DNA of 64,000 nucleotides from Clostridiaceae bacterium (GTDB lineage: Bacteria > Bacillota > Clostridia > DUPQ01). Below are positions 1 through 64,000 of this stretch, piece after piece; within the stretch, counting starts at the first letter, position 1, and each line of letters opens with the position of its first letter. The stretch is taken from the NCBI GenBank assembly GCA_012838235.1, contig DUPQ01000071.1, positions 33,653 through 97,652 of the forward strand, written 5' to 3'. The notes beneath the pieces are model-generated. The model was not told the DNA's origin. It made no database searches and worked only from the letters and a program-made list of their open reading frames with translations. The position numbers were made by a program, and so were the translations under genes.

Positions 1-219
1 TTGGATAACTACGAGTATTCCGGTCACATACTGGATATCTCCCAGGCGGTAATCGATTCCGTATATTTAAATATCCCCTACAGAATGTTGTGCAAGAGCG
101 ATTGTAAGGGGTTGTGCCCTAAATGCGGAAGCAATCTTAATCAAAAAGAATGCGGATGCATTGAACAAAGCGAAGAGAACGGGAGATTTTCCGCTTTGAA
201 GGATTTATTTAAAGAATAA
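1..219 (+). CDS. yceD: YceD/DUF177-family protein, C-terminal fragment (5' end lies outside the window)
   Basis: C-terminal Cys cluster CKGLCPKCGSNLNQKECGC and position immediately upstream of rpmF are typical of YceD. The leading M of the track ORF is an artifact of the window edge. Confidence 0.55.
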   Translation: MDNYEYSGHILDISQAVIDSVYLNIPYRMLCKSDCKGLCPKCGSNLNQKECGCIEQSEENGRFSALKDLFKE

Positions 220-243
220 TGTTAGTAATGCAGGAGGTGTAAA

Positions 244-429
244 ATGGCCGTACCCAAGCGTAAAGTATCAAAACAAAGACAGCGTAAAAGAAGAACTTTC
301 TATAAACTGGAAGAGCCCAATCTTGTCAGATGTTCACAGTGTCATACTCTCAAACGTCAACACAGAGTATGTGACGAATGCGGATATTATGACGGAAAAG
401 AAGTAATAAAAAAAGAAGAGGAAAAGTAA
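244..429 (+). CDS. rpmF: 50S ribosomal protein L32
   Basis: N-terminus MAVPKRKVSKQRQRKRR is the L32 signature. Contains a CxxC...CxxC zinc ribbon. An AGGAGG RBS lies 8 nt upstream. Confidence 0.9.
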   Translation: MAVPKRKVSKQRQRKRRTFYKLEEPNLVRCSQCHTLKRQHRVCDECGYYDGKEVIKKEEEK

Positions 430-435
430 TGTTAT

Positions 436-460
436 AAGGCGATGATATATCGCCTTTTTG
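436..460 (+). terminator. Rho-independent terminator-like hairpin after rpmF
   Basis: Inverted repeat AGGCGAT(438-444)/ATCGCCT(449-455) followed by TTTTT (455-459). Confidence 0.5.
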
Positions 461-464
461 CTAT

Positions 465-1802
465 ATGGAAAACAAGGCAATTGCAATTAAACAGATATTG
501 AAAGGAAGTTTAGCGAAGAGAGCCGGTATAAAACCCGGCGATTTTTTGCTTTCGGTAAACGGCTTCGGTATAAAGGATATTTTCGATTACCAGTACCATA
601 TTTCCGATGAATCGGTGCTCTTGGAAATAATAAACGGCAAGACCGGAAAGCTTACGGGAGTGGAGATTAAAAAAGACATTGACGAGGACCTGGGAATAGT
701 CTTTGAAAAGGAACTTATAGATGACGAGAAAGTTTGCCGTAACAAATGCATATTCTGTTTTATTGATCAGTTGCCCAAAGGTATGAGAGAAACGCTGTAC
801 TTCAAGGATGATGATGCCAGGCTTTCTTTTTTGACCGGAAACTATGTCACATTGACCAATATGTCGTATGAAGAAATAAAAAGGATAGCTTCTATGCATT
901 TATCTCCCATAAACATATCGGTACACACCACCGATCCGGAATTGAGATGTACAATGCTGAACAACAGACATGCAGGAGATATTTTGGATAAAATGGCTGT
1001 ACTTGCAGAAGCGGGAACAGACTTAAATTGCCAGATAGTACTGTGTAAGAATGTAAACGATAAGGCTCATTTAGACAGAACAATAAAGGATCTTTCATGT
1101 ATAGGACAGCCGCTTAAAAGCATTTCCGTAGTACCCGCAGGGCTTACCCGTTACAGGGACGGGCTGTATCCGTTGGAGCCGTTTACCGAAGAAGAATGTA
1201 TTCAGATTATAAATCAGGTTCAAAAACATCAGAAAGTATTCAAAGAGAAGTCGGGATATAACCTTGTTTATGCGGCGGATGAATTTTATATAAAAGCCGG
1301 TCTGGAGCTTCCTTCTTTCGGAGAATATGATGATTTTTATCAGATAGAAAACGGTGTAGGATTGATGACACACTTCATACACGATGCAAAAAATTATCTT
1401 GAAGAGATATCAAACAGCAAAAAACTTCTTAAAAGGGCGGAGAAAAACACAAAGCACAAAAGTATAGCGACCGGAGTGCTGGCTTATCCTTTTATAAAAG
1501 AACTTACGGATAAAGTTAGCATGTACGCAAAGAATATGAAAATCGATGTATATGAGATTAAAAACAATTTTTTCGGAGAGAATATAACGGTGACCGGACT
1601 GCTGACGGGACAGGACATTTCGGAACAATTGCAAGGAAAACAGTTAGGGGAGCAACTCCTCATCTCCCGTACCATGCTGAAGGCAAGCGATGAATATTTT
1701 CTTGATGATATGTCCTACAAACAACTCGGTAAGAAACTCAAGACGACAGTTACCGTTACGGGCAATAACGGAGAAGAATTCATAAAGACACTTATAAAGT
1801 AA
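465..1802 (+). CDS. PDZ-domain radical-SAM-like Fe-S oxidoreductase (DUF512 family)
   Basis: N-terminal PDZ-like segment (GSLAKRAGIKPGDFLLSVNG). Cys motif CRNKCIFC (Cx3Cx2C). This family conventionally sits upstream of der in Clostridia. Confidence 0.75.
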   Translation: MENKAIAIKQILKGSLAKRAGIKPGDFLLSVNGFGIKDIFDYQYHISDESVLLEIINGKTGKLTGVEIKKDIDEDLGIVFEKELIDDEKVCRNKCIFCFIDQLPKGMRETLYFKDDDARLSFLTGNYVTLTNMSYEEIKRIASMHLSPINISVHTTDPELRCTMLNNRHAGDILDKMAVLAEAGTDLNCQIVLCKNVNDKAHLDRTIKDLSCIGQPLKSISVVPAGLTRYRDGLYPLEPFTEEECIQIINQVQKHQKVFKEKSGYNLVYAADEFYIKAGLELPSFGEYDDFYQIENGVGLMTHFIHDAKNYLEEISNSKKLLKRAEKNTKHKSIATGVLAYPFIKELTDKVSMYAKNMKIDVYEIKNNFFGENITVTGLLTGQDISEQLQGKQLGEQLLISRTMLKASDEYFLDDMSYKQLGKKLKTTVTVTGNNGEEFIKTLIK

Positions 1803-1847
1803 ATAAAACATATCAAGACGGAATGAGTACAAAGGTAAAGTAAAATA

Positions 1848-1910
1848 TTGCAAAAGTGTCAAGTAAAACATTGCAAAAGTGTCAAGTAAAACATTGCAAA
1901 AGTGTCAAGT
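1848..1910. repeat. Tandem direct repeat, 23-bp unit TTGCAAAAGTGTCAAGTAAAACA x ~2.7 (a degenerate fourth unit lies upstream at ~1834)
   Basis: Two perfect 23-nt copies at 1848-1870 and 1871-1893, plus a 17-nt partial copy. Sits between the DUF512 gene and the DUF4143 ATPase gene. Confidence 0.9.
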
Positions 1911-1963
1911 GCATGATATCCTTTTGGTATTAGATAAGAAGACGAGGTATTGTAACGAGTAAA

Positions 1964-3244
1964 GTGAAGTACAGAAAAAGGATAGTTGATGAACAGCTGG
2001 ATTTCAAATTAGAGGCATTCGGAGCCACTCTTATTGAGGGGCCGAAAGGTTGCGGAAAAACTACAACTGCTAAGCAGAAAGCAAAAAGTGTTGTGGAATT
2101 TCAAAATGAGGATGAACGTGAAAATTATCTGATAATTGCCAATACCAAACCATCCGAGTTATTAAAGGGTGAAAAACCCAGACTTTTTGATGAATGGCAA
2201 GATGCTCCGAAAATATGGGGAGCGATACGAAAAGATATTGATGATACAGGCGGGGTAGGAAAATATATTCTAACAGGTTCCAGTTCAAACACTGTTAAAA
2301 CTCCGCATACCGGAACACTCAGAATATCCAGGCTAAAGATGTATCCTATGAGCCTTTATGAGAGCGGAGAATCCAACGGAGAAGTATCTCTTAAAGAATT
2401 GTTTACCAATCCCGATTCATTTGATGGATGTCGCTCTGATTTAACAATAGACGAGATTAAGTTTTCCATATGCAGAGGAGGCTGGCCGGGAAGTTTGGAT
2501 AGAAGTACTCCTAAAACTCAGTTGGCTATTGCAAAAGATTTATTTAATCAAACATGTAATGTGGACATAAGTAATATTGACGGTGTAAATCGGAATCCTC
2601 AGTGGGCCAAAGCTATTTTAAAATCATATGCTCGTAATCTTTGCACCTTAGCAACAACAAAGACCATTTTAGCGGATGTCAATGCATCATGTGAAATGTC
2701 TAAACAAAGTTATTATGATTATGTATCGGCTTTGGAAAAACTTATGATTATTGAAGATATTGATGCATGGAATCCTGCAATCAGATCAAAAACATCTATA
2801 CGCTCCTCGGCAAAAAGAAATTTCATTGATCCGTCTATTGCGGTGGCTGCTTTCGGTATATCGCCGGAATACTTTGACAGAGACTACAAAACACTCGGCT
2901 TTTTATTTGAATCTTTATGTATTAGAGATTTAATAGTGTACTCCTCAAACAATGACGGCAATCTTTCTTATTACCGTGACAGGCTCGGTTTGGAAGCGGA
3001 TGCGGTTTTACACCTGGACGACGGGCGATATGCACTTATAGAGATAAAACTGGGTCAGAGTGATGTAGATGAATCAGCCAAACACTTGTGTGAAATTGAA
3101 ACTTTGATTAGAGAATACAATGAAAGTAATAAAAAAGTTTCTCTCAATATGCCGACCTTGAAAATTATACTTACCGGTACGCAGTACGGTTATCGCAGAG
3201 ATGACAAAGTTTTTGTGATACCTATAGCTTGTTTAAGAGATTGA
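1964..3244 (+). CDS. AAA+ ATPase with C-terminal DUF4143 (PD-(D/E)xK-like) domain
   Basis: Walker A GPKGCGKTT and Walker B LFDEWQ. C-terminal motif EADAVLHLDDGRYALIEIK is typical of the AAA_14/DUF4143 'ATP-binding protein' family. Confidence 0.75.
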   Translation: MKYRKRIVDEQLDFKLEAFGATLIEGPKGCGKTTTAKQKAKSVVEFQNEDERENYLIIANTKPSELLKGEKPRLFDEWQDAPKIWGAIRKDIDDTGGVGKYILTGSSSNTVKTPHTGTLRISRLKMYPMSLYESGESNGEVSLKELFTNPDSFDGCRSDLTIDEIKFSICRGGWPGSLDRSTPKTQLAIAKDLFNQTCNVDISNIDGVNRNPQWAKAILKSYARNLCTLATTKTILADVNASCEMSKQSYYDYVSALEKLMIIEDIDAWNPAIRSKTSIRSSAKRNFIDPSIAVAAFGISPEYFDRDYKTLGFLFESLCIRDLIVYSSNNDGNLSYYRDRLGLEADAVLHLDDGRYALIEIKLGQSDVDESAKHLCEIETLIREYNESNKKVSLNMPTLKIILTGTQYGYRRDDKVFVIPIACLRD

Positions 3245-3325
3245 AAATTTTTTATCTTACATCACATTGTGTTCTGTGCAGATTATACTCTGCAATGTGC
3301 AATAATTTTAGCACTATGATAAAAT

Positions 3326-3643
3326 ATGCATAAAGGAGGTGGTTTTGTGGCTGCATATACTGTTTCGGAACTAAAAGATATTGTCGGGAAATTAGCCGCT
3401 AAATATGGAGCAGAGCGTGTATATCTCTTCGGTTCTTATGCTCGTGGAGAAGCAAAACCTGAAAGTGATATTGATTTGCGAATAGACAAAGGCAGTATTC
3501 GCGGATTGGCTTTTGCCTCTTTACTCGGTGATTTACAAGATGCTCTCGGAGTAGAGGTTGATTTGATTTCTACCGCCGGTATGGATAACGATTTTTTACG
3601 TGAAGTTCAGAAAGATGAGGTGCTGCTCTATGAAAGAGCATGA
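3326..3643 (+). CDS. mntA: Nucleotidyltransferase-domain antitoxin (MntA-like)
   Basis: Minimal nucleotidyltransferase motif LFGSYARGEAKPESDIDL. Its stop overlaps the start of the HepT-like ORF (ATGA overlap at 3630-3643). Confidence 0.8.
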   Translation: MHKGGGFVAAYTVSELKDIVGKLAAKYGAERVYLFGSYARGEAKPESDIDLRIDKGSIRGLAFASLLGDLQDALGVEVDLISTAGMDNDFLREVQKDEVLLYERA

Positions 3644-3842
3644 GCGTAATGTTCGCATTTTATCTTCAATTATTTCTTATTGTGAGCAAATAGATACAAC
3701 CGTCAGGCATTTCGGGAAAGAATATAAGATATTCTTAAACAATCCTATATATCACAATGCCGTCTCTCTTTGCGTGATATTAAACTGATGAGAAACATAG
3801 TTGCTCATCGCTCCCGCTTTAGAAGCATTTTGCCGAAATATT
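3630..3842 (+). pseudogene. hepT: HepT (DUF86) toxin remnant, internally deleted and frameshifted
   Basis: A 53-aa ORF (3630-3788) ends ...NAVSLCVILN*, matching the HepT core up to the 'CILQ' region. The catalytic RNxxxHxY motif appears as RNIVAHRS in a different frame (3788-3842), with ~30 codons missing in between. Confidence 0.5.
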
Positions 3843-3951
3843 CTTAAAAAAGAAAGTTAAAACCCGATTGCATAATAAACCTAATGAGTAAAACGGATAG
3901 GTTTGTTTCCGCATAGCTTTTTATCCCGGCTAATTCCTTGCCGTATCTTAT

Positions 3952-5346
3952 ATGCAATTCTTGAGAAAACACCATGTATATGGTATTATTTATCCAGTTT
4001 ATTTGAAAGGCGGAGCGGGGAATTTGGCACAGCCGATAGTGGCCGTAGTGGGCAGACCTAATGTAGGTAAATCAGCATTTTTCAATTATCTGGCAGGCAG
4101 AAGGATATCCATAGTGGAAGATACCCCGGGCGTGACGCGCGACAGAATATACACTAAATGCGATTGGTGCGGTCGGGAGTTTGTGCTTATCGATACCGGA
4201 GGTATAGAAATCGGTTCTTCGGACGAAATGTATAAACAAATGAAAAGACAGGCGGAAGTTGCCATTGACACTGCCGACTTTATAATCTTCATGACCGATA
4301 TAAAGAGCGGACTTACTGCGGGGGATAAGGAAGTTGCATCACTGCTGCATAAATCGGGAAAGCCTGTGGTAATTGCGGTAAATAAAGCGGATTCGCCGGG
4401 AGAGCCTCCTGCGGAATTATATGAATTCTACAACCTGGGACTTGCGGAAATCTTTCCCATATCGGCTATGCACGGACTGGGAATAGGCGAACTTTTAGAC
4501 TATGTTATGGAGCATCTTCCCGATATTCAGGAGCAATCGGATGATGACAGTATACATGTGGCAATAATAGGTAAACCCAACTCGGGCAAATCTTCTTTAC
4601 TGAACAGAATAACCGGAGAAGAGCGTGCCATTGTCAGTCCCGTTGCCGGAACCACACGCGATGCTTTGGATTCATTGGTAATAAGGGAGGAAAAGAAATA
4701 TACCTTTATCGATACGGCCGGTATCAGACGAAGCAGCAAGATATTTTCCGACATAGAAAAGTACAGTATCATAAGAGCCTGGTCGGCCATTGAGCGATCG
4801 GATGTATGCATACTTATCGTGGATGCATCGGAAGGGATTACCGAACAGGATTCCAAGATAGCGGGATTTGCCCATGAACAGGGTAAAGCTGCAATTGTCG
4901 CATTGAACAAGTGGGACCTTGTGGAAAAAGACAACAAGACCTATCAGAAATTCGTAAATTCCGTCAGGGCGGAGTTGCCGTTCATGCAATATGCTCCGGT
5001 CATATCTATTTCATCACTTACCGGAAAACGAGTGGAGAATCTGTTTCCTCTCATAGACAAAGTTTATGAAAATGCAAACAGAAGAATATCCACAGGGGTG
5101 CTGAATGATGTTCTCAACGATGCAATAGCTATGGTTCAGCCGCCGTCGGATAAAGGAAAACTTTTAAGAATTTACTACATGACTCAGGTATCGACACAAC
5201 CGCCTACGTTTGTTATCTTTGTAAACAGTAAGGATCTCATGCACTTTTCCTATGAAAGATATCTGACCAATACACTAAGAGATACGTTTGATTTTGAAGG
5301 TACACCTATAAGGTTTATAATACGGGAGCGAGGTAAAGAGAATTGA
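3952..5346 (+). CDS. der: Ribosome-biogenesis GTPase Der (EngA), two tandem GTPase domains + KH-like domain
   Basis: GRPNVGKS and GKPNSGKS P-loops, DTGG/DTAG and NKAD/NKWD motifs. The track start at 3952 gives a ~25-aa N-terminal extension. The true start is more likely the in-frame TTG at 4024 (LAQPIVAVVGRPNVGKS). Confidence 0.9.
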   Translation: MQFLRKHHVYGIIYPVYLKGGAGNLAQPIVAVVGRPNVGKSAFFNYLAGRRISIVEDTPGVTRDRIYTKCDWCGREFVLIDTGGIEIGSSDEMYKQMKRQAEVAIDTADFIIFMTDIKSGLTAGDKEVASLLHKSGKPVVIAVNKADSPGEPPAELYEFYNLGLAEIFPISAMHGLGIGELLDYVMEHLPDIQEQSDDDSIHVAIIGKPNSGKSSLLNRITGEERAIVSPVAGTTRDALDSLVIREEKKYTFIDTAGIRRSSKIFSDIEKYSIIRAWSAIERSDVCILIVDASEGITEQDSKIAGFAHEQGKAAIVALNKWDLVEKDNKTYQKFVNSVRAELPFMQYAPVISISSLTGKRVENLFPLIDKVYENANRRISTGVLNDVLNDAIAMVQPPSDKGKLLRIYYMTQVSTQPPTFVIFVNSKDLMHFSYERYLTNTLRDTFDFEGTPIRFIIRERGKEN

Positions 5347-5963
5347 ATATTTTACTGCATGTAATATCGGCTGTTTTCGGATACTTGGTGGGTTCTTTGA
5401 ACTCCGCCATACTGGTTTCACGCTTTTATAAAAAAGATATCAGGAATGAGGGCAGTAAAAATGCGGGTCTTACAAATGTGTTGAGAGTTTTAGGCAAAAA
5501 GGCTGCGATAGCGGTACTTTTGCTGGATTTGCTTAAAGGAGTTATAACCACCGGTTTGGGATATATATTGGTTAAAGATCAACTGTCCGGTGCACTTGTA
5601 GCCGGTATATTTACCGTCATAGGACATATATTTCCCGTGTTCTTTAAATTCAAGGGCGGAAAAGGCATACTGATTTCACTTTCCGTGTTGTTGATGACCG
5701 ACTGGAGAATAGCACTTATAGGGCTGGGGATATTTATAATAATCGTGGGGCTGACGAGATATGTTTCCTTAGGTTCCATTACCGCAATGTTTCTTTCTCC
5801 GCTATTTGCATGGTTGCTTAATCATGAGCCTTTCTTTATCATATCAATGGGCTTTTTAGCCGCTCTTACCATATTTATGCACAGAAGTAATGTCAAGAGA
5901 CTGCTGAACGGTACCGAAAACAAACTGTCTTTCAACAAGACCGGAAACGGGGAAGGTAAATGA
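5343..5963 (+). CDS. plsY: Glycerol-3-phosphate acyltransferase PlsY
   Basis: Multi-pass membrane protein with GSLNSAIL...SKNAGLTNVLRVLGKK and the conserved der-plsY order. Confidence 0.85.
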   Translation: MNILLHVISAVFGYLVGSLNSAILVSRFYKKDIRNEGSKNAGLTNVLRVLGKKAAIAVLLLDLLKGVITTGLGYILVKDQLSGALVAGIFTVIGHIFPVFFKFKGGKGILISLSVLLMTDWRIALIGLGIFIIIVGLTRYVSLGSITAMFLSPLFAWLLNHEPFFIISMGFLAALTIFMHRSNVKRLLNGTENKLSFNKTGNGEGK

Positions 5964-6961
5964 GCAACCTCATTGTTATAAACACCTCATTCAATCCGTG
6001 GTATAACCTTGCACTGGAAGAGTATCTTTTAGATAAAGTAACCGATTACGATAACATATTGTTTCTCTGGCAGAATGCCAATACGGTAGTAATAGGCAGA
6101 AATCAGAATGCCTGGAGAGAATGCCGCACTGAACTGTTGGAATCGGAAGGCGGAAAACTGGCAAGACGGTCTACGGGAGGGGGAGCGGTTTATCACGATT
6201 CGGGTAATCTGAATTTCTCTTTTATACTTCCCAGAAGCAGTCAGGATTTTCTTATACAAGCAGGTATAATAACTAAAGCGGTCGGTAAATTCGGTATAAA
6301 TGCATATGTCAACGGAAGAAATGACATAGTTACGGATCAAGGCAAATTCTCCGGAAATGCTTTTACATACAGAAAAAACAGAGCCTTGCATCACGGAACG
6401 GTGCTTGTGGATGTAGACCGGGAGAAATTGGGCAGATACCTGCAGGTCAGCAAAGAAAAAATGCAGATAAAAGGCATTAAAAGTGTGCAAAGCAGGATTG
6501 TCAATCTCAAAGAATATGACAGCGGCATAACGGTAGAGCGGGTACGTGACGCGATAATGCAGGCTTTTGTTGAGGAGTTCGGCCAATGCGAGATAGCGGA
6601 CTGCTCAAAAGAGATAGATATATTTGACCGCAAATTCGACATGGCGGAAGTGCACAGAACATATGAAATATATTCCTCCTGGGAGTTCAGATACGGTGAA
6701 GCACCCAAGTTTGATATAGAGTGGGCAAACAGATTTTCCTGGGGAGAGGTGGTCATCCATCTTACATTAAAAAACGGTGTTATAATTAAAAGCAGGATAT
6801 ATTCCGATGCTTTGGACGAACTGTTCATAGCTAATATACGTCAATGTTTCGACAATGTACCTTTTAAGAAAAAAGATATGGCAGAAGCCGTGGTGAAACA
6901 ACATCCCGACTCACCGATGGCAAAAGATATTGCGGAATATATTCTAAGTAAGGAGATGTAA
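5960..6961 (+). CDS. Lipoate-protein ligase A family protein
   Basis: BPL/LPL catalytic-domain motifs RRSTGGGAVYHDSGNLNFSFI and a lysine-containing segment. C-terminal LplA-type accessory domain present. Confidence 0.8.
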   Translation: MSNLIVINTSFNPWYNLALEEYLLDKVTDYDNILFLWQNANTVVIGRNQNAWRECRTELLESEGGKLARRSTGGGAVYHDSGNLNFSFILPRSSQDFLIQAGIITKAVGKFGINAYVNGRNDIVTDQGKFSGNAFTYRKNRALHHGTVLVDVDREKLGRYLQVSKEKMQIKGIKSVQSRIVNLKEYDSGITVERVRDAIMQAFVEEFGQCEIADCSKEIDIFDRKFDMAEVHRTYEIYSSWEFRYGEAPKFDIEWANRFSWGEVVIHLTLKNGVIIKSRIYSDALDELFIANIRQCFDNVPFKKKDMAEAVVKQHPDSPMAKDIAEYILSKEM

Positions 6962-7353
6962 TGTTTTTTAAGGATTTGCATATTAAAGATATTGCCGATA
7001 TACCGGTTTTAAGTCTGGCTTACATAGGCGATGCCGTATACGATCTTTATGTTAGGGAGCATCTTTTGGCAAAAGGATGCTTCAAACCTACCGATTTGCA
7101 TAAAATGGCGGTCGTCTATGTAAATGCAAAAGGTCAGAAACAGAGCCTTATGAAGATAATGGATATTTTGACGGAAAAAGAATTAAACTGTGTGCAAAGA
7201 GGCCGAAATGCCAAACCCAGGAGCAAACCTAAGAATGCCGATGCCGCAGACTATTCCTACGCTACCGCTCTGGAGGCTCTTGTGGGATACCTTTATATCA
7301 ACAAAGAATACGAAAGGCTTGATTACCTGTTGGGTATCATGTTGGATATATGA
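6961..7353 (+). CDS. mrnC: Mini-ribonuclease III
   Basis: LAYIGDAVYDLYVREHLL RNase III-like signature in a ~130-aa protein. Conserved mrnC-rlmB-yacP-sigH synteny. Confidence 0.8.
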   Translation: MFFKDLHIKDIADIPVLSLAYIGDAVYDLYVREHLLAKGCFKPTDLHKMAVVYVNAKGQKQSLMKIMDILTEKELNCVQRGRNAKPRSKPKNADAADYSYATALEALVGYLYINKEYERLDYLLGIMLDI

Positions 7354-8090
7354 TGGAAGAAAAAAACACCGTTATAGCGGGAAGAAATCCCGTATTGGAA
7401 GCCTTAAAGAAGGATTGTCTCATAAGCCGGATACTGGTAAGTGTCGGTGAAAAAGAGGGGTCTATACTGAAAATACTTTCCGAAGCGAGAAAGAAGAATA
7501 TTCCGGTAAAGCAGGTATCCAATACCAAGCTTGACTCTATTATTCCGGCTCATCAGGGTGTTGTGGCATATATATCCCCGATAGAGTTTTATGAAATATC
7601 CGATCTTCTGGATGTGGCAAAAGAAAGAAAAGAGCCTCCCTTTATAGTAATACTGGATCAGATTGAGGATGTGCATAATCTGGGAGCAATTGCCAGAAGT
7701 GCCGAAGCTGCGGGATGTCACGGTATTATAATCCCCCTTCACAGGTCGGCTCCCGTAAATGCCGCCGCAATGAAAGCCAGTGCAGGTGCCCTGTTGCATA
7801 TAAAGGTGGCCAGAGTGACCAATCTCAATGCGGCCATAGAGCAGCTGAAGAAGCAAGGTTTATGGATATGCGGAACGGATAAGGATGCAAATAAGCAATA
7901 TTACGACGCCGACCTTAAAGGACCGCTTGCCGTAGTTATAGGTTCCGAAGGAGCCGGTATGTCCAGGTTAGTAGCAAAGAACTGCGATTTTACCGTAAAT
8001 ATACCTTTATCGGGAAATATAACCAGCCTGAATGCATCATGTGCAGCGGCAATAGTAATATTTGAAGCCGTAAAGCAAAGAAAAGCGTAA
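7350..8090 (+). CDS. rlmB: 23S rRNA (Gm2251) 2'-O-methyltransferase, SpoU/TrmH family
   Basis: SpoU substrate-binding N-terminal domain plus C-terminal SPOUT motifs (HNLGAIARSAEAAG, VIGSEGAGMS, LNASCAAAIVIFE). Confidence 0.85.
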   Translation: MMEEKNTVIAGRNPVLEALKKDCLISRILVSVGEKEGSILKILSEARKKNIPVKQVSNTKLDSIIPAHQGVVAYISPIEFYEISDLLDVAKERKEPPFIVILDQIEDVHNLGAIARSAEAAGCHGIIIPLHRSAPVNAAAMKASAGALLHIKVARVTNLNAAIEQLKKQGLWICGTDKDANKQYYDADLKGPLAVVIGSEGAGMSRLVAKNCDFTVNIPLSGNITSLNASCAAAIVIFEAVKQRKA

Positions 8091-8095
8091 AACCG

Positions 8096-8599
8096 ATGGA
8101 ATACCTGTTTGTTGACGGTTACAATATAATAAACGCATGGTCGGACATATTTGACAAAAACAGCCCCCTTGAGGACAACAGGAAGGCATTGTGCGATATA
8201 TTGTCCGATTATCAGGGGTATACGGGTTTTCGGATTGTAGTGGTTTTTGATGCGCATCTTGTACCGGAAGGAATAGGCTCACTTATGCAGTATGATAAAA
8301 TAAAGGTGGTGTTTACAAAGAAAAATCAGACTGCGGACAATTTCATTGAAAGATATGTGGCAAAAGAGTGTTACAACAATAAAATAACGGTTGTCACCAA
8401 CGACTATATGGAACAAAAGACTGTGTTGCACAAAGGTGCACTCAGAATGACGGCATCGGAATTACAAAGAGAGATAATAAAGAAAAGACAAAGCGCATCG
8501 ACAAGCGATAAACAATCCAACTTTATAATAGACAATCTGGATAATGAACAGAAAAGGAAACTGTTAAAGATAAAGCATGAAGACCGAAAAGATAAATAG
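8096..8599 (+). CDS. yacP: NYN-domain ribonuclease YacP/Rae1
   Basis: MEYLFVDGYNIINAW N-terminus (NYN/PIN-like). Located between rlmB and sigH as in Bacillus. Confidence 0.8.
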   Translation: MEYLFVDGYNIINAWSDIFDKNSPLEDNRKALCDILSDYQGYTGFRIVVVFDAHLVPEGIGSLMQYDKIKVVFTKKNQTADNFIERYVAKECYNNKITVVTNDYMEQKTVLHKGALRMTASELQREIIKKRQSASTSDKQSNFIIDNLDNEQKRKLLKIKHEDRKDK

Positions 8600-9164
8600 C
8601 ATTATAAAAAAAGCCAAAGCGGGCGATGAAGTTTCCATGGAATATCTTTTAAAGGAGTATTCGTCCCTTGTGCGTAAAAAAGCGACCGGTCTTTTTCTGA
8701 TGGGAGCGGACAAGGACGATCTTTTACAGGAGGGAATGATAGGTCTTTTCAAAGCCATACTGAACTACGATGAAACAAAAGAAGCTTCCTTTGATACATT
8801 TGCGGCACTGTGCATAAACAGACAGATGTTTTCCGCAATAAAAGGAGCAAACAGAAAGAAACATAAACTTATCAACGAATACATTTCCATATACACGGAG
8901 GATAAAGAAGATATACCTTTAGCCATACCGGATGAGAAGTATAATCCCGAGGTAATAGTTACCGAAACCGAAGCATTACACAATCTTGAAAACATGATAC
9001 GTAATAAATTGAGCAGTATGGAAAGTAAAGTTTTAGATATGCTTATTGAAGGTCATAGTGTTGCCTATATGAGTAAAAAAACAGGTAAAAATGCAAAATC
9101 CGTGGACAATGCCATACAACGTATCAAAAGCAAAGTGCGTAACATTTTGAAAGAAGAGCATTGA
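8577..9164 (+). CDS. sigH: RNA polymerase sigma factor SigH (sigma-70 family, region 2 + region 4)
   Basis: DDLLQEGMIGLFKAILNYDETKEASFDTFAALCINRQM closely matches SigH region 2. C-terminal HTH present. Its start overlaps the yacP 3' end. Confidence 0.8.
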   Translation: MKTEKINSIIKKAKAGDEVSMEYLLKEYSSLVRKKATGLFLMGADKDDLLQEGMIGLFKAILNYDETKEASFDTFAALCINRQMFSAIKGANRKKHKLINEYISIYTEDKEDIPLAIPDEKYNPEVIVTETEALHNLENMIRNKLSSMESKVLDMLIEGHSVAYMSKKTGKNAKSVDNAIQRIKSKVRNILKEEH

Positions 9165-9197
9165 AGTATCGGTTTTATATGTTATAATAGCCTAGTC

Positions 9198-9270
9198 GCT
9201 GACATAGCTCAGTCGGTAGAGCACCTCATTGGTAATGAGGAGGTCGGCAGTTCGATTCTGCTTGTCAGCT
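9198..9270 (+). tRNA. tRNA-Thr (anticodon GGU)
   Basis: Cloverleaf is readable: acceptor GCTGACA/TGTCAGC, D-arm AGCTCAGTCGGTAGAGC, anticodon stem CCTCA/TGAGG with loop TTGGTAA, and T-arm GGCAGTTCGATTCTGCT. A genome-encoded CCA follows at 9271-9273. Confidence 0.85.
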
Positions 9271-9280
9271 CCATAAGAAG

Positions 9281-9310
9281 GGTATGATATGAGGTCATAC
9301 CTTTTTTTTT
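9281..9310 (+). terminator. Rho-independent terminator after tRNA-Thr
   Basis: Stem GGTATGA(9281-87)/TCATACC(9295-9301) followed by a T9 run (9302-9310). Confidence 0.7.
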
Positions 9311-9479
9311 ACCTGTCTGTGTTGATAGTAACACTTTTTATAATTCAACTGACAAAGCCGGAATCTGAAAACTTGATATCGAAAAAATCGACATCAAATA
9401 GGGGCGAACGATAGACATGTTCAAGTAACATTTTGCGTCTTGAACAGAGGAATAAGAAAGCAGGCACTTTACCTTATAC

Positions 9480-9502
9480 GACGGAAATTTACCGAATACG
9501 AC
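9480..9502 (+). promoter_or_regulatory. Conserved 23-nt box GACGGAAATTTACCGAATACGAC upstream of the LytTR regulator gene (copy 1 of 3)
   Basis: Near-identical blocks at 10616-10638 and 18518-18540. It contains an imperfect 13-bp palindrome CGG-N7-CCG and overlaps imperfect direct repeats ATACGACGGAAAT/ATACGACGGGAAT spaced 20 nt apart. Ends 72 nt upstream of the start codon. Confidence 0.5.
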
Positions 9503-9573
9503 GGGAATATTGCATATAAAAAGATATACATTTATAATGAAAACAGCCATGAAAGGAAAGGGGCAATAGGTTT

Positions 9574-10038
9574 GTGAGTGTAAAATTTCGCTTTATTCAT
9601 GACGATGCACTGGGTAATGATATAGAAATTACCGTACGTGCCGCGGAAAAAAATGAACGAGTGGAAAAGCTGTTATCAAAACTTGCGGAGAGTTCCGGCC
9701 AACTTATATCCGGTCAGATTCTTTCGGAAAAGTACGATATAGACACTTCCGATATCATTTTGGTTATGCGAGACGGTCGTTATGTTACTGCGAAAACAGT
9801 CAGAGGAGACTATATTATAAAAGATGCACTGACACGCGTGGAAGAAAGCCTCAACCCCACATGGTTCGTAAGAATATCGCAGTCGGAGATAATAAACCTT
9901 AAGTATCTTAAGAACTGGGATTTCGTTGGCGGAGGAATAATTCAGATAAAGATGGAGAATGGAATAATAACTCACTCATCGAGGCGATATGCTACACAAA
10001 TTCGCGATATGCTTCTTAAGAGGAGGGCAAAACGATGA
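9574..10038 (+). CDS. Standalone LytTR-domain DNA-binding regulator (no receiver domain)
   Basis: 154 aa. The C-terminal LytTR domain (RDGRYVTAKTVRGDYIIKDALTRVEESLNPTWFVRISQSEIINLKYL) aligns with the AgrA/LytR DNA-binding fold. Its stop overlaps the next gene (ATGA). Confidence 0.8.
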   Translation: MSVKFRFIHDDALGNDIEITVRAAEKNERVEKLLSKLAESSGQLISGQILSEKYDIDTSDIILVMRDGRYVTAKTVRGDYIIKDALTRVEESLNPTWFVRISQSEIINLKYLKNWDFVGGGIIQIKMENGIITHSSRRYATQIRDMLLKRRAKR

Positions 10039-10517
10039 AAAAACGTTTGATTATCAGATCTCTTATCGGACTTGTTGTCGGCGCACTGGCAGTACATGCA
10101 ATTACTCTGTTTGTTAATTACATCAGCAGAGGTGAAATTTTAATCTGTATGCCGGAACTTATAGAAAAGCTCGGACTTACCAAAGCCATAATTGTTCAGA
10201 CCGTACTCGGTGCGCTGATCAGCATGATAGCCATCGGCGGAACGGTTCTGTTTGACATAGAAACATGGAGTTTACTGCGTGCCACTGTGGCGCACTGTGC
10301 ACTTATACTGTTTTCATATTTGACGGTAGGATTATTGTTGAGTTGGTTTTCTTTCCACATAATTCCTATCCTCATAATGACGGGCGGAATAATAATTGTC
10401 TATGCATTGATATGGCTCATAATGTACGCTATCTGGAAAGCGGAAATACGAAACATGAACCGCCTTACGGAAGAGTACAAAAAAGATATAGAAGCAAGCG
10501 AAGATCAATCCTCATAA
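10035..10517 (+). CDS. DUF3021-like polytopic membrane protein, putative membrane-bound partner/inhibitor of the LytTR regulator
   Basis: 160 aa with four predicted TM helices. Translationally coupled to the LytTR gene. Same architecture as the HdrRM/BrsRM LytTR regulatory systems. Confidence 0.7.
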   Translation: MKKRLIIRSLIGLVVGALAVHAITLFVNYISRGEILICMPELIEKLGLTKAIIVQTVLGALISMIAIGGTVLFDIETWSLLRATVAHCALILFSYLTVGLLLSWFSFHIIPILIMTGGIIIVYALIWLIMYAIWKAEIRNMNRLTEEYKKDIEASEDQSS

Positions 10518-10615
10518 AAAGTAAAGCATATAACAAAAGGTCGGCCGGAAGGGTCGATTTTTTTGAGCAAATTTTCAGTGAAACTACACTTTATCACTGT
10601 TTTTTAACCGTTTAT

Positions 10616-10638
10616 GACGGGAAATTACCGAATACGAC
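10616..10638 (+). promoter_or_regulatory. Conserved 23-nt box GACGGGAAATTACCGAATACGAC upstream of giant SLH gene A (copy 2 of 3)
   Basis: 22/23 identical to copy 1. Embedded in a ~55-nt module (10596-10652) shared with the gene B promoter and flanked by the 9-nt direct repeat AACCGTT(T/G)A. Ends 98 nt upstream of ATG 10736. Confidence 0.5.
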
Positions 10639-10735
10639 CAAACCGTTGAATGTAGAAAAAACAACCGATATACTCGAGTCAGATCTCAACGATTTTTTAA
10701 TTGATTTAATATTTGTCGGTACGAGGAGGAAGAAA

Positions 10736-13700
10736 ATGAAAAACATTGGAAGAAGATTTTTTGCATTACTGATGACATTGGTAATGTTACTTACCATGAT
10801 ACCCGCAACGGTAACTGCCAATCCGGGTGAGCCGGAAGTTTTTATTGTAGCGGGAAGAATAACCGATAGTGTTACAAAGAAAGGCTTAAGCGGAGCAACG
10901 GTAAGATTGGGAGAATTCTTTGATACTACCGATGCTTTCGGGTATTATCAGATAGATGCCCGTGAGGCGGGAACGTATGAAATATCCGCATCACTTAGAG
11001 GCTATACTACGGTTACGGATAACAATTTTGAGTTAAACGGCACAAAAGACTGGTTTGCCGAACTGACACTTGATTCAGACCCCTGCATAGATATATATGC
11101 ATCGGTCAAGTGTGTTTATTCCGGTATTCCGCTAAAAGGAGTAGAGGTTCGGGCAAGACACAGTAGCGAGGGACTATTTTACGATAATACCGACAGTGAC
11201 GGAAGTGTCGTATTCTACAATTTACCTAAGGGAAAATATACTTTTGAGGTAAACGTAAACGGTAAGCCGGGATGGGAAAGCTATATATCAGGTGAATATG
11301 ACGTAACACAGGACCACTTACTAAACTGTTCTTTAAAGCCTAAATATAAAAGCCTTACGGTGGAAACCTACGGCTTTTGTGCTTTTACCGAACAGGATGA
11401 CAGTCCTTTACGTAATGTCTATGTAAGACTTCACGGCCTGGATCCTAATGATCACGATGTGGAGCTCATATCTCCCGCACCGATAAAAACGGGAGAAGAC
11501 GGAACGGTGGTATTTGATAAACTTGTACCTATTGATTGGTTAATAGAAGTATATTCACCGGGATATGATCCCATGGAAAAGTTAGTAAAAGCCAAAGCTG
11601 ACGGAACATTTGAACAGGACACGGTTCGAATGGATATGGAATTTCATCCCGGAACATTGATTGCAAAGCTTGATTCGCTATATGATGATGACGAAAGATA
11701 TTGCGGTCTGGAAGTACATCTTTGCGGTAATGATGCCATAACGGAAGGTTTGACACGTACCATCACTGTCGAATCATGGCATAGGCCTAAAAGGGCTGCT
11801 ATTTTTGAAAACCTTTTACCGGGGCAATACAAGATTTATACTTACGGAAGTTGCGAGAACATTGTGCGAATAAATGCGGGAGACCTACAGGTTTATTTTA
11901 ATCGACTTGTGGATTCGTCGATTTCGCCTCCAAGAAGGCTTTCCATAACTTTCCAGGGTGAGACACAGGCTGTTGCCAAGATGGGTCGAGAAACAGAGGT
12001 GGAATTACCTTTGGATGTTGAAAAGGCAAATTATTCGGGTTTCCTGCATAAAATAGATATGGATGAGGAAGGTGCTCTTATAACTTCGCCTGCCGCCAAT
12101 ACCGTAATGACATTGCATCCTTCGGAATATTTTCCTCAGAATCCCGAATACGGTAAAACCTATACCGTGACAACCGATGAGTTCGGTTTCTATTCTTTCA
12201 ATGTTTACCCCGGATTATATGGTGTGACCGTTTCCGATATGGACGATTACTGGGGAGCTTTTGCAACCTATCGTCAGCGCTACGGAATGGTTGAACAAAG
12301 TGAAGAAGGCGGAGAACTGGGTAAACCTGGAAAAATGGGCGGATGGCCATATTATCAGAAATGGCAAGGCAGCCACGATTCGGCCATAGCTTACATGGGG
12401 TATGGTAAATTAGACGGTGGTAAAAAATACACAAACAATACAGGATATGCTGACATAGGCGGGGTGCCGCTCTCCTCCGGAATTACCGAGGGAGACCTGT
12501 TTATGAAAGAAAAAGTCTGCTCTATAAGTGTGGAGACTTTACCTGCTAGAATAGAAAAAGGGTGGTATGCTGTTACCGGTAAGATAAATGATGGGAATCC
12601 TGACAATCATGAAGCTGCCAATTATGAGTTTTCAAAAACATGGTTCGATCTTGCCAACTTCAGAACGGAGCTGTCCTGCGGCGAGGAAACAATTGATAAC
12701 GATACATCTCCTTTTCCTCACAAATTTACTCAACTCCAACCGGGAACTCATGATGTCAATTTCACTAAAAAAGCCGGTGCAACAATGCCGGAGTACAGCT
12801 TGCACCGCAAAGGAGTATCCGTACAGGAATATCATCAAAACTGGGAAGGAACCGATGTCACATTTTATGATTTTCCTGCACCCGGTATACTTCCTGCAGA
12901 ATTTCCCTCTGATTACTGCAGCACATACGATACTGTCTGGCCTTGCGGGGAAATGGATATTGATATTGATGTACGCGCTGAAGAGCTGACTCGTTGGACG
13001 GCTCCGAGAGACCACCTTGAAGAACATGTTTATTATTTTGTAGAACTGGATAAGAATACAGGTGAGGGCGAATATAGATGCTATAAAGACTCTGACTACT
13101 ACGAATTAAATAGGCATTTTTACGGATGGACTTCGGATATAATTCCCAATAAACTGTTTTCCGCAGAGGATGTGCATTGGTATGGTACTATTTCCTATCC
13201 GAATTATGTACCGATCACCCTATATTTCCACTTACTTGCCGGCTACGAATATAAGTGGGATGGTAGTAGGGAGTTTTGGGAATTTATACCCAGTAGATGG
13301 TTTGAGATGACATATGATCCGAGTACAGGAGAGGGAGGTCCTACAATATATATTGGCGGTCCTAAGAATAATGTACGTGAGGGTTTAGGTAATGCTCCGA
13401 ACATTTTAAGTCCTTTCAAGGCAATAATAAAGGCTAAAAACTACTATACAGGAGAAGAAATAACGGGTATATCTTTTGTTAATGACACAGCCGGACAGGT
13501 CTTTTTTTCCGAAAACGAATATGATAATCAAATCTATTTAAAGGAAACATTTTCAAATGATGACATAAATGTGGGTGACAAAAACCTTATGTTCCATCAA
13601 GCCTCCTTTGAGCCAGATTTTAGAGGAGACAATCGTACAGTCACCCTTACTTTATACATGGTGCCGAATATAGGGCTGGATTTAACTGTAAAAGACAATA

Positions 13701-16700
13701 ACGATAATCCGGTGCGGGGTGCTACGGTTCAGTTGAGGAGCGCTAAAGGTTTGGATGAGCTTCTGAGAACAGATGATTTAAATGGCGTGGTCAACGTAAA
13801 AAATCTCAGAGACGAATGTTATACCTTAATTATAGATGCTGCGGGTTGTAACACATATACTTATGAGTTGACAGCCGATATGTTACAACCTGACGGGTAT
13901 GGCTGGATGGTCTTTATACACGAAGCAATATTAACACCGATAACAAGACCGGAAGTTTCCAATGAAAGCTTTGACCGTTTCGGAGGTTTTTTACCCAATG
14001 TCAGTCGTATGAAAGCACAAGACACATATGAGCTTGTTACGGGAGATACACCTGCAGGCGAAGCTCTTACACTGACTGTGGAAGCCGCTTTGAAACAACA
14101 GAAACAAGGTGATGTTTTCGATAAGGTTGTGGGCGTATACATTGTAGATGCCAAGAAATTTGAGACTGATGATAAATCCCGTGAAGGGGAGTATGCCGAG
14201 ATAACGGAATTACCCGACCCGGGATGTCCGGTTGCTATGAGAGAATGGCTTAGAAATCTTAATAACCGTTCAACCGGTCTGGAAAATGTATTCTTCCAAT
14301 ACTTTGATGCGGAAAGCATTACTCAAAGAGATGACGATTCCGGCATGGCCGACTTTAAAGGCGAGATAATGTTATACAATCTTCCTGCAGGTCCCTTCAA
14401 ACCGGTATTCATAGTTGTAACGGAAAAAGGTGCCTATGATGTTTATGCACCGGAAATCGATGAAGATAAGCAACTTGTAGGCTTAAGAAAGAGCGGATTT
14501 CTTTCCTTTTTCATAGCTGCAGCAGATATGTATGCGGTAGCACAAACCGGACCTGCCGTACCGCTACACTTCATACTTCCTTTACTGGAAATTACACCTG
14601 CTCTTAGCGAAGCGGGAGAGATGTTGGAATTCGATGCTTCAATAGATATAGATGACTACAACCAGGGATATATTAAATATGAATACAGTATAGGTGTTAA
14701 CTGCGATGCGGGAACATCCACTCCCGGAGGAGCTCCGGGTTCGGCATCATCTTATCTGCCGGCCAAGTTGTCATTGGAAGTGGGAGGCTCGATAAGCACA
14801 TCGGTATCGGGTAAAGATTTAACTATTGAAGATAAATTTACCGCTAAAACCGGAGCATCGGCCGATACCGATAAATACCTGCCTGCATTCATAAAAGACT
14901 TAGCTACTATGGAAGTAAAAGCTACTGCACAAGCCTTCTCCACAGCCGCTATAGAATACAAAAACGATGCCGAGATTAAGTCCCATGAAAACAGCATAGG
15001 TATTACCGGAGAATTGGAAACCAAGACCAATGTCAGCGGAGTGGAAGCTGCCGGCAAATTCTTAGCCGGGGGCGTATTGGCACCCGTATTCAAGGTAATT
15101 AAAAAATGGGGTATTGATATAGGCGGTTGTATAGATGCAAATGCAGGTATAGGGGCAACCGTCAAATACGGCTTGGATGCATATACCGACGGCGGAAACT
15201 TAAATTCAATAGAAGCTGATATAGACTTCGGTGTAGCGGCCAAGTTAGGAATTTACGGCAATGTTTGCGGAGGTAAGTATGGCGGTGCCAGAGGAACCTT
15301 AGGTTTCGGCGGCAGCCATTCCAACTTTAGCAGTTCCATGATGACACTTACATTAAAGTTCGTCTATGATGCCAAAGAGAATGAATTCCGTATGGAACCT
15401 GCGGAACTTATCGGTATGTGTGAAGGTGATTTTGAAGCCTTCTTAAAGACACCCGTTAAAGACTTTAATATTAAATGGCATTTCTCTGTATTTGATGTTA
15501 ACATGCAGTTCGGTACGGAAACCAAGTTTACGCTTACACCGATAGGTAAAGTATATAGGGAGATAGACCGTGAAACCTTCGGAACATCCACCTTCATGGC
15601 TGATGAAGCATCAGGCATAATGGTAAAAGACTATCTCAGTCTTGCAACTTATGCCACAGATGAAAACAGCGGAAACATCCTCTACACCGACCTTGCAAGC
15701 CAAGGCGGAGATATGAGATTGCAACTCAGCAGTTACAGTGCGGGCACCTGGAAGCAACCGATAACGATACTTACAACCGACGGAACATTAGGCAGTTATG
15801 ATTTATTGACATTACCTAACGGTAAGATATTGATAACATACAACTTAATATCTAAAGGACATATGAACAGTATGTTCCCCGATTCCGAAACCAAATATAC
15901 ATTGGGAAGCATAGGTGCAAACGGATGGGTAGAAGAAGCCTCAGGAACAATAGAACAATTAACAGGTTCTTATGCTTTCAGCTGTGATTTAGCAGGATCT
16001 TACTTAGTCTGCCGTTTAACAGGCGGTACAGGAGCGGAAGGCTTCAAGATAGTAGGTTACAAATGGAACGGAGCAGGCTTCGGTGCTGCACAAACATTGG
16101 GATATGCCGCTACTTATGACATGAGCGTTGCGGCAACCGATAACGAACTGGTAGTTACCTGCATTGACGAATGGAAGGAACTGCAGGCAATCAGCTGGAC
16201 AGGTGATGTAACAAACACAACGATAGCAGAGGATGTAGGCTTAGTTTTAGCCATGACATCTGATGCAGACGGATACTACCTTGTTTACGAAAATGGCGGA
16301 GCAGTGGACTTCTACACAAGAGGTATTAATCCCGGCTCTGCATGGACAAAGAAGGGTACACCCGTTTCCAATGTAAGTGCAATTGAAATGGACCTTGCAG
16401 TTAACGATGACAAACTGGTATTAAGCTTCATAAAGCCTTCGGAAGCACACTTTGATGACAATAACAAACTGGTAGTAGGAAACGAAGGTATTGCAAGCGT
16501 TACACTTAGCAAAGACGGAACGCTGTATGATGAACAGAGGACATATTTGGAAAACAGTCAGTTCTACAGAAATCTTAGTATTGTATGTGTCAACGGATTG
16601 GCTTATGCATTTGCCGAAGATTTGTATGAAGATACGGCGGATTTGGTATTTGTAAAGATTTACGATACCGATGCACCCGTAAACTTCTTCGGTACAGTTA

Positions 16701-18421
16701 CCATAACGGGAACCGAAAGATTCAATGAGCGACTTACGGCAGCTGTAAGTGAAGATAACAGTGTTAGCAAGAACTTTACTTACACATGGAAACGTGAAGG
16801 AGAAGCAATAGCGACAGGTGCCACATATACAACGGTAGCTGCCGACATAGGAAAGACACTTGTCTGCGAAGTTACAACGGATGACCATCAGGGTGTGATA
16901 AGAAAGGAAACAGGTGTAATAGCCAAAGCGGCAGGACCTGCGGCACCCGCAGGACTTGCAGGTGTGGCACCTACCGTTGCCGGAGGTAATGACGGTAAGA
17001 TTACAGGAACAAATCAAACAATGGAATTCAGCCAAACGGCAACAGGAGTATATACTGCTTGTAGGGGAGCCGAGATAACAGGACTTACTGCGGGAACATA
17101 CTATGTCAGAATTGCAGGAAACAATACCACAGAGGCGGGAGCATATCGTACTGTTACGGTAGGAGCCGGAGCACAACAACCGGATGATCCTCCGATTCCC
17201 GATGACCCGGTCATTCCTGACGACCCTGTTATTCCGGATGCCGGAACGGGACAGGATACATCAAAGACCATTCCCTCAACCGACGGTGATACCCAGGTGG
17301 ATTACACTGAAACCAAGGGTACGGTATCACTGGATATATCAACTGACAAGGCTGAAGAGATTATCAACAAGAGCAAAGACGGAGATGTAGGATTTGACCT
17401 TTCCGGTGTTAAAGATGCCAAGTCTGCTGAAATGTCTAAAGAGGCATTGGAAACATTCGGCAAAGCCGATGTATCGGTAACTGTTAAGTTGCCCGAAGGA
17501 TCGGTAACTATGGATAAAGAAGCCGTAGATTCCATTGCGGAACAGGCAGGAGGAGATACGGTAAGTGTGGAACTTGCACTGGTAAAACCGGAAGAACTTA
17601 ACTATCTGCAGGAACAGTCGGTAGGAGCGGATGATCTGATTATCGATGCCAATATTACCGGCGGAGACGGTAAGAAGATAAGTACCTTCAACGGTGAACT
17701 GATAATGCGTATACCTTACAACGGTCCTCTGCCTGTAGCTGTCTGGTACTTAAATGATGCGGGAGAGCTGGAAAAGATAGATTGTGATTACGAAAACGGT
17801 ATAGTTACATTCCGTCTCAACCACCTTTCGGTATACATATTAGGACAGGATGTAAGCAGAGAAAGAGATTGGACCAATCCGTTTACCGATGTTAACAAAA
17901 ATGCCTGGTACTACAGTGCAATAGAATACATCAATAAGAATAAACTGATGTACGGTGTAGGAGATAATCAATTTGATCCTCACGGACATATGGTAAGAGC
18001 AATGATAGTAACGGTATTACATCGCTTGGAGAAGATGCCCGAACCTAAAGCATACAACACATTCGGTGATGTTGCAACAAACAGATACTACAGCAAAGCT
18101 GTCAACTGGGCTGCGGAGAACGGTATAGTAAGCGGTTACGGTGACGGAAACTTCGGGCCCAACGATCCCGTTACAAGAGAGCAGCTGGCAGTAATCTTTA
18201 TGAACTATGCCAAGTACAAAGGCTATGACACATCCAAGAGAGCCGCACTGGAAACATTTGCAGATGCAAAGAGTATATCCGGCTGGGCAACGGATGCCAT
18301 GGCATGGGCCAATGCCGAAGCTCTTATCTTAGGTGACGGCACAGGCTTGAATCCTTCAGGAAAAGGAGAGCGCTGTCATGCAGCGGCAATATTCCAGAGG
18401 TTTATTGCCAACATAAAGTAA
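10736..18421 (+). CDS. Giant (2561-aa) secreted cell-surface protein: signal peptide, several carboxypeptidase-regulatory/Cna-B-like beta-sandwich domains, low-complexity G/A/S/T-rich region, Ig-like domain, Pro/Asp-rich linker, three C-terminal SLH domains (paralog A)
   Basis: Real start is ATG 10736 with AGGAGGAAG RBS (MKNIGRRFFALLMTLVMLLTMIPATVTANPGEPEV signal peptide). The track ORF from 10265 is an upstream in-frame readthrough. C-terminal WTNPFTDV..WYY..AIEY...LMYG...F.P....MVRAMIVTVLHR and two further SLH repeats. CarbopepD_reg-like motifs occur, e.g. GRITDSVTKKGLSGATVRL...GYYQI. Confidence 0.9.
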   Translation: MKNIGRRFFALLMTLVMLLTMIPATVTANPGEPEVFIVAGRITDSVTKKGLSGATVRLGEFFDTTDAFGYYQIDAREAGTYEISASLRGYTTVTDNNFELNGTKDWFAELTLDSDPCIDIYASVKCVYSGIPLKGVEVRARHSSEGLFYDNTDSDGSVVFYNLPKGKYTFEVNVNGKPGWESYISGEYDVTQDHLLNCSLKPKYKSLTVETYGFCAFTEQDDSPLRNVYVRLHGLDPNDHDVELISPAPIKTGEDGTVVFDKLVPIDWLIEVYSPGYDPMEKLVKAKADGTFEQDTVRMDMEFHPGTLIAKLDSLYDDDERYCGLEVHLCGNDAITEGLTRTITVESWHRPKRAAIFENLLPGQYKIYTYGSCENIVRINAGDLQVYFNRLVDSSISPPRRLSITFQGETQAVAKMGRETEVELPLDVEKANYSGFLHKIDMDEEGALITSPAANTVMTLHPSEYFPQNPEYGKTYTVTTDEFGFYSFNVYPGLYGVTVSDMDDYWGAFATYRQRYGMVEQSEEGGELGKPGKMGGWPYYQKWQGSHDSAIAYMGYGKLDGGKKYTNNTGYADIGGVPLSSGITEGDLFMKEKVCSISVETLPARIEKGWYAVTGKINDGNPDNHEAANYEFSKTWFDLANFRTELSCGEETIDNDTSPFPHKFTQLQPGTHDVNFTKKAGATMPEYSLHRKGVSVQEYHQNWEGTDVTFYDFPAPGILPAEFPSDYCSTYDTVWPCGEMDIDIDVRAEELTRWTAPRDHLEEHVYYFVELDKNTGEGEYRCYKDSDYYELNRHFYGWTSDIIPNKLFSAEDVHWYGTISYPNYVPITLYFHLLAGYEYKWDGSREFWEFIPSRWFEMTYDPSTGEGGPTIYIGGPKNNVREGLGNAPNILSPFKAIIKAKNYYTGEEITGISFVNDTAGQVFFSENEYDNQIYLKETFSNDDINVGDKNLMFHQASFEPDFRGDNRTVTLTLYMVPNIGLDLTVKDNNDNPVRGATVQLRSAKGLDELLRTDDLNGVVNVKNLRDECYTLIIDAAGCNTYTYELTADMLQPDGYGWMVFIHEAILTPITRPEVSNESFDRFGGFLPNVSRMKAQDTYELVTGDTPAGEALTLTVEAALKQQKQGDVFDKVVGVYIVDAKKFETDDKSREGEYAEITELPDPGCPVAMREWLRNLNNRSTGLENVFFQYFDAESITQRDDDSGMADFKGEIMLYNLPAGPFKPVFIVVTEKGAYDVYAPEIDEDKQLVGLRKSGFLSFFIAAADMYAVAQTGPAVPLHFILPLLEITPALSEAGEMLEFDASIDIDDYNQGYIKYEYSIGVNCDAGTSTPGGAPGSASSYLPAKLSLEVGGSISTSVSGKDLTIEDKFTAKTGASADTDKYLPAFIKDLATMEVKATAQAFSTAAIEYKNDAEIKSHENSIGITGELETKTNVSGVEAAGKFLAGGVLAPVFKVIKKWGIDIGGCIDANAGIGATVKYGLDAYTDGGNLNSIEADIDFGVAAKLGIYGNVCGGKYGGARGTLGFGGSHSNFSSSMMTLTLKFVYDAKENEFRMEPAELIGMCEGDFEAFLKTPVKDFNIKWHFSVFDVNMQFGTETKFTLTPIGKVYREIDRETFGTSTFMADEASGIMVKDYLSLATYATDENSGNILYTDLASQGGDMRLQLSSYSAGTWKQPITILTTDGTLGSYDLLTLPNGKILITYNLISKGHMNSMFPDSETKYTLGSIGANGWVEEASGTIEQLTGSYAFSCDLAGSYLVCRLTGGTGAEGFKIVGYKWNGAGFGAAQTLGYAATYDMSVAATDNELVVTCIDEWKELQAISWTGDVTNTTIAEDVGLVLAMTSDADGYYLVYENGGAVDFYTRGINPGSAWTKKGTPVSNVSAIEMDLAVNDDKLVLSFIKPSEAHFDDNNKLVVGNEGIASVTLSKDGTLYDEQRTYLENSQFYRNLSIVCVNGLAYAFAEDLYEDTADLVFVKIYDTDAPVNFFGTVTITGTERFNERLTAAVSEDNSVSKNFTYTWKREGEAIATGATYTTVAADIGKTLVCEVTTDDHQGVIRKETGVIAKAAGPAAPAGLAGVAPTVAGGNDGKITGTNQTMEFSQTATGVYTACRGAEITGLTAGTYYVRIAGNNTTEAGAYRTVTVGAGAQQPDDPPIPDDPVIPDDPVIPDAGTGQDTSKTIPSTDGDTQVDYTETKGTVSLDISTDKAEEIINKSKDGDVGFDLSGVKDAKSAEMSKEALETFGKADVSVTVKLPEGSVTMDKEAVDSIAEQAGGDTVSVELALVKPEELNYLQEQSVGADDLIIDANITGGDGKKISTFNGELIMRIPYNGPLPVAVWYLNDAGELEKIDCDYENGIVTFRLNHLSVYILGQDVSRERDWTNPFTDVNKNAWYYSAIEYINKNKLMYGVGDNQFDPHGHMVRAMIVTVLHRLEKMPEPKAYNTFGDVATNRYYSKAVNWAAENGIVSGYGDGNFGPNDPVTREQLAVIFMNYAKYKGYDTSKRAALETFADAKSISGWATDAMAWANAEALILGDGTGLNPSGKGERCHAAAIFQRFIANIK

Positions 18422-18454
18422 GAGGTAATATTCTAAATAATCTTCCTCAACAAC

Positions 18455-18491
18455 AAAGGTACCATGCCGCCGCCAAAGGTGTGGTACCTTT
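18455..18491 (+). terminator. Terminator-like hairpin downstream of giant gene A: 10-bp perfect stem AAAGGTACCA/TGGTACCTTT with a 17-nt GC-rich loop
   Basis: Perfect 10-bp inverted repeat followed by a weak U-tract (GCTTTGTG). Conserved with one G-U-compatible change after gene B (26342-26378). Confidence 0.45.
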
Positions 18492-18517
18492 GCTTTGTGC
18501 ATTTTTTAACCGTTTAT

Positions 18518-18540
18518 GACGGGAAATAACCGAATGCGAC
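18518..18540 (+). promoter_or_regulatory. Conserved 23-nt box GACGGGAAATAACCGAATGCGAC upstream of giant SLH gene B (copy 3 of 3)
   Basis: Matches copy 2 at 21/23 and copy 1 at 20/23, inside the shared ~55-nt module TTTTTTAACCGTTTATGACGGG...CCAAACCGTTGAATG. Ends 86 nt upstream of ATG 18626. Confidence 0.5.
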
Positions 18541-18625
18541 CAAACCGTTGAATGAAAAAAAATGAGTGGATATAATCGGGTCAGACTTATTCATTGAGCA
18601 AATTTTTTGTATCTGGAGGAAGAAA

Positions 18626-21600
18626 ATGAAACACATGGCAAGAAGATTTTTTGCACTACTGATGACATTGGTAATGTTACTTACCATGATACCCGCAACG
18701 GTAACTGCTAATCCGGGTGAGCCGGAAGTTTTTGTTGTAGCGGGAAGAATAACCGATAGTGTTACAAAGAAAGGCTTAAGCGGAGCGACGGTAAGATTAT
18801 CAAATGCGGAGAAGGAATATACCGATACTACCGATGCTTTCGGGTATTATCAGATAGATGCCCGTGAAGCGGGAACTTATGAAATATCCGCTTCGCTTAG
18901 AGGCTATACTACGGAAATGAAAAACGATTTTGTGCTGGACGGCACAAAAGACTGGTTTGCCGAACTGATACCTGACGGAAATCCCTGCATAGATATTTAT
19001 GCCAATATCAAGTGCGTATATTCAGGCATAGCCCTGTCCGATGTGACGGTTAAGGCCATACACAGCTCTGAAGGCCCCTTTATCGGACAGACCGATGAGC
19101 ATGGAGCCTTGGTTTTTGAGAACCTACCTGAAGGAACATACACCTTTACGGTAAATGAAACCGGTCAACCGGGATGGGAAAGCTATATATCAGGTGAGTA
19201 TACAGTAATGCAGGACCAGTTGCTAAACTGTTCTTTAAAGCCTAATTACGAAAGCCTGACCGTTAAGACCAACGGTTTTGACGCTTTCTCCGAAACAGCC
19301 AACAGTCCTATCAGGAATGTTACGGTTAGACTTTACGGAGTGGACCCGAAAGATAACGATGTGGTACTGATTAAACTTCCACCGCAGACTACAGGCGAAA
19401 ACGGAACGGTGACATTTGAAAACCTTGTGCCGATAGACTGGAGAATTGAAGCATATTCTCCCGGTTATGACTCCATACCGGATATTTATTCCGATGATAT
19501 TATAGTTAAAGCTACAGAAGACGGCACTCTTGAGTTGGATAGCGTTACTTTGGATATGGTTTTTCATCCTGCAACCTTGATAGCCAATCTCAAATCTGTC
19601 TATGATGACGACGAAATATATACAGGCCTTGAGGTCAATCTTTGCGGTATAAACGGTACCGCAACCGAAGGCTTAACACGCACCGTTATCTTATTCGAGG
19701 GCGAGACGTTTGCGGAATTTACAAATCTTTTGCCGGGGCAGTACGATATTTCCACCTATGGAAGTTCCATGCGTAATATACCCGTATTGGTACAAGGTAG
19801 AAATATTTATGCAGATCCGAGTTTGGATCCTATGCAGGACGGGTATGGTGCGCCTGAAAGAATATTTTCGGTGAATTTCCAAGGGGAAATTCTCGGTTTG
19901 GCAAAACCGGATATGATACTTGAAGTGGATTTAGATTTAGAAATAGAGATGGCAAATTTCTCGGGTTATCTATATAAAACCGATATGGATAACTTCGGAA
20001 CTCTCAAGACGACACCTGCGGGCAATGTAACAATGACGCTTGTTCCGTCCGAATACTATCCTCAGAGTCCCGAATATGGTAAGACTTATACGGTAACCAC
20101 CGATGAGTTCGGTCACTATTCATTCAATGTGCATCCCGGTCTTTACGGCGTGACGGTTAGCGGAATGGATAAATATTGGGGTGCGTATATTGAATATCGC
20201 GATCGCTATACATTAACTCCGCAAATGGCAGATTGTCCAACGAGCGGCTGGCCATATTATCAAATATGGCAAGGCAGCTACGATTCTGCTCTGGCATATA
20301 TGGGTGCGGGCTGGATTTGCATGTTCACCAGAACAGGATATGCCGATCTTGGCGGTATGCCTCTTTCCTCGGGAATTACCGAGGGAGATTTGTTCATGAA
20401 TGAAAAAGTTTGTTCAGTTGAGCTGTCTGTTGACTACCAGGATAAAGATAATCCTTGGAGTCACACTATGACTATTAAAATAGATAATGAAAACAATCCT
20501 CCGGATGCTGAAGCAGTTCGCGATGCAGTATTCAACACGGCCAGCTTCGGGGCAACATATACATGCGGCGAAACCGTCATAAATGGCGATAACGATCCGC
20601 TGCCTCATATATTTGTCCGTTTGGAGCCTGGGACTTATCCTGTCAATATAACTAAGTATAAATCCGGGCCGAAATGTTACTTTGAACGCAACGAATGGAC
20701 TTTTGAAGGAGAAATAATAACTAAAACCTGGCATGGTTCGAATGTCGTGTTCTATGATTTTCCCGCACCGGGGATATTACCGGAGAATTTTCCCGTTGAA
20801 TATATGACCGAGCTCGATAAAGTCTGGCCTACGGGTAATGACAGAATAGGTCTCGGCCTTATAGGAAATGAAGCGACACCTTATGAGGCAGACTTAAATC
20901 GATATTTTTACTATTGGGTAGAGGGAAATCCGGAAGAGGGTATTCCGGGTGAGTATGAAAGCTTGGAGCAAATTCATTCCGGTGATCTTACATATACTAT
21001 ACGTGATTGGGGGTTTAGAATATACGGATGGAGTTCCGATATAATCCCTAATAAAATGTTTAACTTCTACAATGGTTTTACTCAGGAACGTTATGTCCAG
21101 ATGCTTTTGCCGGATGTGCCCGTTACATTATATATTACCAGGGATCCTTATGAAACGGGCGAAGGCTATGAGCCCAGAGCATGGTTTGAGATGAATTATA
21201 ACCCCTCTACAGGAGTGGCAAGCCCTGCTCTCTATATAGATGGGCCTACTCCGAATCTGCGCAAGGGAGCCGATGCATATCCGGCTATATTGAGTCCCTA
21301 TACATTTATATTAAAAGCCAAGCATGTATATACAGGAAAGGAAATAGACGGTATCTCTATCTTGGACGAAAACACAGGAAACACTTATGTGTCGGGACAA
21401 ACTTATAACAATGTAATAAAATTGCCGACTTACAGAAATATTGATTTTGGAGGCAGAAATCTGCGCTTCGACTACATTACTTTTATACGAGATCCCGGTA
21501 GCAGAACCGAAACATATATACTTAATGTGATTCCGAATACTGCATTGGATTTGACGGTTAGGGATGAAAGCGGTGTTGCGATTCCGAATGCCACGGTCGT

Positions 21601-24600
21601 TTTGAGGAGTCCCAACAACTTCAATGAAAATCTGAAAACAGAGGCGAATGGCACTTTGGATATAGGATATCTGAAAGATGAAAACTATACTTTGGTTATA
21701 GATGCTCCCGGCTATTGCACATACACTCATGAGTTAAAGGCCGAAACGTTGGTAAAAGTCGGAAAATGGAATACCTTCATACACGAAGCGATCTTAGTTC
21801 CTTTGGAGCGACCTGAAATCAGCGACGAAAGCTTTGATCGTTTCGGAGGCTTCCTGCCCCATGCAGGCCGTGTAACAAGCGGTGATAATTATGAACTGGT
21901 GTGCATATTAAGTCGTGAAGAAAATGCCGCAAAGGATGCTCTGACACTGACAGTCGAGGCGGCGTTGAAACAGCAGAAATATGATGAGGTTGCAGACAAA
22001 GTCATCGGCATGTATATAATTGATGGCAAGAAGTTTGAAGTAGATGACAAGTCCAGAGAGGGTGACTATACAGAAATAGATGCTGCAACACTTCCCGATC
22101 CTACATCTCCGAAAGCGGTAAAAGAATGGCTGGACAAGCTTAGAAATCGCTCCGCAGGGCTGGAAAATGTATTTTTCAGGTATTTCGATGCTGAGTGCAT
22201 AACCCAAAGAGACGACAACTCAGACATGGCAGACTTCTCGGGCGAGATAATGATATATGACCTGCCCGCAGGTCCGTTTAAACCGATATTTATAGCGGTA
22301 ACCGAAAAAGGCGCCTACAATATTTATACACCTATCATTGCTGAAGATAAGCAGCTTGTAGGTCTGAAAAAAGACGGTTTCCTTACTTTCTTCCATAATG
22401 TTACAGAGATGTATCTGGAAAAAAGACCGTTTGTACTTCCGGTATTTATAGTTCCGTTCTTTGAGTTCTGTCCTGCACTTGACGAAGCGACCAATTTACC
22501 GGAATTTACCGCCGAGATAAGCGAGGATGAAGACAACCCCGGCTATCTTGTATATGAATACAGTCTGGCTGTAACCGCGGATGCAGGAATGGCAAATCCG
22601 GGCGGTTCGGCGGGTTCTCCCACATCCTATCTGCCCGACCAATTGGGTATAGAATTCGGCGGCACATTCAGTGCGAGCGTATCGGGTAAGGATAAAAGTA
22701 TAAATAATTCGGTAGCACTCTCCGTGGGTGCGGAATTTGAAACAGAGAAATATCTTCCTGCGGCAATAAGCGATGTTGCCACCATGGAGGGAACTGCAAC
22801 GGGAACGGCTTCCGTTGAATCCGGAATCGAGTACGAAAGTGATGCCAAACCGAGTGCTACTTCATCGAATATCGGGCTTACCGGCGAATTAGCGACCACT
22901 ACGAATATTAGCGGGGTGGGTGTTGCAGGTAAATTGTTCGGTGGAGGTGCTTTGGGTACCGTGTTCAGAACACTTAAAAAGTGGGGAATTGATTTAGGTG
23001 TCACCATAGATGCAAATGTAGGTCTGAACGTTGGTGTCGGAATGACGGATAACCTTAAAACCCCAACAGCTCCGGATAAATTAGATTTAGATGTAGGTTT
23101 AGGTCTCGGTGCCAAGGCCGGGCTTTACGGCAGTGCTTTCAACGGAAGTGCCGGTGCCAGAGGAACCATAGGTTTCGGCGGTGAACACGAGAAATTTGAA
23201 AGCTCCATGATGACCTTTGATGTAAAGTTTGTCTATGATGTTGAAAAGGGAGAATTCCGGGCCGACCCGGCAACGCTGAAAGGCGTATGTGAAGCCGAAT
23301 TCGAAGCATTTATTGATACAGCCTTTTTTGCCGCAAGAAAAAGCTGGAATTTCGAGGCGTTTTCAGTAGATATGCAGTTCGGAACGGAAACAAAGTTTAC
23401 GCTTACCCCTGTAGGCGTGAAGAACCACGAGATAAATCGTGATACCTTCGGAACGTCCGAATTCTTGGCAGATGAAACTTCCGGCATAATGGTAAAGGAT
23501 TATCTGGCCCTTGCAACTTATGCCACAGACGAAAACAGCGGTAACATCCTCTATACCGACCTTGTAAGCCAAGGCGGAGATATGAGGTTACAGCTCAGTA
23601 AATTTAACGGCACCACATGGCAACAGCCCGTAACGGTAATTTCAACCGACGGTGCAATAGGCAGTTGCGATTTAATAACTCTGTCCGATAACAGAATATT
23701 GATAACATATAGTTTAATTGCAAAAGAAGATAAGTATAGTTTGTTCCCCAACTCGGAAATTCGCTATACAGTCGGAACTGTAGGAGCAAACGGTTGGGAA
23801 GAGTCAGCTTCCGGCAGTGTAGCACAATTGTCCAAATCTTATGCTTTTAAATCTTACCTGACAGGAAGCACAAATCCTCGCTTGGTATGTGCTCTTACAG
23901 GAGGAACGGGAGCGACAGGCTTTGATATTGCAGGGTACAAATGGAACGGCTCAGGTTTTGATTCTGCAGTGATGCTAAAGAAAAATGTTAAAGCTTTCGG
24001 TATAAATGTTGCAGGCAATGACAACGAAGCCGTAGTTGCTTATGTTGAAGCAACCGGTAAACTGCTCGCTCTTAGCTGGTCAGGTGTAAATACGGTAAAC
24101 GATAATGTCGTTGCTGCCGAAACAGGTTCAACATCGGCTGTTGCAGTTGATGCAAACGGTTTTTACATAGGCTGTACATCAAAGGGCAGCATTGACTTCT
24201 ACACAAGAGGTATTAGTCCCGGCTCTGCATGGACAAAGAAAGGTACCCCCGTTTCCAATGTAAGTGCAATTGAAATGGACCTTGCGGTTAACGGTGACAA
24301 ACTTGTTTTAAGTTTCATAAAGCCTTCCGAAGCATACTTTGATGCCGATAACAAACTGGTAGTAGGAAACGAAGGTATTGCAAGTGTTACACTCGCTAAG
24401 GATGGGACTCTGTATGATGAACAGAGGACATATTTGGAAAACAGTCAGTTCTATAGAAATCTGAGTATAGTATGTGTCAACGGATTGGCTTATGCATTTG
24501 CCGAAGATTTGTATGAAGATACGGCGGACTTGGTATTTGTTAAGATTTACGATGCCGATGCACCCGTAAACTTCTTCGGTACAGTTACCATAACGGGAAA

Positions 24601-26308
24601 CGAAAGATTTAATGAGCAGCTTACGGCAACTGTTAGTGAAGATAACAGTGTTAGCAAGAACTTCACTTACACATGGAAACGTGGCGGAGCAGAAATTGCG
24701 ACAGGAGCCACATATACAACGGTAGCTGCCGACATAGGGAAGACACTTGTCTGCGAAGTTAAAACGGATGACCATCAGGGTGTGATAAGAAAGGCAACAG
24801 GTGTAATAGCCAAAGCGGCAGGACCTGCGGCACCCGCAGGACTTGCAGGCGTAGCACCTACCGTTGCCGGAGGTAATGACGGAAAGATTACCGGTACAGA
24901 CAGAACAATGGAGTTTTCTCAGACTGCAGCCGGAGTATATACCGCTTGTAGAGGAGTTGAGATAACGGGACTTACTGCGGGAACATACTATGTAAGAATT
25001 GCAGGAAACAATACCACAGAAGCGGGAGCATATCGTGCTGTTACGGTAGGAGCCGGAGCACAGCAACCGGATGATCCTCCGATTCCCGATGACCCGGTCA
25101 TTCCTGACGACCCTGTCATTCCGGATGCCGGAACGGGACAGGATACATCGAAAACCATTCCCACAACCGACGGTAAAGCTCAAGTGGATTATGCTCAGAG
25201 TGAAGAGGTTGTATCACTGGATATATCAACTGACAAGGCTGAAGAGATTATCAACAAGAGTAAAGACGGAGATGTAGGATTTGATCTTTCCGGTGTTAAA
25301 GATGCCAAGTCTGCTGAGTTGTCTAAAGAGGCATTGGAAACATTCGGCAAAGCCGATGTATCGGTAACTGTTAAGTTGCCGGAAGGTTCGGTAACTATGG
25401 ACAAAGAAGCCGTAGATTCCATTGCGGAGCAGGCAGGAGGAGATACGGTAAGTGTCGAGTTAGCTCTGGTTAAACCTGAAGAACTTAACTATCTGCAGGA
25501 ACAGTCGGTAGGAGCGGATGATCTGATTATCGATGCCAATATCACCGGCGGAGACGGTAAGAAGATAAGTACCTTCAACGGGGAACTGATAATGCGTATA
25601 CCTTACAACGGTCCTCTGCCTGTAGCGGTTTGGTACTTAAATGATGCGGGAGAGCTGGAAAAGATAGATTGTGATTACGAAAACGGTATAGTTACATTCC
25701 GTCTCAACCACCTTTCGGTATACATTTTAGGACAGGATGTAAGCAGAGAAAGAGACTGGACCAATCCGTTTACCGATGTTAACAAAAATGCCTGGTACTA
25801 CAGTGCAATAGAGTACATAAACAAGAACAAACTGATGTACGGTGTAGGTGATAATCAATTTGATCCTCACGGACATATGGTAAGAGCAATGATAGTAACG
25901 GTATTACATCGCTTGGAGAAGATGCCCGAACCGAAAGCATACAACACATTCGGTGATGTTGCGGCAAACAGATACTACAGCAAAGCTGTCAACTGGGCAG
26001 CGGAGAACGGTATAGTAAGCGGTTACGGTGACGGAAACTTCGGTCCCAACGATCCCGTTACAAGAGAGCAGCTGGCGGTAATCTTTATGAACTATGCCAA
26101 GTACAAAGGCTATGACACATCCAAGAGAGCCGCACTGGAAACATTTGCGGATGCAAAGAGTATATCCGGCTGGGCAACGGATGCCATGGCATGGGCCAAT
26201 GCTGAAGCTCTTATCTTGGGTGACGGCACAGGCTTGAATCCTTCAGGAAAAGGAGAGCGCTGTCATGCAGCGGCAATATTCCAGAGGTTTATTGCCAACA
26301 TAAAGTAA
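18626..26308 (+). CDS. Giant (2560-aa) secreted cell-surface protein with three C-terminal SLH domains (paralog B of 10736-18421)
   Basis: Start is ATG 18626 (GGAGGAAG RBS; MKHMARRFFALLMTLVMLLTMIPATVTANPGEPEV). Same domain order as paralog A. The first ~130 aa and the last ~700 aa are almost identical to A. The central ~1700 aa are only ~55-60% identical. Confidence 0.9.
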   Translation: MKHMARRFFALLMTLVMLLTMIPATVTANPGEPEVFVVAGRITDSVTKKGLSGATVRLSNAEKEYTDTTDAFGYYQIDAREAGTYEISASLRGYTTEMKNDFVLDGTKDWFAELIPDGNPCIDIYANIKCVYSGIALSDVTVKAIHSSEGPFIGQTDEHGALVFENLPEGTYTFTVNETGQPGWESYISGEYTVMQDQLLNCSLKPNYESLTVKTNGFDAFSETANSPIRNVTVRLYGVDPKDNDVVLIKLPPQTTGENGTVTFENLVPIDWRIEAYSPGYDSIPDIYSDDIIVKATEDGTLELDSVTLDMVFHPATLIANLKSVYDDDEIYTGLEVNLCGINGTATEGLTRTVILFEGETFAEFTNLLPGQYDISTYGSSMRNIPVLVQGRNIYADPSLDPMQDGYGAPERIFSVNFQGEILGLAKPDMILEVDLDLEIEMANFSGYLYKTDMDNFGTLKTTPAGNVTMTLVPSEYYPQSPEYGKTYTVTTDEFGHYSFNVHPGLYGVTVSGMDKYWGAYIEYRDRYTLTPQMADCPTSGWPYYQIWQGSYDSALAYMGAGWICMFTRTGYADLGGMPLSSGITEGDLFMNEKVCSVELSVDYQDKDNPWSHTMTIKIDNENNPPDAEAVRDAVFNTASFGATYTCGETVINGDNDPLPHIFVRLEPGTYPVNITKYKSGPKCYFERNEWTFEGEIITKTWHGSNVVFYDFPAPGILPENFPVEYMTELDKVWPTGNDRIGLGLIGNEATPYEADLNRYFYYWVEGNPEEGIPGEYESLEQIHSGDLTYTIRDWGFRIYGWSSDIIPNKMFNFYNGFTQERYVQMLLPDVPVTLYITRDPYETGEGYEPRAWFEMNYNPSTGVASPALYIDGPTPNLRKGADAYPAILSPYTFILKAKHVYTGKEIDGISILDENTGNTYVSGQTYNNVIKLPTYRNIDFGGRNLRFDYITFIRDPGSRTETYILNVIPNTALDLTVRDESGVAIPNATVVLRSPNNFNENLKTEANGTLDIGYLKDENYTLVIDAPGYCTYTHELKAETLVKVGKWNTFIHEAILVPLERPEISDESFDRFGGFLPHAGRVTSGDNYELVCILSREENAAKDALTLTVEAALKQQKYDEVADKVIGMYIIDGKKFEVDDKSREGDYTEIDAATLPDPTSPKAVKEWLDKLRNRSAGLENVFFRYFDAECITQRDDNSDMADFSGEIMIYDLPAGPFKPIFIAVTEKGAYNIYTPIIAEDKQLVGLKKDGFLTFFHNVTEMYLEKRPFVLPVFIVPFFEFCPALDEATNLPEFTAEISEDEDNPGYLVYEYSLAVTADAGMANPGGSAGSPTSYLPDQLGIEFGGTFSASVSGKDKSINNSVALSVGAEFETEKYLPAAISDVATMEGTATGTASVESGIEYESDAKPSATSSNIGLTGELATTTNISGVGVAGKLFGGGALGTVFRTLKKWGIDLGVTIDANVGLNVGVGMTDNLKTPTAPDKLDLDVGLGLGAKAGLYGSAFNGSAGARGTIGFGGEHEKFESSMMTFDVKFVYDVEKGEFRADPATLKGVCEAEFEAFIDTAFFAARKSWNFEAFSVDMQFGTETKFTLTPVGVKNHEINRDTFGTSEFLADETSGIMVKDYLALATYATDENSGNILYTDLVSQGGDMRLQLSKFNGTTWQQPVTVISTDGAIGSCDLITLSDNRILITYSLIAKEDKYSLFPNSEIRYTVGTVGANGWEESASGSVAQLSKSYAFKSYLTGSTNPRLVCALTGGTGATGFDIAGYKWNGSGFDSAVMLKKNVKAFGINVAGNDNEAVVAYVEATGKLLALSWSGVNTVNDNVVAAETGSTSAVAVDANGFYIGCTSKGSIDFYTRGISPGSAWTKKGTPVSNVSAIEMDLAVNGDKLVLSFIKPSEAYFDADNKLVVGNEGIASVTLAKDGTLYDEQRTYLENSQFYRNLSIVCVNGLAYAFAEDLYEDTADLVFVKIYDADAPVNFFGTVTITGNERFNEQLTATVSEDNSVSKNFTYTWKRGGAEIATGATYTTVAADIGKTLVCEVKTDDHQGVIRKATGVIAKAAGPAAPAGLAGVAPTVAGGNDGKITGTDRTMEFSQTAAGVYTACRGVEITGLTAGTYYVRIAGNNTTEAGAYRAVTVGAGAQQPDDPPIPDDPVIPDDPVIPDAGTGQDTSKTIPTTDGKAQVDYAQSEEVVSLDISTDKAEEIINKSKDGDVGFDLSGVKDAKSAELSKEALETFGKADVSVTVKLPEGSVTMDKEAVDSIAEQAGGDTVSVELALVKPEELNYLQEQSVGADDLIIDANITGGDGKKISTFNGELIMRIPYNGPLPVAVWYLNDAGELEKIDCDYENGIVTFRLNHLSVYILGQDVSRERDWTNPFTDVNKNAWYYSAIEYINKNKLMYGVGDNQFDPHGHMVRAMIVTVLHRLEKMPEPKAYNTFGDVAANRYYSKAVNWAAENGIVSGYGDGNFGPNDPVTREQLAVIFMNYAKYKGYDTSKRAALETFADAKSISGWATDAMAWANAEALILGDGTGLNPSGKGERCHAAAIFQRFIANIK

Positions 26309-26341
26309 GAGGTAATATTCTAAATAATCTTCCTCAACAAC

Positions 26342-26378
26342 AAGGGTACCATGCCGCCGCCAAAGGTGTGGTACCTTT
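26342..26378 (+). terminator. Terminator-like hairpin downstream of giant gene B (copy of 18455-18491)
   Basis: AAGGGTACCA...TGGTACCTTT. The single A-to-G change in the left arm still allows a G-U pair, so the structure is conserved. Confidence 0.45.
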
Positions 26379-26431
26379 GCTTTGTGTGGTATAAAACATG
26401 TTTTGGGAGTACAATATAGAAAAGGAAAACA

Positions 26432-26602
26432 ATGCTTATGAAAAAGGTAGAGTTGAAGCAGGATTTTAGTAAAATGTCAAAAGAAGAAATCGATAACCTG
26501 TTAAATGAAGGATTCCTTGAATATCAAAGAGGCGAGACGGTTCCCGTACAATATGCTTTTGAAGAGATACGCAAAAAGTACGGTATTGAAAGGGATAAAT
26601 AA
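26432..26602 (+). CDS. Small (56-aa) hypothetical protein, antitoxin-like
   Basis: ORF MLMKKVELKQDFSKMSKEEIDNLLNEGFLEYQRGETVPVQYAFEEIRKKYGIERDK with GGAAAACAATG RBS-like context. Falls below the 60-aa track cutoff. The antitoxin C-terminus resemblance is weak. Confidence 0.3.
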   Translation: MLMKKVELKQDFSKMSKEEIDNLLNEGFLEYQRGETVPVQYAFEEIRKKYGIERDK

Positions 26603-26621
26603 TATTCCGCTAAGCACACGG

Positions 26622-27338
26622 TCATTTAAATTTCTGCTTTTTCAGAAGAATCATACATACTATAACCGCAATACAAAAAACAATTATCAGATACCACAGG
26701 TTTTTGATATGAAAGCCGTTATCCAACATCAGTCGGTATCCCCATGTGGCGGGAAAAATACGCCCTAATATTTTCAGTGATTCGGGCAATATTTCAATAG
26801 GAAGCATAATTCCCGAAAGCATAATGGAAGGCAAAAACAGCAGTTGTGCAATCATGGTTACCTTTGCCTGACTCTTGACAACCAGTCCCAATATGCTTCC
26901 TATGCTAAGAGAAACAATAGCATATATTGCAAGTGCAAGAAGAAACAGAGGAATGTTTTTCGGTGATGCCGCATCAAACAGTACCGGGGCAAGCAGTAGT
27001 ATTATCACGCAGGAAATCATCAGATGAAAGAATGTGGATAAAAACATGGTTATAAGGCCGACATGCAGAGGGATTCCGTTTGCTTTATACACTTTTTTAA
27101 CATCGGTTCCGTAAGTTTCAATCAAGGAAGGCGGCAATCCTATAAATGCTCCCATTGACACACTCATCACAATCATTGACGGAATGAGTGTTTCTTTCAT
27201 TTCCGGCATAACCGAACCGAAAATACTGCCCATTAAAAGGAAGAAAAGAAGAGGGACAATATAGCAGGTTACCAATATTGTTTTACTCCGTAAATCCAAT
27301 TTGCATTGTAATGTAAGACCGTATAAAAAACCCTTCAT
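26622..27338 (-). CDS. ABC-2 type transporter permease
   Basis: 238 aa with six predicted TM helices. Overlaps the upstream ATPase gene by 4 nt. Confidence 0.75.
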   Translation of the reverse strand: MKGFLYGLTLQCKLDLRSKTILVTCYIVPLLFFLLMGSIFGSVMPEMKETLIPSMIVMSVSMGAFIGLPPSLIETYGTDVKKVYKANGIPLHVGLITMFLSTFFHLMISCVIILLLAPVLFDAASPKNIPLFLLALAIYAIVSLSIGSILGLVVKSQAKVTMIAQLLFLPSIMLSGIMLPIEILPESLKILGRIFPATWGYRLMLDNGFHIKNLWYLIIVFCIAVIVCMILLKKQKFK

Positions 27339-28150
27339 TCTTCTTCACCTCTTGTCATTTCAATAAAATGTTGTTCCAGTGTCCCTCTGTCCACTTTTAT
27401 GTCCGATAAATATAATCCTTTTTGTTTCAGTTCACCGAGTAGGGACAATAATGTATCTTCTATGTTGTCCGTAGCAAAAGTCTGATCCCCTTGTTGCGTC
27501 TTTATATGTACCAGATATTTTCTTCCCAGTTTTTCGGTCAGTTCCGCAGCGGTGCCGCAAAAAACAATATTACCGTTATGCAGAATGGCTATGCGATCAC
27601 ACAACGCCTCCACTTCCGCCATATCATGGCTTGCAAGAACAATGGTTTTTCCGTGTGATTTAAGTTTTCGTACCTGTTCATGCAGTGACAGTCTTCCTTC
27701 AACATCCAGTCCCGCAGTGGGCTCGTCTAAGAATATGATGTCGGGATTGCCTATAAGTGCAAGAGCAAGATGCAGCCGCCTTTTTTGTCCGGTCGATAAC
27801 TCTATATACTTCTTTTTCTTAATCTCTTCTATGCCTAAGGCGGTAAGCATTTCATGGTCTATATTTGCTTTCTTCCATTTGGAAAACAGTTTGACTGCTT
27901 CCATGGATTTTATCTGTGCAGGCAAAGAGGAGGATTGTAACTGAATACCCATTTCTCCGTTTACGGAAATTTCACCGCTTTCATACTTTTTCAATCCTTC
28001 TATACATTCAAGAGCTGTGGTCTTTCCCGCGCCGTTCACTCCTAAAAGAGCAAAAATCTCTCCCTCTTTTATATGCAGATTGATACCTTTGAGAACGGTA
28101 TTGCTGCCGTAGCTTTTTCTTAAATTACTTACCTGTATTGCACAGTTCAT
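27335..28150 (-). CDS. ABC transporter ATP-binding protein
   Basis: Walker A GVNGAGKTT, signature LSTGQKRRL, Walker B IIFLDEPTAGLD, H-loop. Confidence 0.9.
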   Translation of the reverse strand: MNCAIQVSNLRKSYGSNTVLKGINLHIKEGEIFALLGVNGAGKTTALECIEGLKKYESGEISVNGEMGIQLQSSSLPAQIKSMEAVKLFSKWKKANIDHEMLTALGIEEIKKKKYIELSTGQKRRLHLALALIGNPDIIFLDEPTAGLDVEGRLSLHEQVRKLKSHGKTIVLASHDMAEVEALCDRIAILHNGNIVFCGTAAELTEKLGRKYLVHIKTQQGDQTFATDNIEDTLLSLLGELKQKGLYLSDIKVDRGTLEQHFIEMTRGEEE

Positions 28151-28947
28151 TGTTGCTCCTCTCTTACATTATTAATTCCGAGCTTTTTGAAATAAATGAC
28201 AAAAGCAGGCTCTAAATAACTGTTGACAACAGCCTGCTTTTTAGCCCAGTCGGTATTTGTGTTTTCAAAATTGGCTATTTCCGGTAACTTCTGTAACATA
28301 CTCATGTCACCGTTTGTAAACTCCATAATCAAATCCCAGTAAGCCTTTGTCAGTTGCTGACATTGCTCGCTTTCCTGCGGTACATTCTCTTTTTGAAGTT
28401 TCAGTATTTCGTCACTTAAGGCATCAAATCTGTTTATAAAATCCATACTGCTCTCTCTATCAAAACGGTCACGGATATGATCCAGTGTATCATCATCAAA
28501 TTTTTTAATAAGAAAGTAATATTTATTATTCATCTGAAGGTTAACGATTATATCGGCATATTTCTTAAAATCCACTTTCTGCATTTGCAATACTTCGGTT
28601 TTTAACTGTTCTATGGCATTAAGAGAAGCAGTCAGGTTTTCTATTTCACTGCGTATTTTGTCTGCCTGTTCGGTAAGGGCATTTGCCACATCAGCCGGTG
28701 TATCCAGAGATATCAACCGCTGCTTTATATCATTTAAAGAAAAACCCAATGATTTTAAAGATACAATCTGATGAAGCACAACCAGGTCTTTGTCGGTATA
28801 GAGCCTGCGACCGCCTTCACTTTCGCCCGAAGGCGACAGCAGTCCTTCTTTATCGTAATACTGCAGTGTGCGGACCGTTACACCCATTTTCTTGGCCGCT
28901 TTACCTATGGTCATATATCCGTCCGGAATTGCTTTGTATTTTGCCAT
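28147..28947 (-). CDS. MerR-family transcriptional regulator with long C-terminal effector domain
   Basis: N-terminal HTH MTIGKAAKKMGVTVRTLQYYDKEGLL followed by a coiled-coil and a ~150-aa C-terminal domain. First gene of a MerR-ABC ATPase-permease operon. An alternative internal start lies at 28914. Confidence 0.85.
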   Translation of the reverse strand: MAKYKAIPDGYMTIGKAAKKMGVTVRTLQYYDKEGLLSPSGESEGGRRLYTDKDLVVLHQIVSLKSLGFSLNDIKQRLISLDTPADVANALTEQADKIRSEIENLTASLNAIEQLKTEVLQMQKVDFKKYADIIVNLQMNNKYYFLIKKFDDDTLDHIRDRFDRESSMDFINRFDALSDEILKLQKENVPQESEQCQQLTKAYWDLIMEFTNGDMSMLQKLPEIANFENTNTDWAKKQAVVNSYLEPAFVIYFKKLGINNVREEQQ

Positions 28948-28974
28948 AATTATTTACCTCCGCGTATATTATAG

Positions 28975-28995
28975 TTCATGACGCTACGTCACGAA
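28975..28995. promoter_or_regulatory. Imperfect 21-bp palindrome TTCATGACGCTACGTCACGAA, candidate MerR operator
   Basis: Core TGACG-CTA-CGTCA is a perfect dyad. Arms of 9 nt match 8/9. Located 28-48 nt upstream of the MerR start, next to a TATAAT on the minus strand (28966-28971), as expected for MerR-type spacer operators. Confidence 0.45.
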
Positions 28996-29132
28996 CAATA
29001 CCTTTTTAATAAATTTTCATAGTTTTTCTTTTTCTTGCATTTACCGGTTATTTTGCCGTTTGTTTGACACCGATAACCGGTTGTATTACAATCGGTTAGA
29101 CCGGTATTCGGTATAAAGATAAGGGCGGCGGA

Positions 29133-30317
29133 ATGATGAGCAGGTTGTTTTATGTTTCGGATTTTTTGAAAGAGGGAATAAGCGACAGTCAGGCTATAAA
29201 AGATTGCCTGAACTCTGCTAAAAGCTGTGATGAAAGAACAATAATATTTGATAAAAAAGACTACTATATTGATGCAGCAATTACCTTGCCTTCCGACACC
29301 ACCGTTATAATCGACGGGGTGATGATTAAGCAGAATGATTTTGTGCATGACAATGTATTCCGTGCGGACAATATGGAGACAGATCCCGATAATCCTTACG
29401 GTTATCCTTTATCTATAAAGGCGGCTAAAAATATTAAGATTATAGGGAAGAATGATGCGCTGATAGAAGGGCCAAAGAAGCACACAAGTTTTTGGCATCC
29501 CCATTTTAATGAAGAACAACTTGCCATAGGGGATTACTGGGGGTGGCGCGGATTCCAGGTGCTTATTTCCCGTTGTGAAAATTTTGAAATTCGTGATATT
29601 ACTTTTAAAAAAGTGAAGAGTTGGACGATTTCCGCAGACCGCTCTAAGAACCTGCATTTTTCCGATCTGCGGTTTTATTCCACGGTAAAAAACGGAGACG
29701 GTTTGAATATAAGAGCAGGGTGCAGCAATGTTGTTATAGAGAATATATCCGGGGAAACAACCGACGACCTTATTGCTATTAACAGCGCCACCGATGTTAA
29801 TCTCGTTTATCCTTTCAAACAGTATGTCTTTCCTCTTATTCCGTCCAACATATGCAAAGATGAGGAATCGATAGAGAACCGATACATTACCGATGTATCG
29901 GTGAGAAATGTATATACCTCCGGTGTGTCCGGAGTGGCTTTGTTATCACGACACGGCAATAAGATTAAGAATGTCAGTATTGATAATGTTATAGATACTC
30001 ATACCGGGCCTTTCATACATCCTCTTTATCCAAATGCAACCAATTTAAAGCTTGTCTACTCCTATACGGGATACTTCGGGGAGACATATACTCCGGGCGA
30101 TATATCGGGAGTAAGAATAAGCAATGTCCATTCCAAGTTTTTCAAGACAACGGTATTTTTCGGCGATGTGGTCCATGATGTATGTATTGAAAATGTTACG
30201 CAACAGCGCAGCGACGGAGAGCTTATTACTTTGCATGAACAGCAGGATCCGAAAGAAATAAAGGTCTTTTGCAAAAATGGTACGAATAATTCCTGTTTTA
30301 CTGCAAAATCCATATGA
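29133..30317 (+). CDS. Right-handed parallel beta-helix (pectin-lyase fold) protein, glycoside hydrolase family 28-like, no signal peptide
   Basis: Repeated beta-helix coil signatures (NVVIENISGETTDDLIAINSA; VSVRNVYTSGVSGVALLS). Resembles GH28/pectate-lyase superfamily proteins. Confidence 0.55.
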   Translation: MMSRLFYVSDFLKEGISDSQAIKDCLNSAKSCDERTIIFDKKDYYIDAAITLPSDTTVIIDGVMIKQNDFVHDNVFRADNMETDPDNPYGYPLSIKAAKNIKIIGKNDALIEGPKKHTSFWHPHFNEEQLAIGDYWGWRGFQVLISRCENFEIRDITFKKVKSWTISADRSKNLHFSDLRFYSTVKNGDGLNIRAGCSNVVIENISGETTDDLIAINSATDVNLVYPFKQYVFPLIPSNICKDEESIENRYITDVSVRNVYTSGVSGVALLSRHGNKIKNVSIDNVIDTHTGPFIHPLYPNATNLKLVYSYTGYFGETYTPGDISGVRISNVHSKFFKTTVFFGDVVHDVCIENVTQQRSDGELITLHEQQDPKEIKVFCKNGTNNSCFTAKSI

Positions 30318-30401
30318 ATAATTTGAAAAACGGCAAAAGGCGGGGAAGCAACCTGAAAATATTGTTTTTTCACATTTCTTTTTGTAAAATATATTAGTGT
30401 T

Positions 30402-30818
30402 ATGAGAAGTTACAGAAAAGAGCTATATTTCAATATCGGTACAAGAAGAGGGTTTGTGAATATTACGCCTCAACTTGAGCAATCTCTGAAAGAAAGCGGT
30501 ATCAGGGAAGGATTGCTTTTATGTAATGCCATGCATATAACCGCTTCGGTATTTGTTAACGATGATGAGAGGGGATTGCATCAGGATTTTGAAAAGTGGC
30601 TGGAGAAGTTAGCTCCGGAAAAACCTTATTCGCAATATGCCCACAACGGCTTTGAGGATAATGCCGATGCACATCTGAAAAGAACTATAATGGGCAGAGA
30701 AGCGGTAATAGCGGTAACAGACGGAAAACTTGATTTAGGTCCGTGGGAGCAGGTTTTTTACGGCGAGTTTGACGGTAAAAGACCCAAAAGAGTGCTTGTC
30801 AAGATAATAGGGGAATAA
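30402..30818 (+). CDS. YjbQ/UPF0047 family protein (secondary thiamine-phosphate synthase-like)
   Basis: 138 aa, [27 protein letters not shown] and [13 protein letters not shown] motifs typical of UPF0047. Confidence 0.75.
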
Positions 30819-30819
30819 T

Positions 30820-31455
30820 ATGAAAAAAGTTATAATATATATTTTAATTATCGCCATACTATCTACTATGCTGGTAGGATGCAATAAAAACATAGAGATT
30901 GTTAAACCGGAGCATGTGTCGCGAGGCGAAGTGGTTGACGGGTATTATGTAAACGAAGATATGGGATTTAAGATTAAGGTACCGGAAAATTATTACACAG
31001 CTACGGAAGAGGAACTGGATACTAAATTTGATATAAAGCAGCATGTAGAAGACGATGAACTGGAAGTCTTTATAACCTATCTTGCTTTCTTTTCACAAAA
31101 ACCCGTAGATGATGCACAGGACAATTCGCATATAATGATATCCGTAGAAGATGCAAGCAAATACGGTTATTCGGATAAAGATACCTACATTGAATATATG
31201 TCCAACAGTAAAGCCGATACATACAGAAATATAGAAGGGGCTAAAATAACCTTATCCAATCAGACAAATGTGTGGTTAGGTAACCGCAAATTTGCAAACA
31301 GAACCTTAACTTTGGATTTACACGACCTGTACATGATTTTCGATATGTACGCTGTTGTAAAGAACGGATACTTTCTTTCCATAATGATAGGTGCTCACAA
31401 TGAAGCCGATCTGGAGTATTTAAGAGGTTATCTGGACACTTTTACTTTTGAATAA
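30820..31455 (+). CDS. Hypothetical lipoprotein
   Basis: Signal peptide with lipobox (LSTMLVGC). No recognisable domain. Confidence 0.5.
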   Translation: MKKVIIYILIIAILSTMLVGCNKNIEIVKPEHVSRGEVVDGYYVNEDMGFKIKVPENYYTATEEELDTKFDIKQHVEDDELEVFITYLAFFSQKPVDDAQDNSHIMISVEDASKYGYSDKDTYIEYMSNSKADTYRNIEGAKITLSNQTNVWLGNRKFANRTLTLDLHDLYMIFDMYAVVKNGYFLSIMIGAHNEADLEYLRGYLDTFTFE

Positions 31456-31649
31456 TGAAAACGGACATTCAGTTAAATGATATAGTGGAACTCAAGAAAG
31501 CACATCCCTGCGGCTCAAACAAATGGCGTATTCTAAGAACCGGTGCGGATTTCCGACTGGAATGTCTCGGTTGCGGTCACAAAATTATGTTGACCAGAAA
31601 TGACTTATTCAAAAAGGTTAAAAATGTTTTGAAAGAAGATAAGGACTAA
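31455..31649 (+). CDS. DUF951 family small protein
   Basis: 64 aa. IVELKKAHPCGSNKWRILRTGADFRLECLGCGHKIMLTR with a CxxC pair. Confidence 0.55.
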   Translation: MKTDIQLNDIVELKKAHPCGSNKWRILRTGADFRLECLGCGHKIMLTRNDLFKKVKNVLKEDKD

Positions 31650-32026
31650 TCGGAAAGCAACTCGTCTATGTCCATATAAGTTGCTTTTTTTGTACCCTTC
31701 CTTATGTAAGAGTGAATCTGATTAACAATTTCAAAAGTGGTGTTTAACTGCGCATCATCAAAATCGTTAATCATTAATACCAGTTTGTCTTTGTTGTTGC
31801 ATGCCTTATGTTTTATCGAATCCATAGCGAGTGCATTGGGTGTAACGTCCAAAGCATTTGCTATTTTAACGACAACTTCCAGAGACGCCTTGCGTTCGCC
31901 TCTTTCCACCAAGCCGATGTATGATGTTGATAAATCACATCTCTCCGCAAGTTTTTCTTGAGACATGTTGTTCATGACTCTTTTCTCTCGGACTCTACTA
32001 CCAAAATTTTTATACAGTGAATCCAT
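31646..32026 (-). CDS. XRE-family (Cro/C1-type HTH) transcriptional regulator
   Basis: HTH MSQEKLAERCDLSTSYIGLVERGERKASLEVVVKIANAL. Confidence 0.75.
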   Translation of the reverse strand: MDSLYKNFGSRVREKRVMNNMSQEKLAERCDLSTSYIGLVERGERKASLEVVVKIANALDVTPNALAMDSIKHKACNNKDKLVLMINDFDDAQLNTTFEIVNQIHSYIRKGTKKATYMDIDELLSD

Positions 32027-32248
32027 ACCGTATATCCCCTTTCTGCTTATGATATGTCAAATTATAGCATTTTTAATATAATAGTCAATATAAATATAAT
32101 ATATAATTACAAAAATATAACATAATAATATAAGAAATAATACAAAATATTTAATATTTTATTATATATTATATTCCTTACAATAAATCTGTTAATATAA
32201 GCCGGGAAAATGTATAATAGGAATATCATATTTGGAGAGGTGTTTTGT

Positions 32249-33184
32249 ATGAAAAAACTATATTCTCTCGTAATACCGCTGTATAACGAAGAACAGGTAA
32301 TACATGAATGTATAAAAAGAGTAACCGACGTAATGAAAGATAAAGACTTTGATTATGAAGTTATTTTCGTTAATGACGGAAGCAAGGATGCAACAGAAAC
32401 TATTGTAAAGCAATATTGTGCTGAAGATGCTCATCTGAAACTTATATCTTTTTCACGTAATTTCGGGCATCAGACCGCTATAACCGCCGGAATGGACCAT
32501 TCGGCAGGTGATGCCGTTATAGTTATGGATGCCGACCTTCAGGATCCTCCCGAAGTGGTGTTGCAGATGATTGAAAAGTATGAAGAAGGATATGATGTGG
32601 TATATGCCGTACGTTCCAAAAGAAAAGGTGAAACCTTCTTCAAGAAGTTTACCGCCAAAGTATTTTACAGATTCTTAAAAAGCATGTGTGAAGTGGACAT
32701 ACCGGTAGACACCGGCGACTTCCGCCTCATAAGCAGGCAGGTATGCGATGTATTGAAAGGACTTACCGAGAGAAACAGGTATGTAAGAGGTCTTGTTTCA
32801 TGGGTGGGATTCAAACAGACAGGAATATATTACGAAAGAGAAGAGCGATTTGCGGGAGAGACCAAATACCCCTTAAAAAAGATGTTAAAACTTTCCATGG
32901 ACGGTATAACGTCGTTTTCCACAAAACCTCTTAAACTGACAAAATGGATAGGTTTAGTCACAACGGCTTCAGGCTTTATTTATCTTCTCGTTGTAATCAT
33001 ACAAAGGCTTATGGGAATACGGTTGCAGAACGGATGGATACCTGCCGTAATTGCCATACTGATTGTGGGCGGCATACAGCTTATCATGTCGGGTATAAAC
33101 GGCGAGTATATTGCCAGGATTTTTGACGAGAGCAAGAACAGACCTTTGTATATTATAAGAGAGAAGGTTAACATGGATGAATAA
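32249..33184 (+). CDS. Family 2 glycosyltransferase, GtrB-like polyprenyl-phosphate sugar synthase with two C-terminal TM helices
   Basis: LVIPLYNEE...FVNDGSKD...DADLQDPPE motifs (GT2 DxD). C-terminal hydrophobic pair. The ATG at 32249 follows a GGAGAGG RBS. The track start at 32210 is an in-frame extension. Confidence 0.85.
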   Translation: MKKLYSLVIPLYNEEQVIHECIKRVTDVMKDKDFDYEVIFVNDGSKDATETIVKQYCAEDAHLKLISFSRNFGHQTAITAGMDHSAGDAVIVMDADLQDPPEVVLQMIEKYEEGYDVVYAVRSKRKGETFFKKFTAKVFYRFLKSMCEVDIPVDTGDFRLISRQVCDVLKGLTERNRYVRGLVSWVGFKQTGIYYEREERFAGETKYPLKKMLKLSMDGITSFSTKPLKLTKWIGLVTTASGFIYLLVVIIQRLMGIRLQNGWIPAVIAILIVGGIQLIMSGINGEYIARIFDESKNRPLYIIREKVNMDE

Positions 33185-34010
33185 ATTTAATACAATACAT
33201 TTACATACCCCTTATTCCGACGGAATAAATTATTCACATGAATATATAGAAGAAGCAATAAGATTGGGACTGAAAAGTATAGGTTTTTCCGACCATGCTC
33301 CCGTGCCGCTGAAATATGATTGGGCAATGAAAAAAGAGAACCTGCCCAGGTATTTTGACGAGTTAAATTACATGAGGAAGGTGTACGGGAACAAGATAAA
33401 TATTTATATCGGATTGGAGTTGGACTATTTGGAAGGGCTGGATGTCAAAAAGTATATTGATTTTGACCAACTTAATCTGGATTTTGTTATAGGTACGGTC
33501 CACTACCTCTATTCCGACCGGATAGACGGTTTTGCTTCGGCCGACGGTACACAGGAAAGAGTGGATAAAGCTATCATTGAAGGTTTCGGCGGTGACGGGG
33601 TTGCTTTTTACAAAAAATACTATCAGACATTAAGGCAAATGATAACAGAATATAACCCGTTAATGATTGCTCATTTCGATATAGTGGAAAAAAGGAATAT
33701 AGGCAAGAAGTGGTTTGATGCCGATACCGATGAATATAAAGCTCATGTAGAAGCGACTTTGGATGTAATAAAAGATTCCTATATCGAAGTCAACACCGGT
33801 GCCATGGCAAAGGGCATTGATGTCATGTATCCTTCGGAATATATCTTAAGAAGATGTCGTGCGAAAAACTTGCGTGTATCGGTTAATTCCGACTGCCATT
33901 TTACATCGGCGTTACTGTTTGCTTACGATAAAGCGATAGACCGGCTTAAAAGAGCGGGCTACGATTGTTCTTATGTCTTTGACGGAGTTATGAAAAAAGT
34001 TAAATTTTAG
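33177..34010 (+). CDS. PHP-domain histidinol-phosphatase family protein (HisJ-like)
   Basis: N-terminal HLHTPYSDG...GFSDHAP PHP metal-binding motifs. ~277 aa, typical of HisJ/YcdX. Confidence 0.7.
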   Translation: MNKFNTIHLHTPYSDGINYSHEYIEEAIRLGLKSIGFSDHAPVPLKYDWAMKKENLPRYFDELNYMRKVYGNKINIYIGLELDYLEGLDVKKYIDFDQLNLDFVIGTVHYLYSDRIDGFASADGTQERVDKAIIEGFGGDGVAFYKKYYQTLRQMITEYNPLMIAHFDIVEKRNIGKKWFDADTDEYKAHVEATLDVIKDSYIEVNTGAMAKGIDVMYPSEYILRRCRAKNLRVSVNSDCHFTSALLFAYDKAIDRLKRAGYDCSYVFDGVMKKVKF

Positions 34011-34630
34011 TGTGTTTGTTTAAAAGGAATAAACCAGACCGACAAAGAAGAAACCGCTCCTATAAGTATTCCGATTAACAGATCTGAAATATGTGTCATC
34101 TTGGAAAGCAAAGCACAGACAATCCATGCCAGCAATATCAATCCGAACAGCAAAACTATCGGCAAGCATTTTGAACGTTTATGTATTTTTTTGTAGAAAA
34201 TCATTAAGAAAAAGCCGTTGGACAATATACATGAAGGTATGTTGGGAAAACTTGCAATACCGCTGTTTTTCAAAACTGCAACAAGAAATGCACTGTCGCC
34301 GAAATGGGGAATATCCATTCTGACCGGATAGGAAAGACTTATTATCAGGCAAATAAGAACCGATATTGCAATTGCTATTATAAGCCGGTAATATCCGTCG
34401 CCCGGACAGAAGAAAAGGAAAATAACGGATACGGCTGCAAGCGGCACCCAGGATATATATCCGTAAACGGCAAAATCAATAAAAGGAATATAGCTGTCAA
34501 GAAACATTTCAGTGGAAAAGAAGTTATCGCTTTTTTTAACAATCGCACATACTATCAAATAAAATATATACAAAAGAAAGAGTAACATAAGTAATATAAG
34601 CCGTCTGTATTTAACGAAAAAAGCCTTCAT
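34007..34630 (-). CDS. Polytopic membrane protein, possibly degenerate PAP2-family phosphatase
   Basis: Six TM segments. Weak PAP2-like motifs (SFPNIPS; SKMTHISD). The assignment is tentative. Confidence 0.4.
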   Translation of the reverse strand: MKAFFVKYRRLILLMLLFLLYIFYLIVCAIVKKSDNFFSTEMFLDSYIPFIDFAVYGYISWVPLAAVSVIFLFFCPGDGYYRLIIAIAISVLICLIISLSYPVRMDIPHFGDSAFLVAVLKNSGIASFPNIPSCILSNGFFLMIFYKKIHKRSKCLPIVLLFGLILLAWIVCALLSKMTHISDLLIGILIGAVSSLSVWFIPFKQTH

Positions 34631-34765
34631 AACTTTCCTTTCCGTATCTTAAAAAACTCTCATGCCCATTATAGTATCCTATCGGTAAACTTACAAGCGA
34701 AAGAATCGGTATACAGTCAAGCTTTATGTTAAAATATACTCAATCGGATATATAGAGGCGGAATA

Positions 34766-35116
34766 ATGAATATTCAGATTTTCGGAAAAACCAAATGCTT
34801 TGATACCCAAAAAGCCCAACGATACTTCAAAGAAAGAAAAATACCTTTCCAGTATATTAATATGCAGGATAAAGGTATGAGTAAAGGCGAGTTGGAAAAA
34901 GTTTTAAGAGCGGTAGGCGGAATGGAGAATCTTTTAGACTATAAAACAAAAGATCAGGATAAACTTCTGAGGATTAAATATGCAAAAGAGCAGGACAGGA
35001 CGACGCTGCTTTTTGAAAATCAGCACCTCATAAAAACTCCCGTCGTGCGAAACGGCAATAAGGCGACAGCGGGGTATGAACCGGGTGTATGGAAAGAATG
35101 GGAGGGTGACAAATGA
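34766..35116 (+). CDS. ArsC/Spx-family thioredoxin-fold protein (YffB-like)
   Basis: MNIQIFGKTKCFDTQKAQRYFKERKIPFQYINM, an N-terminal Cys-containing thioredoxin-like fold. Confidence 0.7.
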   Translation: MNIQIFGKTKCFDTQKAQRYFKERKIPFQYINMQDKGMSKGELEKVLRAVGGMENLLDYKTKDQDKLLRIKYAKEQDRTTLLFENQHLIKTPVVRNGNKATAGYEPGVWKEWEGDK

Positions 35117-36369
35117 TTACCATAGCTGTGATAGGCTTAGGCAACAGAGGCAGCGGTTATATGAGATGGACCAAACTTTTAAACGGCAGAAAAGCTAAAA
35201 TAACCGCATTATGCGATACCGATGAGTACAGACTCAATACATACGGCGACAAGTATGAAGTGGATAAAAGTAACAGATATCTGAATGAAGTCGATTTCTT
35301 TAAAGCCGGGAAACTGGCCGATGCCATATATATATGCACAATGGATAACGATCACTACCGCCATGCCATGGCGGCAATAGAATGCGGATATCACATAATG
35401 CTGGAAAAACCCGTCTCTATAAATATTGCCGAGTGTGAAGAGATACGCAACAAAGCAAAAGAAAAAGGTGTATATGTTGTAGTATGCCATGTAATGAGAT
35501 ATTCGCCGTTCTTCAAAAAGATGAATCAACTGGTAAAGAGCGGGAAGTACGGAAATATAATATCTATCGAGCATACCGAAAATATAGGTTACTTCCATTT
35601 TGCTCACAGTTATGTAAGAGGTAACTGGAGAGATTCGGAAAAAACCACACCCATGCTGATGGCTAAATGCTGCCATGACTTTGACCTTATACACTGGTTG
35701 ATGGGAGACGGTTGCAAATCCATATCTTCCTACGGCAGTCTTTCCTACTTTAAAAAAGAAAATGCACCGGAAGGCTGCGGCGACATATGCCTGGATTGTC
35801 CCAAGCATATTAAAAACAACTGCCCGTATGATGCCGAGAGCTTATACATTACCGCACCCATATGGAGATTTACTTTCTTGAAACTTTTAGGAGATGTCAT
35901 AACCGGAAAACCCAAATACAACAGAAAAGATAAATATGATTCGTTGCGGACCGGTCTGTTCGGCAGATGCGTGTATAAGTGTGACAACAATGCATTGGAC
36001 CATCAGGTGGTGACAATGGATTACGGTGATAACAGATATGTCAACCTGAATGTTACGGCATTTTCCGAAAAATGTTACAGACACACAATCCTGCACATGG
36101 AAAAAGCCGATATTCACTGCGACGAATCCAAAGGCAGATTCATAATCAACAGATTCGGAAAGGGAAGTAAAACGGTATATGCGGGAGTTATACGCCTTGC
36201 ACATATATCGGGTGACATGGCGCTGGTCAACAATTTTATAAAACTGTTATCCGGTGAACCCGTGGAAACCGACGATCTTACCTTCATCGATACAACCATA
36301 GTCAGTCATCGCAATGTAATGAAGGCAGAGCAGTCGAGAAAAGAAGGCGGAAAAGTTATATGGCTTTAG
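35113..36369 (+). CDS. Gfo/Idh/MocA-family NAD(P)-dependent oxidoreductase
   Basis: Rossmann N-terminus IAVIGLGNRGSGY...EKP motif. C-terminal alpha/beta domain. Confidence 0.8.
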   Translation: MITIAVIGLGNRGSGYMRWTKLLNGRKAKITALCDTDEYRLNTYGDKYEVDKSNRYLNEVDFFKAGKLADAIYICTMDNDHYRHAMAAIECGYHIMLEKPVSINIAECEEIRNKAKEKGVYVVVCHVMRYSPFFKKMNQLVKSGKYGNIISIEHTENIGYFHFAHSYVRGNWRDSEKTTPMLMAKCCHDFDLIHWLMGDGCKSISSYGSLSYFKKENAPEGCGDICLDCPKHIKNNCPYDAESLYITAPIWRFTFLKLLGDVITGKPKYNRKDKYDSLRTGLFGRCVYKCDNNALDHQVVTMDYGDNRYVNLNVTAFSEKCYRHTILHMEKADIHCDESKGRFIINRFGKGSKTVYAGVIRLAHISGDMALVNNFIKLLSGEPVETDDLTFIDTTIVSHRNVMKAEQSRKEGGKVIWL

Positions 36370-38384
36370 GAATAGGAATAGATACGGGCGGTACATATAC
36401 CGATGCCGTAATATATGACTTTGACAGCGGTAAAGTATTATGCTCCGCAAAAGCTCTTACCACTCATGAAAAGCTGGAGACCGGAATAATCAATGCGTTA
36501 TCCCGTTTAGATAAGCAATACTTTTCGAAAGTGGATATAGTGGCTCTGTCCACAACTTTGGCTACCAACGCCTGCATAGAAAACAAAGGCGGAAGAGCCA
36601 AGTTGCTGTTTTTCGGAGTGGAGCAAAAGGTTTTTGATATGGTAGGCAAGGATTACGGTCTTACCGACAAAAGTGATGTATATCTCTGTGAAAAAAGCGG
36701 TGATTTTTCCGGCAACAACACGCAGCAACCGAACTGGGATAAATTATTTACTCAACTGGATGACTGGTTGAACGATGCCGAAGGCTTGGGAATAGTGGAA
36801 GTATTTGCTGCAAGTAACGGTGCCAAACTGGAAAAGACCGCAAAGAAGTTGGTGGAAGAAAGATATGGAATTCCTGCGGTATGCGGTCATGAACTGTTTT
36901 ACGAACTAAACTCCATTCAAAGAGGAGCGGGCACTTTACTCAATGCCAAACTTATACCCATCATCAAACAGTTCTTAGAGAGTATAAAGTCGGCATTGGA
37001 AAAAATGCACATTAATGCACCCGTTGTGGTTATACGAAGCGACAGCACTAAAATGAGTGAACAATATGCCGAAACAAAGCCTGTGGAAACCATCCTGTCC
37101 GGACCGGCTTCATCGGTTACGGGCGGGGTGAATATAACGGAGGAAAAAAATTGCCTTATTATAGATATGGGAGGAACCACTACCGACGTTTCCATAGTAA
37201 AAAACGGCATACCGCTTAATGCCGACTCCGGGGTAAGGATAGGCTCGTGGAAGACATTTGTCCACGGCGTATTTATAGATACATTCGGTTTGGGGGGAGA
37301 CAGTACAATAAGGGTGGAGCACGGAAAGGTTGTGCAACTGCCTCAACGCATGATTCCTCTGTGTGTTGCCGCAACAAGATGGCCGGGTATAATTGAGCAA
37401 CTTAAGGAACTTATTGATTCAAAAAAGTATCACAGTTATCCTTTGTATGAATTTTTACTTTTACAGAAAAGTGTAACCGGTAATAATTCGCATATCATAC
37501 ACAACAAATATACAAAAGAAGAATCGGAACTTATAAATTTATTGGAAAAACAGCCCTTACCGTTGGAAAAAGCCGCAAATGCTTTGGGTAAGGATATATA
37601 CACATTTAACACGGAGCGATTGGAATCGGAGGGAGTGATAATACGGGCAGGTTTAACACCTACCGATATAATGCATGTGAAGAAAGATTTTAATGCCTTT
37701 GACGAAACCGCTTCAATAACCGCCGTGAAATATATTCTTTCAAACATTTTTGAGGAAACGGGTATTGAATATACTCAGGAAGAATTCTGCGATATGGTAT
37801 ATGACACCGTAAAACTTAAACTGTACGAAAATATCGTAAGAATACTGCTAACCGATAAATATCCCGATGATTTTAAAAGCGGGGTAAATGAGCAGACAAT
37901 GGCCCTTATACGCAATTCATATAAAGACCGTTTACATAAAGACCTGCCTGTTCGTTTTGCAACAGATATGTCTTTAGTCGGTATAGGGGCACCTACACAT
38001 ATATTCCTTCCCGATGTCGCAAAGGCTTTGGGCACAGGATGTGTAATACCTTCCGATGCAAAATATGCCAATGCGATAGGAGCGGTGGTAAGCAATGTAA
38101 GGTCGGTATATCAAATAGAGATTAGAAGCGAGTATGACAGTTCATATATGGTATATGCTCCTTCAGGCAGGTATGTGACAAATGATTTTGATGAAGCGGT
38201 GGAATATGCAAAGAAAGCGGCATCGGAAGCGGCTTTAAAAGATGCACAATCCAAAGGGATTGCCGATAACTACAATATTAATACACAGGTTATAACAAAT
38301 ACCGCAACGGCAAAAAAAGGAGAACAAATAAATCTTGGAACAACAGTTATTGCAACGGTAAGCGGGAATATGCAGTATAATTAA
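36360..38384 (+). CDS. Hydantoinase/oxoprolinase (HyuA-like) family protein
   Basis: N-terminal IGIDTGGTYTDAVIYD (ASKHA fold) and an internal second ATPase-like domain (IIDMGGTTTDVSIV). Confidence 0.7.
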   Translation: MALGIGIDTGGTYTDAVIYDFDSGKVLCSAKALTTHEKLETGIINALSRLDKQYFSKVDIVALSTTLATNACIENKGGRAKLLFFGVEQKVFDMVGKDYGLTDKSDVYLCEKSGDFSGNNTQQPNWDKLFTQLDDWLNDAEGLGIVEVFAASNGAKLEKTAKKLVEERYGIPAVCGHELFYELNSIQRGAGTLLNAKLIPIIKQFLESIKSALEKMHINAPVVVIRSDSTKMSEQYAETKPVETILSGPASSVTGGVNITEEKNCLIIDMGGTTTDVSIVKNGIPLNADSGVRIGSWKTFVHGVFIDTFGLGGDSTIRVEHGKVVQLPQRMIPLCVAATRWPGIIEQLKELIDSKKYHSYPLYEFLLLQKSVTGNNSHIIHNKYTKEESELINLLEKQPLPLEKAANALGKDIYTFNTERLESEGVIIRAGLTPTDIMHVKKDFNAFDETASITAVKYILSNIFEETGIEYTQEEFCDMVYDTVKLKLYENIVRILLTDKYPDDFKSGVNEQTMALIRNSYKDRLHKDLPVRFATDMSLVGIGAPTHIFLPDVAKALGTGCVIPSDAKYANAIGAVVSNVRSVYQIEIRSEYDSSYMVYAPSGRYVTNDFDEAVEYAKKAASEAALKDAQSKGIADNYNINTQVITNTATAKKGEQINLGTTVIATVSGNMQYN

Positions 38385-38406
38385 AAAGAAAGAAGGATTA
38401 ACAAAT

Positions 38407-39471
38407 ATGCAAAAAGCAAAAACGTATTACAAAGGCTTAAAGCCGTACACCAATTTAGACGACAAGGATTTGATATATCTGGATATAAGAAACAAACCTT
38501 TTGATATATACGGGTTGTATGACCCCTTAAATCAACCGGTATTCAAAAGAATGCCCGATGAGGTGGCTGCTAAGTCTAATTCGAGAGTGCGTATACACTA
38601 TTTACATACCTCCGGAGGAAGAATACGTTTTTGTACCGACTCCGATTATCTTTGCATACAGGTCTTCTTTCCCGAATTATTCAGGATGACCAATATGTCT
38701 TTGCAAGCCGCCTCGGGATTTGATATCTATGAAGATTTTGACAACAGAAGTGTTTTTTTCAGCAGATTTAATCCCGAAGTGAACACTAAAGACTGGTATG
38801 AGATGAGAATAAGATTCAGTGAGCATAAACTGCGATACTTTACTCTGTATTTTCCTTTATACAATAATGTGGATAAGGTATATATAGGGGTTTCGGAAAA
38901 TTCTCTCTTAGGTCCCGGAAAGCAATATAAACACAAGAAGCCTGTTGTGTATTACGGTTCCTCTATCACACAGGGCGGTTGTGCTTCAAGAGCGGGCAAT
39001 TGCTATGAAGCCGTCATATCCAGAATGTGCGATGTCGACTATATAAACTTAGGCTTCTCCGGTGCAGCTGAGGGAGAACAGGCAATAGCGGAATATATAG
39101 CAAGCCTGGATATGAGCGTATTTGTTCTGGATTATGACCATAATGCTCCGAAGATTGAGCATTTACAAAAAACACATCAACCGTTTTTTAACACTGTAAG
39201 AGCTAAGAATCCCGACCTTCCGGTAATATTTGTTTCCAAACCCGACTTTTCCGATTACTCATTTGACAGCATACAGAGAAGGAATATAATCTTTAAGACA
39301 TATATGAGTGCAATGGAAAACGGCGACAGAAATGTGTATTTTATAGACGGAAGAAGTTTTTTCGCAAGAGATTACAGGGACAGTTGTACGGTAGACGGTT
39401 GTCACCCTAATGATATAGGTTTTTTACGTATGGCACAGGTAATAGGAAATATGGTTAAGGAGCTTTTATAA
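38407..39471 (+). CDS. SGNH/GDSL-family hydrolase
   Basis: GSSITQGG block I and DGCHPND block V of SGNH hydrolases. Confidence 0.7.
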   Translation: MQKAKTYYKGLKPYTNLDDKDLIYLDIRNKPFDIYGLYDPLNQPVFKRMPDEVAAKSNSRVRIHYLHTSGGRIRFCTDSDYLCIQVFFPELFRMTNMSLQAASGFDIYEDFDNRSVFFSRFNPEVNTKDWYEMRIRFSEHKLRYFTLYFPLYNNVDKVYIGVSENSLLGPGKQYKHKKPVVYYGSSITQGGCASRAGNCYEAVISRMCDVDYINLGFSGAAEGEQAIAEYIASLDMSVFVLDYDHNAPKIEHLQKTHQPFFNTVRAKNPDLPVIFVSKPDFSDYSFDSIQRRNIIFKTYMSAMENGDRNVYFIDGRSFFARDYRDSCTVDGCHPNDIGFLRMAQVIGNMVKELL

Positions 39472-39474
39472 CTA

Positions 39475-40818
39475 ATGGAAGCTAAAAGGAAGATAAGATT
39501 GAATACCATGCAGATTATTGCAATAGGATTTGTTGTAATAATACTAATCGGAGCGTTGCTGCTTTCTCTTCCCGCCGCTTCAAAAGACAACACAAGAATC
39601 CCCTTTATTAATGCTCTGTTTACCGCCACCTCTGCACTGTGTGTCACGGGACTTGCGACATACGATACATATACTCAGTTTACATTGTTCGGCCAGATTG
39701 TAATCTTGGTACTTATACAGACAGGCGGCCTGGGTTTCATGAGTGTAGCGGGCATGATATTTCTGATGTTGGGCAAAAAGATAGGTTTGAGAGAAAGAGG
39801 GCTTCTGATGGAGACCATGAATACCCCGCATATAGGCGGGGTTGTAAAACTCTTGCGCAGGATTATCATCACATCCTTTGCCATTGAAATGATTGCCGCC
39901 GCTTTATTATCCATCCGTTTCATACCGCTTTTGGGAACGGTAAAGGGAATATATTACGGCATATTCCATGCCATATCCGCATTTTGTAATGCCGGATTTG
40001 ATCTTATGGGCGTATTCGATTCAAGGAGTTCATTAATAGGTTTTGAAGCCGATGTGCTTGTCAATGTGGTTGCAATACTGTTGATGTTGATAGGCGGTCT
40101 CGGATTTATAGTGTGGGATGATATTATGGATAACAAATTGAAGTTTTCCAAATACAGACTGCATACAAAGATAGTGCTTATCGGTACCGCGGTGCTGGTA
40201 GTATTTCCCGCAATATTCTTCTTCTTTTTGGAAAGCAATAATACCTTAGCAGGCATGACTTTCGGAGAAAAGGTTTTGGCATCGGTATTTCAGGTAGTTT
40301 CTCCCAGAACCGCAGGCTTCAATACAGTGGAAATATCCGAACTTTCGGAAGGATCTTTACTGTTGACCATTCTTCTGATGATTATAGGTGCCAATCCCGG
40401 TTCCACCGGAGGCGGTATAAAGATAACCACGGTATTTGTTATCATACTTACCATAAAAGCATATATAACCCACGAGCCGGATTTGAATGTGGGAGGGAAA
40501 AGACTGGAAGACTTTATCCCGAGAAAAGCTTTCAGTATAGCCTCCATATATGTAATACTTGCCTCTTTGGCATGCTTTTTTATTGTGTCGATACAGCCTT
40601 TTACCCTTGAAGACACTATGTTTGAGACTGTTTCGGCAATAAGTACGGTGGGACTGACAACGGGTATTACCCCGGAATTGAACATATTATCAAAAATTGC
40701 GGTTATAATATTAATGTACTGCGGCAGGGTGGGAAGCCTGACCGTTATAGCGGCTTTGGCCGGTGATAAACCCAGGCCGAATATAAGGCAGATGGAAGAA
40801 AGGATAATAATAGGTTAG
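39475..40818 (+). CDS. trkH: TrkH/KtrB-family potassium transporter membrane subunit
   Basis: Repeated M-P-M pore modules with GLGF/TGGG selectivity-filter-like glycine motifs. Confidence 0.85.
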   Translation: MEAKRKIRLNTMQIIAIGFVVIILIGALLLSLPAASKDNTRIPFINALFTATSALCVTGLATYDTYTQFTLFGQIVILVLIQTGGLGFMSVAGMIFLMLGKKIGLRERGLLMETMNTPHIGGVVKLLRRIIITSFAIEMIAAALLSIRFIPLLGTVKGIYYGIFHAISAFCNAGFDLMGVFDSRSSLIGFEADVLVNVVAILLMLIGGLGFIVWDDIMDNKLKFSKYRLHTKIVLIGTAVLVVFPAIFFFFLESNNTLAGMTFGEKVLASVFQVVSPRTAGFNTVEISELSEGSLLLTILLMIIGANPGSTGGGIKITTVFVIILTIKAYITHEPDLNVGGKRLEDFIPRKAFSIASIYVILASLACFFIVSIQPFTLEDTMFETVSAISTVGLTTGITPELNILSKIAVIILMYCGRVGSLTVIAALAGDKPRPNIRQMEERIIIG

Positions 40819-40825
40819 GAGTAAA

Positions 40826-41470
40826 ATGAAATCGGTTTTAATAATAGGAACAGGAAAATTCGGTAAATGCTTAGCTTTGAAAATGGCGGAGCTGGGAAAC
40901 GAAGTAATGGTAGTGGATAAAGATGAAAATGAATTAAAAGAGATTTCCGAGCATGTTACCTCCGCATTGGTAGCGGATTGCATGGATGAGAATGTGTTAA
41001 AATCATTCGGGATAAATAACTTTGATATTTGTTTTGTATGCATAGGGGAGAATTTCCAGTCTTCTTTGGAAATAACATCATTACTAAAGGATAACGGAGC
41101 TAAATATGTGGTATCCAAAGCCGAAAGGGATATTCATGCAAAATTTCTTTTAAGAAACGGAGCCGACGAGATTATCTTTCCGGAAAAGGATATGGCAAAC
41201 AGGGCGGCATACAGGTTCAGTGCAAATCACATGTTTGACTATATACAACTTTCACCCGATTATGCGGTATCGGAGATAAAAACACCCGAGCAGTGGATAG
41301 GAAAGACAATATCCCATGTTAATGTAAGAATGAACTTTAACGTCAATGTGCTTGCATACAAAGAGGACGGTAAAATACATCCTCTTTCCAACCCCAACTA
41401 TATCTTCAAAGAGCATACCCGGCTTATAGTATCCGGTGCGTGGAAAGATGTTGAGAAGATAAGTAAGTAG
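40826..41470 (+). CDS. trkA: TrkA/KtrA potassium uptake regulatory subunit (RCK_N + RCK_C)
   Basis: IIGTGKFGKCLALKMAELGNEVMVVDKDEN Rossmann motif. C-terminal TrkA-C domain. Confidence 0.85.
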   Translation: MKSVLIIGTGKFGKCLALKMAELGNEVMVVDKDENELKEISEHVTSALVADCMDENVLKSFGINNFDICFVCIGENFQSSLEITSLLKDNGAKYVVSKAERDIHAKFLLRNGADEIIFPEKDMANRAAYRFSANHMFDYIQLSPDYAVSEIKTPEQWIGKTISHVNVRMNFNVNVLAYKEDGKIHPLSNPNYIFKEHTRLIVSGAWKDVEKISK

Positions 41471-41799
41471 GATTTGCGGTACGAAGCTATGAGTGAGGGC
41501 ACTGCATCTAATATTTTCATATCTGTAGTAAAGTATCAAGGTACGACTCCGTGTCACGACTCCGTTGACAAATGAAACGTAATATGCCATACTCGTAAGG
41601 CAGAAACGGAGAGGTATTAAATGGCTAATTATAGAAGGGATTTCTATTCAGTACCAAATGCGGGTAGAAGTGTTTATTATGAGGCTATAGAAATACATCA
41701 TGACGATATATTTATGCGGATTCATTAACAAGTTTTAACAATTACTCATATCTTAACGAATCCATAACCCAATCACAAATCCAATATGCCATAGATGGA

Positions 41800-42195
41800 G
41801 TGAATTTATACATGGGACAAAATTTGTCAGAAACACAATATAACGATTTAGTTGCAGACGAAGCAAATGGAGTCCATCTTTCAATAACTCACAGAAGTGC
41901 AATATTCAAACTCAATAATGCATATGAAGATATTGTATTGCTTTCGGTATTCAGTACCAACTCGGATTTGTCACCGATAACATCCGGACTGAGTCTTTAT
42001 GAGCTTAGAGCAATGATTAAAAATATTTGGGGTACTCAAATTTCTCATGGGATTTCGGTAGACGGCGGAGATTCAACGCAGATAGTGACCAAAGAAAATA
42101 ATGTTAGGAAATGTATCAGAACAGGCGACTGGCAGAGTAACCCCGGAGTATATCAGCCAAGAAATGTATATACGATGATTTGCGCTCAAGTATGA
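41800..42195 (+). CDS. Hypothetical protein (GTG start)
   Basis: 131-aa ORF with no recognisable domain. Lies in a segment flanked by shared short repeats and a transposase remnant. Confidence 0.35.
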   Translation: MNLYMGQNLSETQYNDLVADEANGVHLSITHRSAIFKLNNAYEDIVLLSVFSTNSDLSPITSGLSLYELRAMIKNIWGTQISHGISVDGGDSTQIVTKENNVRKCIRTGDWQSNPGVYQPRNVYTMICAQV

Positions 42196-42216
42196 AAAGG
42201 AAAGGAAACAAATGAC

Positions 42217-43569
42217 ATGAAAAAAAGCATGGCGGTATTGCTGATTTTAATAGTTTTGTCGCTCACGGCCTGCAATATCGGAAGCAAACCTGCAAAAGAG
42301 TGTAGGGAAGGATCCTTTATTTACATCGTAAAAGACAATGAAGTGACAATCATAAAATATGACGGCACGGAAGAAACAGTGATAATACCTGACAGAATTT
42401 CCAATAAGCCTGTAGCATGTATCAAAGACAAGGCTTTTTCCGCATGTTCGCACGTAAAAGAAGTATTCATACCAGAGAGCGTAAAGAGCGTAGGAGTCGG
42501 TGCCTTTGATGATACTGAATGGTACAAGAGTCTCAAGGATGAATTTGTTGTCGCAGGCGACGGGGTACTGATTAAATGTAATCAGACCAGTAAAGATATA
42601 GTGATACCGGAAGGCGTGAAAAGTCTTTCTTCAACATTTTACAAGGCAGGGGACGGAGGTTTCTTCGATGCCGTCATATACCTGCCCGCCACATTGAAAA
42701 AGATAGATGATTACGCATTCTATAAAGCGTTCGGACATATCATTGTATGTAATACGGAGCAGATAGAGGAGATAGGTCAAAGTGCGTTTGAAGACAGCAC
42801 CGTAGACCGTATCATAATATCCGATAAACTGAAAAGCATCAAGGACAGGGCTTTCGCAACAACCGATAAAACGGTAAAACGTTCAATGACGATTGAAATG
42901 ACAGGCGGCGGATATTATGTTGGTACGCAAAAAAAGGTTAAACTTCCGTTTGCAACATCATTGGGAAAAGATATTTTTTATGGACTCGACGGCAACATGG
43001 AAACAGTTAAATTCGAAGACGGGACCACTGCGATAACCAAAGACATGCTGACCTGTTTGCAGTCGTTTGCAAAATTCTTCATTCCAGGGGAAGTGACATG
43101 TATCGAAAAGGACATATTCCCCGAAGGAGCGATAATATATACCGAAGCCGGAAGCGCCGCTGAAAAATATGCTAAAGATAATTCTGTCAAAGTACTCATT
43201 TTGCCGGAGAGTTTTAAGGACAGGGCATTGGAAAAACTGCTTATTCCGGCTTTTCTTTCGGCCAATCTTGAGTTTACATATGACAATATGCAGATAATTA
43301 CGTCGATTCAGATTCGCGACCAAGTGGAGGGCAATGTTTATGATCATTACCGTGTCTATGTGATAGTGCAAGCTGCAACCGGCGCCAAAGGCATAGAACA
43401 CATACTGAAGCAAGATAATGTAAAGAGTCTTGAGGATCTTAAGTTTTTCACCAAACTGGAATATTTGTTACTCGAATCCGCGATTATCGACGGGTCCGTC
43501 GATTGTGCCGTTCTGAAAAGTATGCCCGCTCTTAAAGAAGCGGTGGTGAATAACGAATCATTAAAATAA
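42217..43569 (+). CDS. Lipoprotein with BspA-type leucine-rich repeats
   Basis: Lipobox LSLTAC. Repeated '..IPE.VKSIG..AF..' units are characteristic of the BspA-like LRR_5 family. Confidence 0.65.
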   Translation: MKKSMAVLLILIVLSLTACNIGSKPAKECREGSFIYIVKDNEVTIIKYDGTEETVIIPDRISNKPVACIKDKAFSACSHVKEVFIPESVKSVGVGAFDDTEWYKSLKDEFVVAGDGVLIKCNQTSKDIVIPEGVKSLSSTFYKAGDGGFFDAVIYLPATLKKIDDYAFYKAFGHIIVCNTEQIEEIGQSAFEDSTVDRIIISDKLKSIKDRAFATTDKTVKRSMTIEMTGGGYYVGTQKKVKLPFATSLGKDIFYGLDGNMETVKFEDGTTAITKDMLTCLQSFAKFFIPGEVTCIEKDIFPEGAIIYTEAGSAAEKYAKDNSVKVLILPESFKDRALEKLLIPAFLSANLEFTYDNMQIITSIQIRDQVEGNVYDHYRVYVIVQAATGAKGIEHILKQDNVKSLEDLKFFTKLEYLLLESAIIDGSVDCAVLKSMPALKEAVVNNESLK

Positions 43570-43904
43570 TGATTGCGGAAGGCGATTGCCGAAGCAGTTA
43601 TAAAAGCAGTCTGTTTTTAGGATGAAAAAGAGAAATATATGTAAAGAGCAGTCGTCCTCTGTCTTTTTATGCGCATAAAAGCATAATAAACATTGCCCGG
43701 CGGGATAAGGACGATACGCGGCACCTTGAGTTTCCGTAAAATGCAATCGAAACCGAATAATTGACCGGTTTTTGAGGTAGCTTTAAGACTATAGAGGAAA
43801 GATTAGTAAAATTGCATATAAAAGTCTCTAAAACCGGAGTTTTGCGTATGAAAATCAGTTCCCACTATGTCGGAACTTTTCATGAGTATTCAATTTTGTA
43901 TAGC

Positions 43905-44250
43905 TCAGGATAAAAAACTGAAGGCTAATTGTCTGTACTTTTGACGCTTAATTTTGAACCACCCTTTTACACCCATACGTGCATAAGAGAGTATTTTCAA
44001 ATTACCTTTGGCTATACGGTAATAGTAAAATTGCATCTTCTGCTTAAGTGGTGCTGCTCTAGATAATATCTCAATCTTTAGTGAGCTGTGTACACTCTTC
44101 ATGGACATTAAAGCAAGGAAAGTCATGTAGGCTGTTATCATAAAAGTCAAAGACCTAATTGACACCATACTTCTCACTCTGAACTTTTCAAAGCCGAATA
44201 TCTGCTTCTTGGAACGGAAGTATTCCTCATTTTCAATAGAAAATACAGAT
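43905..44250 (-). pseudogene. Transposase C-terminal remnant (IS1182/IS5-like, decayed)
   Basis: Minus-strand frame reads ...YFRSKKQIFGFEKFRVRS...AYMTF, loosely matching the RSK..FG.LK...R..RG...AYNL C-terminal signature of DDE transposases. No intact upstream DDE domain. Confidence 0.3.
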
Positions 44251-44440
44251 GTTTAAATCGATAGGTGAAAAAGTACGGAAACTCAAGGTACGACTCAAGA
44301 TGCGACACTCAAGGTAGTCTCTCATGGTACGCCTCCGTAGTAAAGTATAGTTGGCAAAAATAACAAATAATGCTATCATAATGTAGCATAGTAAACACTT
44401 TAGAACAAAAAATTTTTTACCAAGAATTGGAGTTTGAGAG

Positions 44441-46074
44441 ATGAGAAAAAGAAATTTATTTTTATTTACATTCATTTTTATTACCGTAATGATTTTAACT
44501 TCATGTACTAAAACACATGAAGAAACACCGAAACCCGTTATTACGGTTTTACCTGACGAAACACCGAATGTTATAGATATATCCGATAAAACGGGGTTTG
44601 ATTTCAAAATATATTATGACGGGAAAGATGAGTTAGCTAACTTTACAAATTTGTGTTTTGAATATGACGGCAAAAAGACGGAAGTAATTGAAAACATAAA
44701 ATTAAGTGAAAAAGGTATACCTGTCGTAATAAAAGAAGATATTGATTTTGACGGTAAATATGAACTTATAATTTATTTACAGGAAAAAACGGAGATGTAC
44801 TACATACAAGGAAAAAATATGTTTTTTAGACTATGACAGTAAAAAAGAATTATCGATAGAGCAAATAAATCAAAGATTAAGCGAAGACGGAAAGTTGGAA
44901 ATAAAAACTTGTCTGGAAAAAAACGCATTTGAAAATGAAAATATTGTTTTGTCTTATCTGAAGAGAAAAAAAGAAGTACCGGAAGTTAATATAGAGGACA
45001 ATAGAGCATTTAGACTTGTTGAAGATATATCAAAAAAAGGCGGTAATATTACAGTAGAGATATATGAAGATATAATTGTTAAGAAAATAAATTATACCGA
45101 TAATTTATCGTTAACCGTATGTGAAGCAAAAAAAGAGTTTGTCAAAAACAATTCGGAATTGATTAGAATAACTAAAAATAATAAAGGTATGTTCATAAAT
45201 ACCAAGGGCTCATATATCTTGGATTACAAGGATGTAAATGAAGATAATGTTGAAGATATCATATTAATAAACGGTACAAACGGAAAAATTTCAAAAGATA
45301 ATGTATATTACTTAAACGGTGCAAATCTTGAAAAACAGGATGTTTATGTATGTGAAACAATGCATAAAACACCGGACGAATATCCTATGCAACTGATACA
45401 CTCAATCCGGGGATAATCGGAGCTGATGCTAAGCGAATATATTCAGCATTAAGAAATAACGAAGTATTTTATCTTAATACCCATATGTTGTCGGGGCCGG
45501 CAGTAGTCTGTGTTGTAAAAGATTTTAATGCTGACGGATATAATGAAATTTTGCTGAGACCTGATCCAATCACAACATATGGAGAAACAAGACAGATTGG
45601 TTTATATAACGAAAAGGACTTTAAAGAAATTCCCTTTTCTTCAGAATCGGTTTTCGATGTTATAGCCGATACAATAGAGTATAACGCTGAATATTCAGAA
45701 AAAAAACAAGCATGTTTTGTTACTGTAAAGGATAAGAATAACAACGGGCAAATTGTAATAAAGATTTCTTCCGATAAGGTTAAACCTGATTTCAATATTT
45801 TTTATAGCGAATGGCTGACCTGCGATATTGTGAATAACGGTATCACGGAAGAACCGTGGCTTTGTTTATTTGTTTAAGTGAAAAAGAGCCGACTGAAAAA
45901 GGAATGTCTCTTACAATATTAAGTGTTAAAGTGATATATGAAATGAAAAACGGTGAATTTACTGTAAAGGATATAGAATATACGGTCTCAGACGGTTATT
46001 TGAATTTCCCTTACTTTTCTGATAAGTATAAATTTGAAATAGTGGAAAATACTATCAGATATTCTAAACCTTAA
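44441..46074 (+). pseudogene. Chain of four co-directional ORFs (frames 2,0,2,1) beginning with a lipoprotein signal peptide: probable frameshifted repeat-domain lipoprotein, or four small genes
   Basis: ORF1 carries lipobox LTSC. Open frames overlap at each junction (44772-44836, 45398-45416, 45838-45877). A D-x-D-G-x-YEL-like motif recurs across fragments (DIDFDGKYELIIY; FNADGYNEILL). A T6 run lies at the first junction. Confidence 0.4.
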
Positions 46075-46297
46075 GAAAGCAGGTACCCGGTAGTGGATAC
46101 AAAGGAACAAACAAAGAATATTTTACCGGATATGCGGATATTTTAGAAGGACGTACTAAACAGGCAAGTAAGGTATTTACGGATATTCGTAAGGCATATA
46201 ATCTATAATTTTTTTGTATGTATATCTCAGTTCAGGCTTTTTTAATTCAGATATTTGATAAAAACTAATGCAAACCGTGTTGAAAAAATAACATCGG

Positions 46298-46316
46298 CAT
46301 GTTAGAATCTAACATG
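46298..46316. promoter_or_regulatory. Perfect 19-bp palindrome CATGTTAGAaTCTAACATG, candidate operator upstream of the E2-E3-E1 operon
   Basis: 9-nt arms are perfectly complementary around a single centre base, 38 nt upstream of the E2 start codon. Confidence 0.5.
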
Positions 46317-46353
46317 GTGCAATTCTTGTATTTAAACGAATGGAGGAGTATAA

Positions 46354-47673
46354 ATGGCAACAGCAGTTATTATGCCGAGACAGGGAAATACCGTAGAATC
46401 CTGCGTGGTTTCCAAGTGGCACAAGAAAAAAGGCGATAAGGTAAATATCGGCGATATTTTGTTTACCTATGAAACGGATAAGGCTACTTTTGATGAAGAA
46501 GCAAAAGTGGAAGGAATACTTTTAGAAACATATTTTGAAGAGGGCGACGATGTCACATGCCTTTTGAATATGTGCGTTATAGGGGAACCGGGGGAAGATG
46601 TATCTTCATTTGCTCCGGGCGGTGAACAGCCGGTTGAGCAATCGGTGGAAAAGCCTGAAGAAGAAGTTAAGGTTGAGAAGGAAAGTGTCCGGGTACAGAC
46701 AACGGTTACCGACCAACTTAAGATATCTCCCAGAGCCAGAGCGTTAGCAGAGAAGACCCATGTGGATGTATCATATGCTACCGCAACCGGTCCCGACGGC
46801 AGAGTGATAGAAAGAGACATACAGGCACTTGTAAAAGAAGGAGTGAAAGTTACTCCCGCGGCAAAGACCGGTTATGACAAGGCTGCTCAATATGATGCAA
46901 CGGGTATAGGGGGAAGAGTAACGGTGGAAGATTTAAGTAAAGGAAAAATATCTGTTTCTGCCGATGAAATAAGTACCGCCGACTATACCGAAGAGAAGTT
47001 GAGTAATATAAGGAAGGTTATTGCCAGAACAATGTATTCTTCGTTATCGGGAATGGCTCAGCTGACAATGAATGCTACTTTTGATGCCACAAGTATAATG
47101 AACTTCAGGGCTATGGTTAAGGCATACGGCGAAAGGTTAGGGCTGGCAAATATAACTTTGAATGATGTAATAGTATATGCAACAGCAAAAACATTATTAT
47201 TGCATAAGGATTTGAATGCTCATTTCAACGGAGAAACAATCAAAAGATTCAATGTTGTCAATATGGGTGTTGCTACCGATACTCCCAGGGGTCTTATGGT
47301 TCCTACATTATTCAACTGCGACAAGTTATCGCTTAATGAGATATCTGTTGCTGTAAGGGATTTGGCAGGCAAATGCAGAAGCGGCAGCATAAACCCCGAT
47401 TTATTGACAGGAGGAACCTTTACCATAAGCAATTTGGGTAATTTAGGAGTGGAAACCTTTACTCCCATAATCAATCCTCCTCAGACGGCAATTTTAGGTG
47501 TCTGCGGACTTACTACACGCATTAAGGAAGAAAACGGACAGATTAAAACTTATCAGGCAATGGGTCTGTCACTGACAATAGATCACAGAATAGTTGACGG
47601 AGCACCTGCGGCAAGATTCTTGAAAGATTTATGTAATAATCTTGAGAATTTTGAAACCATGGGAGCAAAGTAG
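46354..47673 (+). CDS. 2-oxoacid dehydrogenase complex E2 (dihydrolipoamide acyltransferase)
   Basis: N-terminal lipoyl domain with ETDKAT lipoyl-lysine motif. Ala/Pro/Glu-rich linker, a subunit-binding domain and a C-terminal catalytic domain with DHRIVDGA. Confidence 0.85.
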   Translation: MATAVIMPRQGNTVESCVVSKWHKKKGDKVNIGDILFTYETDKATFDEEAKVEGILLETYFEEGDDVTCLLNMCVIGEPGEDVSSFAPGGEQPVEQSVEKPEEEVKVEKESVRVQTTVTDQLKISPRARALAEKTHVDVSYATATGPDGRVIERDIQALVKEGVKVTPAAKTGYDKAAQYDATGIGGRVTVEDLSKGKISVSADEISTADYTEEKLSNIRKVIARTMYSSLSGMAQLTMNATFDATSIMNFRAMVKAYGERLGLANITLNDVIVYATAKTLLLHKDLNAHFNGETIKRFNVVNMGVATDTPRGLMVPTLFNCDKLSLNEISVAVRDLAGKCRSGSINPDLLTGGTFTISNLGNLGVETFTPIINPPQTAILGVCGLTTRIKEENGQIKTYQAMGLSLTIDHRIVDGAPAARFLKDLCNNLENFETMGAK

Positions 47674-47686
47674 AAAGGAAGCGGAT

Positions 47687-49054
47687 ATGAAATACGACTT
47701 AATAGTTATAGGGGGCGGTCCGGCCGGATATTTAGGTGCGGAAAGAGCTGCGGGAAAAGGGCTGAATGTACTGCTGTTTGAAAAGCGTTATCTCGGCGGA
47801 GTTTGCTTAAATGAAGGATGTGTGCCTTCCAAAGCCTTACTTCACAGTGCAAAGATATATGATTACACAAAACATTCCGATCAGTACGGAATTAAAGTGA
47901 CCGACTCCACATTGGACCAGGAGGCGGTAATTAAAAGAAAGAATAAAGTGGTCAGAACTTTGGTAGCCGGAGTAAAAGGGACTTTGAAAAGAAACAAAGT
48001 CACGGTGGTAGAAAAGGTTGCAAAGATTGAAAAGAAATCTTCTGACGGTTTTGTGGTAAGTGCCGAAGGTGAACTTTATACTGCGGACAGACTGCTTATA
48101 TGCTCCGGTTCGGAACCCATAATGCCTCCTATTCCCGGACTTCATGAAGGCTATCAAAAGGGGTTTGTACTTACCAACAGAGAGATTTTGGATCTTACGG
48201 TAATACCGGAAACTCTTGTTGTTGTAGGAGGAGGAGTTATAGGGCTGGAAATGGCTTCCTATTTCAATTCCGCGGGAAGCAAGGTTACGGTTGTGGAGAT
48301 GCTCAATAAGATAGGCGGCCCCATTGACGACGAGATATCGGATCTTTTACGTAAAGAATATGAGAAAAAAGGAATAATGTTTAATCTTGAAAGTAAAGTA
48401 ACGTCCTTTACCGACAAATCGGTCATATTCGAAAAAGAGGGAAAGAATGTGGAGATTGAGTGTGAAAAAGTGCTGATAAGCATAGGCAGAAGACCTTCCA
48501 CCAAAAACCTGGGACTGGAGAATATAGGGGTGGAGACCGATAAACGGGGCGCCGTTATTACCGACCGTTTCGGATGTACTAATGTTGCGGAAGTTTATGC
48601 CGCAGGAGATGTAAACGGCATATCCATGCTTGCGCATACCGCTTACAGAGAAGCGGAAGTATGTGTAAATAACATTACCGGTAAAAAAGACATAATGAGA
48701 TATACCGCCATACCTGCAGTAATATATACCAATCCCGAAGTGGCAATGGTCGGAGAGACCGAAGCTTCAGCCAGGCAGAAAAATATGGATTTTGAAGCGG
48801 TTACCATATCCATGAAATATTCCGGAAGGTATGTTGCGGAAAATGAAGGCGGAAACGGTATATGTAAAGCATTGAGAGAAAAAAGCACAAACAGACTTAT
48901 AGGTGTAAGCCTCATAGGCAACTATGCTTCGGAACTCATTTACGGAGCAGCCATGATGATTGAATCGCAGATGACGGTGGAAGATTTGAAGGAATTGGTA
49001 TTCCCTCATCCTACCGTATGCGAGATTATAAGGGAAGCGCTGTTTGCATTTTAA
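47687..49054 (+). CDS. lpdA: Dihydrolipoyl dehydrogenase (E3)
   Basis: GGGPAGY FAD motif, redox-active disulfide GGVCLNEGCVPSK, NAD-binding GGGVIGLE. The ATG at 47687 has a GAAAGGAAG RBS. The track start at 47642 overlaps E2. Confidence 0.9.
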   Translation: MKYDLIVIGGGPAGYLGAERAAGKGLNVLLFEKRYLGGVCLNEGCVPSKALLHSAKIYDYTKHSDQYGIKVTDSTLDQEAVIKRKNKVVRTLVAGVKGTLKRNKVTVVEKVAKIEKKSSDGFVVSAEGELYTADRLLICSGSEPIMPPIPGLHEGYQKGFVLTNREILDLTVIPETLVVVGGGVIGLEMASYFNSAGSKVTVVEMLNKIGGPIDDEISDLLRKEYEKKGIMFNLESKVTSFTDKSVIFEKEGKNVEIECEKVLISIGRRPSTKNLGLENIGVETDKRGAVITDRFGCTNVAEVYAAGDVNGISMLAHTAYREAEVCVNNITGKKDIMRYTAIPAVIYTNPEVAMVGETEASARQKNMDFEAVTISMKYSGRYVAENEGGNGICKALREKSTNRLIGVSLIGNYASELIYGAAMMIESQMTVEDLKELVFPHPTVCEIIREALFAF

Positions 49055-49108
49055 TGTATAGCAAAGTGCAGATTTAATGTGAAATACAATATAAAAGGAG
49101 ATTAAAAA

Positions 49109-51571
49109 ATGACAAAGGAACTGGTACTGAACCCGAAAGATTTAAGAAAAAGAAGTAAGATTAAATTCAAGGACATAGATGTCTGTGCATATAACAAGAC
49201 AATTGAAGAAGAAAAGAAGATATTTTCCAAAGCGGATTTTTTACGTATCTTCAGAGATATGGCAATAATACGTGAGTTTGAAAGTATGTTAAATGCGGTC
49301 AAAACTACCGGACAATACAACTCGGTAGAGCATGCATATCCCGGACCTGCACACCTTTCCATGGGTCAGGAAGCATCGGTTGTGGGACAGGCATATACAC
49401 TGGGTATAGACGATTTCATTTTAGGTTCACACAGAAGCCACGGTGAGATACTGGCAAAAGGATTGTCGGCCATTGAGAAACTTTCCGATAAAGAGCTTAT
49501 GGATATAATGGAGAGCTATTTTGACGGCAAAATTTTAAGGATAGTTCAGAAAGACCAGAAAACGGTAAAAGAACTGGCAATAGACTTTCTGCTTTACGGA
49601 ACATTGGCGGAAATATTCTCCAGAGAGACCGGTTTCCACAGAGGATTGGGCGGCTCCATGCATGCCTTCTTTATTCCGTTCGGCATATACCCCAACAATG
49701 CAATAGTTGGCGGAAGTGCCGATATAGCCGTAGGAGCGGCTCTTTACAAGAAGGTTAACAAAAAGAGCGGTATGGTTATAGCAAACTTAGGTGATGCTTC
49801 ATTGGGTTGCGGACCGGTATGGGAAGGAATCTGTTTTGCCACAATGGATCAGTACAAAACATTATGGGAAGGCGAGCATAAAGGCGGATTGCCCATAATA
49901 TTCAATTTCTTCAATAACTTTTACGGAATGGGCGGACAGACAATGGGTGAAACCATGGGCTTTGATATTCTTGCCCGTTTCGGAGCGGGAGTAAACCCCG
50001 AGCAGATGCATGCCGAGAGAATTGACGGATACAATCCTTTGGCGGTTATTGATGCGTATAAGAGAAAGAGAGAGATTATTGAAAAGAAAGAAGGACCGGT
50101 TCTTCTGGATGTCATGACATACAGATTTGCAGGACACTCTCCGAGTGATGCTTCGGCATACAGGACAAAGGAAGAAATAGATATGTGGATGGAACAGGAT
50201 TCACTTATCGAATACAGGCAGAAACTTGTAAAAGGCGGAATAGCAAAAGAGGAAGAGTTTGAAGCAATTCTTGGCGATGCGGCTTCACTGATATTCAAGA
50301 TATATAAAATGGCTATAGATCCTTCCATAACCCCCAAGATGGATCTTGTGGGTAATCCCAAAGCTATTGAAGACCTTATGTTCTCCAATGAAAGAATAGA
50401 AAAAATGGATGACAGACCGGTTGATGCTCTCATACCTTTAGAAGAAAATACCCGTTATCAGCAGGTTCAGAAGAAAGAGAGAAGGGGTATTGTAGACGGA
50501 GTGGTGGTTTCCAAGAATAAAGTTTTCCAGATAAGAGATGCTATATTCGAAGCAATGATAGAGAAGTTCTACACAGATCCCACTATGGTTGCATACGGTG
50601 AGGAAAACAGAGAATGGGGAGGAGCATATGCCGCATACAGAGGATTATGCGATTCCATGCCCTATCACAGACTGTTCAACTCCTCCATAAGTGAAGCCGC
50701 AATAGTAGGCTCTGCGGTAGGATATGCAATGGCGGGCGGAAGAGCGGTAGTGGAACTTATGTATTGCGATTTCTTGGGCAGAGCGGGAGATGAAGTATTC
50801 AACCAGCTTCCCAAATGGCAGGCCATGAGTGCCGGAATACTCAAAATGCCGGTAGTGGTAAGAGTAAGTGTAGGCGCCAAATACGGTGCGCAGCATTCAC
50901 AGGACTGGACCAGTTTATGTGCACATATCCCGGGGTTGAAGGTAGTATTCCCGGTAACACCTTACGATGCTAAAGGTCTGCTAAATGCCGCTCTATCGGG
51001 AACCGACCCGGTTATATTCTTTGAAAGCCAGAGACTGTATGACAAAGGCGAGATGTTCCATGAAGGCGGAGTACCTACTGAATATTATGAGGTACCGATA
51101 GGAGAGCCGGATATAAAGAGAGCGGGTAAGGATATAACCATACTGACAATAGGTGCAACACTTTACACGGCTTTGGATGCAGCCGATATACTGAAAGAAA
51201 AATACGGAATGGAAGCCGAAGTAATAGATGCAAGAACCGTTTCACCGTTTAATTACGACACGGTTGTTCAATCGGTTAAAAAGACCGGAAGAATTATACT
51301 TGCTTCGGATGCCTGCGAAAGAGGATCTCACCTTAAAGATATGGCAACGACAATTTCCACACTGTGTTTTGATTATCTGGATGCACCTGCAGTAGTTGTA
51401 GGATCCAGAAACTGGATTACACCGGCAGCCGATTATGAGAAGTCTTTCTTCCCTCAACCGAGCTGGATATTAGATGCCATACATCAGAAGATTGTTCCGT
51501 TAAAAGGTCATGTTTCGACAATGAGCTTTACCGACGGTGAAATAGTCAGATTGAACAGATTAGGGGTGTAA
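49109..51571 (+). CDS. Fused E1 alpha/beta subunit of a TPP-dependent 2-oxoacid (pyruvate/acetoin-type) dehydrogenase
   Basis: 820 aa. The N-terminal half is alpha-like (E1_dh TPP-binding). The C-terminal half is beta-like (transketolase-like pyrimidine-binding and C-terminal domains). Confidence 0.8.
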
Positions 51572-51577
51572 GTTAAG

Positions 51578-52339
51578 TTGAATCAGAGACAATTACAGAT
51601 AAAGCGGATGCTGGATGATCATTCAGAGGTTTTTCTCAAGCAGCTGAAGAAGATTTTCTCCGATGTCTCGGAAATGACCATACGCCGTGATTTGATACTG
51701 CTGGAAGATAAGGGATATGCGGTGCGGACTCACGGCGGAGCGGTCAGTATAAACCGTTTTAAAAAAGCGGGGGAAGATGAGACAGGTTATACTGTAAGAC
51801 AGGCGGAGAATGTGGAGAAAAAAGCCATCATCGCCCGAAAAGCCTCCCATTTCATTGAAAAAGACCGATCGGTATATTTGGATGCGGGAAGTACCGTTAT
51901 GGGTTTAGCCAATCTTCTTACCGATATGAAAGGCTGCACCTTTATAACTTCCGCGGTAAACACCGCTTTGAAACTTGCTTCCACCGATAACTCGGTTATA
52001 TTGCTGGGAGGAACGATAAGCCCCAATACATTGGCATGTTCCGGTCCGGAAGCCATGCAAATGTTGGAGATAATGAACATTGATTTGGCTGTAATGGGAG
52101 CTTCGGGATTTTCCGCAGAGAAGGGTTTTTCCGTTTCCAATATGCATGATGCCAAACTGAAAACCAGAATTATCGAGAAGGCCAGAAAAACCATAATGCT
52201 TGCCGATTCTACCAAAATAGACAAGGATAAAGCATACACTTTCTGCCGGCTTAAGGATGTGGATATTTGGGTTTGCGACACCATGCCCGATGATAAAGTT
52301 TTAGATAAATGCAAAAAAGACAACGTTTTGGTTGTGTAA
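51578..52339 (+). CDS. DeoR/GlpR-family transcriptional regulator
   Basis: N-terminal HTH (EMTIRRDLILLEDKGYAVRTHGGA) plus C-terminal sugar-phosphate sensor domain. TTG start. Confidence 0.85.
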   Translation: MNQRQLQIKRMLDDHSEVFLKQLKKIFSDVSEMTIRRDLILLEDKGYAVRTHGGAVSINRFKKAGEDETGYTVRQAENVEKKAIIARKASHFIEKDRSVYLDAGSTVMGLANLLTDMKGCTFITSAVNTALKLASTDNSVILLGGTISPNTLACSGPEAMQMLEIMNIDLAVMGASGFSAEKGFSVSNMHDAKLKTRIIEKARKTIMLADSTKIDKDKAYTFCRLKDVDIWVCDTMPDDKVLDKCKKDNVLVV

Positions 52340-52343
52340 CCGC

Positions 52344-53490
52344 ATGAAAAAAAGATTAATCGCACTATTTCTGTTATTTACTCTGCTTATAGTATTATCC
52401 TCCTGTAAAACTTTTAATGAGAAGAATCTTGATACGGATAATATCACTGAAACAAGCAATGTTTTTAACGGTGATATAAACGACAACAGATTTACGCGTT
52501 TCCGGCAGTCGGATTCGGTTATTTCTTTGTTTGTTGAAACGCACAAAGGTATCTACTATTTAAATTGCAAAGACTGCTCCGTCTATTTCAGTTTCGACGG
52601 TATTTCCGAATATGTTAAATTGTGTTCCAAGCCTGATTGCATGCATAAAGACCACGACAAAAATTGCAATTGCATATTATGACGGATATATTTACTATGT
52701 CGGCATTCATCAAGGGAACTACTGGTTATTCAGAATGAATATGGACAAAAACAATCATATTCCCGTAAAACTCATTTCCACTATGCAGGAAAGGCTTACC
52801 GGCTTCTTTGAACACGGTTATTTGTACTTTTTCAAAGGTTCTATTGCTCTTTTGGGCAACACAAATAATGTGATATATAAAACGGCGGTCTTTGACAACA
52901 GTGAAAGTGTAAAGATAGCGGATGCCGAGGATAAAGGTATTGCTGTAGGTAATTTGTCCTGGTTTTACCCTTTGGACGGGTATATATATTTCTACACCTA
53001 CTTTCCCGAAACAAAATACCGGTTGTGCAGGTATTCAATGGAGACAGGACAGTGGAGTGAATTTGTAAACACCGAGTGGTGTTATGAAAATGTATTTACC
53101 GATAACGATAAAGTATATTGGTATCTGAACGGTAAAGGTTTTTATGAATACACATATGAAACGGGAATAACGGAGAAAGTAGCCGATTTTATAGGTGACG
53201 GCTTGTATGTGGCTTCATATAACGATGAGTACATCTACTTATATCAGTTTTTTGAAACAAAAGAATCTTCCGTTTCTCCCATGTTTTACATTTTTGACAG
53301 GCAGTACAATCTGATAGACAGTGTATTGTTTGATGTGGAAATGGAGGATTACTCCTTAACATTTTATGTAACGGAACTGGAGGACTATGTTATTCTGTCC
53401 TCTGCAGTTATCAGTAACCCTCCCGATTACTATCTCTTGAAATCGGAATTCGGCAGCGGGGATATAAAGGTGAGGAAAATCGGTGACTGA
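52344..53490 (+). pseudogene. DUF5050-like beta-propeller lipoprotein split into two overlapping frames (frameshift near an A5 run at 52659-52663), either a pseudogene or a sequence error
   Basis: Lipobox LSSC at the N-terminus. The recurrent blade motif DGYIYY/HGYLYFF/DGYIYFY/DKVYWY continues across both ORFs (52332-52682 frame 0; 52612-53490 frame 1). Confidence 0.45.
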
Positions 53491-53517
53491 TAGTCCGTTT
53501 TATGTTATCATATTCCT

Positions 53518-54081
53518 ATGAAGATTCTATTTATACGGCACGGTCAGACCGATTGGAACATACAGGAAAGAGTACAGGGCTCTTCGGATATACCACTTAA
53601 TGAAACGGGAATAAAACAGGCACATGCGGTTAAAGAGATGCTTAAGAAGCATAGCTTTGATGAAGTGATAGTTTCGCCTTTGGAAAGAGCAAGACATACG
53701 GCATCCATAGTATGTGAAGGCAGAGATGTGGAAATGATTATAGACCGCAGGATTGCGGAAAGAGACTTCGGTAAGTACGAGGGGGTTTCATACAGGCAGG
53801 ATACCGAATATTATAAAAAAGTATGGTCACTGGATATGAATAATCAGCTTGAGACTGTGGAATCATATATTGCGTTTTACGGAAGAGTTGTGGATTTTCT
53901 TGAAGAAATTATTAAAAAGCATTACGGCAAAACCGTCTTACTGGTTGCACACGGCGGAGTATCGATAGCCGTTGCTCAATATTTCAAAGGGGCCCCTGAA
54001 AACGGAGATTACCGCAGTTATTTATTGGACAATTGCGAAATAGCCGAATATGATGAGACATATATAAAAAAGAAATTATGA
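53518..54081 (+). CDS. Histidine phosphatase family protein (phosphoglycerate mutase-like)
   Basis: RHGQTDWN catalytic motif at the N-terminus, with a downstream His. Confidence 0.8.
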   Translation: MKILFIRHGQTDWNIQERVQGSSDIPLNETGIKQAHAVKEMLKKHSFDEVIVSPLERARHTASIVCEGRDVEMIIDRRIAERDFGKYEGVSYRQDTEYYKKVWSLDMNNQLETVESYIAFYGRVVDFLEEIIKKHYGKTVLLVAHGGVSIAVAQYFKGAPENGDYRSYLLDNCEIAEYDETYIKKKL

Positions 54082-55559
54082 TAGATTTCAATGTTTCAAA
54101 ATCCAGATATGTAAGAGCGGTACAGTGTATAAAAATGTACTGGATGGACAGAGTTAAGCCGGAAGAGTTTGATGATTCGGTAATGGATGAAGCGGTGCTG
54201 GAAACCGGCAATGAAGTAGGGGAATTGGCGCAAAAGCTTTTTGATAATGTATCCGTTGTAGAATACTCGGATGATAAGTTGCAAATGATAAATAGGACAA
54301 GTGAATATATCAGGCTGGGTAAAAGATATATTGCCGAAGCTTCTTTTGCTTACAAAGGACGCTTTTTGAGCGTGGATATATTGGAAGTATGTGATGACGG
54401 CGTTATCATCAATGAGGTAAAGAGTTCCACAAGTGTTAAAGATGTATACCTTGATGATGCCGCATATCAGAGTTATGTTCTGTCACTTTCCGGTTTCAAT
54501 GTTAAAAGGGTAAATGTAATAACACTCAATTCAAGTTATGTCAGAAAAGGCGAGCTGGATTTGACTCAGCTGTTTTCTGTCACTGATGTGACTTGTCAGG
54601 CTTTTTTACGGCATCAATCCGTAGAGCAGCTTTTAGAGTTTTTATCACAGGATTTAGACCTTACCGTTGAGCCGGATGTATCTGTTGCGGATTACTGTTT
54701 TTCTCCTTATCCTTGCGGATATTTCGGTTACTGCACACGTCATCTGCCCGAAGAGAATATTTTTATGCTTAAGAATGTTAATAAGAAGAATAAACTGGAC
54801 ATGTATAACAGAGGACTATATTCCTTTTCCGATGTTATTAATGAAAGAGTTGTATTTTCACGGCTGAGACCGGTTGTAAAAGACCAGCTTCTGAAAGAAA
54901 AGATTATAGATAAAAAAGAGATCGGTCGATTTGTAAGCAAGTTCCGTTATCCTCTGTATTATTTAGACTTTGAAACGATACAGTATGCCATACCGCCGTA
55001 TGACGGCATGAAGCCGTATCAGCAGACACCTTTTCAATATTCTTTGCATATAGAATATGAGGACGGCAGGCTGGAGCATAAGGAGTATCTTGCATCGGAC
55101 GGATTTGACTGCAGAGAACAATTGGCCACGCGTCTGGTAAACGATATACCTAAGGGCGCCTGCTCGGTTGCATATAATATGGCGTTTGAAAAAGGTGTAA
55201 TCAGAGACCTTGCCGATTATTTTCCTTACCTTCGGGATGAGCTTACGGATATATATGACAATATGCTGGATCTTATGATACCCTTTAAAAACCACTGGTA
55301 TTATGATAAGGAAATGCAGGGAAGCTATTCCATCAAAGCGGTACTGCCCGCTCTTTTTCCCGATGATTATACTTTGGATTACGAAAATCTTGAAGGAGTA
55401 AAAAGAGGAGATCAGGCAATGGCTGCGTTCAGAAAAATGCCTTCCATGTCGGAAGAGGAAAAACAGCAGGTTCGGAATCAGTTACTGGAATACTGTAAGT
55501 TGGACACCTATGCCATGGTGATGATAATGAGAAAACTAAAGGGAGCAATTTATGAGTGA
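54078..55559 (+). CDS. DUF2779 domain protein (RecB/Cas4-like nuclease fold)
   Basis: YLDFETIQYAIPPYDG...QQTPFQYSLH motifs typical of DUF2779. Confidence 0.6.
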   Translation: MIDFNVSKSRYVRAVQCIKMYWMDRVKPEEFDDSVMDEAVLETGNEVGELAQKLFDNVSVVEYSDDKLQMINRTSEYIRLGKRYIAEASFAYKGRFLSVDILEVCDDGVIINEVKSSTSVKDVYLDDAAYQSYVLSLSGFNVKRVNVITLNSSYVRKGELDLTQLFSVTDVTCQAFLRHQSVEQLLEFLSQDLDLTVEPDVSVADYCFSPYPCGYFGYCTRHLPEENIFMLKNVNKKNKLDMYNRGLYSFSDVINERVVFSRLRPVVKDQLLKEKIIDKKEIGRFVSKFRYPLYYLDFETIQYAIPPYDGMKPYQQTPFQYSLHIEYEDGRLEHKEYLASDGFDCREQLATRLVNDIPKGACSVAYNMAFEKGVIRDLADYFPYLRDELTDIYDNMLDLMIPFKNHWYYDKEMQGSYSIKAVLPALFPDDYTLDYENLEGVKRGDQAMAAFRKMPSMSEEEKQQVRNQLLEYCKLDTYAMVMIMRKLKGAIYE

Positions 55560-55689
55560 TAAAGATGACAAAGATGTCGGGCAGGGTAAGCAGGAATTCA
55601 GAAGAAAAATTATAAAGACCGTTATATTGGTCATACTTATAATTGCACTGTCCGCCCTCCTTATATACTGGTATTTTTTGAGACAATAG
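55552..55689 (+). CDS. Small (45-aa) single-pass membrane protein, translationally coupled to DUF2779 gene (ATGAGTGA overlap)
   Basis: MSDKDDKDVGQGKQEFRRKIIKTVILVILIIALSALLIYWYFLRQ has a charged N-terminus and one TM helix. Below the track length cutoff. Confidence 0.35.
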   Translation: MSDKDDKDVGQGKQEFRRKIIKTVILVILIIALSALLIYWYFLRQ

Positions 55690-55781
55690 CGGTTTTCTTT
55701 AGTTAAAAAGACACAATCCTATATGTTTTTGAAAACCGTTGGGATATAATAAAGGTAAGAATAACAATTAGGAGCTTTTTT

Positions 55782-56558
55782 ATGAAATTATTGAATAATA
55801 AAGTTGCTGTCATAACGGGAGCCGCACAGGGTTTGGGCGAGGCATTGGCTCAAAGACTGGATAAAGAAGGGTGTTCAATCGTTTTGGCGGATTTGAATTA
55901 CGAAAAAGTATGTGAAGTGGCAAAGCCGCTGAAAAAAGCCGTAGCCTGCAAAGTGGATGTCACCAAAGAGACGGAAGTAGATGCAATGACTCAGCTGGCT
56001 GTGGATACCTTCGGAAGAATTGATATATTTGTCAACAATGCCGGCATTGTTATATCCGGTCCCACCGATGAGTTTGATGTAAACAAATGGAGACTGGTGC
56101 AGGATGTCAATCTTTGGGGATATTTCATATGTGCCAAGTCGGCTGTAAAACATATGTTAAAGAATAAAAACGGAGCATCTTTTATACAGATTAACAGTAA
56201 ATCGGGCAAAAAAGGCTCTTTTAGAAACAGTGCATATGCCGCATCGAAGTTCGGCGGTATAGGACTTACTCAGAGTCTTGCTCTGGAGTATGCAAAAGAC
56301 AATATCCGATTCAATGCCATATGTCCGGGTAACCTTTTAAATTCCCCGTTATGGGTTGACAGTCTTTTTAAGCAGTATGCAAAAAACCAGGGAATAACCG
56401 AAGAGGAAGTCCGTCAGAAGTACCTTGATCAGGTACCGATGGGAAGATCCTGTGAATATGAGGATGTTGCAAATGTCATGGTTTTCCTGGCCAGTGATAT
56501 GTCCGGCTATATGACGGGACAGGCAATTAATGTAACAGGCGGACAGGAAATGCGATAA
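55782..56558 (+). CDS. SDR-family oxidoreductase
   Basis: TGAAQGLG cofactor motif, NNAG, catalytic YAASK. Confidence 0.85.
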   Translation: MKLLNNKVAVITGAAQGLGEALAQRLDKEGCSIVLADLNYEKVCEVAKPLKKAVACKVDVTKETEVDAMTQLAVDTFGRIDIFVNNAGIVISGPTDEFDVNKWRLVQDVNLWGYFICAKSAVKHMLKNKNGASFIQINSKSGKKGSFRNSAYAASKFGGIGLTQSLALEYAKDNIRFNAICPGNLLNSPLWVDSLFKQYAKNQGITEEEVRQKYLDQVPMGRSCEYEDVANVMVFLASDMSGYMTGQAINVTGGQEMR

Positions 56559-56560
56559 AT

Positions 56561-57781
56561 ATGAATGAATTCTTCCTTCTGCAAATTGAAAATCTGAATA
56601 ATCCTAAAAAGGCGGAAAGGCTGAACAGTCTGTCGGTGTTGAAAAATGCCGTAGATAAAGGCGATATGCCTAAACCGGTATTCTATAACGATGTAAACAA
56701 CCATATACATACCGCATATTCCTTTTCACCGTACAGTCCCTCAAAAGCTCTGTTTATGGCTTACATGAACGGTCTTAAGACTGCGGGCATAATGGATCAT
56801 GATTCGGTTGCAGGGTGCAAAGAGTTTATTGAAGCGGGTAAGATTTTAGATATGCCCATTACCTGCGGTATTGAGGTAAGGGCACGTATGGATAAGACGC
56901 CGTTAAACGGCCTAAGGATAAACAATCCCGACCAGGATTCTGTTGCCTATGTCGCTCTTCACGGAATACCTCATCAGTATATAGATACAATACAGGATTT
57001 CATGGCGCCGTACAGAGCGGCCAGAAATGACCGCAACCGTGCCATGTGCGATAAGATAAATGCAGTGCTTAATAAATATGATATTTCATTGGATTTTGAT
57101 AAAGAGGTCGCTCCGTTATCTTTGTATCATGAAGGCGGAACGGTAACCGAAAGACACATATCTTATGCACTTGCACTTAAAATGATAGAACGTTTCAAAA
57201 GAGGAAAAGCACTTATAGATTTCTACAAGACTACTTTAAATTTACCTTTAAGCCTTAAGAATGAAGCTTTATTGAGCGATGTGTCCAATCCGGTGTATGA
57301 GTACGACCTTTTGGGAGCGATAAAAAGTGATTTGATTTCACTGTTCTACATAGACGCTTATGACGAGTGTCCCGATATACACGATGTAATATCTTTGAGC
57401 AGAAAGACCAAAGCCATATCGGCATATGCATATTTAGGAGATGTGGCAAGTTCGGTGACCGGAGACAAGAAACCGCAGAAATTCGAGGACTCTTATCTGG
57501 ATAAGCTTTTTGAAGTGTTGAAGCAACTGGATTTCGATGCGGTGACATACATGCCCTCGAGAAATACCAAAGAGCAACTGATAAGGGTTAGAACGTTATG
57601 TGAGCGGTACGGATTTTTCCAGATAAGCGGAGAGGATATAAACTCACCGAGGCAGAGTTTTGTGTGCAAAGCCATGAGAGATTCGTTTTTCGATAATTTA
57701 AGGGAATCAACATATGCCTTGATAAATCACGAACGGCAAGCGACCGAAGATATAACAAAGGCTATGTTTTATAATAAATAA
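56561..57781 (+). CDS. PHP-domain phosphoesterase family protein
   Basis: HIHTAYSFSPYSP...MDHDS metal-binding motifs of the PHP (polymerase/histidinol phosphatase) fold. Confidence 0.65.
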   Translation: MNEFFLLQIENLNNPKKAERLNSLSVLKNAVDKGDMPKPVFYNDVNNHIHTAYSFSPYSPSKALFMAYMNGLKTAGIMDHDSVAGCKEFIEAGKILDMPITCGIEVRARMDKTPLNGLRINNPDQDSVAYVALHGIPHQYIDTIQDFMAPYRAARNDRNRAMCDKINAVLNKYDISLDFDKEVAPLSLYHEGGTVTERHISYALALKMIERFKRGKALIDFYKTTLNLPLSLKNEALLSDVSNPVYEYDLLGAIKSDLISLFYIDAYDECPDIHDVISLSRKTKAISAYAYLGDVASSVTGDKKPQKFEDSYLDKLFEVLKQLDFDAVTYMPSRNTKEQLIRVRTLCERYGFFQISGEDINSPRQSFVCKAMRDSFFDNLRESTYALINHERQATEDITKAMFYNK

Positions 57782-57798
57782 GAAAGAGGTGTCCGCAA

Positions 57799-58530
57799 TT
57801 GAGCTACCAGGAATTGTGCAGGAAAAGAGATTACGTAAACGGCAAATTGCCCGAATTATCCCCTGAAAAAATCGAGGAATTGGAAAAACAATTCGAGTGT
57901 GACTACGCTTACGAATCCATCAAGATTAAAGGAAGTGAACTGTCAAGGGATCAGGTCATGGCTATCTTAAATGATAAAGCCGACGACATGGAGAAAACAA
58001 AAGATGTCCAGGGAACGATAAACCACAGCAGAGCTTTCAAGTATATGAAAATGTACTTAAAGAAGAACGCATATCTTGATGAGGAAGCAATAAAAGAGAT
58101 AAATGCCATAGTTGTGGAAGACATTTCCGTAGGCGGCATATATCGCAATGTCAATCTTATCATTCCCGGAAGAAAGCATGTTCCGCCGTCACCGGAAAAA
58201 GCATATTACAAAATGAAAAAATATATTCTCGATCTGCCCTATCTGCAATATGATACGGTTACGGAAAAAGCCATTTATGCATATGCCATGTTCATGAAGA
58301 TTCATCCTTTTATTGACGGAAACAGCAGGACCGGAAAGCTTATCATGAATTATGTCCTTATGAAGGAAGGTTTCCTGCCCATATACATACCGCAGAACAG
58401 ATATATCGAGTATGTGCGTGCATTCGAGTTGTTTGCTTCGGAAGATAATCTCGAGCCTTTAGCCAAGTTGGCTTTTGAATTTGAAAACGCACAACTGGAC
58501 ATATATATTAAAGCGATAGACAAGGCATAA
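57799..58530 (+). CDS. Fic/DOC-family protein with non-canonical motif HPFIDGNSRTGK
   Basis: Canonical Fic motif is HxFx(D/E)GNGRxxR. Here Gly8 is Ser and Arg12 is Lys. An inhibitory-helix-like SIKIKG occurs upstream in place of (S/T)xxxE(G/N). Confidence 0.75.
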   Translation: MSYQELCRKRDYVNGKLPELSPEKIEELEKQFECDYAYESIKIKGSELSRDQVMAILNDKADDMEKTKDVQGTINHSRAFKYMKMYLKKNAYLDEEAIKEINAIVVEDISVGGIYRNVNLIIPGRKHVPPSPEKAYYKMKKYILDLPYLQYDTVTEKAIYAYAMFMKIHPFIDGNSRTGKLIMNYVLMKEGFLPIYIPQNRYIEYVRAFELFASEDNLEPLAKLAFEFENAQLDIYIKAIDKA

Positions 58531-58565
58531 AACAGATACTTATACACTAAAATCATTGGAGGTTA

Positions 58566-60047
58566 ATGATGATAAAGGTATTGGCATATGATTTCGGCGC
58601 AAGCAGCGGAAGAGCAATCTTAGGAGTATATGACGGAAAGAAGATACACATAGAAGAATTGCACAGGTTTTCCAATGATCCCGTGAATCTGAACGGTACC
58701 CTGTACTGGGATATTTTACGTCTTTTCCATGAAATGAAGGTAGGTCTTATTGAAGTAAAGAAAGCAGGACACGGTGATATAGAGAGTATCGGAATTGATA
58801 CGTGGGGGGTGGATTTCGGTCTTATTGATAAAGACGGAAGGCTTTTAGAAAATCCCGTACATTACAGAGATAAAAGAACCGACGGTATTATGGAGGAAGT
58901 GTGGGATAAGGTAGAAAAGCGACATCTTTACGAAAGAACGGGAACGCAGTTTATGCAATTCAATACACTTTATCAGTTGTATTCGTTGGTAAAAAAACGA
59001 CCGGAGTTGCTGAAAAGAGCGGACAGGCTTCTTTTCATGCCGGATTTGCTTTCATATTTTCTCACCGGCAAAAAAGTGGCGGAATTCTCCATGGCAAGCA
59101 CTGCACAGATGCTGAATACCCGTACCGGTGACTGGGATTACGAATTGCTGGAAAAACTGGGAATACCTGTAAGGATATTGGAAAAGGTAACAGACAGTGC
59201 AACAGTCATAGGAAAACTTTCAGAGCAGGTTTGTAATGAGACGGGACTGCAACCGATAACCGTTACCGCCGTAGCGGGACATGACACCGGGTCGGCCATG
59301 ATAGCTACTCCCGCAGACACCGATCTGTTTGCATTTCTTTCCTCGGGAACATGGTCCTTACTGGGTTCCGAACTGCCCAAGCCGATAGTGAATGATCTTT
59401 CATATAAACACGAGTATTCCAACGAAGGCGGAATAAACAGAACGGCAAGACTTATAAAAAACATTATGGGCTTATGGATATATCAGGAATGCAGAAGACA
59501 ATGGAATAAAGAAGGGAATCTTGCATCCTTTGACGAGCTGGAGGCGGCTGCACGGAAAGCAAAGCCTTTTGCATGCTTAATTGATGTGGACCATCAGGAC
59601 TTTTATCCCCCGGGAGATATGCCGGACAGAGTTGCGGATTTCTGCAGACGGACCGGTCAGTATGTTCCCAAGAACAAAGCCGAGATAGTACGATGTATAA
59701 TGGAAAGCCTGGCATTGAAATACCGTTATGCGTTTGACGGACTTTGCGAAATAGTGGGAAGCAGGATACCCAAACTTCATATGGTGGGAGGCGGCTGCAA
59801 GAATGCAATGATATCGCAATTTACGGCGGATGCTTTGGGTATAGAGGTTACGGCAGGTCCCGTTGAAGCAACGGCTGTCGGGAATATAGCGGCGCAACTT
59901 ATAGCTTTAGGCAAGATAAAAGACCTCAAGCAGGCTAGAATAATTATAAAAGAAAGTTTTGAAGTTAAGTCATATTTCCCCGAAAACAGAGAACTTTGGG
60001 AAGAAAAATATGACTATTACCTGAAAAACATATTGAACAAGGGCTAA
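58566..60047 (+). CDS. rhaB: Rhamnulokinase (FGGY kinase family)
   Basis: Extensive similarity to RhaB throughout (DFGASSGR; GIDTWGVDFGL; FNTLYQL; SSGTWSLLG; NEGG..R..KNIMGLW; HMVGGGCKNAMISQFTADALG). Confidence 0.85.
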   Translation: MMIKVLAYDFGASSGRAILGVYDGKKIHIEELHRFSNDPVNLNGTLYWDILRLFHEMKVGLIEVKKAGHGDIESIGIDTWGVDFGLIDKDGRLLENPVHYRDKRTDGIMEEVWDKVEKRHLYERTGTQFMQFNTLYQLYSLVKKRPELLKRADRLLFMPDLLSYFLTGKKVAEFSMASTAQMLNTRTGDWDYELLEKLGIPVRILEKVTDSATVIGKLSEQVCNETGLQPITVTAVAGHDTGSAMIATPADTDLFAFLSSGTWSLLGSELPKPIVNDLSYKHEYSNEGGINRTARLIKNIMGLWIYQECRRQWNKEGNLASFDELEAAARKAKPFACLIDVDHQDFYPPGDMPDRVADFCRRTGQYVPKNKAEIVRCIMESLALKYRYAFDGLCEIVGSRIPKLHMVGGGCKNAMISQFTADALGIEVTAGPVEATAVGNIAAQLIALGKIKDLKQARIIIKESFEVKSYFPENRELWEEKYDYYLKNILNKG

Positions 60048-60086
60048 AATAGATATACAATCAATAGAATCCCGTCAGTAAAAAAC

Positions 60087-61142
60087 ATGAAGGAGATTAT
60101 TATGTACGAAAAAAACATAAAAGAAATGATAGAAATGTCCCGTAAGGTGGGAAGTATGCCTGACTACACACAGGGAGGCGGCGGAAACACTTCGGTGAAA
60201 TTGGATGATGAACTTATGGCGGTAAAAGCATCCGGTTGCAGACTTTGCGACATAACCGCAACCGATGGTTATGTTGTGGTAGATTATAAATCCGTCCGTC
60301 ACTATTTTGACACCGTGAATCTAAGCGAAAAAAGGGATTTCTATAAAGAAAGTTCGCAGTTCGTTAAAGACAATATGGTAAAATTAGAAGGGCTCAATGA
60401 CGGAAGACCGTCGATAGAAGCGGGCTTCCATTCGCTTTTGGAAAAGTATGTTATCCATACCCATTCGGTTTACAGCAATCTTTTATGCTGTTCAAGGCAG
60501 GGAGAAAGCATAGCAAAGCAACTCTTTGAGAAATCACCTTACAGATACCTGTGGCTTCCGTACATTGCTCCGGGTTTTTATCTCACACTGGAAATACAAA
60601 AGAAGATAAAGACAATGGGATGTATTCCCTCCGTTATATTCATGGGAAGCCACGGAGTTATAATCACCGGCAAGACTATGGCCGAAGCGGAAAAGATAAA
60701 TGAATATGTTTCCGACAGAATAAAAGAAAGATTGAATATAACAAAACCGTACGGTAACGTAGCGGTAAAACAGTTATCCGAGGGGGTATACCAGTCGGAT
60801 ACACCGAGACTCATCTCCTATCTGAAAGGGAAAGATTATACCGATGAATGGTTTGATTCCAATATACTTTATCCCGATCAGGCGGCATACCTTTTGGGAG
60901 CAATAACTACAAGAGGTGAAGAGAAAAAAGCAAGAATAAACTTAAAAACCGGAATAACCCGGTACCATGTTTCATATAAAGAAGCACTTACTTTGGAAGA
61001 AAGCATCTGTGCATTTCTTTTCATAATGGACCAGGCTTGTAAGAATAACCTTGACATATATACCATGGAAGATGAGGATATAGCATTTATCATGGGCTGG
61101 GAAGGGGAAGCTTACAGAAAGGCAATGTTGAATAAGAAATAA
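60087..61142 (+). CDS. Class II aldolase/adducin-domain protein (rhamnulose-1-phosphate aldolase-like)
   Basis: GGGGNTSVK and HTHS metal-binding motifs of the class II aldolase fold. Directly downstream of rhaB. Confidence 0.6.
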
Positions 61143-61162
61143 GCGTAAGAGAGGACAATATT

Positions 61163-62380
61163 ATGGATTTTACAAACTACACTAAATACTATCCCGACAA
61201 AAACGGGCGATACGGTCAATACGGCGGAGCTTATCTGCCCCCGGAACTTATGGAAGCATTTAAGGAAATTGACCAGGCATATATGACGATAGCACACTCG
61301 GCATCGTTCATAAACGAATTAAGAAGAATAAGAAGAGAATTTCAGGGAAGACCCACACCGGTATATCATTGTGAAAGGCTTTCCAATAAACTGGGAAGAT
61401 GCCAGATATACTTAAAAAGAGAGGATCTTAATCACACAGGTGCTCATAAACTAAACCACTGCATGGGTGAAGGACTTTTAGCCAAATACATGGGTAAAAA
61501 GCGGTTGATAGCTGAAACCGGAGCGGGACAGCACGGAGTGGCACTTGCTACCGCTGCCGCCTTCTTCGGACTGGAATGTGAAATTCACATGGGTGAAGTG
61601 GATATAGCTAAGCAGGCTCCCAATGTAACCAGAATGAAAATTCTGGGTGCAAAAATAGTGCCGGTAACCCACGGACTGAAAACGCTTAAAGAAGCGGTAG
61701 ATTCCGCATTTGAATCGTATATGAAAAACTACAAAGATTCCATTTACTGCATAGGCTCGGTAGTAGGACCTCATCCTTTCCCTATGATGGTAAGGGATTT
61801 TCAGATGATTGTGGGAAGAGAAGCCAGGGAGCAGTATCTGGAAATGACAGGAGAACATCCCGACGAGGTTTGTGCATGTGTAGGCGGAGGAAGTAACTCT
61901 ATGGGAATGTTTACGGCATTCTTGAATGATCCCGTCAAAATAGTGGGCATAGAGCCTATGGGAAGAGGTCCCAAAGTGGGAGATAATGCCGCAAGTATAA
62001 CCTTCGGAAGCAAAGGAGTTTTACACGGTTTTGAAAGCCTTCTGTTGCAGGATGAAAAGGGAGAGGCGTTGCCGGTATATTCCATTGCAAGCGGACTGGA
62101 TTATCCTGCGGTAGGTCCGGAGCATGCCTTCTTGCATGATATGAAAAGAGTGGAGTATACTTCAGTGACCGATGACGAGGCGATAGAAGCATTCTTCATG
62201 CTTTCCAGGTATGAGGGAATTATACCCGCTTTGGAAAGTGCCCATGCCGTTGCATATGCAATTAAATCGGCAAGACAGAACTCCGCCAATTCCATACTTG
62301 TCAACTTGAGCGGCAGAGGAGATAAAGATATCGATTATGTTGTTGAACATTACGGAGTGGGAGATCAGTATAAGATTTAG
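61163..62380 (+). CDS. trpB: Tryptophan synthase beta-like PLP enzyme, TrpB2 type
   Basis: Typical TrpB N-terminal segment ([19 protein letters not shown]; [21 protein letters not shown]-lysine region). No trpA or other trp genes are adjacent. Confidence 0.85.
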
Positions 62381-62402
62381 GTCGGTGTGTAGTATAATAT
62401 AA

Positions 62403-62798
62403 GTGAGTATTAACGAAAGGAACACTGATATGAATCAACAAGAAACCGATAATGTAAACAAGGAGCAACAGGACAATTGCTTTGAGCCTGAATGTAAACC
62501 GAACAAATGGTATCACAGACGCGATGCCGCAACATTCCCCTATCCCGTACTTGCTACCATAGTATTTTTACTTATGGGCTTTATATGGGGCAAATGGCAT
62601 CCCGGTTGGATTGTTTTTCTGACCGTGCCGGTATACTATGCGGTGGTTAATGCTATTAAATTCCGCACTATATCCTTTTCACTCATCATAGTCCTGATAT
62701 ATCTGGCTATGGGATTTATATGGGATTTATGGCATCCGGGTTGGATAATATTCCTGGTTATACCTATAATTCACTGGTTTACCGGAAAAAAGAAATAA
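62403..62798 (+). CDS. Small membrane protein with internal tandem duplication (MGFIWxxWHPGWI(V/I)FL twice)
   Basis: Two ~40-aa TM-hairpin repeats sharing MGFIW..WHPGW. Acidic N-terminal tail. Confidence 0.4.
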   Translation: MSINERNTDMNQQETDNVNKEQQDNCFEPECKPNKWYHRRDAATFPYPVLATIVFLLMGFIWGKWHPGWIVFLTVPVYYAVVNAIKFRTISFSLIIVLIYLAMGFIWDLWHPGWIIFLVIPIIHWFTGKKK

Positions 62799-62881
62799 TA
62801 CAGGTTACTATATATTGCACAATCTGACATTGCCTTAAAAAGGCATAGTATAACAGTTATATAAAAATACGAGGTGAAAAA

Positions 62882-63787
62882 ATGTCGGTACGGATTGAGA
62901 AAGTCCCTTATGGCGGTTGGGATAATTGTTACAGAATATATAACGATGAAATTGAGTTGATAGTTACATCGGATGTCGGTCCGAGAATCATCCGGTACGG
63001 ATTTATAGGCAAAGAAAATGTCTTGTGTGAAAAAGCCGACCAGATGGGTAAGACCGGAGGAGATGAGTGGAGAATATACGGAGGACACAGGCTGTGGCAC
63101 AGTCCCGAAGATAAAGTGCGCACCTATTTTCCCGATAATGAAGCTGTGGATGTAAAGATAATACAAAACGGTATAAGGATATCGCAACCTGCGGAAACAA
63201 CCACAATGATAAAAAAGGATATGGAAATCACCGTAAAGGATAAAGGGACCGATGTATATATCAACCACATATTAACAAACTGTAATCTGTGGGATATAGA
63301 GCTTGCGGCATGGGCGCTGACTGTAGTTGCACCCGGAGGACTGGAAGTGGTACCGCAGGAAACACTGGATACCGGTCTTTTACCCAACAGAATGATATCT
63401 TTGTGGCCGTATACCGATATGAATGATAAAAGAGTGCGTTGGGGAAGTAAGTATATTTTCCTTGCACATGATTCAAAAGCAAAAAAGGCTTTTAAAATAG
63501 GCATATCCAATACCGACGGTTGGGCGGCATATTTCAACCGGAACAATATGTTTGTGAAAAAGTTTTCGCCTAAAGAAGACATGCTTTATCCCGATTACGG
63601 CGGATCCATGTATGAGACCTATACTTGCGATTTCATGACCGAGATGGAAACCCTTTCACCCCTTGTTCTGTTGGGTCCCAAAGAAAAAATTGAACACGAA
63701 GAATTGTGGCAGTTGTTTGACAACATTGCTCCTCCTAAAGACGAAAAAGAAATGGATAAAATAGCGAAAGAATATATTACCGGATGA
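62882..63787 (+). CDS. Hypothetical protein
   Basis: 301-aa ORF with good RBS (GAGGTGAAAAAATG). No recognisable domain. Confidence 0.4.
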   Translation: MSVRIEKVPYGGWDNCYRIYNDEIELIVTSDVGPRIIRYGFIGKENVLCEKADQMGKTGGDEWRIYGGHRLWHSPEDKVRTYFPDNEAVDVKIIQNGIRISQPAETTTMIKKDMEITVKDKGTDVYINHILTNCNLWDIELAAWALTVVAPGGLEVVPQETLDTGLLPNRMISLWPYTDMNDKRVRWGSKYIFLAHDSKAKKAFKIGISNTDGWAAYFNRNNMFVKKFSPKEDMLYPDYGGSMYETYTCDFMTEMETLSPLVLLGPKEKIEHEELWQLFDNIAPPKDEKEMDKIAKEYITG

Positions 63788-64000
63788 AAAAAGCGGCAGT
63801 TTTTTCCGATATACACGGCAATCTTGACATGCTTCAGAAAGCAATTGACATATGTAAAGCACAGGATGTCGAGCAATATATAGTGCTCGGAGATATGATT
63901 TCCGACGGTCCCGATTCGCAGGCAGTGTTGGATACCGTCATGAATCTTACCGAGCATGTTGTAAGAGGTAACCGGGAAGAATATATCTTGAATTATCATG
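63784..64000 (+). CDS. Metallophosphoesterase (calcineurin-like), 5' portion only
   Basis: N-terminal AVFSDIHGN...VLGDMISDGP motifs I and II of the metallophosphoesterase fold. Runs off the window end. Confidence 0.6.
   Translation, partial: MKKAAVFSDIHGNLDMLQKAIDICKAQDVEQYIVLGDMISDGPDSQAVLDTVMNLTEHVVRGNREEYILNYH

Follow-up and report, generated by a model that had tools for sequence, protein, structure and literature searches.

The locus described here is probably a LytTR regulatory system (LRS) with a DUF3021 partner, predicted to activate both its own operon and two genes encoding giant SLH proteins, and the most likely reading of the sequence is that the LRS switches on both giant genes. 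It lies in a window of 64 kb (the whole stretch of DNA analysed), and its features are on the forward (+) strand. It adds a well-supported member to a known class and does not represent a new kind of system. An LRS-type architecture had been recognised in the initial annotation, and the combination of a LytTR-only regulator, an overlapping DUF3021 gene and direct repeats just upstream of the operon -35 bears this out. The course of events that we infer, including LytTR binding, the sign of the regulation, DUF3021 inhibition and the signal, would be as follows. The DUF3021 protein, co-translated with the regulator, would in the basal state keep the latter inactive at the membrane, until an envelope or extracellular cue relieves this hold. 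The 154-aa LytTR protein would then bind a direct pair of ACCGAATRCGAC repeats, with starts 20 bp apart, between about -73 and -42 in a promoter of the sigma-70 type whose -35 is weak, and binding would activate transcription. Of the three such promoters in the window, that of the LytTR-DUF3021 operon would provide positive feedback, by which the operon amplifies its own expression, and the other two would turn on one giant gene each.

The regulator gene (9574-10038) starts with GTG, and LytTR (PF04397, E 3.3e-17, residues 54-147) was the only match of its 154-aa product in a Pfam search, with no Response_reg or receiver domain. Its stop codon overlaps the start of the DUF3021 gene in the sequence ATGA. 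This second gene (10035-10517) encodes a 160-aa membrane protein with four hydrophobic segments, and the HMM search envisaged in the initial annotation confirmed it as DUF3021 (PF11457, E 6e-23); the Pfam results and the ATGA overlap agree with the earlier description of a LytTR-only protein coupled to a four-TM protein. An intrinsic-terminator-like hairpin followed by a T-run (10535-10565; RNA fold of 10518-10572, -14.7 kcal/mol, z-score -4.1) ends the operon. The neighbours of the regulator are a SigH-like sigma factor gene (from the gene table of L001, a contig of the same species), a tRNA-Thr, the DUF3021 gene and the giant genes, and no adjoining kinase gene was found among them. All but one of 68 regulator homologues are about 150-190 aa long with PF04397, and the DUF3021 orthologues have the motifs CMPxLTE, FDIExWSLLRA and YALIWLIMY..WK.EIR.MNRL.EEYKK in common. 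A search of PDB sequences with the regulator gave a single weak match (9tic, 'ORF67', E 0.0014). The LytTR and DUF3021 genes strictly co-occur and are coupled, which, together with the analogy to HdrM and BrsM, suggests that the DUF3021 protein would inhibit the regulator in the basal state; we propose that it acts as both a membrane-bound inhibitor and a sensor.

Three promoters in the window have one geometry, consisting of repeat 1, 8 nt, repeat 2, 7 nt, TTGnnn, 17 nt and TAnAnT, in which the repeats form a direct pair with the 12-nt consensus ACCGAATRCGAC and starts 20 bp apart. In the LRS operon operator (9471-9502; matrix score 43.2 bits) the repeats are ACCTTATACGAC (9471-9482) and ACCGAATACGAC (9491-9502), and the core promoter (9510-9538) consists of TTGCAT (9510-9515) and TATAAT (9533-9538). 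The giant A promoter (10607-10674; 35.6 bits) has ACCGTTTATGAC (10607-10618) and ACCGAATACGAC (10627-10638), then TTGAAT (10646-10651) and TATACT (10669-10674). The giant B promoter (18509-18576; 37.4 bits) has ACCGTTTATGAC (18509-18520) and ACCGAATGCGAC (18529-18540), then TTGAAT (18548-18553) and TATAAT (18571-18576). Repeat 1 is degenerate at all three sites, with 2-3 mismatches of 12. The giant A promoter (TTGAAT-17-TATACT) was listed by a simple promoter scan, which missed the LRS core promoter because TTGCAT fits only three of the six positions of TTGACA. The initial annotation had placed direct repeats spaced 20 nt apart at the first site; they are indeed there, and they are not confined to it but occur at all three.

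The feature to which attention had first been drawn was a 23-mer, GACGGRAAATTACCGAATACGAC, running from the final 3 nt of repeat 1 through the spacer to the end of repeat 2. When 3 mismatches at most are allowed, its only occurrences in the window are on the + strand, at 9480-9502, 10616-10638 and 18518-18540; chance would give none, and no match arose in any of 100 shuffles, so that the earlier view of three copies as beyond chance was justified. The copies lie 72, 98 and 86 nt from the start codons (GTG 9574, ATG 10736 and ATG 18626, respectively), in keeping with the 70-100 nt reported previously. As the 23-mer covers only 3 nt of repeat 1 it was rejected as the functional unit. The CGG-N7-CCG palindrome noted in it is incidental, since the spacer of the orthologues reads CGACGAAAAAcgACCG (GAAAAAcg) and the palindrome is not conserved there. 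The predicted functional unit is instead the direct repeat pair. When a matrix built exclusively from 33 foreign sites was run on the 64-kb window, the three sites scored 35.6-43.2 bits and the best shuffle -6.7; the next-best position in the window scored -16.8 bits, and there were thus no further weak operators in it. A lone half-site-like match at 52508 (- strand) has no partner.

The position of the repeats bears on the sign of the regulation. It is unlikely that the LytTR protein binds them as a repressor or anti-activator that keeps the giant genes off, although brpR and brpS mutants of Staphylococcus aureus are described as having higher srtA transcripts and more biofilm, from which the authors infer repression (PMC13509338). 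The repeats here stop 7 nt short of the -35 on its upstream side and leave the core promoter free, and TTGCAT, TTGAAT and TTGTGC are poor -35 hexamers, as is expected of activator-dependent promoters. The same layout, moreover, activates at hdrRM, where this is reported from experiment (PMC6193735). Activation by the regulator is therefore the reading that we prefer, and autoactivation of the operon is suggested both by this geometry and by the retention of the operator before the LRS operons of three relatives (L010, L013 and L019).

Giant gene A (10736-18421) and giant gene B (18626-26308), both with ATG starts, encode proteins of 2,561 and 2,560 aa that are tandem paralogues with 65% amino-acid identity. 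By Pfam, both have N-terminal CarboxypepD_reg domains and three C-terminal SLH domains (SLH E about 1e-26). Giant A has a putative signal peptide, a CarboxypepD_reg/Ig-like N-terminus, about 2,000 aa without a family match and the three SLH domains; the N-terminus, MKNIGRRFFALLMTLVMLLTMIPATVTA, resembles a signal peptide as judged by eye, and matches to PDB sequences are confined to the SLH region and are to the S-layer protein Sap. A strong terminator hairpin follows giant gene A (18450-18498; RNA fold of 18422-18505, -29.6 kcal/mol, z-score -4.9), and terminators predicted by RNA folding set apart three transcription units, the LRS operon, giant A and giant B. The centres of the two proteins have diverged and both ends are near-identical. 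Over their first 150 coding nucleotides the two genes are 96% identical, and the 5' ends are evidently homogenised and bear the signature of gene conversion. Full-length homologues of the giant protein were found only in close relatives of the same genus, and it is within this genus that the pairing of LRS and giant gene was followed. In strains with a single giant gene (L002, L059) the LRS is still upstream of it and the operator is present. The LRS operator was also found in the same-species contigs L001-L005 and in L059, where it is cut by the contig end. No LRS was found near a distant partial homologue of the giant protein in a member of the Lachnospiraceae (L060).

A scan of GTDB genomes with the 23-mer, leaving four positions free, gave five matches, one in the same species (L005) and the other four single and in unrelated taxa. 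On this result an origin of the 23-mer as a dispersed repeat was rejected. The pattern used in that scan fixed spacer bases, so that the regulon cannot be defined from it, and the regulon may be larger than the three sites of the window. Metagenomes were scanned with the repeat pair alone, which gave 27 promoter-type loci. A LytTR and/or DUF3021 homologue is present in 21 of these, and TTG follows repeat 2 after exactly 7 nt in 34 of the 35 scorable matches. Eleven further loci, none with LRS genes, were set aside as (CGACCGAATA)n-like microsatellites or other tandem repeats.

The operator is kept in orthologous systems of other uncultured Clostridia, whose regulators have 62-81% identity. In L010, L013 and L019 the repeats before the LRS operon are cleaner than those in the window, and the orthologue promoters have the same geometry as the LRS operon core promoter described above. 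The operator also precedes a GGDEF gene in L010, a gene for a lipoprotein of about 190 aa in L012, L015 and L017, and, in L017 again, genes for a 710-aa LPXTG protein and a 237-aa protein. No recognisable repeats were found in the LRS promoter of L015, and the LRS of L012 has no promoter of its own; autoregulation is not universal in the clade.

The similarity of the target promoters across taxa extends beyond the repeats, for instance to TCGAGCC within the spacer and, downstream of the -10 box, CGRGTCA, and this could be taken to mean that the shared box is a relic of a promoter cassette of about 70 nt, copied before several genes that have no common regulator. The promoters of giant A and giant B are duplicates of one promoter, and there are chimeric promoters between strains, the L001 B promoter having an A-type spacer and an A-type box being joined to a B-type leader in L002. 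Because of the gene conversion at the 5' ends there are effectively two independent sites in the genome, and the informative comparison is that between the first site and the giant promoters. These have only the repeats and the hexamer positions in common, with unrelated flanks and spacers. Between the A and B promoters themselves, conserved bases concentrate in the repeats, the -35 and the -10, the spacer and leader having diverged. Given this, and given the exact register of TTG and the frequency of LRS genes at the foreign loci, we consider a relic without a common regulator quite improbable. It is more improbable still that another DNA-binding protein encoded elsewhere recognises the repeats, with LytTR adjacency coincidental or indirect: six of the 27 loci lack an LRS gene on the fetched stretch, but in five of these the sequence either stops no more than about 1 kb upstream or about 0.3 kb downstream of the match or is barely 1-2 kb in length, L035 corresponds to a portion of L017, a locus with an LRS, tandem repeats of 20-21 bp period abutting the -35 are given as the typical LytTR site (PMC6193735), and the association spans regulators down to 62% identity with little change in the operator.

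Recognition by the LytTR regulator is also consistent with what is described for known systems. Among LRS operons, Zou et al. (2018, PLoS Genet) tabulate direct repeats of about 9 bp with a spacer of 11-13 bp and a distance of 4-11 bp, mostly 10, to the -35 (PMC6193735, Tables 2 and 3). Counted as 9-mers, the LRS promoter of the window (9471-9538) reads ACCTTATAC, 11 bp, ACCGAATAC, 10 bp, TTGCAT, 17 bp and TATAAT, and this 9-11-9-10 bp arrangement falls inside the published range. The same tables and text give the repeats as ACCnnTTAn and the BrsRM type as the most widespread LRS (PMC6193735). The DUF3021-type systems of Streptococcus mutans, as described there, likewise have a soluble LytTR regulator whose N-terminal region is short, a small polytopic DUF3021 protein directly downstream in the same operon, an ACC-starting repeat pair about 10 bp upstream of the operon -35 and more copies before targets. 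They differ in the repeat, which is ACCGAATAC here and ACCnCTTAn there, and in the spacer, which is 11 bp here (20-bp period) and usually 12 there. Their reported targets are bacteriocin and competence genes, whereas the predicted targets here are giant SLH proteins, with lipoproteins, LPXTG proteins and a GGDEF gene in relatives; the host, an uncultured anaerobic-digester lineage of Clostridia, is also unlike S. mutans. HdrRM of S. mutans is described as following the logic that would apply here, with a membrane protein inhibiting a LytTR activator, and its autoactivation by way of repeats located 8 bp before the -35 is reported from EMSA and reporter assays (PMC6193735). HdrM, however, carries DUF2154, so that equating it with the DUF3021 protein, as had been done initially, was inaccurate, and the S. 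mutans systems with DUF3021 partners are the closer analogues. Two-component LytTR regulators such as AgrA, ComE and LytR share the LytTR domain and tandem direct repeats next to the -35, but these have an N-terminal receiver and a histidine kinase, and here there is neither that domain nor an adjacent kinase. BrpR/BrpS of S. aureus and DanRI of uropathogenic Escherichia coli are proposed LRS or LRS-like pairs of a LytTR protein and an inhibitor or partner, as here. DanI is described as a 69-aa zinc-ribbon protein (DUF2116), and DanRI seems to be without autoregulation. Mutants are reported to tie BrpR/BrpS to biofilm and cell-envelope phenotypes (PMC13509338); operator sites for BrpR go unmentioned in the portion of its description considered here, in contrast to the clear operator and compact local regulon of the present locus.

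The locus leaves the current understanding of LRS mechanism unchanged. Its sharp operator, with three sites in 64 kb and two giant wall-anchored proteins as output, makes it a clean test case. To our knowledge, LRS operons have been predicted in thousands of genomes and few have been studied, those of S. mutans in depth and BrpRS and DanRI partly, and we know of almost no LRS for which the output is known. The presence of the operator before other surface proteins and a c-di-GMP synthase in relatives suggests that this LRS branch governs cell-surface display. Tentatively, the DUF3021-type clade of uncultured digester and gut Clostridia could represent a dedicated switch for cell-surface remodelling, with one operator (ACCGAATRCGAC twice, 20-bp period) and a modular, fast-evolving local regulon. 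It may take in giant SLH proteins whose centres are hypervariable, LPXTG proteins, a conserved lipoprotein of about 200 aa without family assignment and a GGDEF cyclase, and LRR-dockerin proteins may be added by read-through from the LRS operon of L019. On this tentative reading the LRS would be the first to have its operator and output defined outside streptococci, and it would tie LRS signalling to adhesion and c-di-GMP. The operator motif allows such regulons to be read straight from the metagenomes of organisms that cannot be cultured. No cis-regulatory RNA was found in the leaders of the window at Rfam gathering thresholds, with chance-level matches only at E up to 1. Around the -10 box the target promoters have another conserved element, and relatives also have an unannotated structured leader, which together hint at a second layer of control.

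The locus belongs to the known class of LytTR Regulatory Systems (LRSs), in which genes for a LytTR regulator and a membrane protein, here of the DUF3021 family, share one operon; what is new is its predicted type of output, giant surface proteins with SLH domains. The initial annotation had described a 23-mer shared by the promoters of this operon (site 1) and of the two tandem giant genes downstream, A and B (sites 2 and 3). With up to three mismatches allowed, the 23-mer matches the 64-kb window three times, always on the + strand (9480-9502, 10616-10638 and 18518-18540), and a match occurred in none of 100 dinucleotide-preserving shuffles. The observation is confirmed, and its interpretation is supported with some corrections.

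Alignment of the three upstream regions and direct reading of the sequence resolved the 23-mer into the final three bases of one repeat, a spacer and a complete second repeat, the operator being a pair of 12-nt direct repeats with starts 20 bp apart. At the LRS operon, repeat 1 is ACCTTATACGAC (9471), repeat 2 ACCGAATACGAC (9491), the -35 element TTGCAT (9510) and the -10 element TATAAT (9533). The corresponding elements are ACCGTTTATGAC (10607), ACCGAATACGAC (10627), TTGAAT (10646) and TATACT (10669) before giant A, and ACCGTTTATGAC (18509), ACCGAATGCGAC (18529), TTGAAT (18548) and TATAAT (18571) before giant B. Spacing is identical at all three promoters, with 8 nt between the repeats, 7 nt from repeat 2 to the -35 and 17 nt from there to the -10. 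Direct repeats at 20-nt spacing had at first been seen only at site 1 but are found at all three, and the palindrome CGG-N7-CCG previously read in the 23-mer is an accidental product of the bases at the edges of both repeats. That the 23-mer might be a dispersed repeat with no tie to promoters is contradicted by a position matrix built from 33 unique sites, exclusively from other taxa. It scored the three window sites at 43.2, 37.4 and 35.6 bits, against -16.8 for the next best window position and -6.7 for the best among 30 shuffles, a gap which argues that the window holds exactly three operators.

Pfam agrees with the gene assignments proposed earlier. The regulator (9574-10038, 154 aa) has LytTR as its sole domain (E 3.3e-17, residues 54-147), and its gene overlaps that of the DUF3021 protein (10035-10517, 160 aa, E 6e-23) at ATGA. 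Giant A (10736-18421, 2,561 aa) and giant B (18626-26308, 2,560 aa) both carry N-terminal CarboxypepD_reg/Ig-like domains and three C-terminal SLH domains. RNA folding placed a hairpin with a T-run 3' of the DUF3021 gene (-14.7 kcal/mol, z -4.1) and another 3' of giant A (-29.6 kcal/mol, z -4.9), and from these terminator-like structures it follows that there are three separate transcription units with one box each.

The two giant proteins are 65% identical in amino-acid sequence, and their genes are tandem paralogues with a mosaic nucleotide identity, of 96% over the initial 150 coding nt, 53-78% over the central 5 kb and 85-99% over the last 2 kb. Since the near-identical ends imply that these have been homogenised, sites 2 and 3 are to be regarded as a single promoter seen twice. 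Identity between the A and B promoters is nevertheless focused on the repeats, the -35 and the -10, while the 17-nt spacer and the leader diverge. The mosaic suggests gene conversion at the ends of the giants and diversification of a putatively exposed centre, as in variable adhesins. Among contigs from this species or a very close one, two giant genes are present in L001, L003 and L004 and one in L002 (11152-18819) and L059 (1243-8928); the L001 B promoter has an A-type spacer, and L002 combines an A-type box with a B-type leader. Variation in copy number and these chimeric promoters point to recombination between the tandem copies. In L004 (GCA_050951265.1) the DUF3021 gene (10462-10770) is called truncated, at 102 aa, and giant A is annotated as two ORFs of 62 and 2,353 aa (11166-18852); these could be real frameshifts, in which case the strain would be a natural inhibitor-null, or indel errors of assembly.

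The published definition of an LRS (Zou et al. 2018, PMC6193735) comprises a regulator with LytTR alone, a membrane inhibitor encoded downstream (with DUF3021 or DUF2154 in Streptococcus mutans) and a pair of direct repeats. The repeats are 9-bp units separated by 12 bp, or in some cases by 11 or 13, and mostly lie 10 bp 5' of the operon -35. EMSA and reporter assays established for hdrRM that HdrR binds them and autoactivates its operon (PMC6193735). Written in such 9-mers, the window operon reads ACCTTATAC-11 bp-ACCGAATAC-10 bp-TTGCAT-17 bp-TATAAT, which lies within the published range, and its repeats have the ACC start of the S. mutans LRSs. The likeness to HdrRM and BrsRM that had been proposed holds for the LRS layout but not for the partner in HdrRM: HdrM is a DUF2154 protein, so that S. 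mutans LRSs with DUF3021 partners are the closer analogues. A two-component system of the AgrA or ComE type is ruled out, as receiver domain and kinase are both absent. Other proposed LRSs include DanRI, tied to neutrophil evasion, and BrpRS, tied to biofilm or envelope phenotypes. A literature search found no paper containing both 'LytTR' and 'S-layer homology'.

The window comes from one of the uncultured Clostridia (GTDB representative 'Bacillota bacterium UR.bin177'), and the homologues carry the labels Saccharofermentanales, Christensenellales or Ruminococcaceae. In all fetched loci of orthologues with 62-81% identity the DUF3021 gene lies directly 3' of LytTR, and a giant SLH gene is present in none of them. 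Repeat 1 is degenerate in the window species; a scan of the ortholog loci for repeat pairs revealed cleaner copies, such as ACCGAATGCGAC-8-ACCGAATACGAC-7-TTGCAT-17-TATAAT in L010. The operator precedes the LRS operon in L010, L013, L017 and L019, and also a GGDEF gene in L010, lipoprotein genes, and an LPXTG gene and a 237-aa gene in L017, always on the sense strand of the downstream gene. No repeats were found before the LRS of L015, and that of L012 is without its own promoter, so the predicted autoregulation is missing in some relatives.

GGDEF genes neighbour the LRS in L010 (11162-12847, with its own operator), L013 (10916-12679, overlapping the DUF3021 gene), L012 (14239-15321) and L015 (8486-9688, divergent), and these recurrent diguanylate cyclase neighbours suggest that this LRS clade is connected with c-di-GMP signalling. 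One neighbouring gene in L017 encodes a 710-aa LPXTG protein. The commonest operator-driven gene in relatives, of which the window has no copy, encodes a lipoprotein of ~190-208 aa (L012 11126-11707, L015 11348-11950, L017 11261-11827 and 12 metagenome loci) that combines a lipobox and a Pro/Glu-rich linker with a C-terminal domain whose sequence is conserved, GWAPDKSFCTTDIVYKQ...YSNGRWDV. A Pfam search gave no match for the protein. In L019, whose orthologue is 62% identical, the operon of the LRS continues into two tandem LRR_5 and dockerin genes (10947-16381), with cohesin genes nearby (5468-7344), and its output may be cellulosome-attached proteins.

A metagenome collection was also scanned with the repeat pair alone, CCGAATRCGAC-N9-CCGAATRCGAC, giving 38 loci, 27 of promoter type and 11 consisting of microsatellites, such as (CGACCGAATA)n, or other tandem repeats. 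TTG stands exactly 7 nt past repeat 2 in 34 of the 35 scorable promoter-type matches, the last being cut by the contig end. A LytTR and/or DUF3021 homologue is encoded on the fetched stretch in 21 of the 27 promoter-type loci and in 0 of the 11 others (L022, L026, L031, L040, L042, L043, L046, L050, L052, L054 and L057). The latter, from unrelated organisms, match the pattern by accident and are a kind of false positive to be expected whenever this operator is used as a search motif. First downstream ORFs of the promoter-type loci formed three clusters (counts include reference proteins): LytTR regulators (11), the lipoprotein (15) and a group (10) of proteins of 240-1,228 aa that have a signal peptide and, in most cases, an LPxTG-like sorting signal.

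Target-gene promoters, unlike those of LRS operons, have a second conserved element, TCGAGCC-like in the -35/-10 spacer and CGRGTCA directly past the -10. It occurs in the window (10652-10683 and 18554-18585, the latter part being CGAGTCAGA and CGGGTCAGA) and in target promoters of L012, L017, L021, L024, L035, L036 and L048, and could be a further binding site, an initial-transcript signal or a sign of shared descent of a promoter cassette. Several operator-driven genes in relatives, but not in the window, have leaders of 100-340 nt (L017 9750-9990; L021, L025, L036, L037 and L048). Their conserved blocks include GGATGGAATGGTAGC and GGCTCGTATACGACATCGCCGTAA, the second of which folds into a long hairpin. 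The leaders of L017, L021, L025 and L036 had no Rfam match, with the cutoff relaxed to E 1 for L021, L025 and L036, and the leaders may represent an undescribed cis-regulatory RNA. At L048, which is degenerate, an operator promoter of the target type lies directly against what is left of the LytTR 3' end (reverse strand, ~8190-8330 oriented); the LytTR gene appears to have been largely deleted, and the DUF3021 start codon is ATA, not ATG.

The best-conserved parts of the DUF3021 orthologues are a loop, CMPxLTE, a second loop, FDIExWSLLRA, and the last helix and tail, YALIWLIMY..WK.EIR.MNRL.EEYKK. By the positive-inside rule the first would face outward, making it a candidate sensor, and the other two would be cytoplasmic, making them candidate docking surfaces. 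Most probably, the DUF3021 protein would keep the regulator sequestered until some envelope cue arrives, the LytTR protein would bind the repeats and activate the three promoters with their weak -35 elements, and positive feedback would then lock in expression of both giants. Such a mechanism would not in itself surprise a specialist; the clean operator and surface-protein regulon make the locus well suited to testing how LRSs work outside streptococci.

The LRS is inserted behind a conserved housekeeping block (6961-9273) of mini-RNase III, SpoU methylase, NYN/YacP, a SigH-like sigma factor and tRNA-Thr(GGT), and the giants are followed on the - strand (26622-28947) by genes for an ABC transporter and a MerR-family regulator. 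The rpmG-secE-nusG-rplKAJL cluster, which in Bacillus subtilis comes after sigH, is found in L012 ~5 kb away from the orthologous LRS. This position, and the SigH-like neighbour in the window, hint at an old insertion site for the LRS.

Follow-up and report, generated by a model that had tools for sequence, protein, structure and literature searches.

Tandem genes for giant, predicted SLH-anchored surface proteins in an uncultured Clostridia lineage combine conserved ends, divergent cores and a cassette that differs between strains

The sap homologues of Campylobacter fetus encode surface-layer proteins with a conserved end and a variable remainder. In the surface-layer proteins Sap and EA1 of Bacillus anthracis the SLH domain is N-terminal, and we are aware of no description of this pair that mentions near-identical DNA ends or cassette swapping in the population. 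The sap and eag genes are adjacent and co-oriented, and have their own promoters, similar anchors and different remainders (PMC9802277). In Clostridioides difficile, 13 S-layer cassette types (SLCTs) of the slpA locus have been described (Dingle et al. 2013, PMC3549603, as cited in PMC8881574), and the variable part of the S-layer is a phage receptor (PMC10100898). The tandem paralogues mrp, emm and enn of Streptococcus pyogenes share signal-peptide and wall-anchor ends and diverge in their exposed parts, and recombination between neighbours and between strains generates chimeras and copy-number changes (PMC9993116, PMC6321872). LytTR regulatory systems (LRS), whose regulons have been characterized in Streptococcus mutans only, are exemplified by HdrRM and BrsRM: a single operon encodes a small LytTR regulator and its partner, a DUF3021 membrane protein, and 9-bp direct repeats, spaced by 11-12 bp, are placed 10 bp in front of the -35 box both of the operon and of its targets (PMC6193735).

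The locus described here shares features with all of these systems. It lies in a 64,000-nucleotide stretch (the window) of contig DUPQ01000071.1 of a Clostridiaceae bacterium (assembly GCA_012838235.1), and consists of two giant tandem genes, A and B, preceded by a LytTR/DUF3021 operon (Table 1). As in the C. difficile SLCTs, the anchoring part is conserved, another part is highly variable, and strains appear to trade discrete cassette types through homologous recombination in conserved flanking sequence; the variable part, exposed in C. difficile, may be exposed here as well. Unlike in C. difficile, the predicted anchor is SLH and not CWB2, the swap occurs inside one 7.7-kb gene instead of a multigene cassette, and there are two tandem copies. 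The similarity to slpA proposed in the preliminary description of this DNA holds for discrete cassette types with sharp borders, but extends neither to the anchor nor to a slpA-secA2-cwp locus; the neighbouring genes scanned encode the LytTR and DUF3021 proteins, an ABC transporter, a MerR protein and a GH28-like protein. The tandem arrangement, the shared signal-peptide and anchor ends, and the chimeras and copy-number differences recall mrp-emm-enn, although the M-like proteins are LPXTG-anchored coiled coils of ~400 aa, regulated by Mga in a pathogen, whereas A and B are 2560-aa, beta-rich SLH proteins of an environmental anaerobe. Sap and EA1 are also smaller (~800 aa) and are exchanged by growth phase, and the SLH domain of A and B is C-terminal. 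P. falciparum DBLMSP and DBLMSP2, adjacent paralogues with two deeply diverged forms and exchange between them (PMC10919680), offer a conceptual analogy only, as this is a eukaryotic parasite under immune selection.

Table 1. Coordinates of the features of the A/B locus (nucleotide positions in the window unless given as aa).
Feature	Position	Strand	Remarks
Promoter of LytTR/DUF3021 operon, putative LRS-type operator	9471-9538	+	ACCTTATAC-N11-ACCGAATAC-N10-TTGCAT-N17-TATAAT, read from sequence
Small LytTR-domain regulator, 154 aa	9574-10038	+	no receiver domain; Pfam LytTR E 3.3e-17, residues 54-147
DUF3021 membrane protein, 160 aa	10035-10517	+	ORF overlaps LytTR gene; Pfam DUF3021 E 6e-23
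Unit A promoter module	10601-10735	+	5'UTR variant 1; GGAGG ribosome-binding site
Unit A direct repeats	10607-10615; 10627-10635		ACCGTTTAT; ACCGAATAC
Unit A -35; -10	10646-10651; 10669-10674		TTGAAT; TATACT
Gene A	10736-18421	+	2561 aa; mature ~278 kDa; pI 4.5
Gene A putative signal peptide	aa 1-28		by inspection
Gene A shared 5' part	aa 1-110
Gene A A-type N-terminal block	aa 111-370
Gene A hypervariable cassette	aa ~371-1060		nt 11846-13915
Gene A A-type C-terminal core	aa 1061-1860
Gene A shared 3' part	from ~16310
Gene A SLH repeats (three)	~17858-18418
Terminator-like hairpin after gene A	18450-18498	+	-29.4 kcal/mol, z-score -5.0; unit B promoter directly 3'
Unit B promoter module	18502-18625	+	5'UTR variant 2
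Unit B direct repeats	18509-18517; 18529-18537
Unit B -35; -10	18548-18553; 18571-18576		TTGAAT; TATAAT
Gene B	18626-26308	+	2560 aa; B-type core
Gene B hypervariable cassette	~19700 to ~21680		recombination borders; B aa ~365-1019
Gene B SLH repeats	~25745-26305
Terminator-like hairpin after gene B	26337-26385	+	-29.1 kcal/mol, z-score -3.4
Presence/absence segment after unit B, 217 bp	26382-26598	+	with 56-aa ORF (26432-26602)

Both open reading frames are intact at the coordinates and sizes originally proposed. Pfam detected three SLH stretches in each protein (E 6.5e-27 for A and 1.1e-26 for B), and a PDB sequence search matched the Sap SLH domain (3pyw, E 4e-8); A and B are therefore predicted to be secreted cell-surface proteins anchored by their SLH domains. 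At the N-terminus, inspection by eye only shows the residues MKNIGRR followed by hydrophobic FFALLMTLVMLLTMIPATV and TA|NP, and Pfam finds two to three CarboxypepD_reg stretches overlapped by SdrD_B and SpaA matches. The domain content claimed previously was thus recovered for the CarboxypepD_reg domains and the SLH triplet, and also for the Pro/Asp linker PDDPPIPDDPVIPDDPVIPD (aa 2149-2168) and a G/A/S/T-rich stretch; the proposed Ig-like domain, however, obtained no support from profile searches. No Pfam match was found in the ~2,000 aa between the N-terminal domains and the SLH part, and Pfam, NCBIfam and PDB sequence searches annotated nothing beyond the CarboxypepD_reg and SLH parts; distant homologues added only Flg_new and LRR_5 repeats (Pfam). 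AlphaFold2 models, each based on a five-sequence alignment, had low mean pLDDT values (44.9 for the cassette, aa 371-1060, and 32.1 for aa 1061-1990). The protein family is rare, with only ~70 representatives among 1.8 billion protein clusters.

A sliding-window comparison of A and B showed that identity depends strongly on position, as had been estimated by eye. Over the first 110 codons, the genes are 91.2% identical at the nucleotide level (~90-95% had been estimated for the first ~400 nt), and over the last 702 codons 94.0% (95.6% aa), whereas the 1,701 aligned codons of the core are only 61.9% identical (54.0% aa, close to the 55-60% estimated; 36%-73% per 100-aa window). The 3'UTR with its hairpin is identical at 77 of 78 bases. 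The high identity of the last ~2.1 kb plus hairpin was thus confirmed, but the increase described for the 3' direction does not proceed monotonically (0.87, 0.94, 0.91, 0.91, 0.95, 0.97, 0.98). Similarly, the 90-95% identity attributed to the promoter module applies to its upstream half (10600-10652, 51 of 53 positions) but not to the part from the -10 box to the ribosome-binding site (51 of 83 columns, 12 of them gap columns). A two-breakpoint maximum chi-square analysis placed the divergent block at alignment columns 115-1925 (~11066-16310 in gene A), with a divergence of 0.381 inside and 0.064 outside; the chi-square value of 827 compares with a maximum of 20 among 100 permutations.

The same contrast is present at silent sites. 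Along the genes, dS between A and B is 0.18 at the 5' end, 1.31, 1.60 and 1.54 in the core, and 0.31 and 0.15 at the 3' end, a roughly tenfold excess of the core over the ends. The fraction of identical four-fold sites ranges from 0.3 to 0.6 in the core and from 0.74 to 0.96 at the ends. Because silent sites follow the same profile, selection on the protein cannot account for it. The previous proposal that recombination, and not uniform divergence after an old duplication, produced the A/B mosaic is supported by this dS contrast, by the sharp cassette borders and by the patchwork structure of the 3' part (see below).

Concerted evolution within this genome, with gene conversion between A and B keeping the ends alike and selection keeping the cores apart, would explain why dS is low at the ends while the cores are saturated. 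It also agrees with the last ~200 nt plus terminator, where A and B differ at 2-3 sites and other lineages at ~15, and with the last 800 nt, in which ten site patterns unite A with B against L1 with L2 and the alternatives number four and one. Over most of the 3' part, however, A and B are as divergent from each other as genes from different genomes: in the SLH part, dS is 0.150 between A and B and 0.141-0.210 in all between-genome comparisons. As the A/B ends are no closer to each other than orthologous ends, nothing points to recent conversion in this genome, except in the last ~200 nt and terminator. Furthermore, the conserved 3' part of L1, L2 and L39 alternates between A-like and B-like tracts in a patchwork (41, 49 and 30 runs, respectively, versus 64 expected; runs tests, P <= 0.006), so that the patchwork also exists in genomes with a single copy; the L1 sequence was seen in three independent assemblies and the L2 sequence in two. 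Together, the equal divergence and the patchwork in single-copy genomes indicate that exchange extends across the population and has not been particularly recent in this genome. We consider concerted evolution an unlikely explanation for the locus as a whole; judging from the sequences compared, the conserved ends look like a pool that recombines across the population. Assembly L037 was rejected as evidence for recent A-B conversion: both of its 3' ends share a mosaic on the scale of read length, coverage is ~4x and a gap of Ns adjoins, and the two ends were probably collapsed during assembly.

Comparison between strains, suggested earlier as a check, revealed that the central cassette is swapped with sharp borders. 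The variable part is two-layered: nested in the deep A and B core types is a hypervariable cassette of ~2 kb (aa ~370-1060) that is different in each lineage, with five types in total (A, B, L1, L2 and L3). B and L3 diverge by 0.9% outside alignment columns 384-1082 and by 40% inside (chi-square 1794); their nucleotide identity is 100% up to ~19700, 40-70% up to ~21680, and 94-100% thereafter. The borders between A and L2 (columns 353-1094) are nearly the same, the cassette being 24% divergent and the rest 5.3%, while the flanking genes are only 79-95% identical. For A and L39, dS is 0.016-0.037 over aa 111-1060 and 0.11-0.22 over the remaining gene, and P0083, P0093, P0112 and P0087 are additional recombinants. 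These cases show discrete, divergent cassettes on near-identical backbones, with the proviso that all sequences compared are metagenome assemblies, which may switch between co-occurring strains at conserved stretches. Within the cassette, dN/dS is 1.13 (A-L1), 0.87 (A-L2), 0.81 (L1-L2) and 0.77 (A-L39), compared with 0.02-0.39 elsewhere, although relaxed constraint would likewise give values near 1.

The operon upstream of gene A has the composition of an LRS, a receiver-less LytTR regulator gene followed by one for a DUF3021 membrane protein, presumed to be the inhibitor partner, and 9-bp direct repeats 11 bp apart are located 10 bp upstream of its -35 box; such systems are defined by a DUF3021 or DUF2154 partner and by repeats 11-13 bp apart and ~10 bp from the -35 box (PMC6193735). 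Of the repeats at the locus, ACCGTTTAT is similar to that of BrsR, ACCGCTTAT (PMC6193735). A 32-bp operator pattern has three matches in the window, at the operon, A and B, versus zero expected, and every related locus contains one operator per gene copy; the LytTR gene itself precedes the giant gene in L001, L004, L035, L036, L037 and L039. Upstream of distantly homologous genes (31-33% identity; L040, L041 and L042) we found the arrangement repeat-N12-repeat-N10. The loose pattern ACCG-N16/17-ACCG is not rare in these distant loci, where the argument for an operator relies on the complete 9-bp repeats and on how they are placed with respect to the -35 box. In L041 a LytTR/DUF3021 pair is also close by; in L040 no LRS pair is present within 5 kb. 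These data suggest that a LytTR regulatory system controls A and B. Unlike the bacteriocin and competence genes targeted by HdrRM and BrsRM, the putative targets here are giant surface-protein genes, and an activator-dependent promoter of this type would speak, weakly, against constitutive expression of A and B as a coat. Which of the two 5'UTR variants a gene carries is independent of its type, and the 5'UTR of L039 is chimeric. L003 and L038, which have the same gene type, carry variants 1 and 2, respectively; the first 91 nt of L003 were given little weight, as L003 begins inside the repeat.

The promoters also bear on programmed antigenic variation, in which an invertible promoter, as in C. 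fetus sap, or silent donor cassettes, as in pilE/pilS, would diversify the protein. A surface protein with a variable middle between conserved ends is what such a system would display. In C. fetus, however, a single invertible promoter serves promoterless homologues, whereas A and B each have a complete promoter and ribosome-binding site on the same strand and no inversion elements were seen. The 64-kb window contains no silent or inverted copy of A or B that could act as a cassette donor, no recombinase is encoded among the 24 neighbouring ORFs scanned, and the poly-A run in the promoter spacer does not vary in length among same-strain assemblies. Nothing here resembles the programmed mechanism of sap, a locus named for comparison in the preliminary description, and programmed variation in general is very unlikely.

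We regard it as highly improbable that the genes duplicated recently and that their cores then diverged very rapidly through adaptation, without recombination. The raised dN/dS of the cassette fits such a history, but the A/B type blocks have a dN/dS of only ~0.2, the borders between strains are abrupt, and silent sites are saturated in the core (dS 1.3-1.6) and not at the ends (0.15-0.3), a contrast that contradicts it; this history would require a local mutation rate ~10x higher, silent sites included.

Could the tandem be an assembly artefact in which alleles of a single gene from two strains were mis-joined? In favour of this, the repeats formed by the ends are nearly identical, numerous contigs in the database are interrupted there, and the 3' ends of L037 were apparently collapsed. 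However, L036 contains the same tandem on a 440-kb contig that is 99.6% identical and reproduces both 3' ends. The tandem is also present in L037, and a fragment of B was found on a 2.0-Mb contig. In L038, which represents a second lineage from another sample, a B-type gene carrying another cassette comes after the junction of 3' end, terminator and promoter. This terminator-to-promoter junction has a unique sequence and is absent from the single-copy genomes, so a mis-resolved strain bubble could not have made it. An artefact is thus extremely unlikely. Three lineages have one A-type copy at the syntenic locus (L001/L004/L020, L002/L021 and L039), and L039, known from one assembly only, equals the window minus exactly one unit, 18500-26381. 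L037 and L039 carry the segment that follows unit B, and L001, L004 and L036, the last being a same-strain assembly, lack it; the 56-aa ORF of the segment has no Pfam match.

Targeted hypermutation of the cassette, for instance by a diversity-generating retroelement, is practically negligible as an explanation for the localized hypervariability: a tRNA is the only Rfam match and there is no repeat of the cassette in the window, no reverse transcriptase is encoded among the 24 ORFs scanned, substitutions affect all four bases with no adenine bias, and cassettes differ by 40% plus indels over 2 kb.

We consider it probable, then, that the locus consists of tandem units with old, distinct cores, ends drawn from a recombining pool and a swapped cassette, probably under LRS control. 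Each of the one or two units comprises an LRS-type operator and promoter, a gene for a giant, predicted secreted SLH surface protein, and a terminator. A and B would be old paralogues, or alleles stacked side by side, with cores of ancient divergence, and homologous recombination, between paralogues as well as between strains, would mix the 5' ends and the last ~2.1 kb, which encodes the linker, a further domain and the predicted SLH wall anchor. The ~2-kb cassette would be replaced wholesale by crossovers in conserved flanks and islands, and within a cassette type the rates of amino-acid and silent change would be about equal. Such a pattern would be expected of an exposed part of a surface protein on which phages or other biotic interactions may exert diversifying pressure. 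Unit B, present or absent as one 7.9-kb unit, may have been gained or lost by unequal crossover between the shared ends, which would yield the pattern seen. As both copies bear the direct-repeat operator of the operon, they probably both respond to the adjacent LytTR/DUF3021 system.

A more far-reaching possibility, which we put forward tentatively and with some doubt, is that the LytTR/DUF3021 pair is a dedicated positive-feedback on/off switch for rare giant surface proteins of clostridia, and that the digester population keeps a library of exposed cassettes on a common anchor and regulatory chassis. In that case, a free-living organism would show the equivalent of antigenic diversity, with phage or partner recognition as the driving force, and the tandem would provide two 'serotypes' per cell and a template for exchange.

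The shared ends account for the fixed points at which metagenome assemblies of these organisms are interrupted within the gene, and the locus offers a concrete, testable target set for LytTR regulatory systems. Variation of surface proteins by recombination has been documented mainly in pathogens; here the same population genetics, with deep allele types, cassette swaps with sharp borders, elevated dN/dS and a tandem copy that is gained or lost, is found in an uncultured Clostridia lineage from anaerobic digesters.

Genes A and B, the tandem pair of giant SLH surface-protein genes, are both intact and open with the same signal-peptide-like sequence. The mature proteins (~278 and ~276 kDa, respectively) are both acidic. 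Near the N-terminus, Pfam searches detected CarboxypepD_reg stretches that overlap with SdrD_B and SpaA matches, and the C-terminus carries three SLH repeats; the ~2,000 residues in between have no Pfam annotation, and an Ig-like domain, previously proposed for this region, lacks profile support. PDB sequence relatives are restricted to the SLH part. A Lachnospiraceae protein of 3181 aa without SLH repeats aligns to aa 38 to ~1450 at 25-33% identity, and the last 330 aa (an uncharacterised domain plus SLH) are also found on unrelated passengers at 41% identity. The core is an old multi-domain passenger. An exhaustive search with aa 501-1700 against 1.84 billion clusters returned only 70 representatives (E <= 1e-3); the full-length members are mostly giant proteins, and the three examined contain surface-type repeats only. 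Related proteins carry the source names Clostridia bacterium or Firmicutes bacterium ADurb.Bin099. The window also encodes a 450-aa protein with LRR_5 (BspA-type leucine-rich) repeats (42217-43569), a repeat type that is fused to the core of the distant homologues P0005 and P0116 as well. A low-confidence model of A aa ~1297-1510 (~14625-15265) depicts the G/A/S/T-rich region as a series of beta-hairpins of unusual length (strands of 13-19 residues), at a confidence that does not allow interpretation.

Features of the tandem locus and of the loci compared with it (window coordinates unless a locus is named)
Feature	Position	Strand	Details
LytTR/DUF3021 operon promoter	9471-9538		ACCTTATAC-N11-ACCGAATAC-N10-TTGCAT-N17-TATAAT
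Gene A promoter	10607-10674		ACCGTTTAT-N11-ACCGAATAC-N10-TTGAAT-N17-TATACT
Gene A	10736-18421	+	2561 aa
Gene B promoter	18509-18576		repeats as gene A; -10 TATAAT
Gene B	18626-26308	+	2560 aa
Presence/absence segment, 217 bp	26382-26598	+	56-aa ORF 26432-26602 (MLMKKVELKQDFSKMSKEEIDNLL...), between B terminator and ABC-2 permease gene
Operator sites, L040	4876-4921, 17334-17358		distant locus
Operator site, L041	2214-2282		distant locus
Operator site, L042	5876-5905		distant locus
Single-copy lineage L001 = L004 = L020			flanks 96-97% identical to window
Single-copy lineage L002 = L021			flanks 79-95% identical to window
Single-copy lineage L039			flanks 97-98% identical to window

A codon-wise identity profile and a maximum chi-square test showed that the position-dependent identity of A and B, with its coordinates and percentages, had been described essentially correctly. 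The nucleotide identity is 91.2% over the first 110 codons, 61.9% (54.0% at the protein level) over the 1,701 aligned codons of the core and 94.0% over the last 702 codons, and 77 of the 78 bases of the 3'UTR and hairpin are the same. For the promoter module, the reported 90-95% identity holds in the upstream half (51/53) but not between the -10 and the RBS (51/83 columns, with indels). The two-breakpoint test delimits a divergent block at alignment columns 115-1925, with a divergence of 0.381 inside and 0.064 outside (chi-square 827; permutations <= 20). Silent sites follow the same course: the Nei-Gojobori dS is 0.18 at the 5' end, 1.31, 1.60 and 1.54 in three core segments, and 0.31 and 0.15 in two 3' segments, and identity at four-fold degenerate sites is 0.3-0.6 in the core and 0.74-0.96 at the ends. 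A tenfold reduction in silent divergence is more than purifying selection on the protein can produce, so the histories of ends and core differ. For the SLH part, with a protein identity of 99-100% and a dN/dS of 0.02, constraint acts in addition to the history that A and B share there.

The main caveat of the comparison is that all its sequences are metagenome assemblies; configurations present in at least two independent assemblies were preferred where possible. The A+B arrangement is present on a 440-kb contig (L036, GCA_050951265.1) that is 99.6% identical to the window and differs mainly by indels. Here, the 3' end of copy 1 is identical to A (2180/2180) and that of copy 2 is B-like along its whole length. 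A B fragment was also found on a 2.0-Mb contig. On an 8-kb contig of a different sample (L038), the 3' end of an upstream copy is followed by terminator, promoter module and a B-type gene whose cassette differs, so the tandem junction exists in a second lineage. The low-coverage scaffold L037 (ERZ2647956) shows the A+B arrangement as well, but was discounted: the 3' ends of both its copies (8391-9766 and 15567-17746) have the same A/B mosaic, with read-length-scale tracts beside an N gap. These identical mosaics probably represent a collapsed repeat rather than real homogenisation in a sister strain.

Three other lineages have a single A-type copy at the syntenic site, after LytTR/DUF3021 and, in most, with ABC transporter genes beyond. 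The tandem junction (...CTTTGCTTTGTG joined to CATTTTTTAACCG...) was not found in these single-copy genomes, and L039 corresponds to the window less exactly one unit of promoter, gene and terminator (18500-26381). Among the available loci, B-type genes occur only as second copies or on fragments. At the left edge of the repeated unit, the sequence preceding unit A (CTTTATCACTG before TTTTTTAACCG, 10590-10612) shows short similarity to the terminator tail preceding unit B (CTTTGCTTTGTGCA before TTTTTTAACCG, 18488-18512), possibly microhomology left from the junction of the original duplication.

In the 3' part, A and B are no closer to each other than alleles from different genomes are; the SLH-part dS is 0.150 for A-B and 0.141-0.210 for other pairs. 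Where A differs from B, the single-copy alleles alternate between A-like and B-like tracts of ~10-300 bp (30, 41 and 49 runs versus 64 expected; runs tests, P <= 0.006); the sequences of alleles L1 and L2 recur in three and two independent assemblies, respectively. The ends therefore behave as one recombining pool of paralogues and strains. A and B are specifically alike only in the last ~200 nt and the terminator. We take this pattern to reflect population-level exchange resembling gene conversion; nothing points to a recent event within this genome.

Allele alignment revealed two deep core types over aa ~111-370 and ~1060-1860 (A, L1, L2 and L39 versus B and L3), with ~64% nucleotide identity to each other, and in between a hypervariable cassette (aa ~370-1060) that differs in every lineage. 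The replacement of a central cassette, proposed from the window, is supported by swaps with sharp borders. B and L3 are 100% identical in nucleotides to ~19700, 40-70% to ~21680 and 94-100% beyond (divergence 0.400 in the cassette, 0.009 outside; chi-square 1794). The borders for A and L2 (columns 353-1094) are nearly the same, with a divergence of 0.240 inside and 0.053 outside, and their aa 1061-1860 are 95.6% identical despite less similar flanking genes. A and L39 show the converse pattern, with a dS of 0.016-0.037 over aa 111-1060 and of 0.11-0.22 in the remaining gene. Further recombinants are present among database cluster members (P0083, P0093, P0112 and P0087), and two 5'UTR variants assort independently of core type, that of L039 being chimeric.

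Many contigs begin at aa 56 or stop at aa ~1073 or aa 1240 of gene A (~10900, ~13955 and ~14455), and L035 ends at 13961; such breaks would be expected from short-read assembly of co-occurring cassettes that share a backbone. Individual MAGs contain both A-cassette and L2-like-cassette fragments delimited by these points (e.g., HOT71649/HOT71650 and HRU59797/HRU59804), which implies that cassettes co-exist in one sample or that genomes contain more than two copies.

A retroelement or silent-cassette mechanism is unsupported, because the substitutions are not biased towards adenine and the 64-kb window contains no second copy of the cassette. The cassette dN/dS values are 1.13 (A-L1), 0.87 (A-L2), 0.81 (L1-L2) and 0.77 (A-L39, with 16 non-synonymous versus 5 synonymous codon changes), against 0.02-0.39 outside the cassette; they would fit diversifying selection and relaxed constraint alike.

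Directly upstream of gene A lie a gene for a 154-aa LytTR protein and an overlapping gene for a DUF3021 membrane protein, a pair that defines LytTR regulatory systems (LRS) (PMC6193735). The promoter modules of A and B contain a direct-repeat operator of the LRS type, which the LytTR/DUF3021 operon has in its own promoter. This 32-bp operator pattern has three matches in the window, where none is expected, and occurs once per gene copy at all related loci. Distant homologues (31-33% identity; L040, L041 and L042) are likewise preceded by a pair of 9-bp ACCG... repeats with a 12-bp spacing, which lies 10 bp ahead of a -35-like hexamer. In these loci the loose pattern by itself is not uncommon, and the argument there is full repeat identity and position. 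In L041, a LytTR/DUF3021 pair lies at a distance of 1 kb. In L040, a second operator copy precedes an unannotated gene at 17497. The operators in the window and in three other Clostridia MAGs suggest that giant surface proteins make up a conserved LRS regulon, and we infer that A and B would both be activated by the LytTR/DUF3021 system.

Downstream of B, the 217-bp segment is present in L037 and L039 and absent from the same-strain assembly L036 and from L001 and L004; L002 has a RelB-family gene in its place. Its 56-aa ORF has no Pfam match. A lipoate-protein ligase gene (5960-6961), a 2-oxoacid dehydrogenase gene set (E2, E3 and fused E1; 46354-51571), Der GTPase, RlmB, a SigH-like sigma factor and tRNA-Thr (9198-9273) are ordinary housekeeping context.

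As for the likeness to variable surface loci noted in the preliminary description, A and B match the recombinational cassette switching of C. difficile slpA types, but the features that define the sap inversion system of C. fetus are missing. They also match the tandem M-like genes of S. pyogenes in their shared ends and chimera formation. Since anchor, fold and locus differ, they belong to neither the slpA nor the M-like family. The phenomenon is of a known kind, found here in an uncultured lineage from digesters and in giant proteins of an uncharacterised family; the putative LRS control is its least expected part, and is directly testable.
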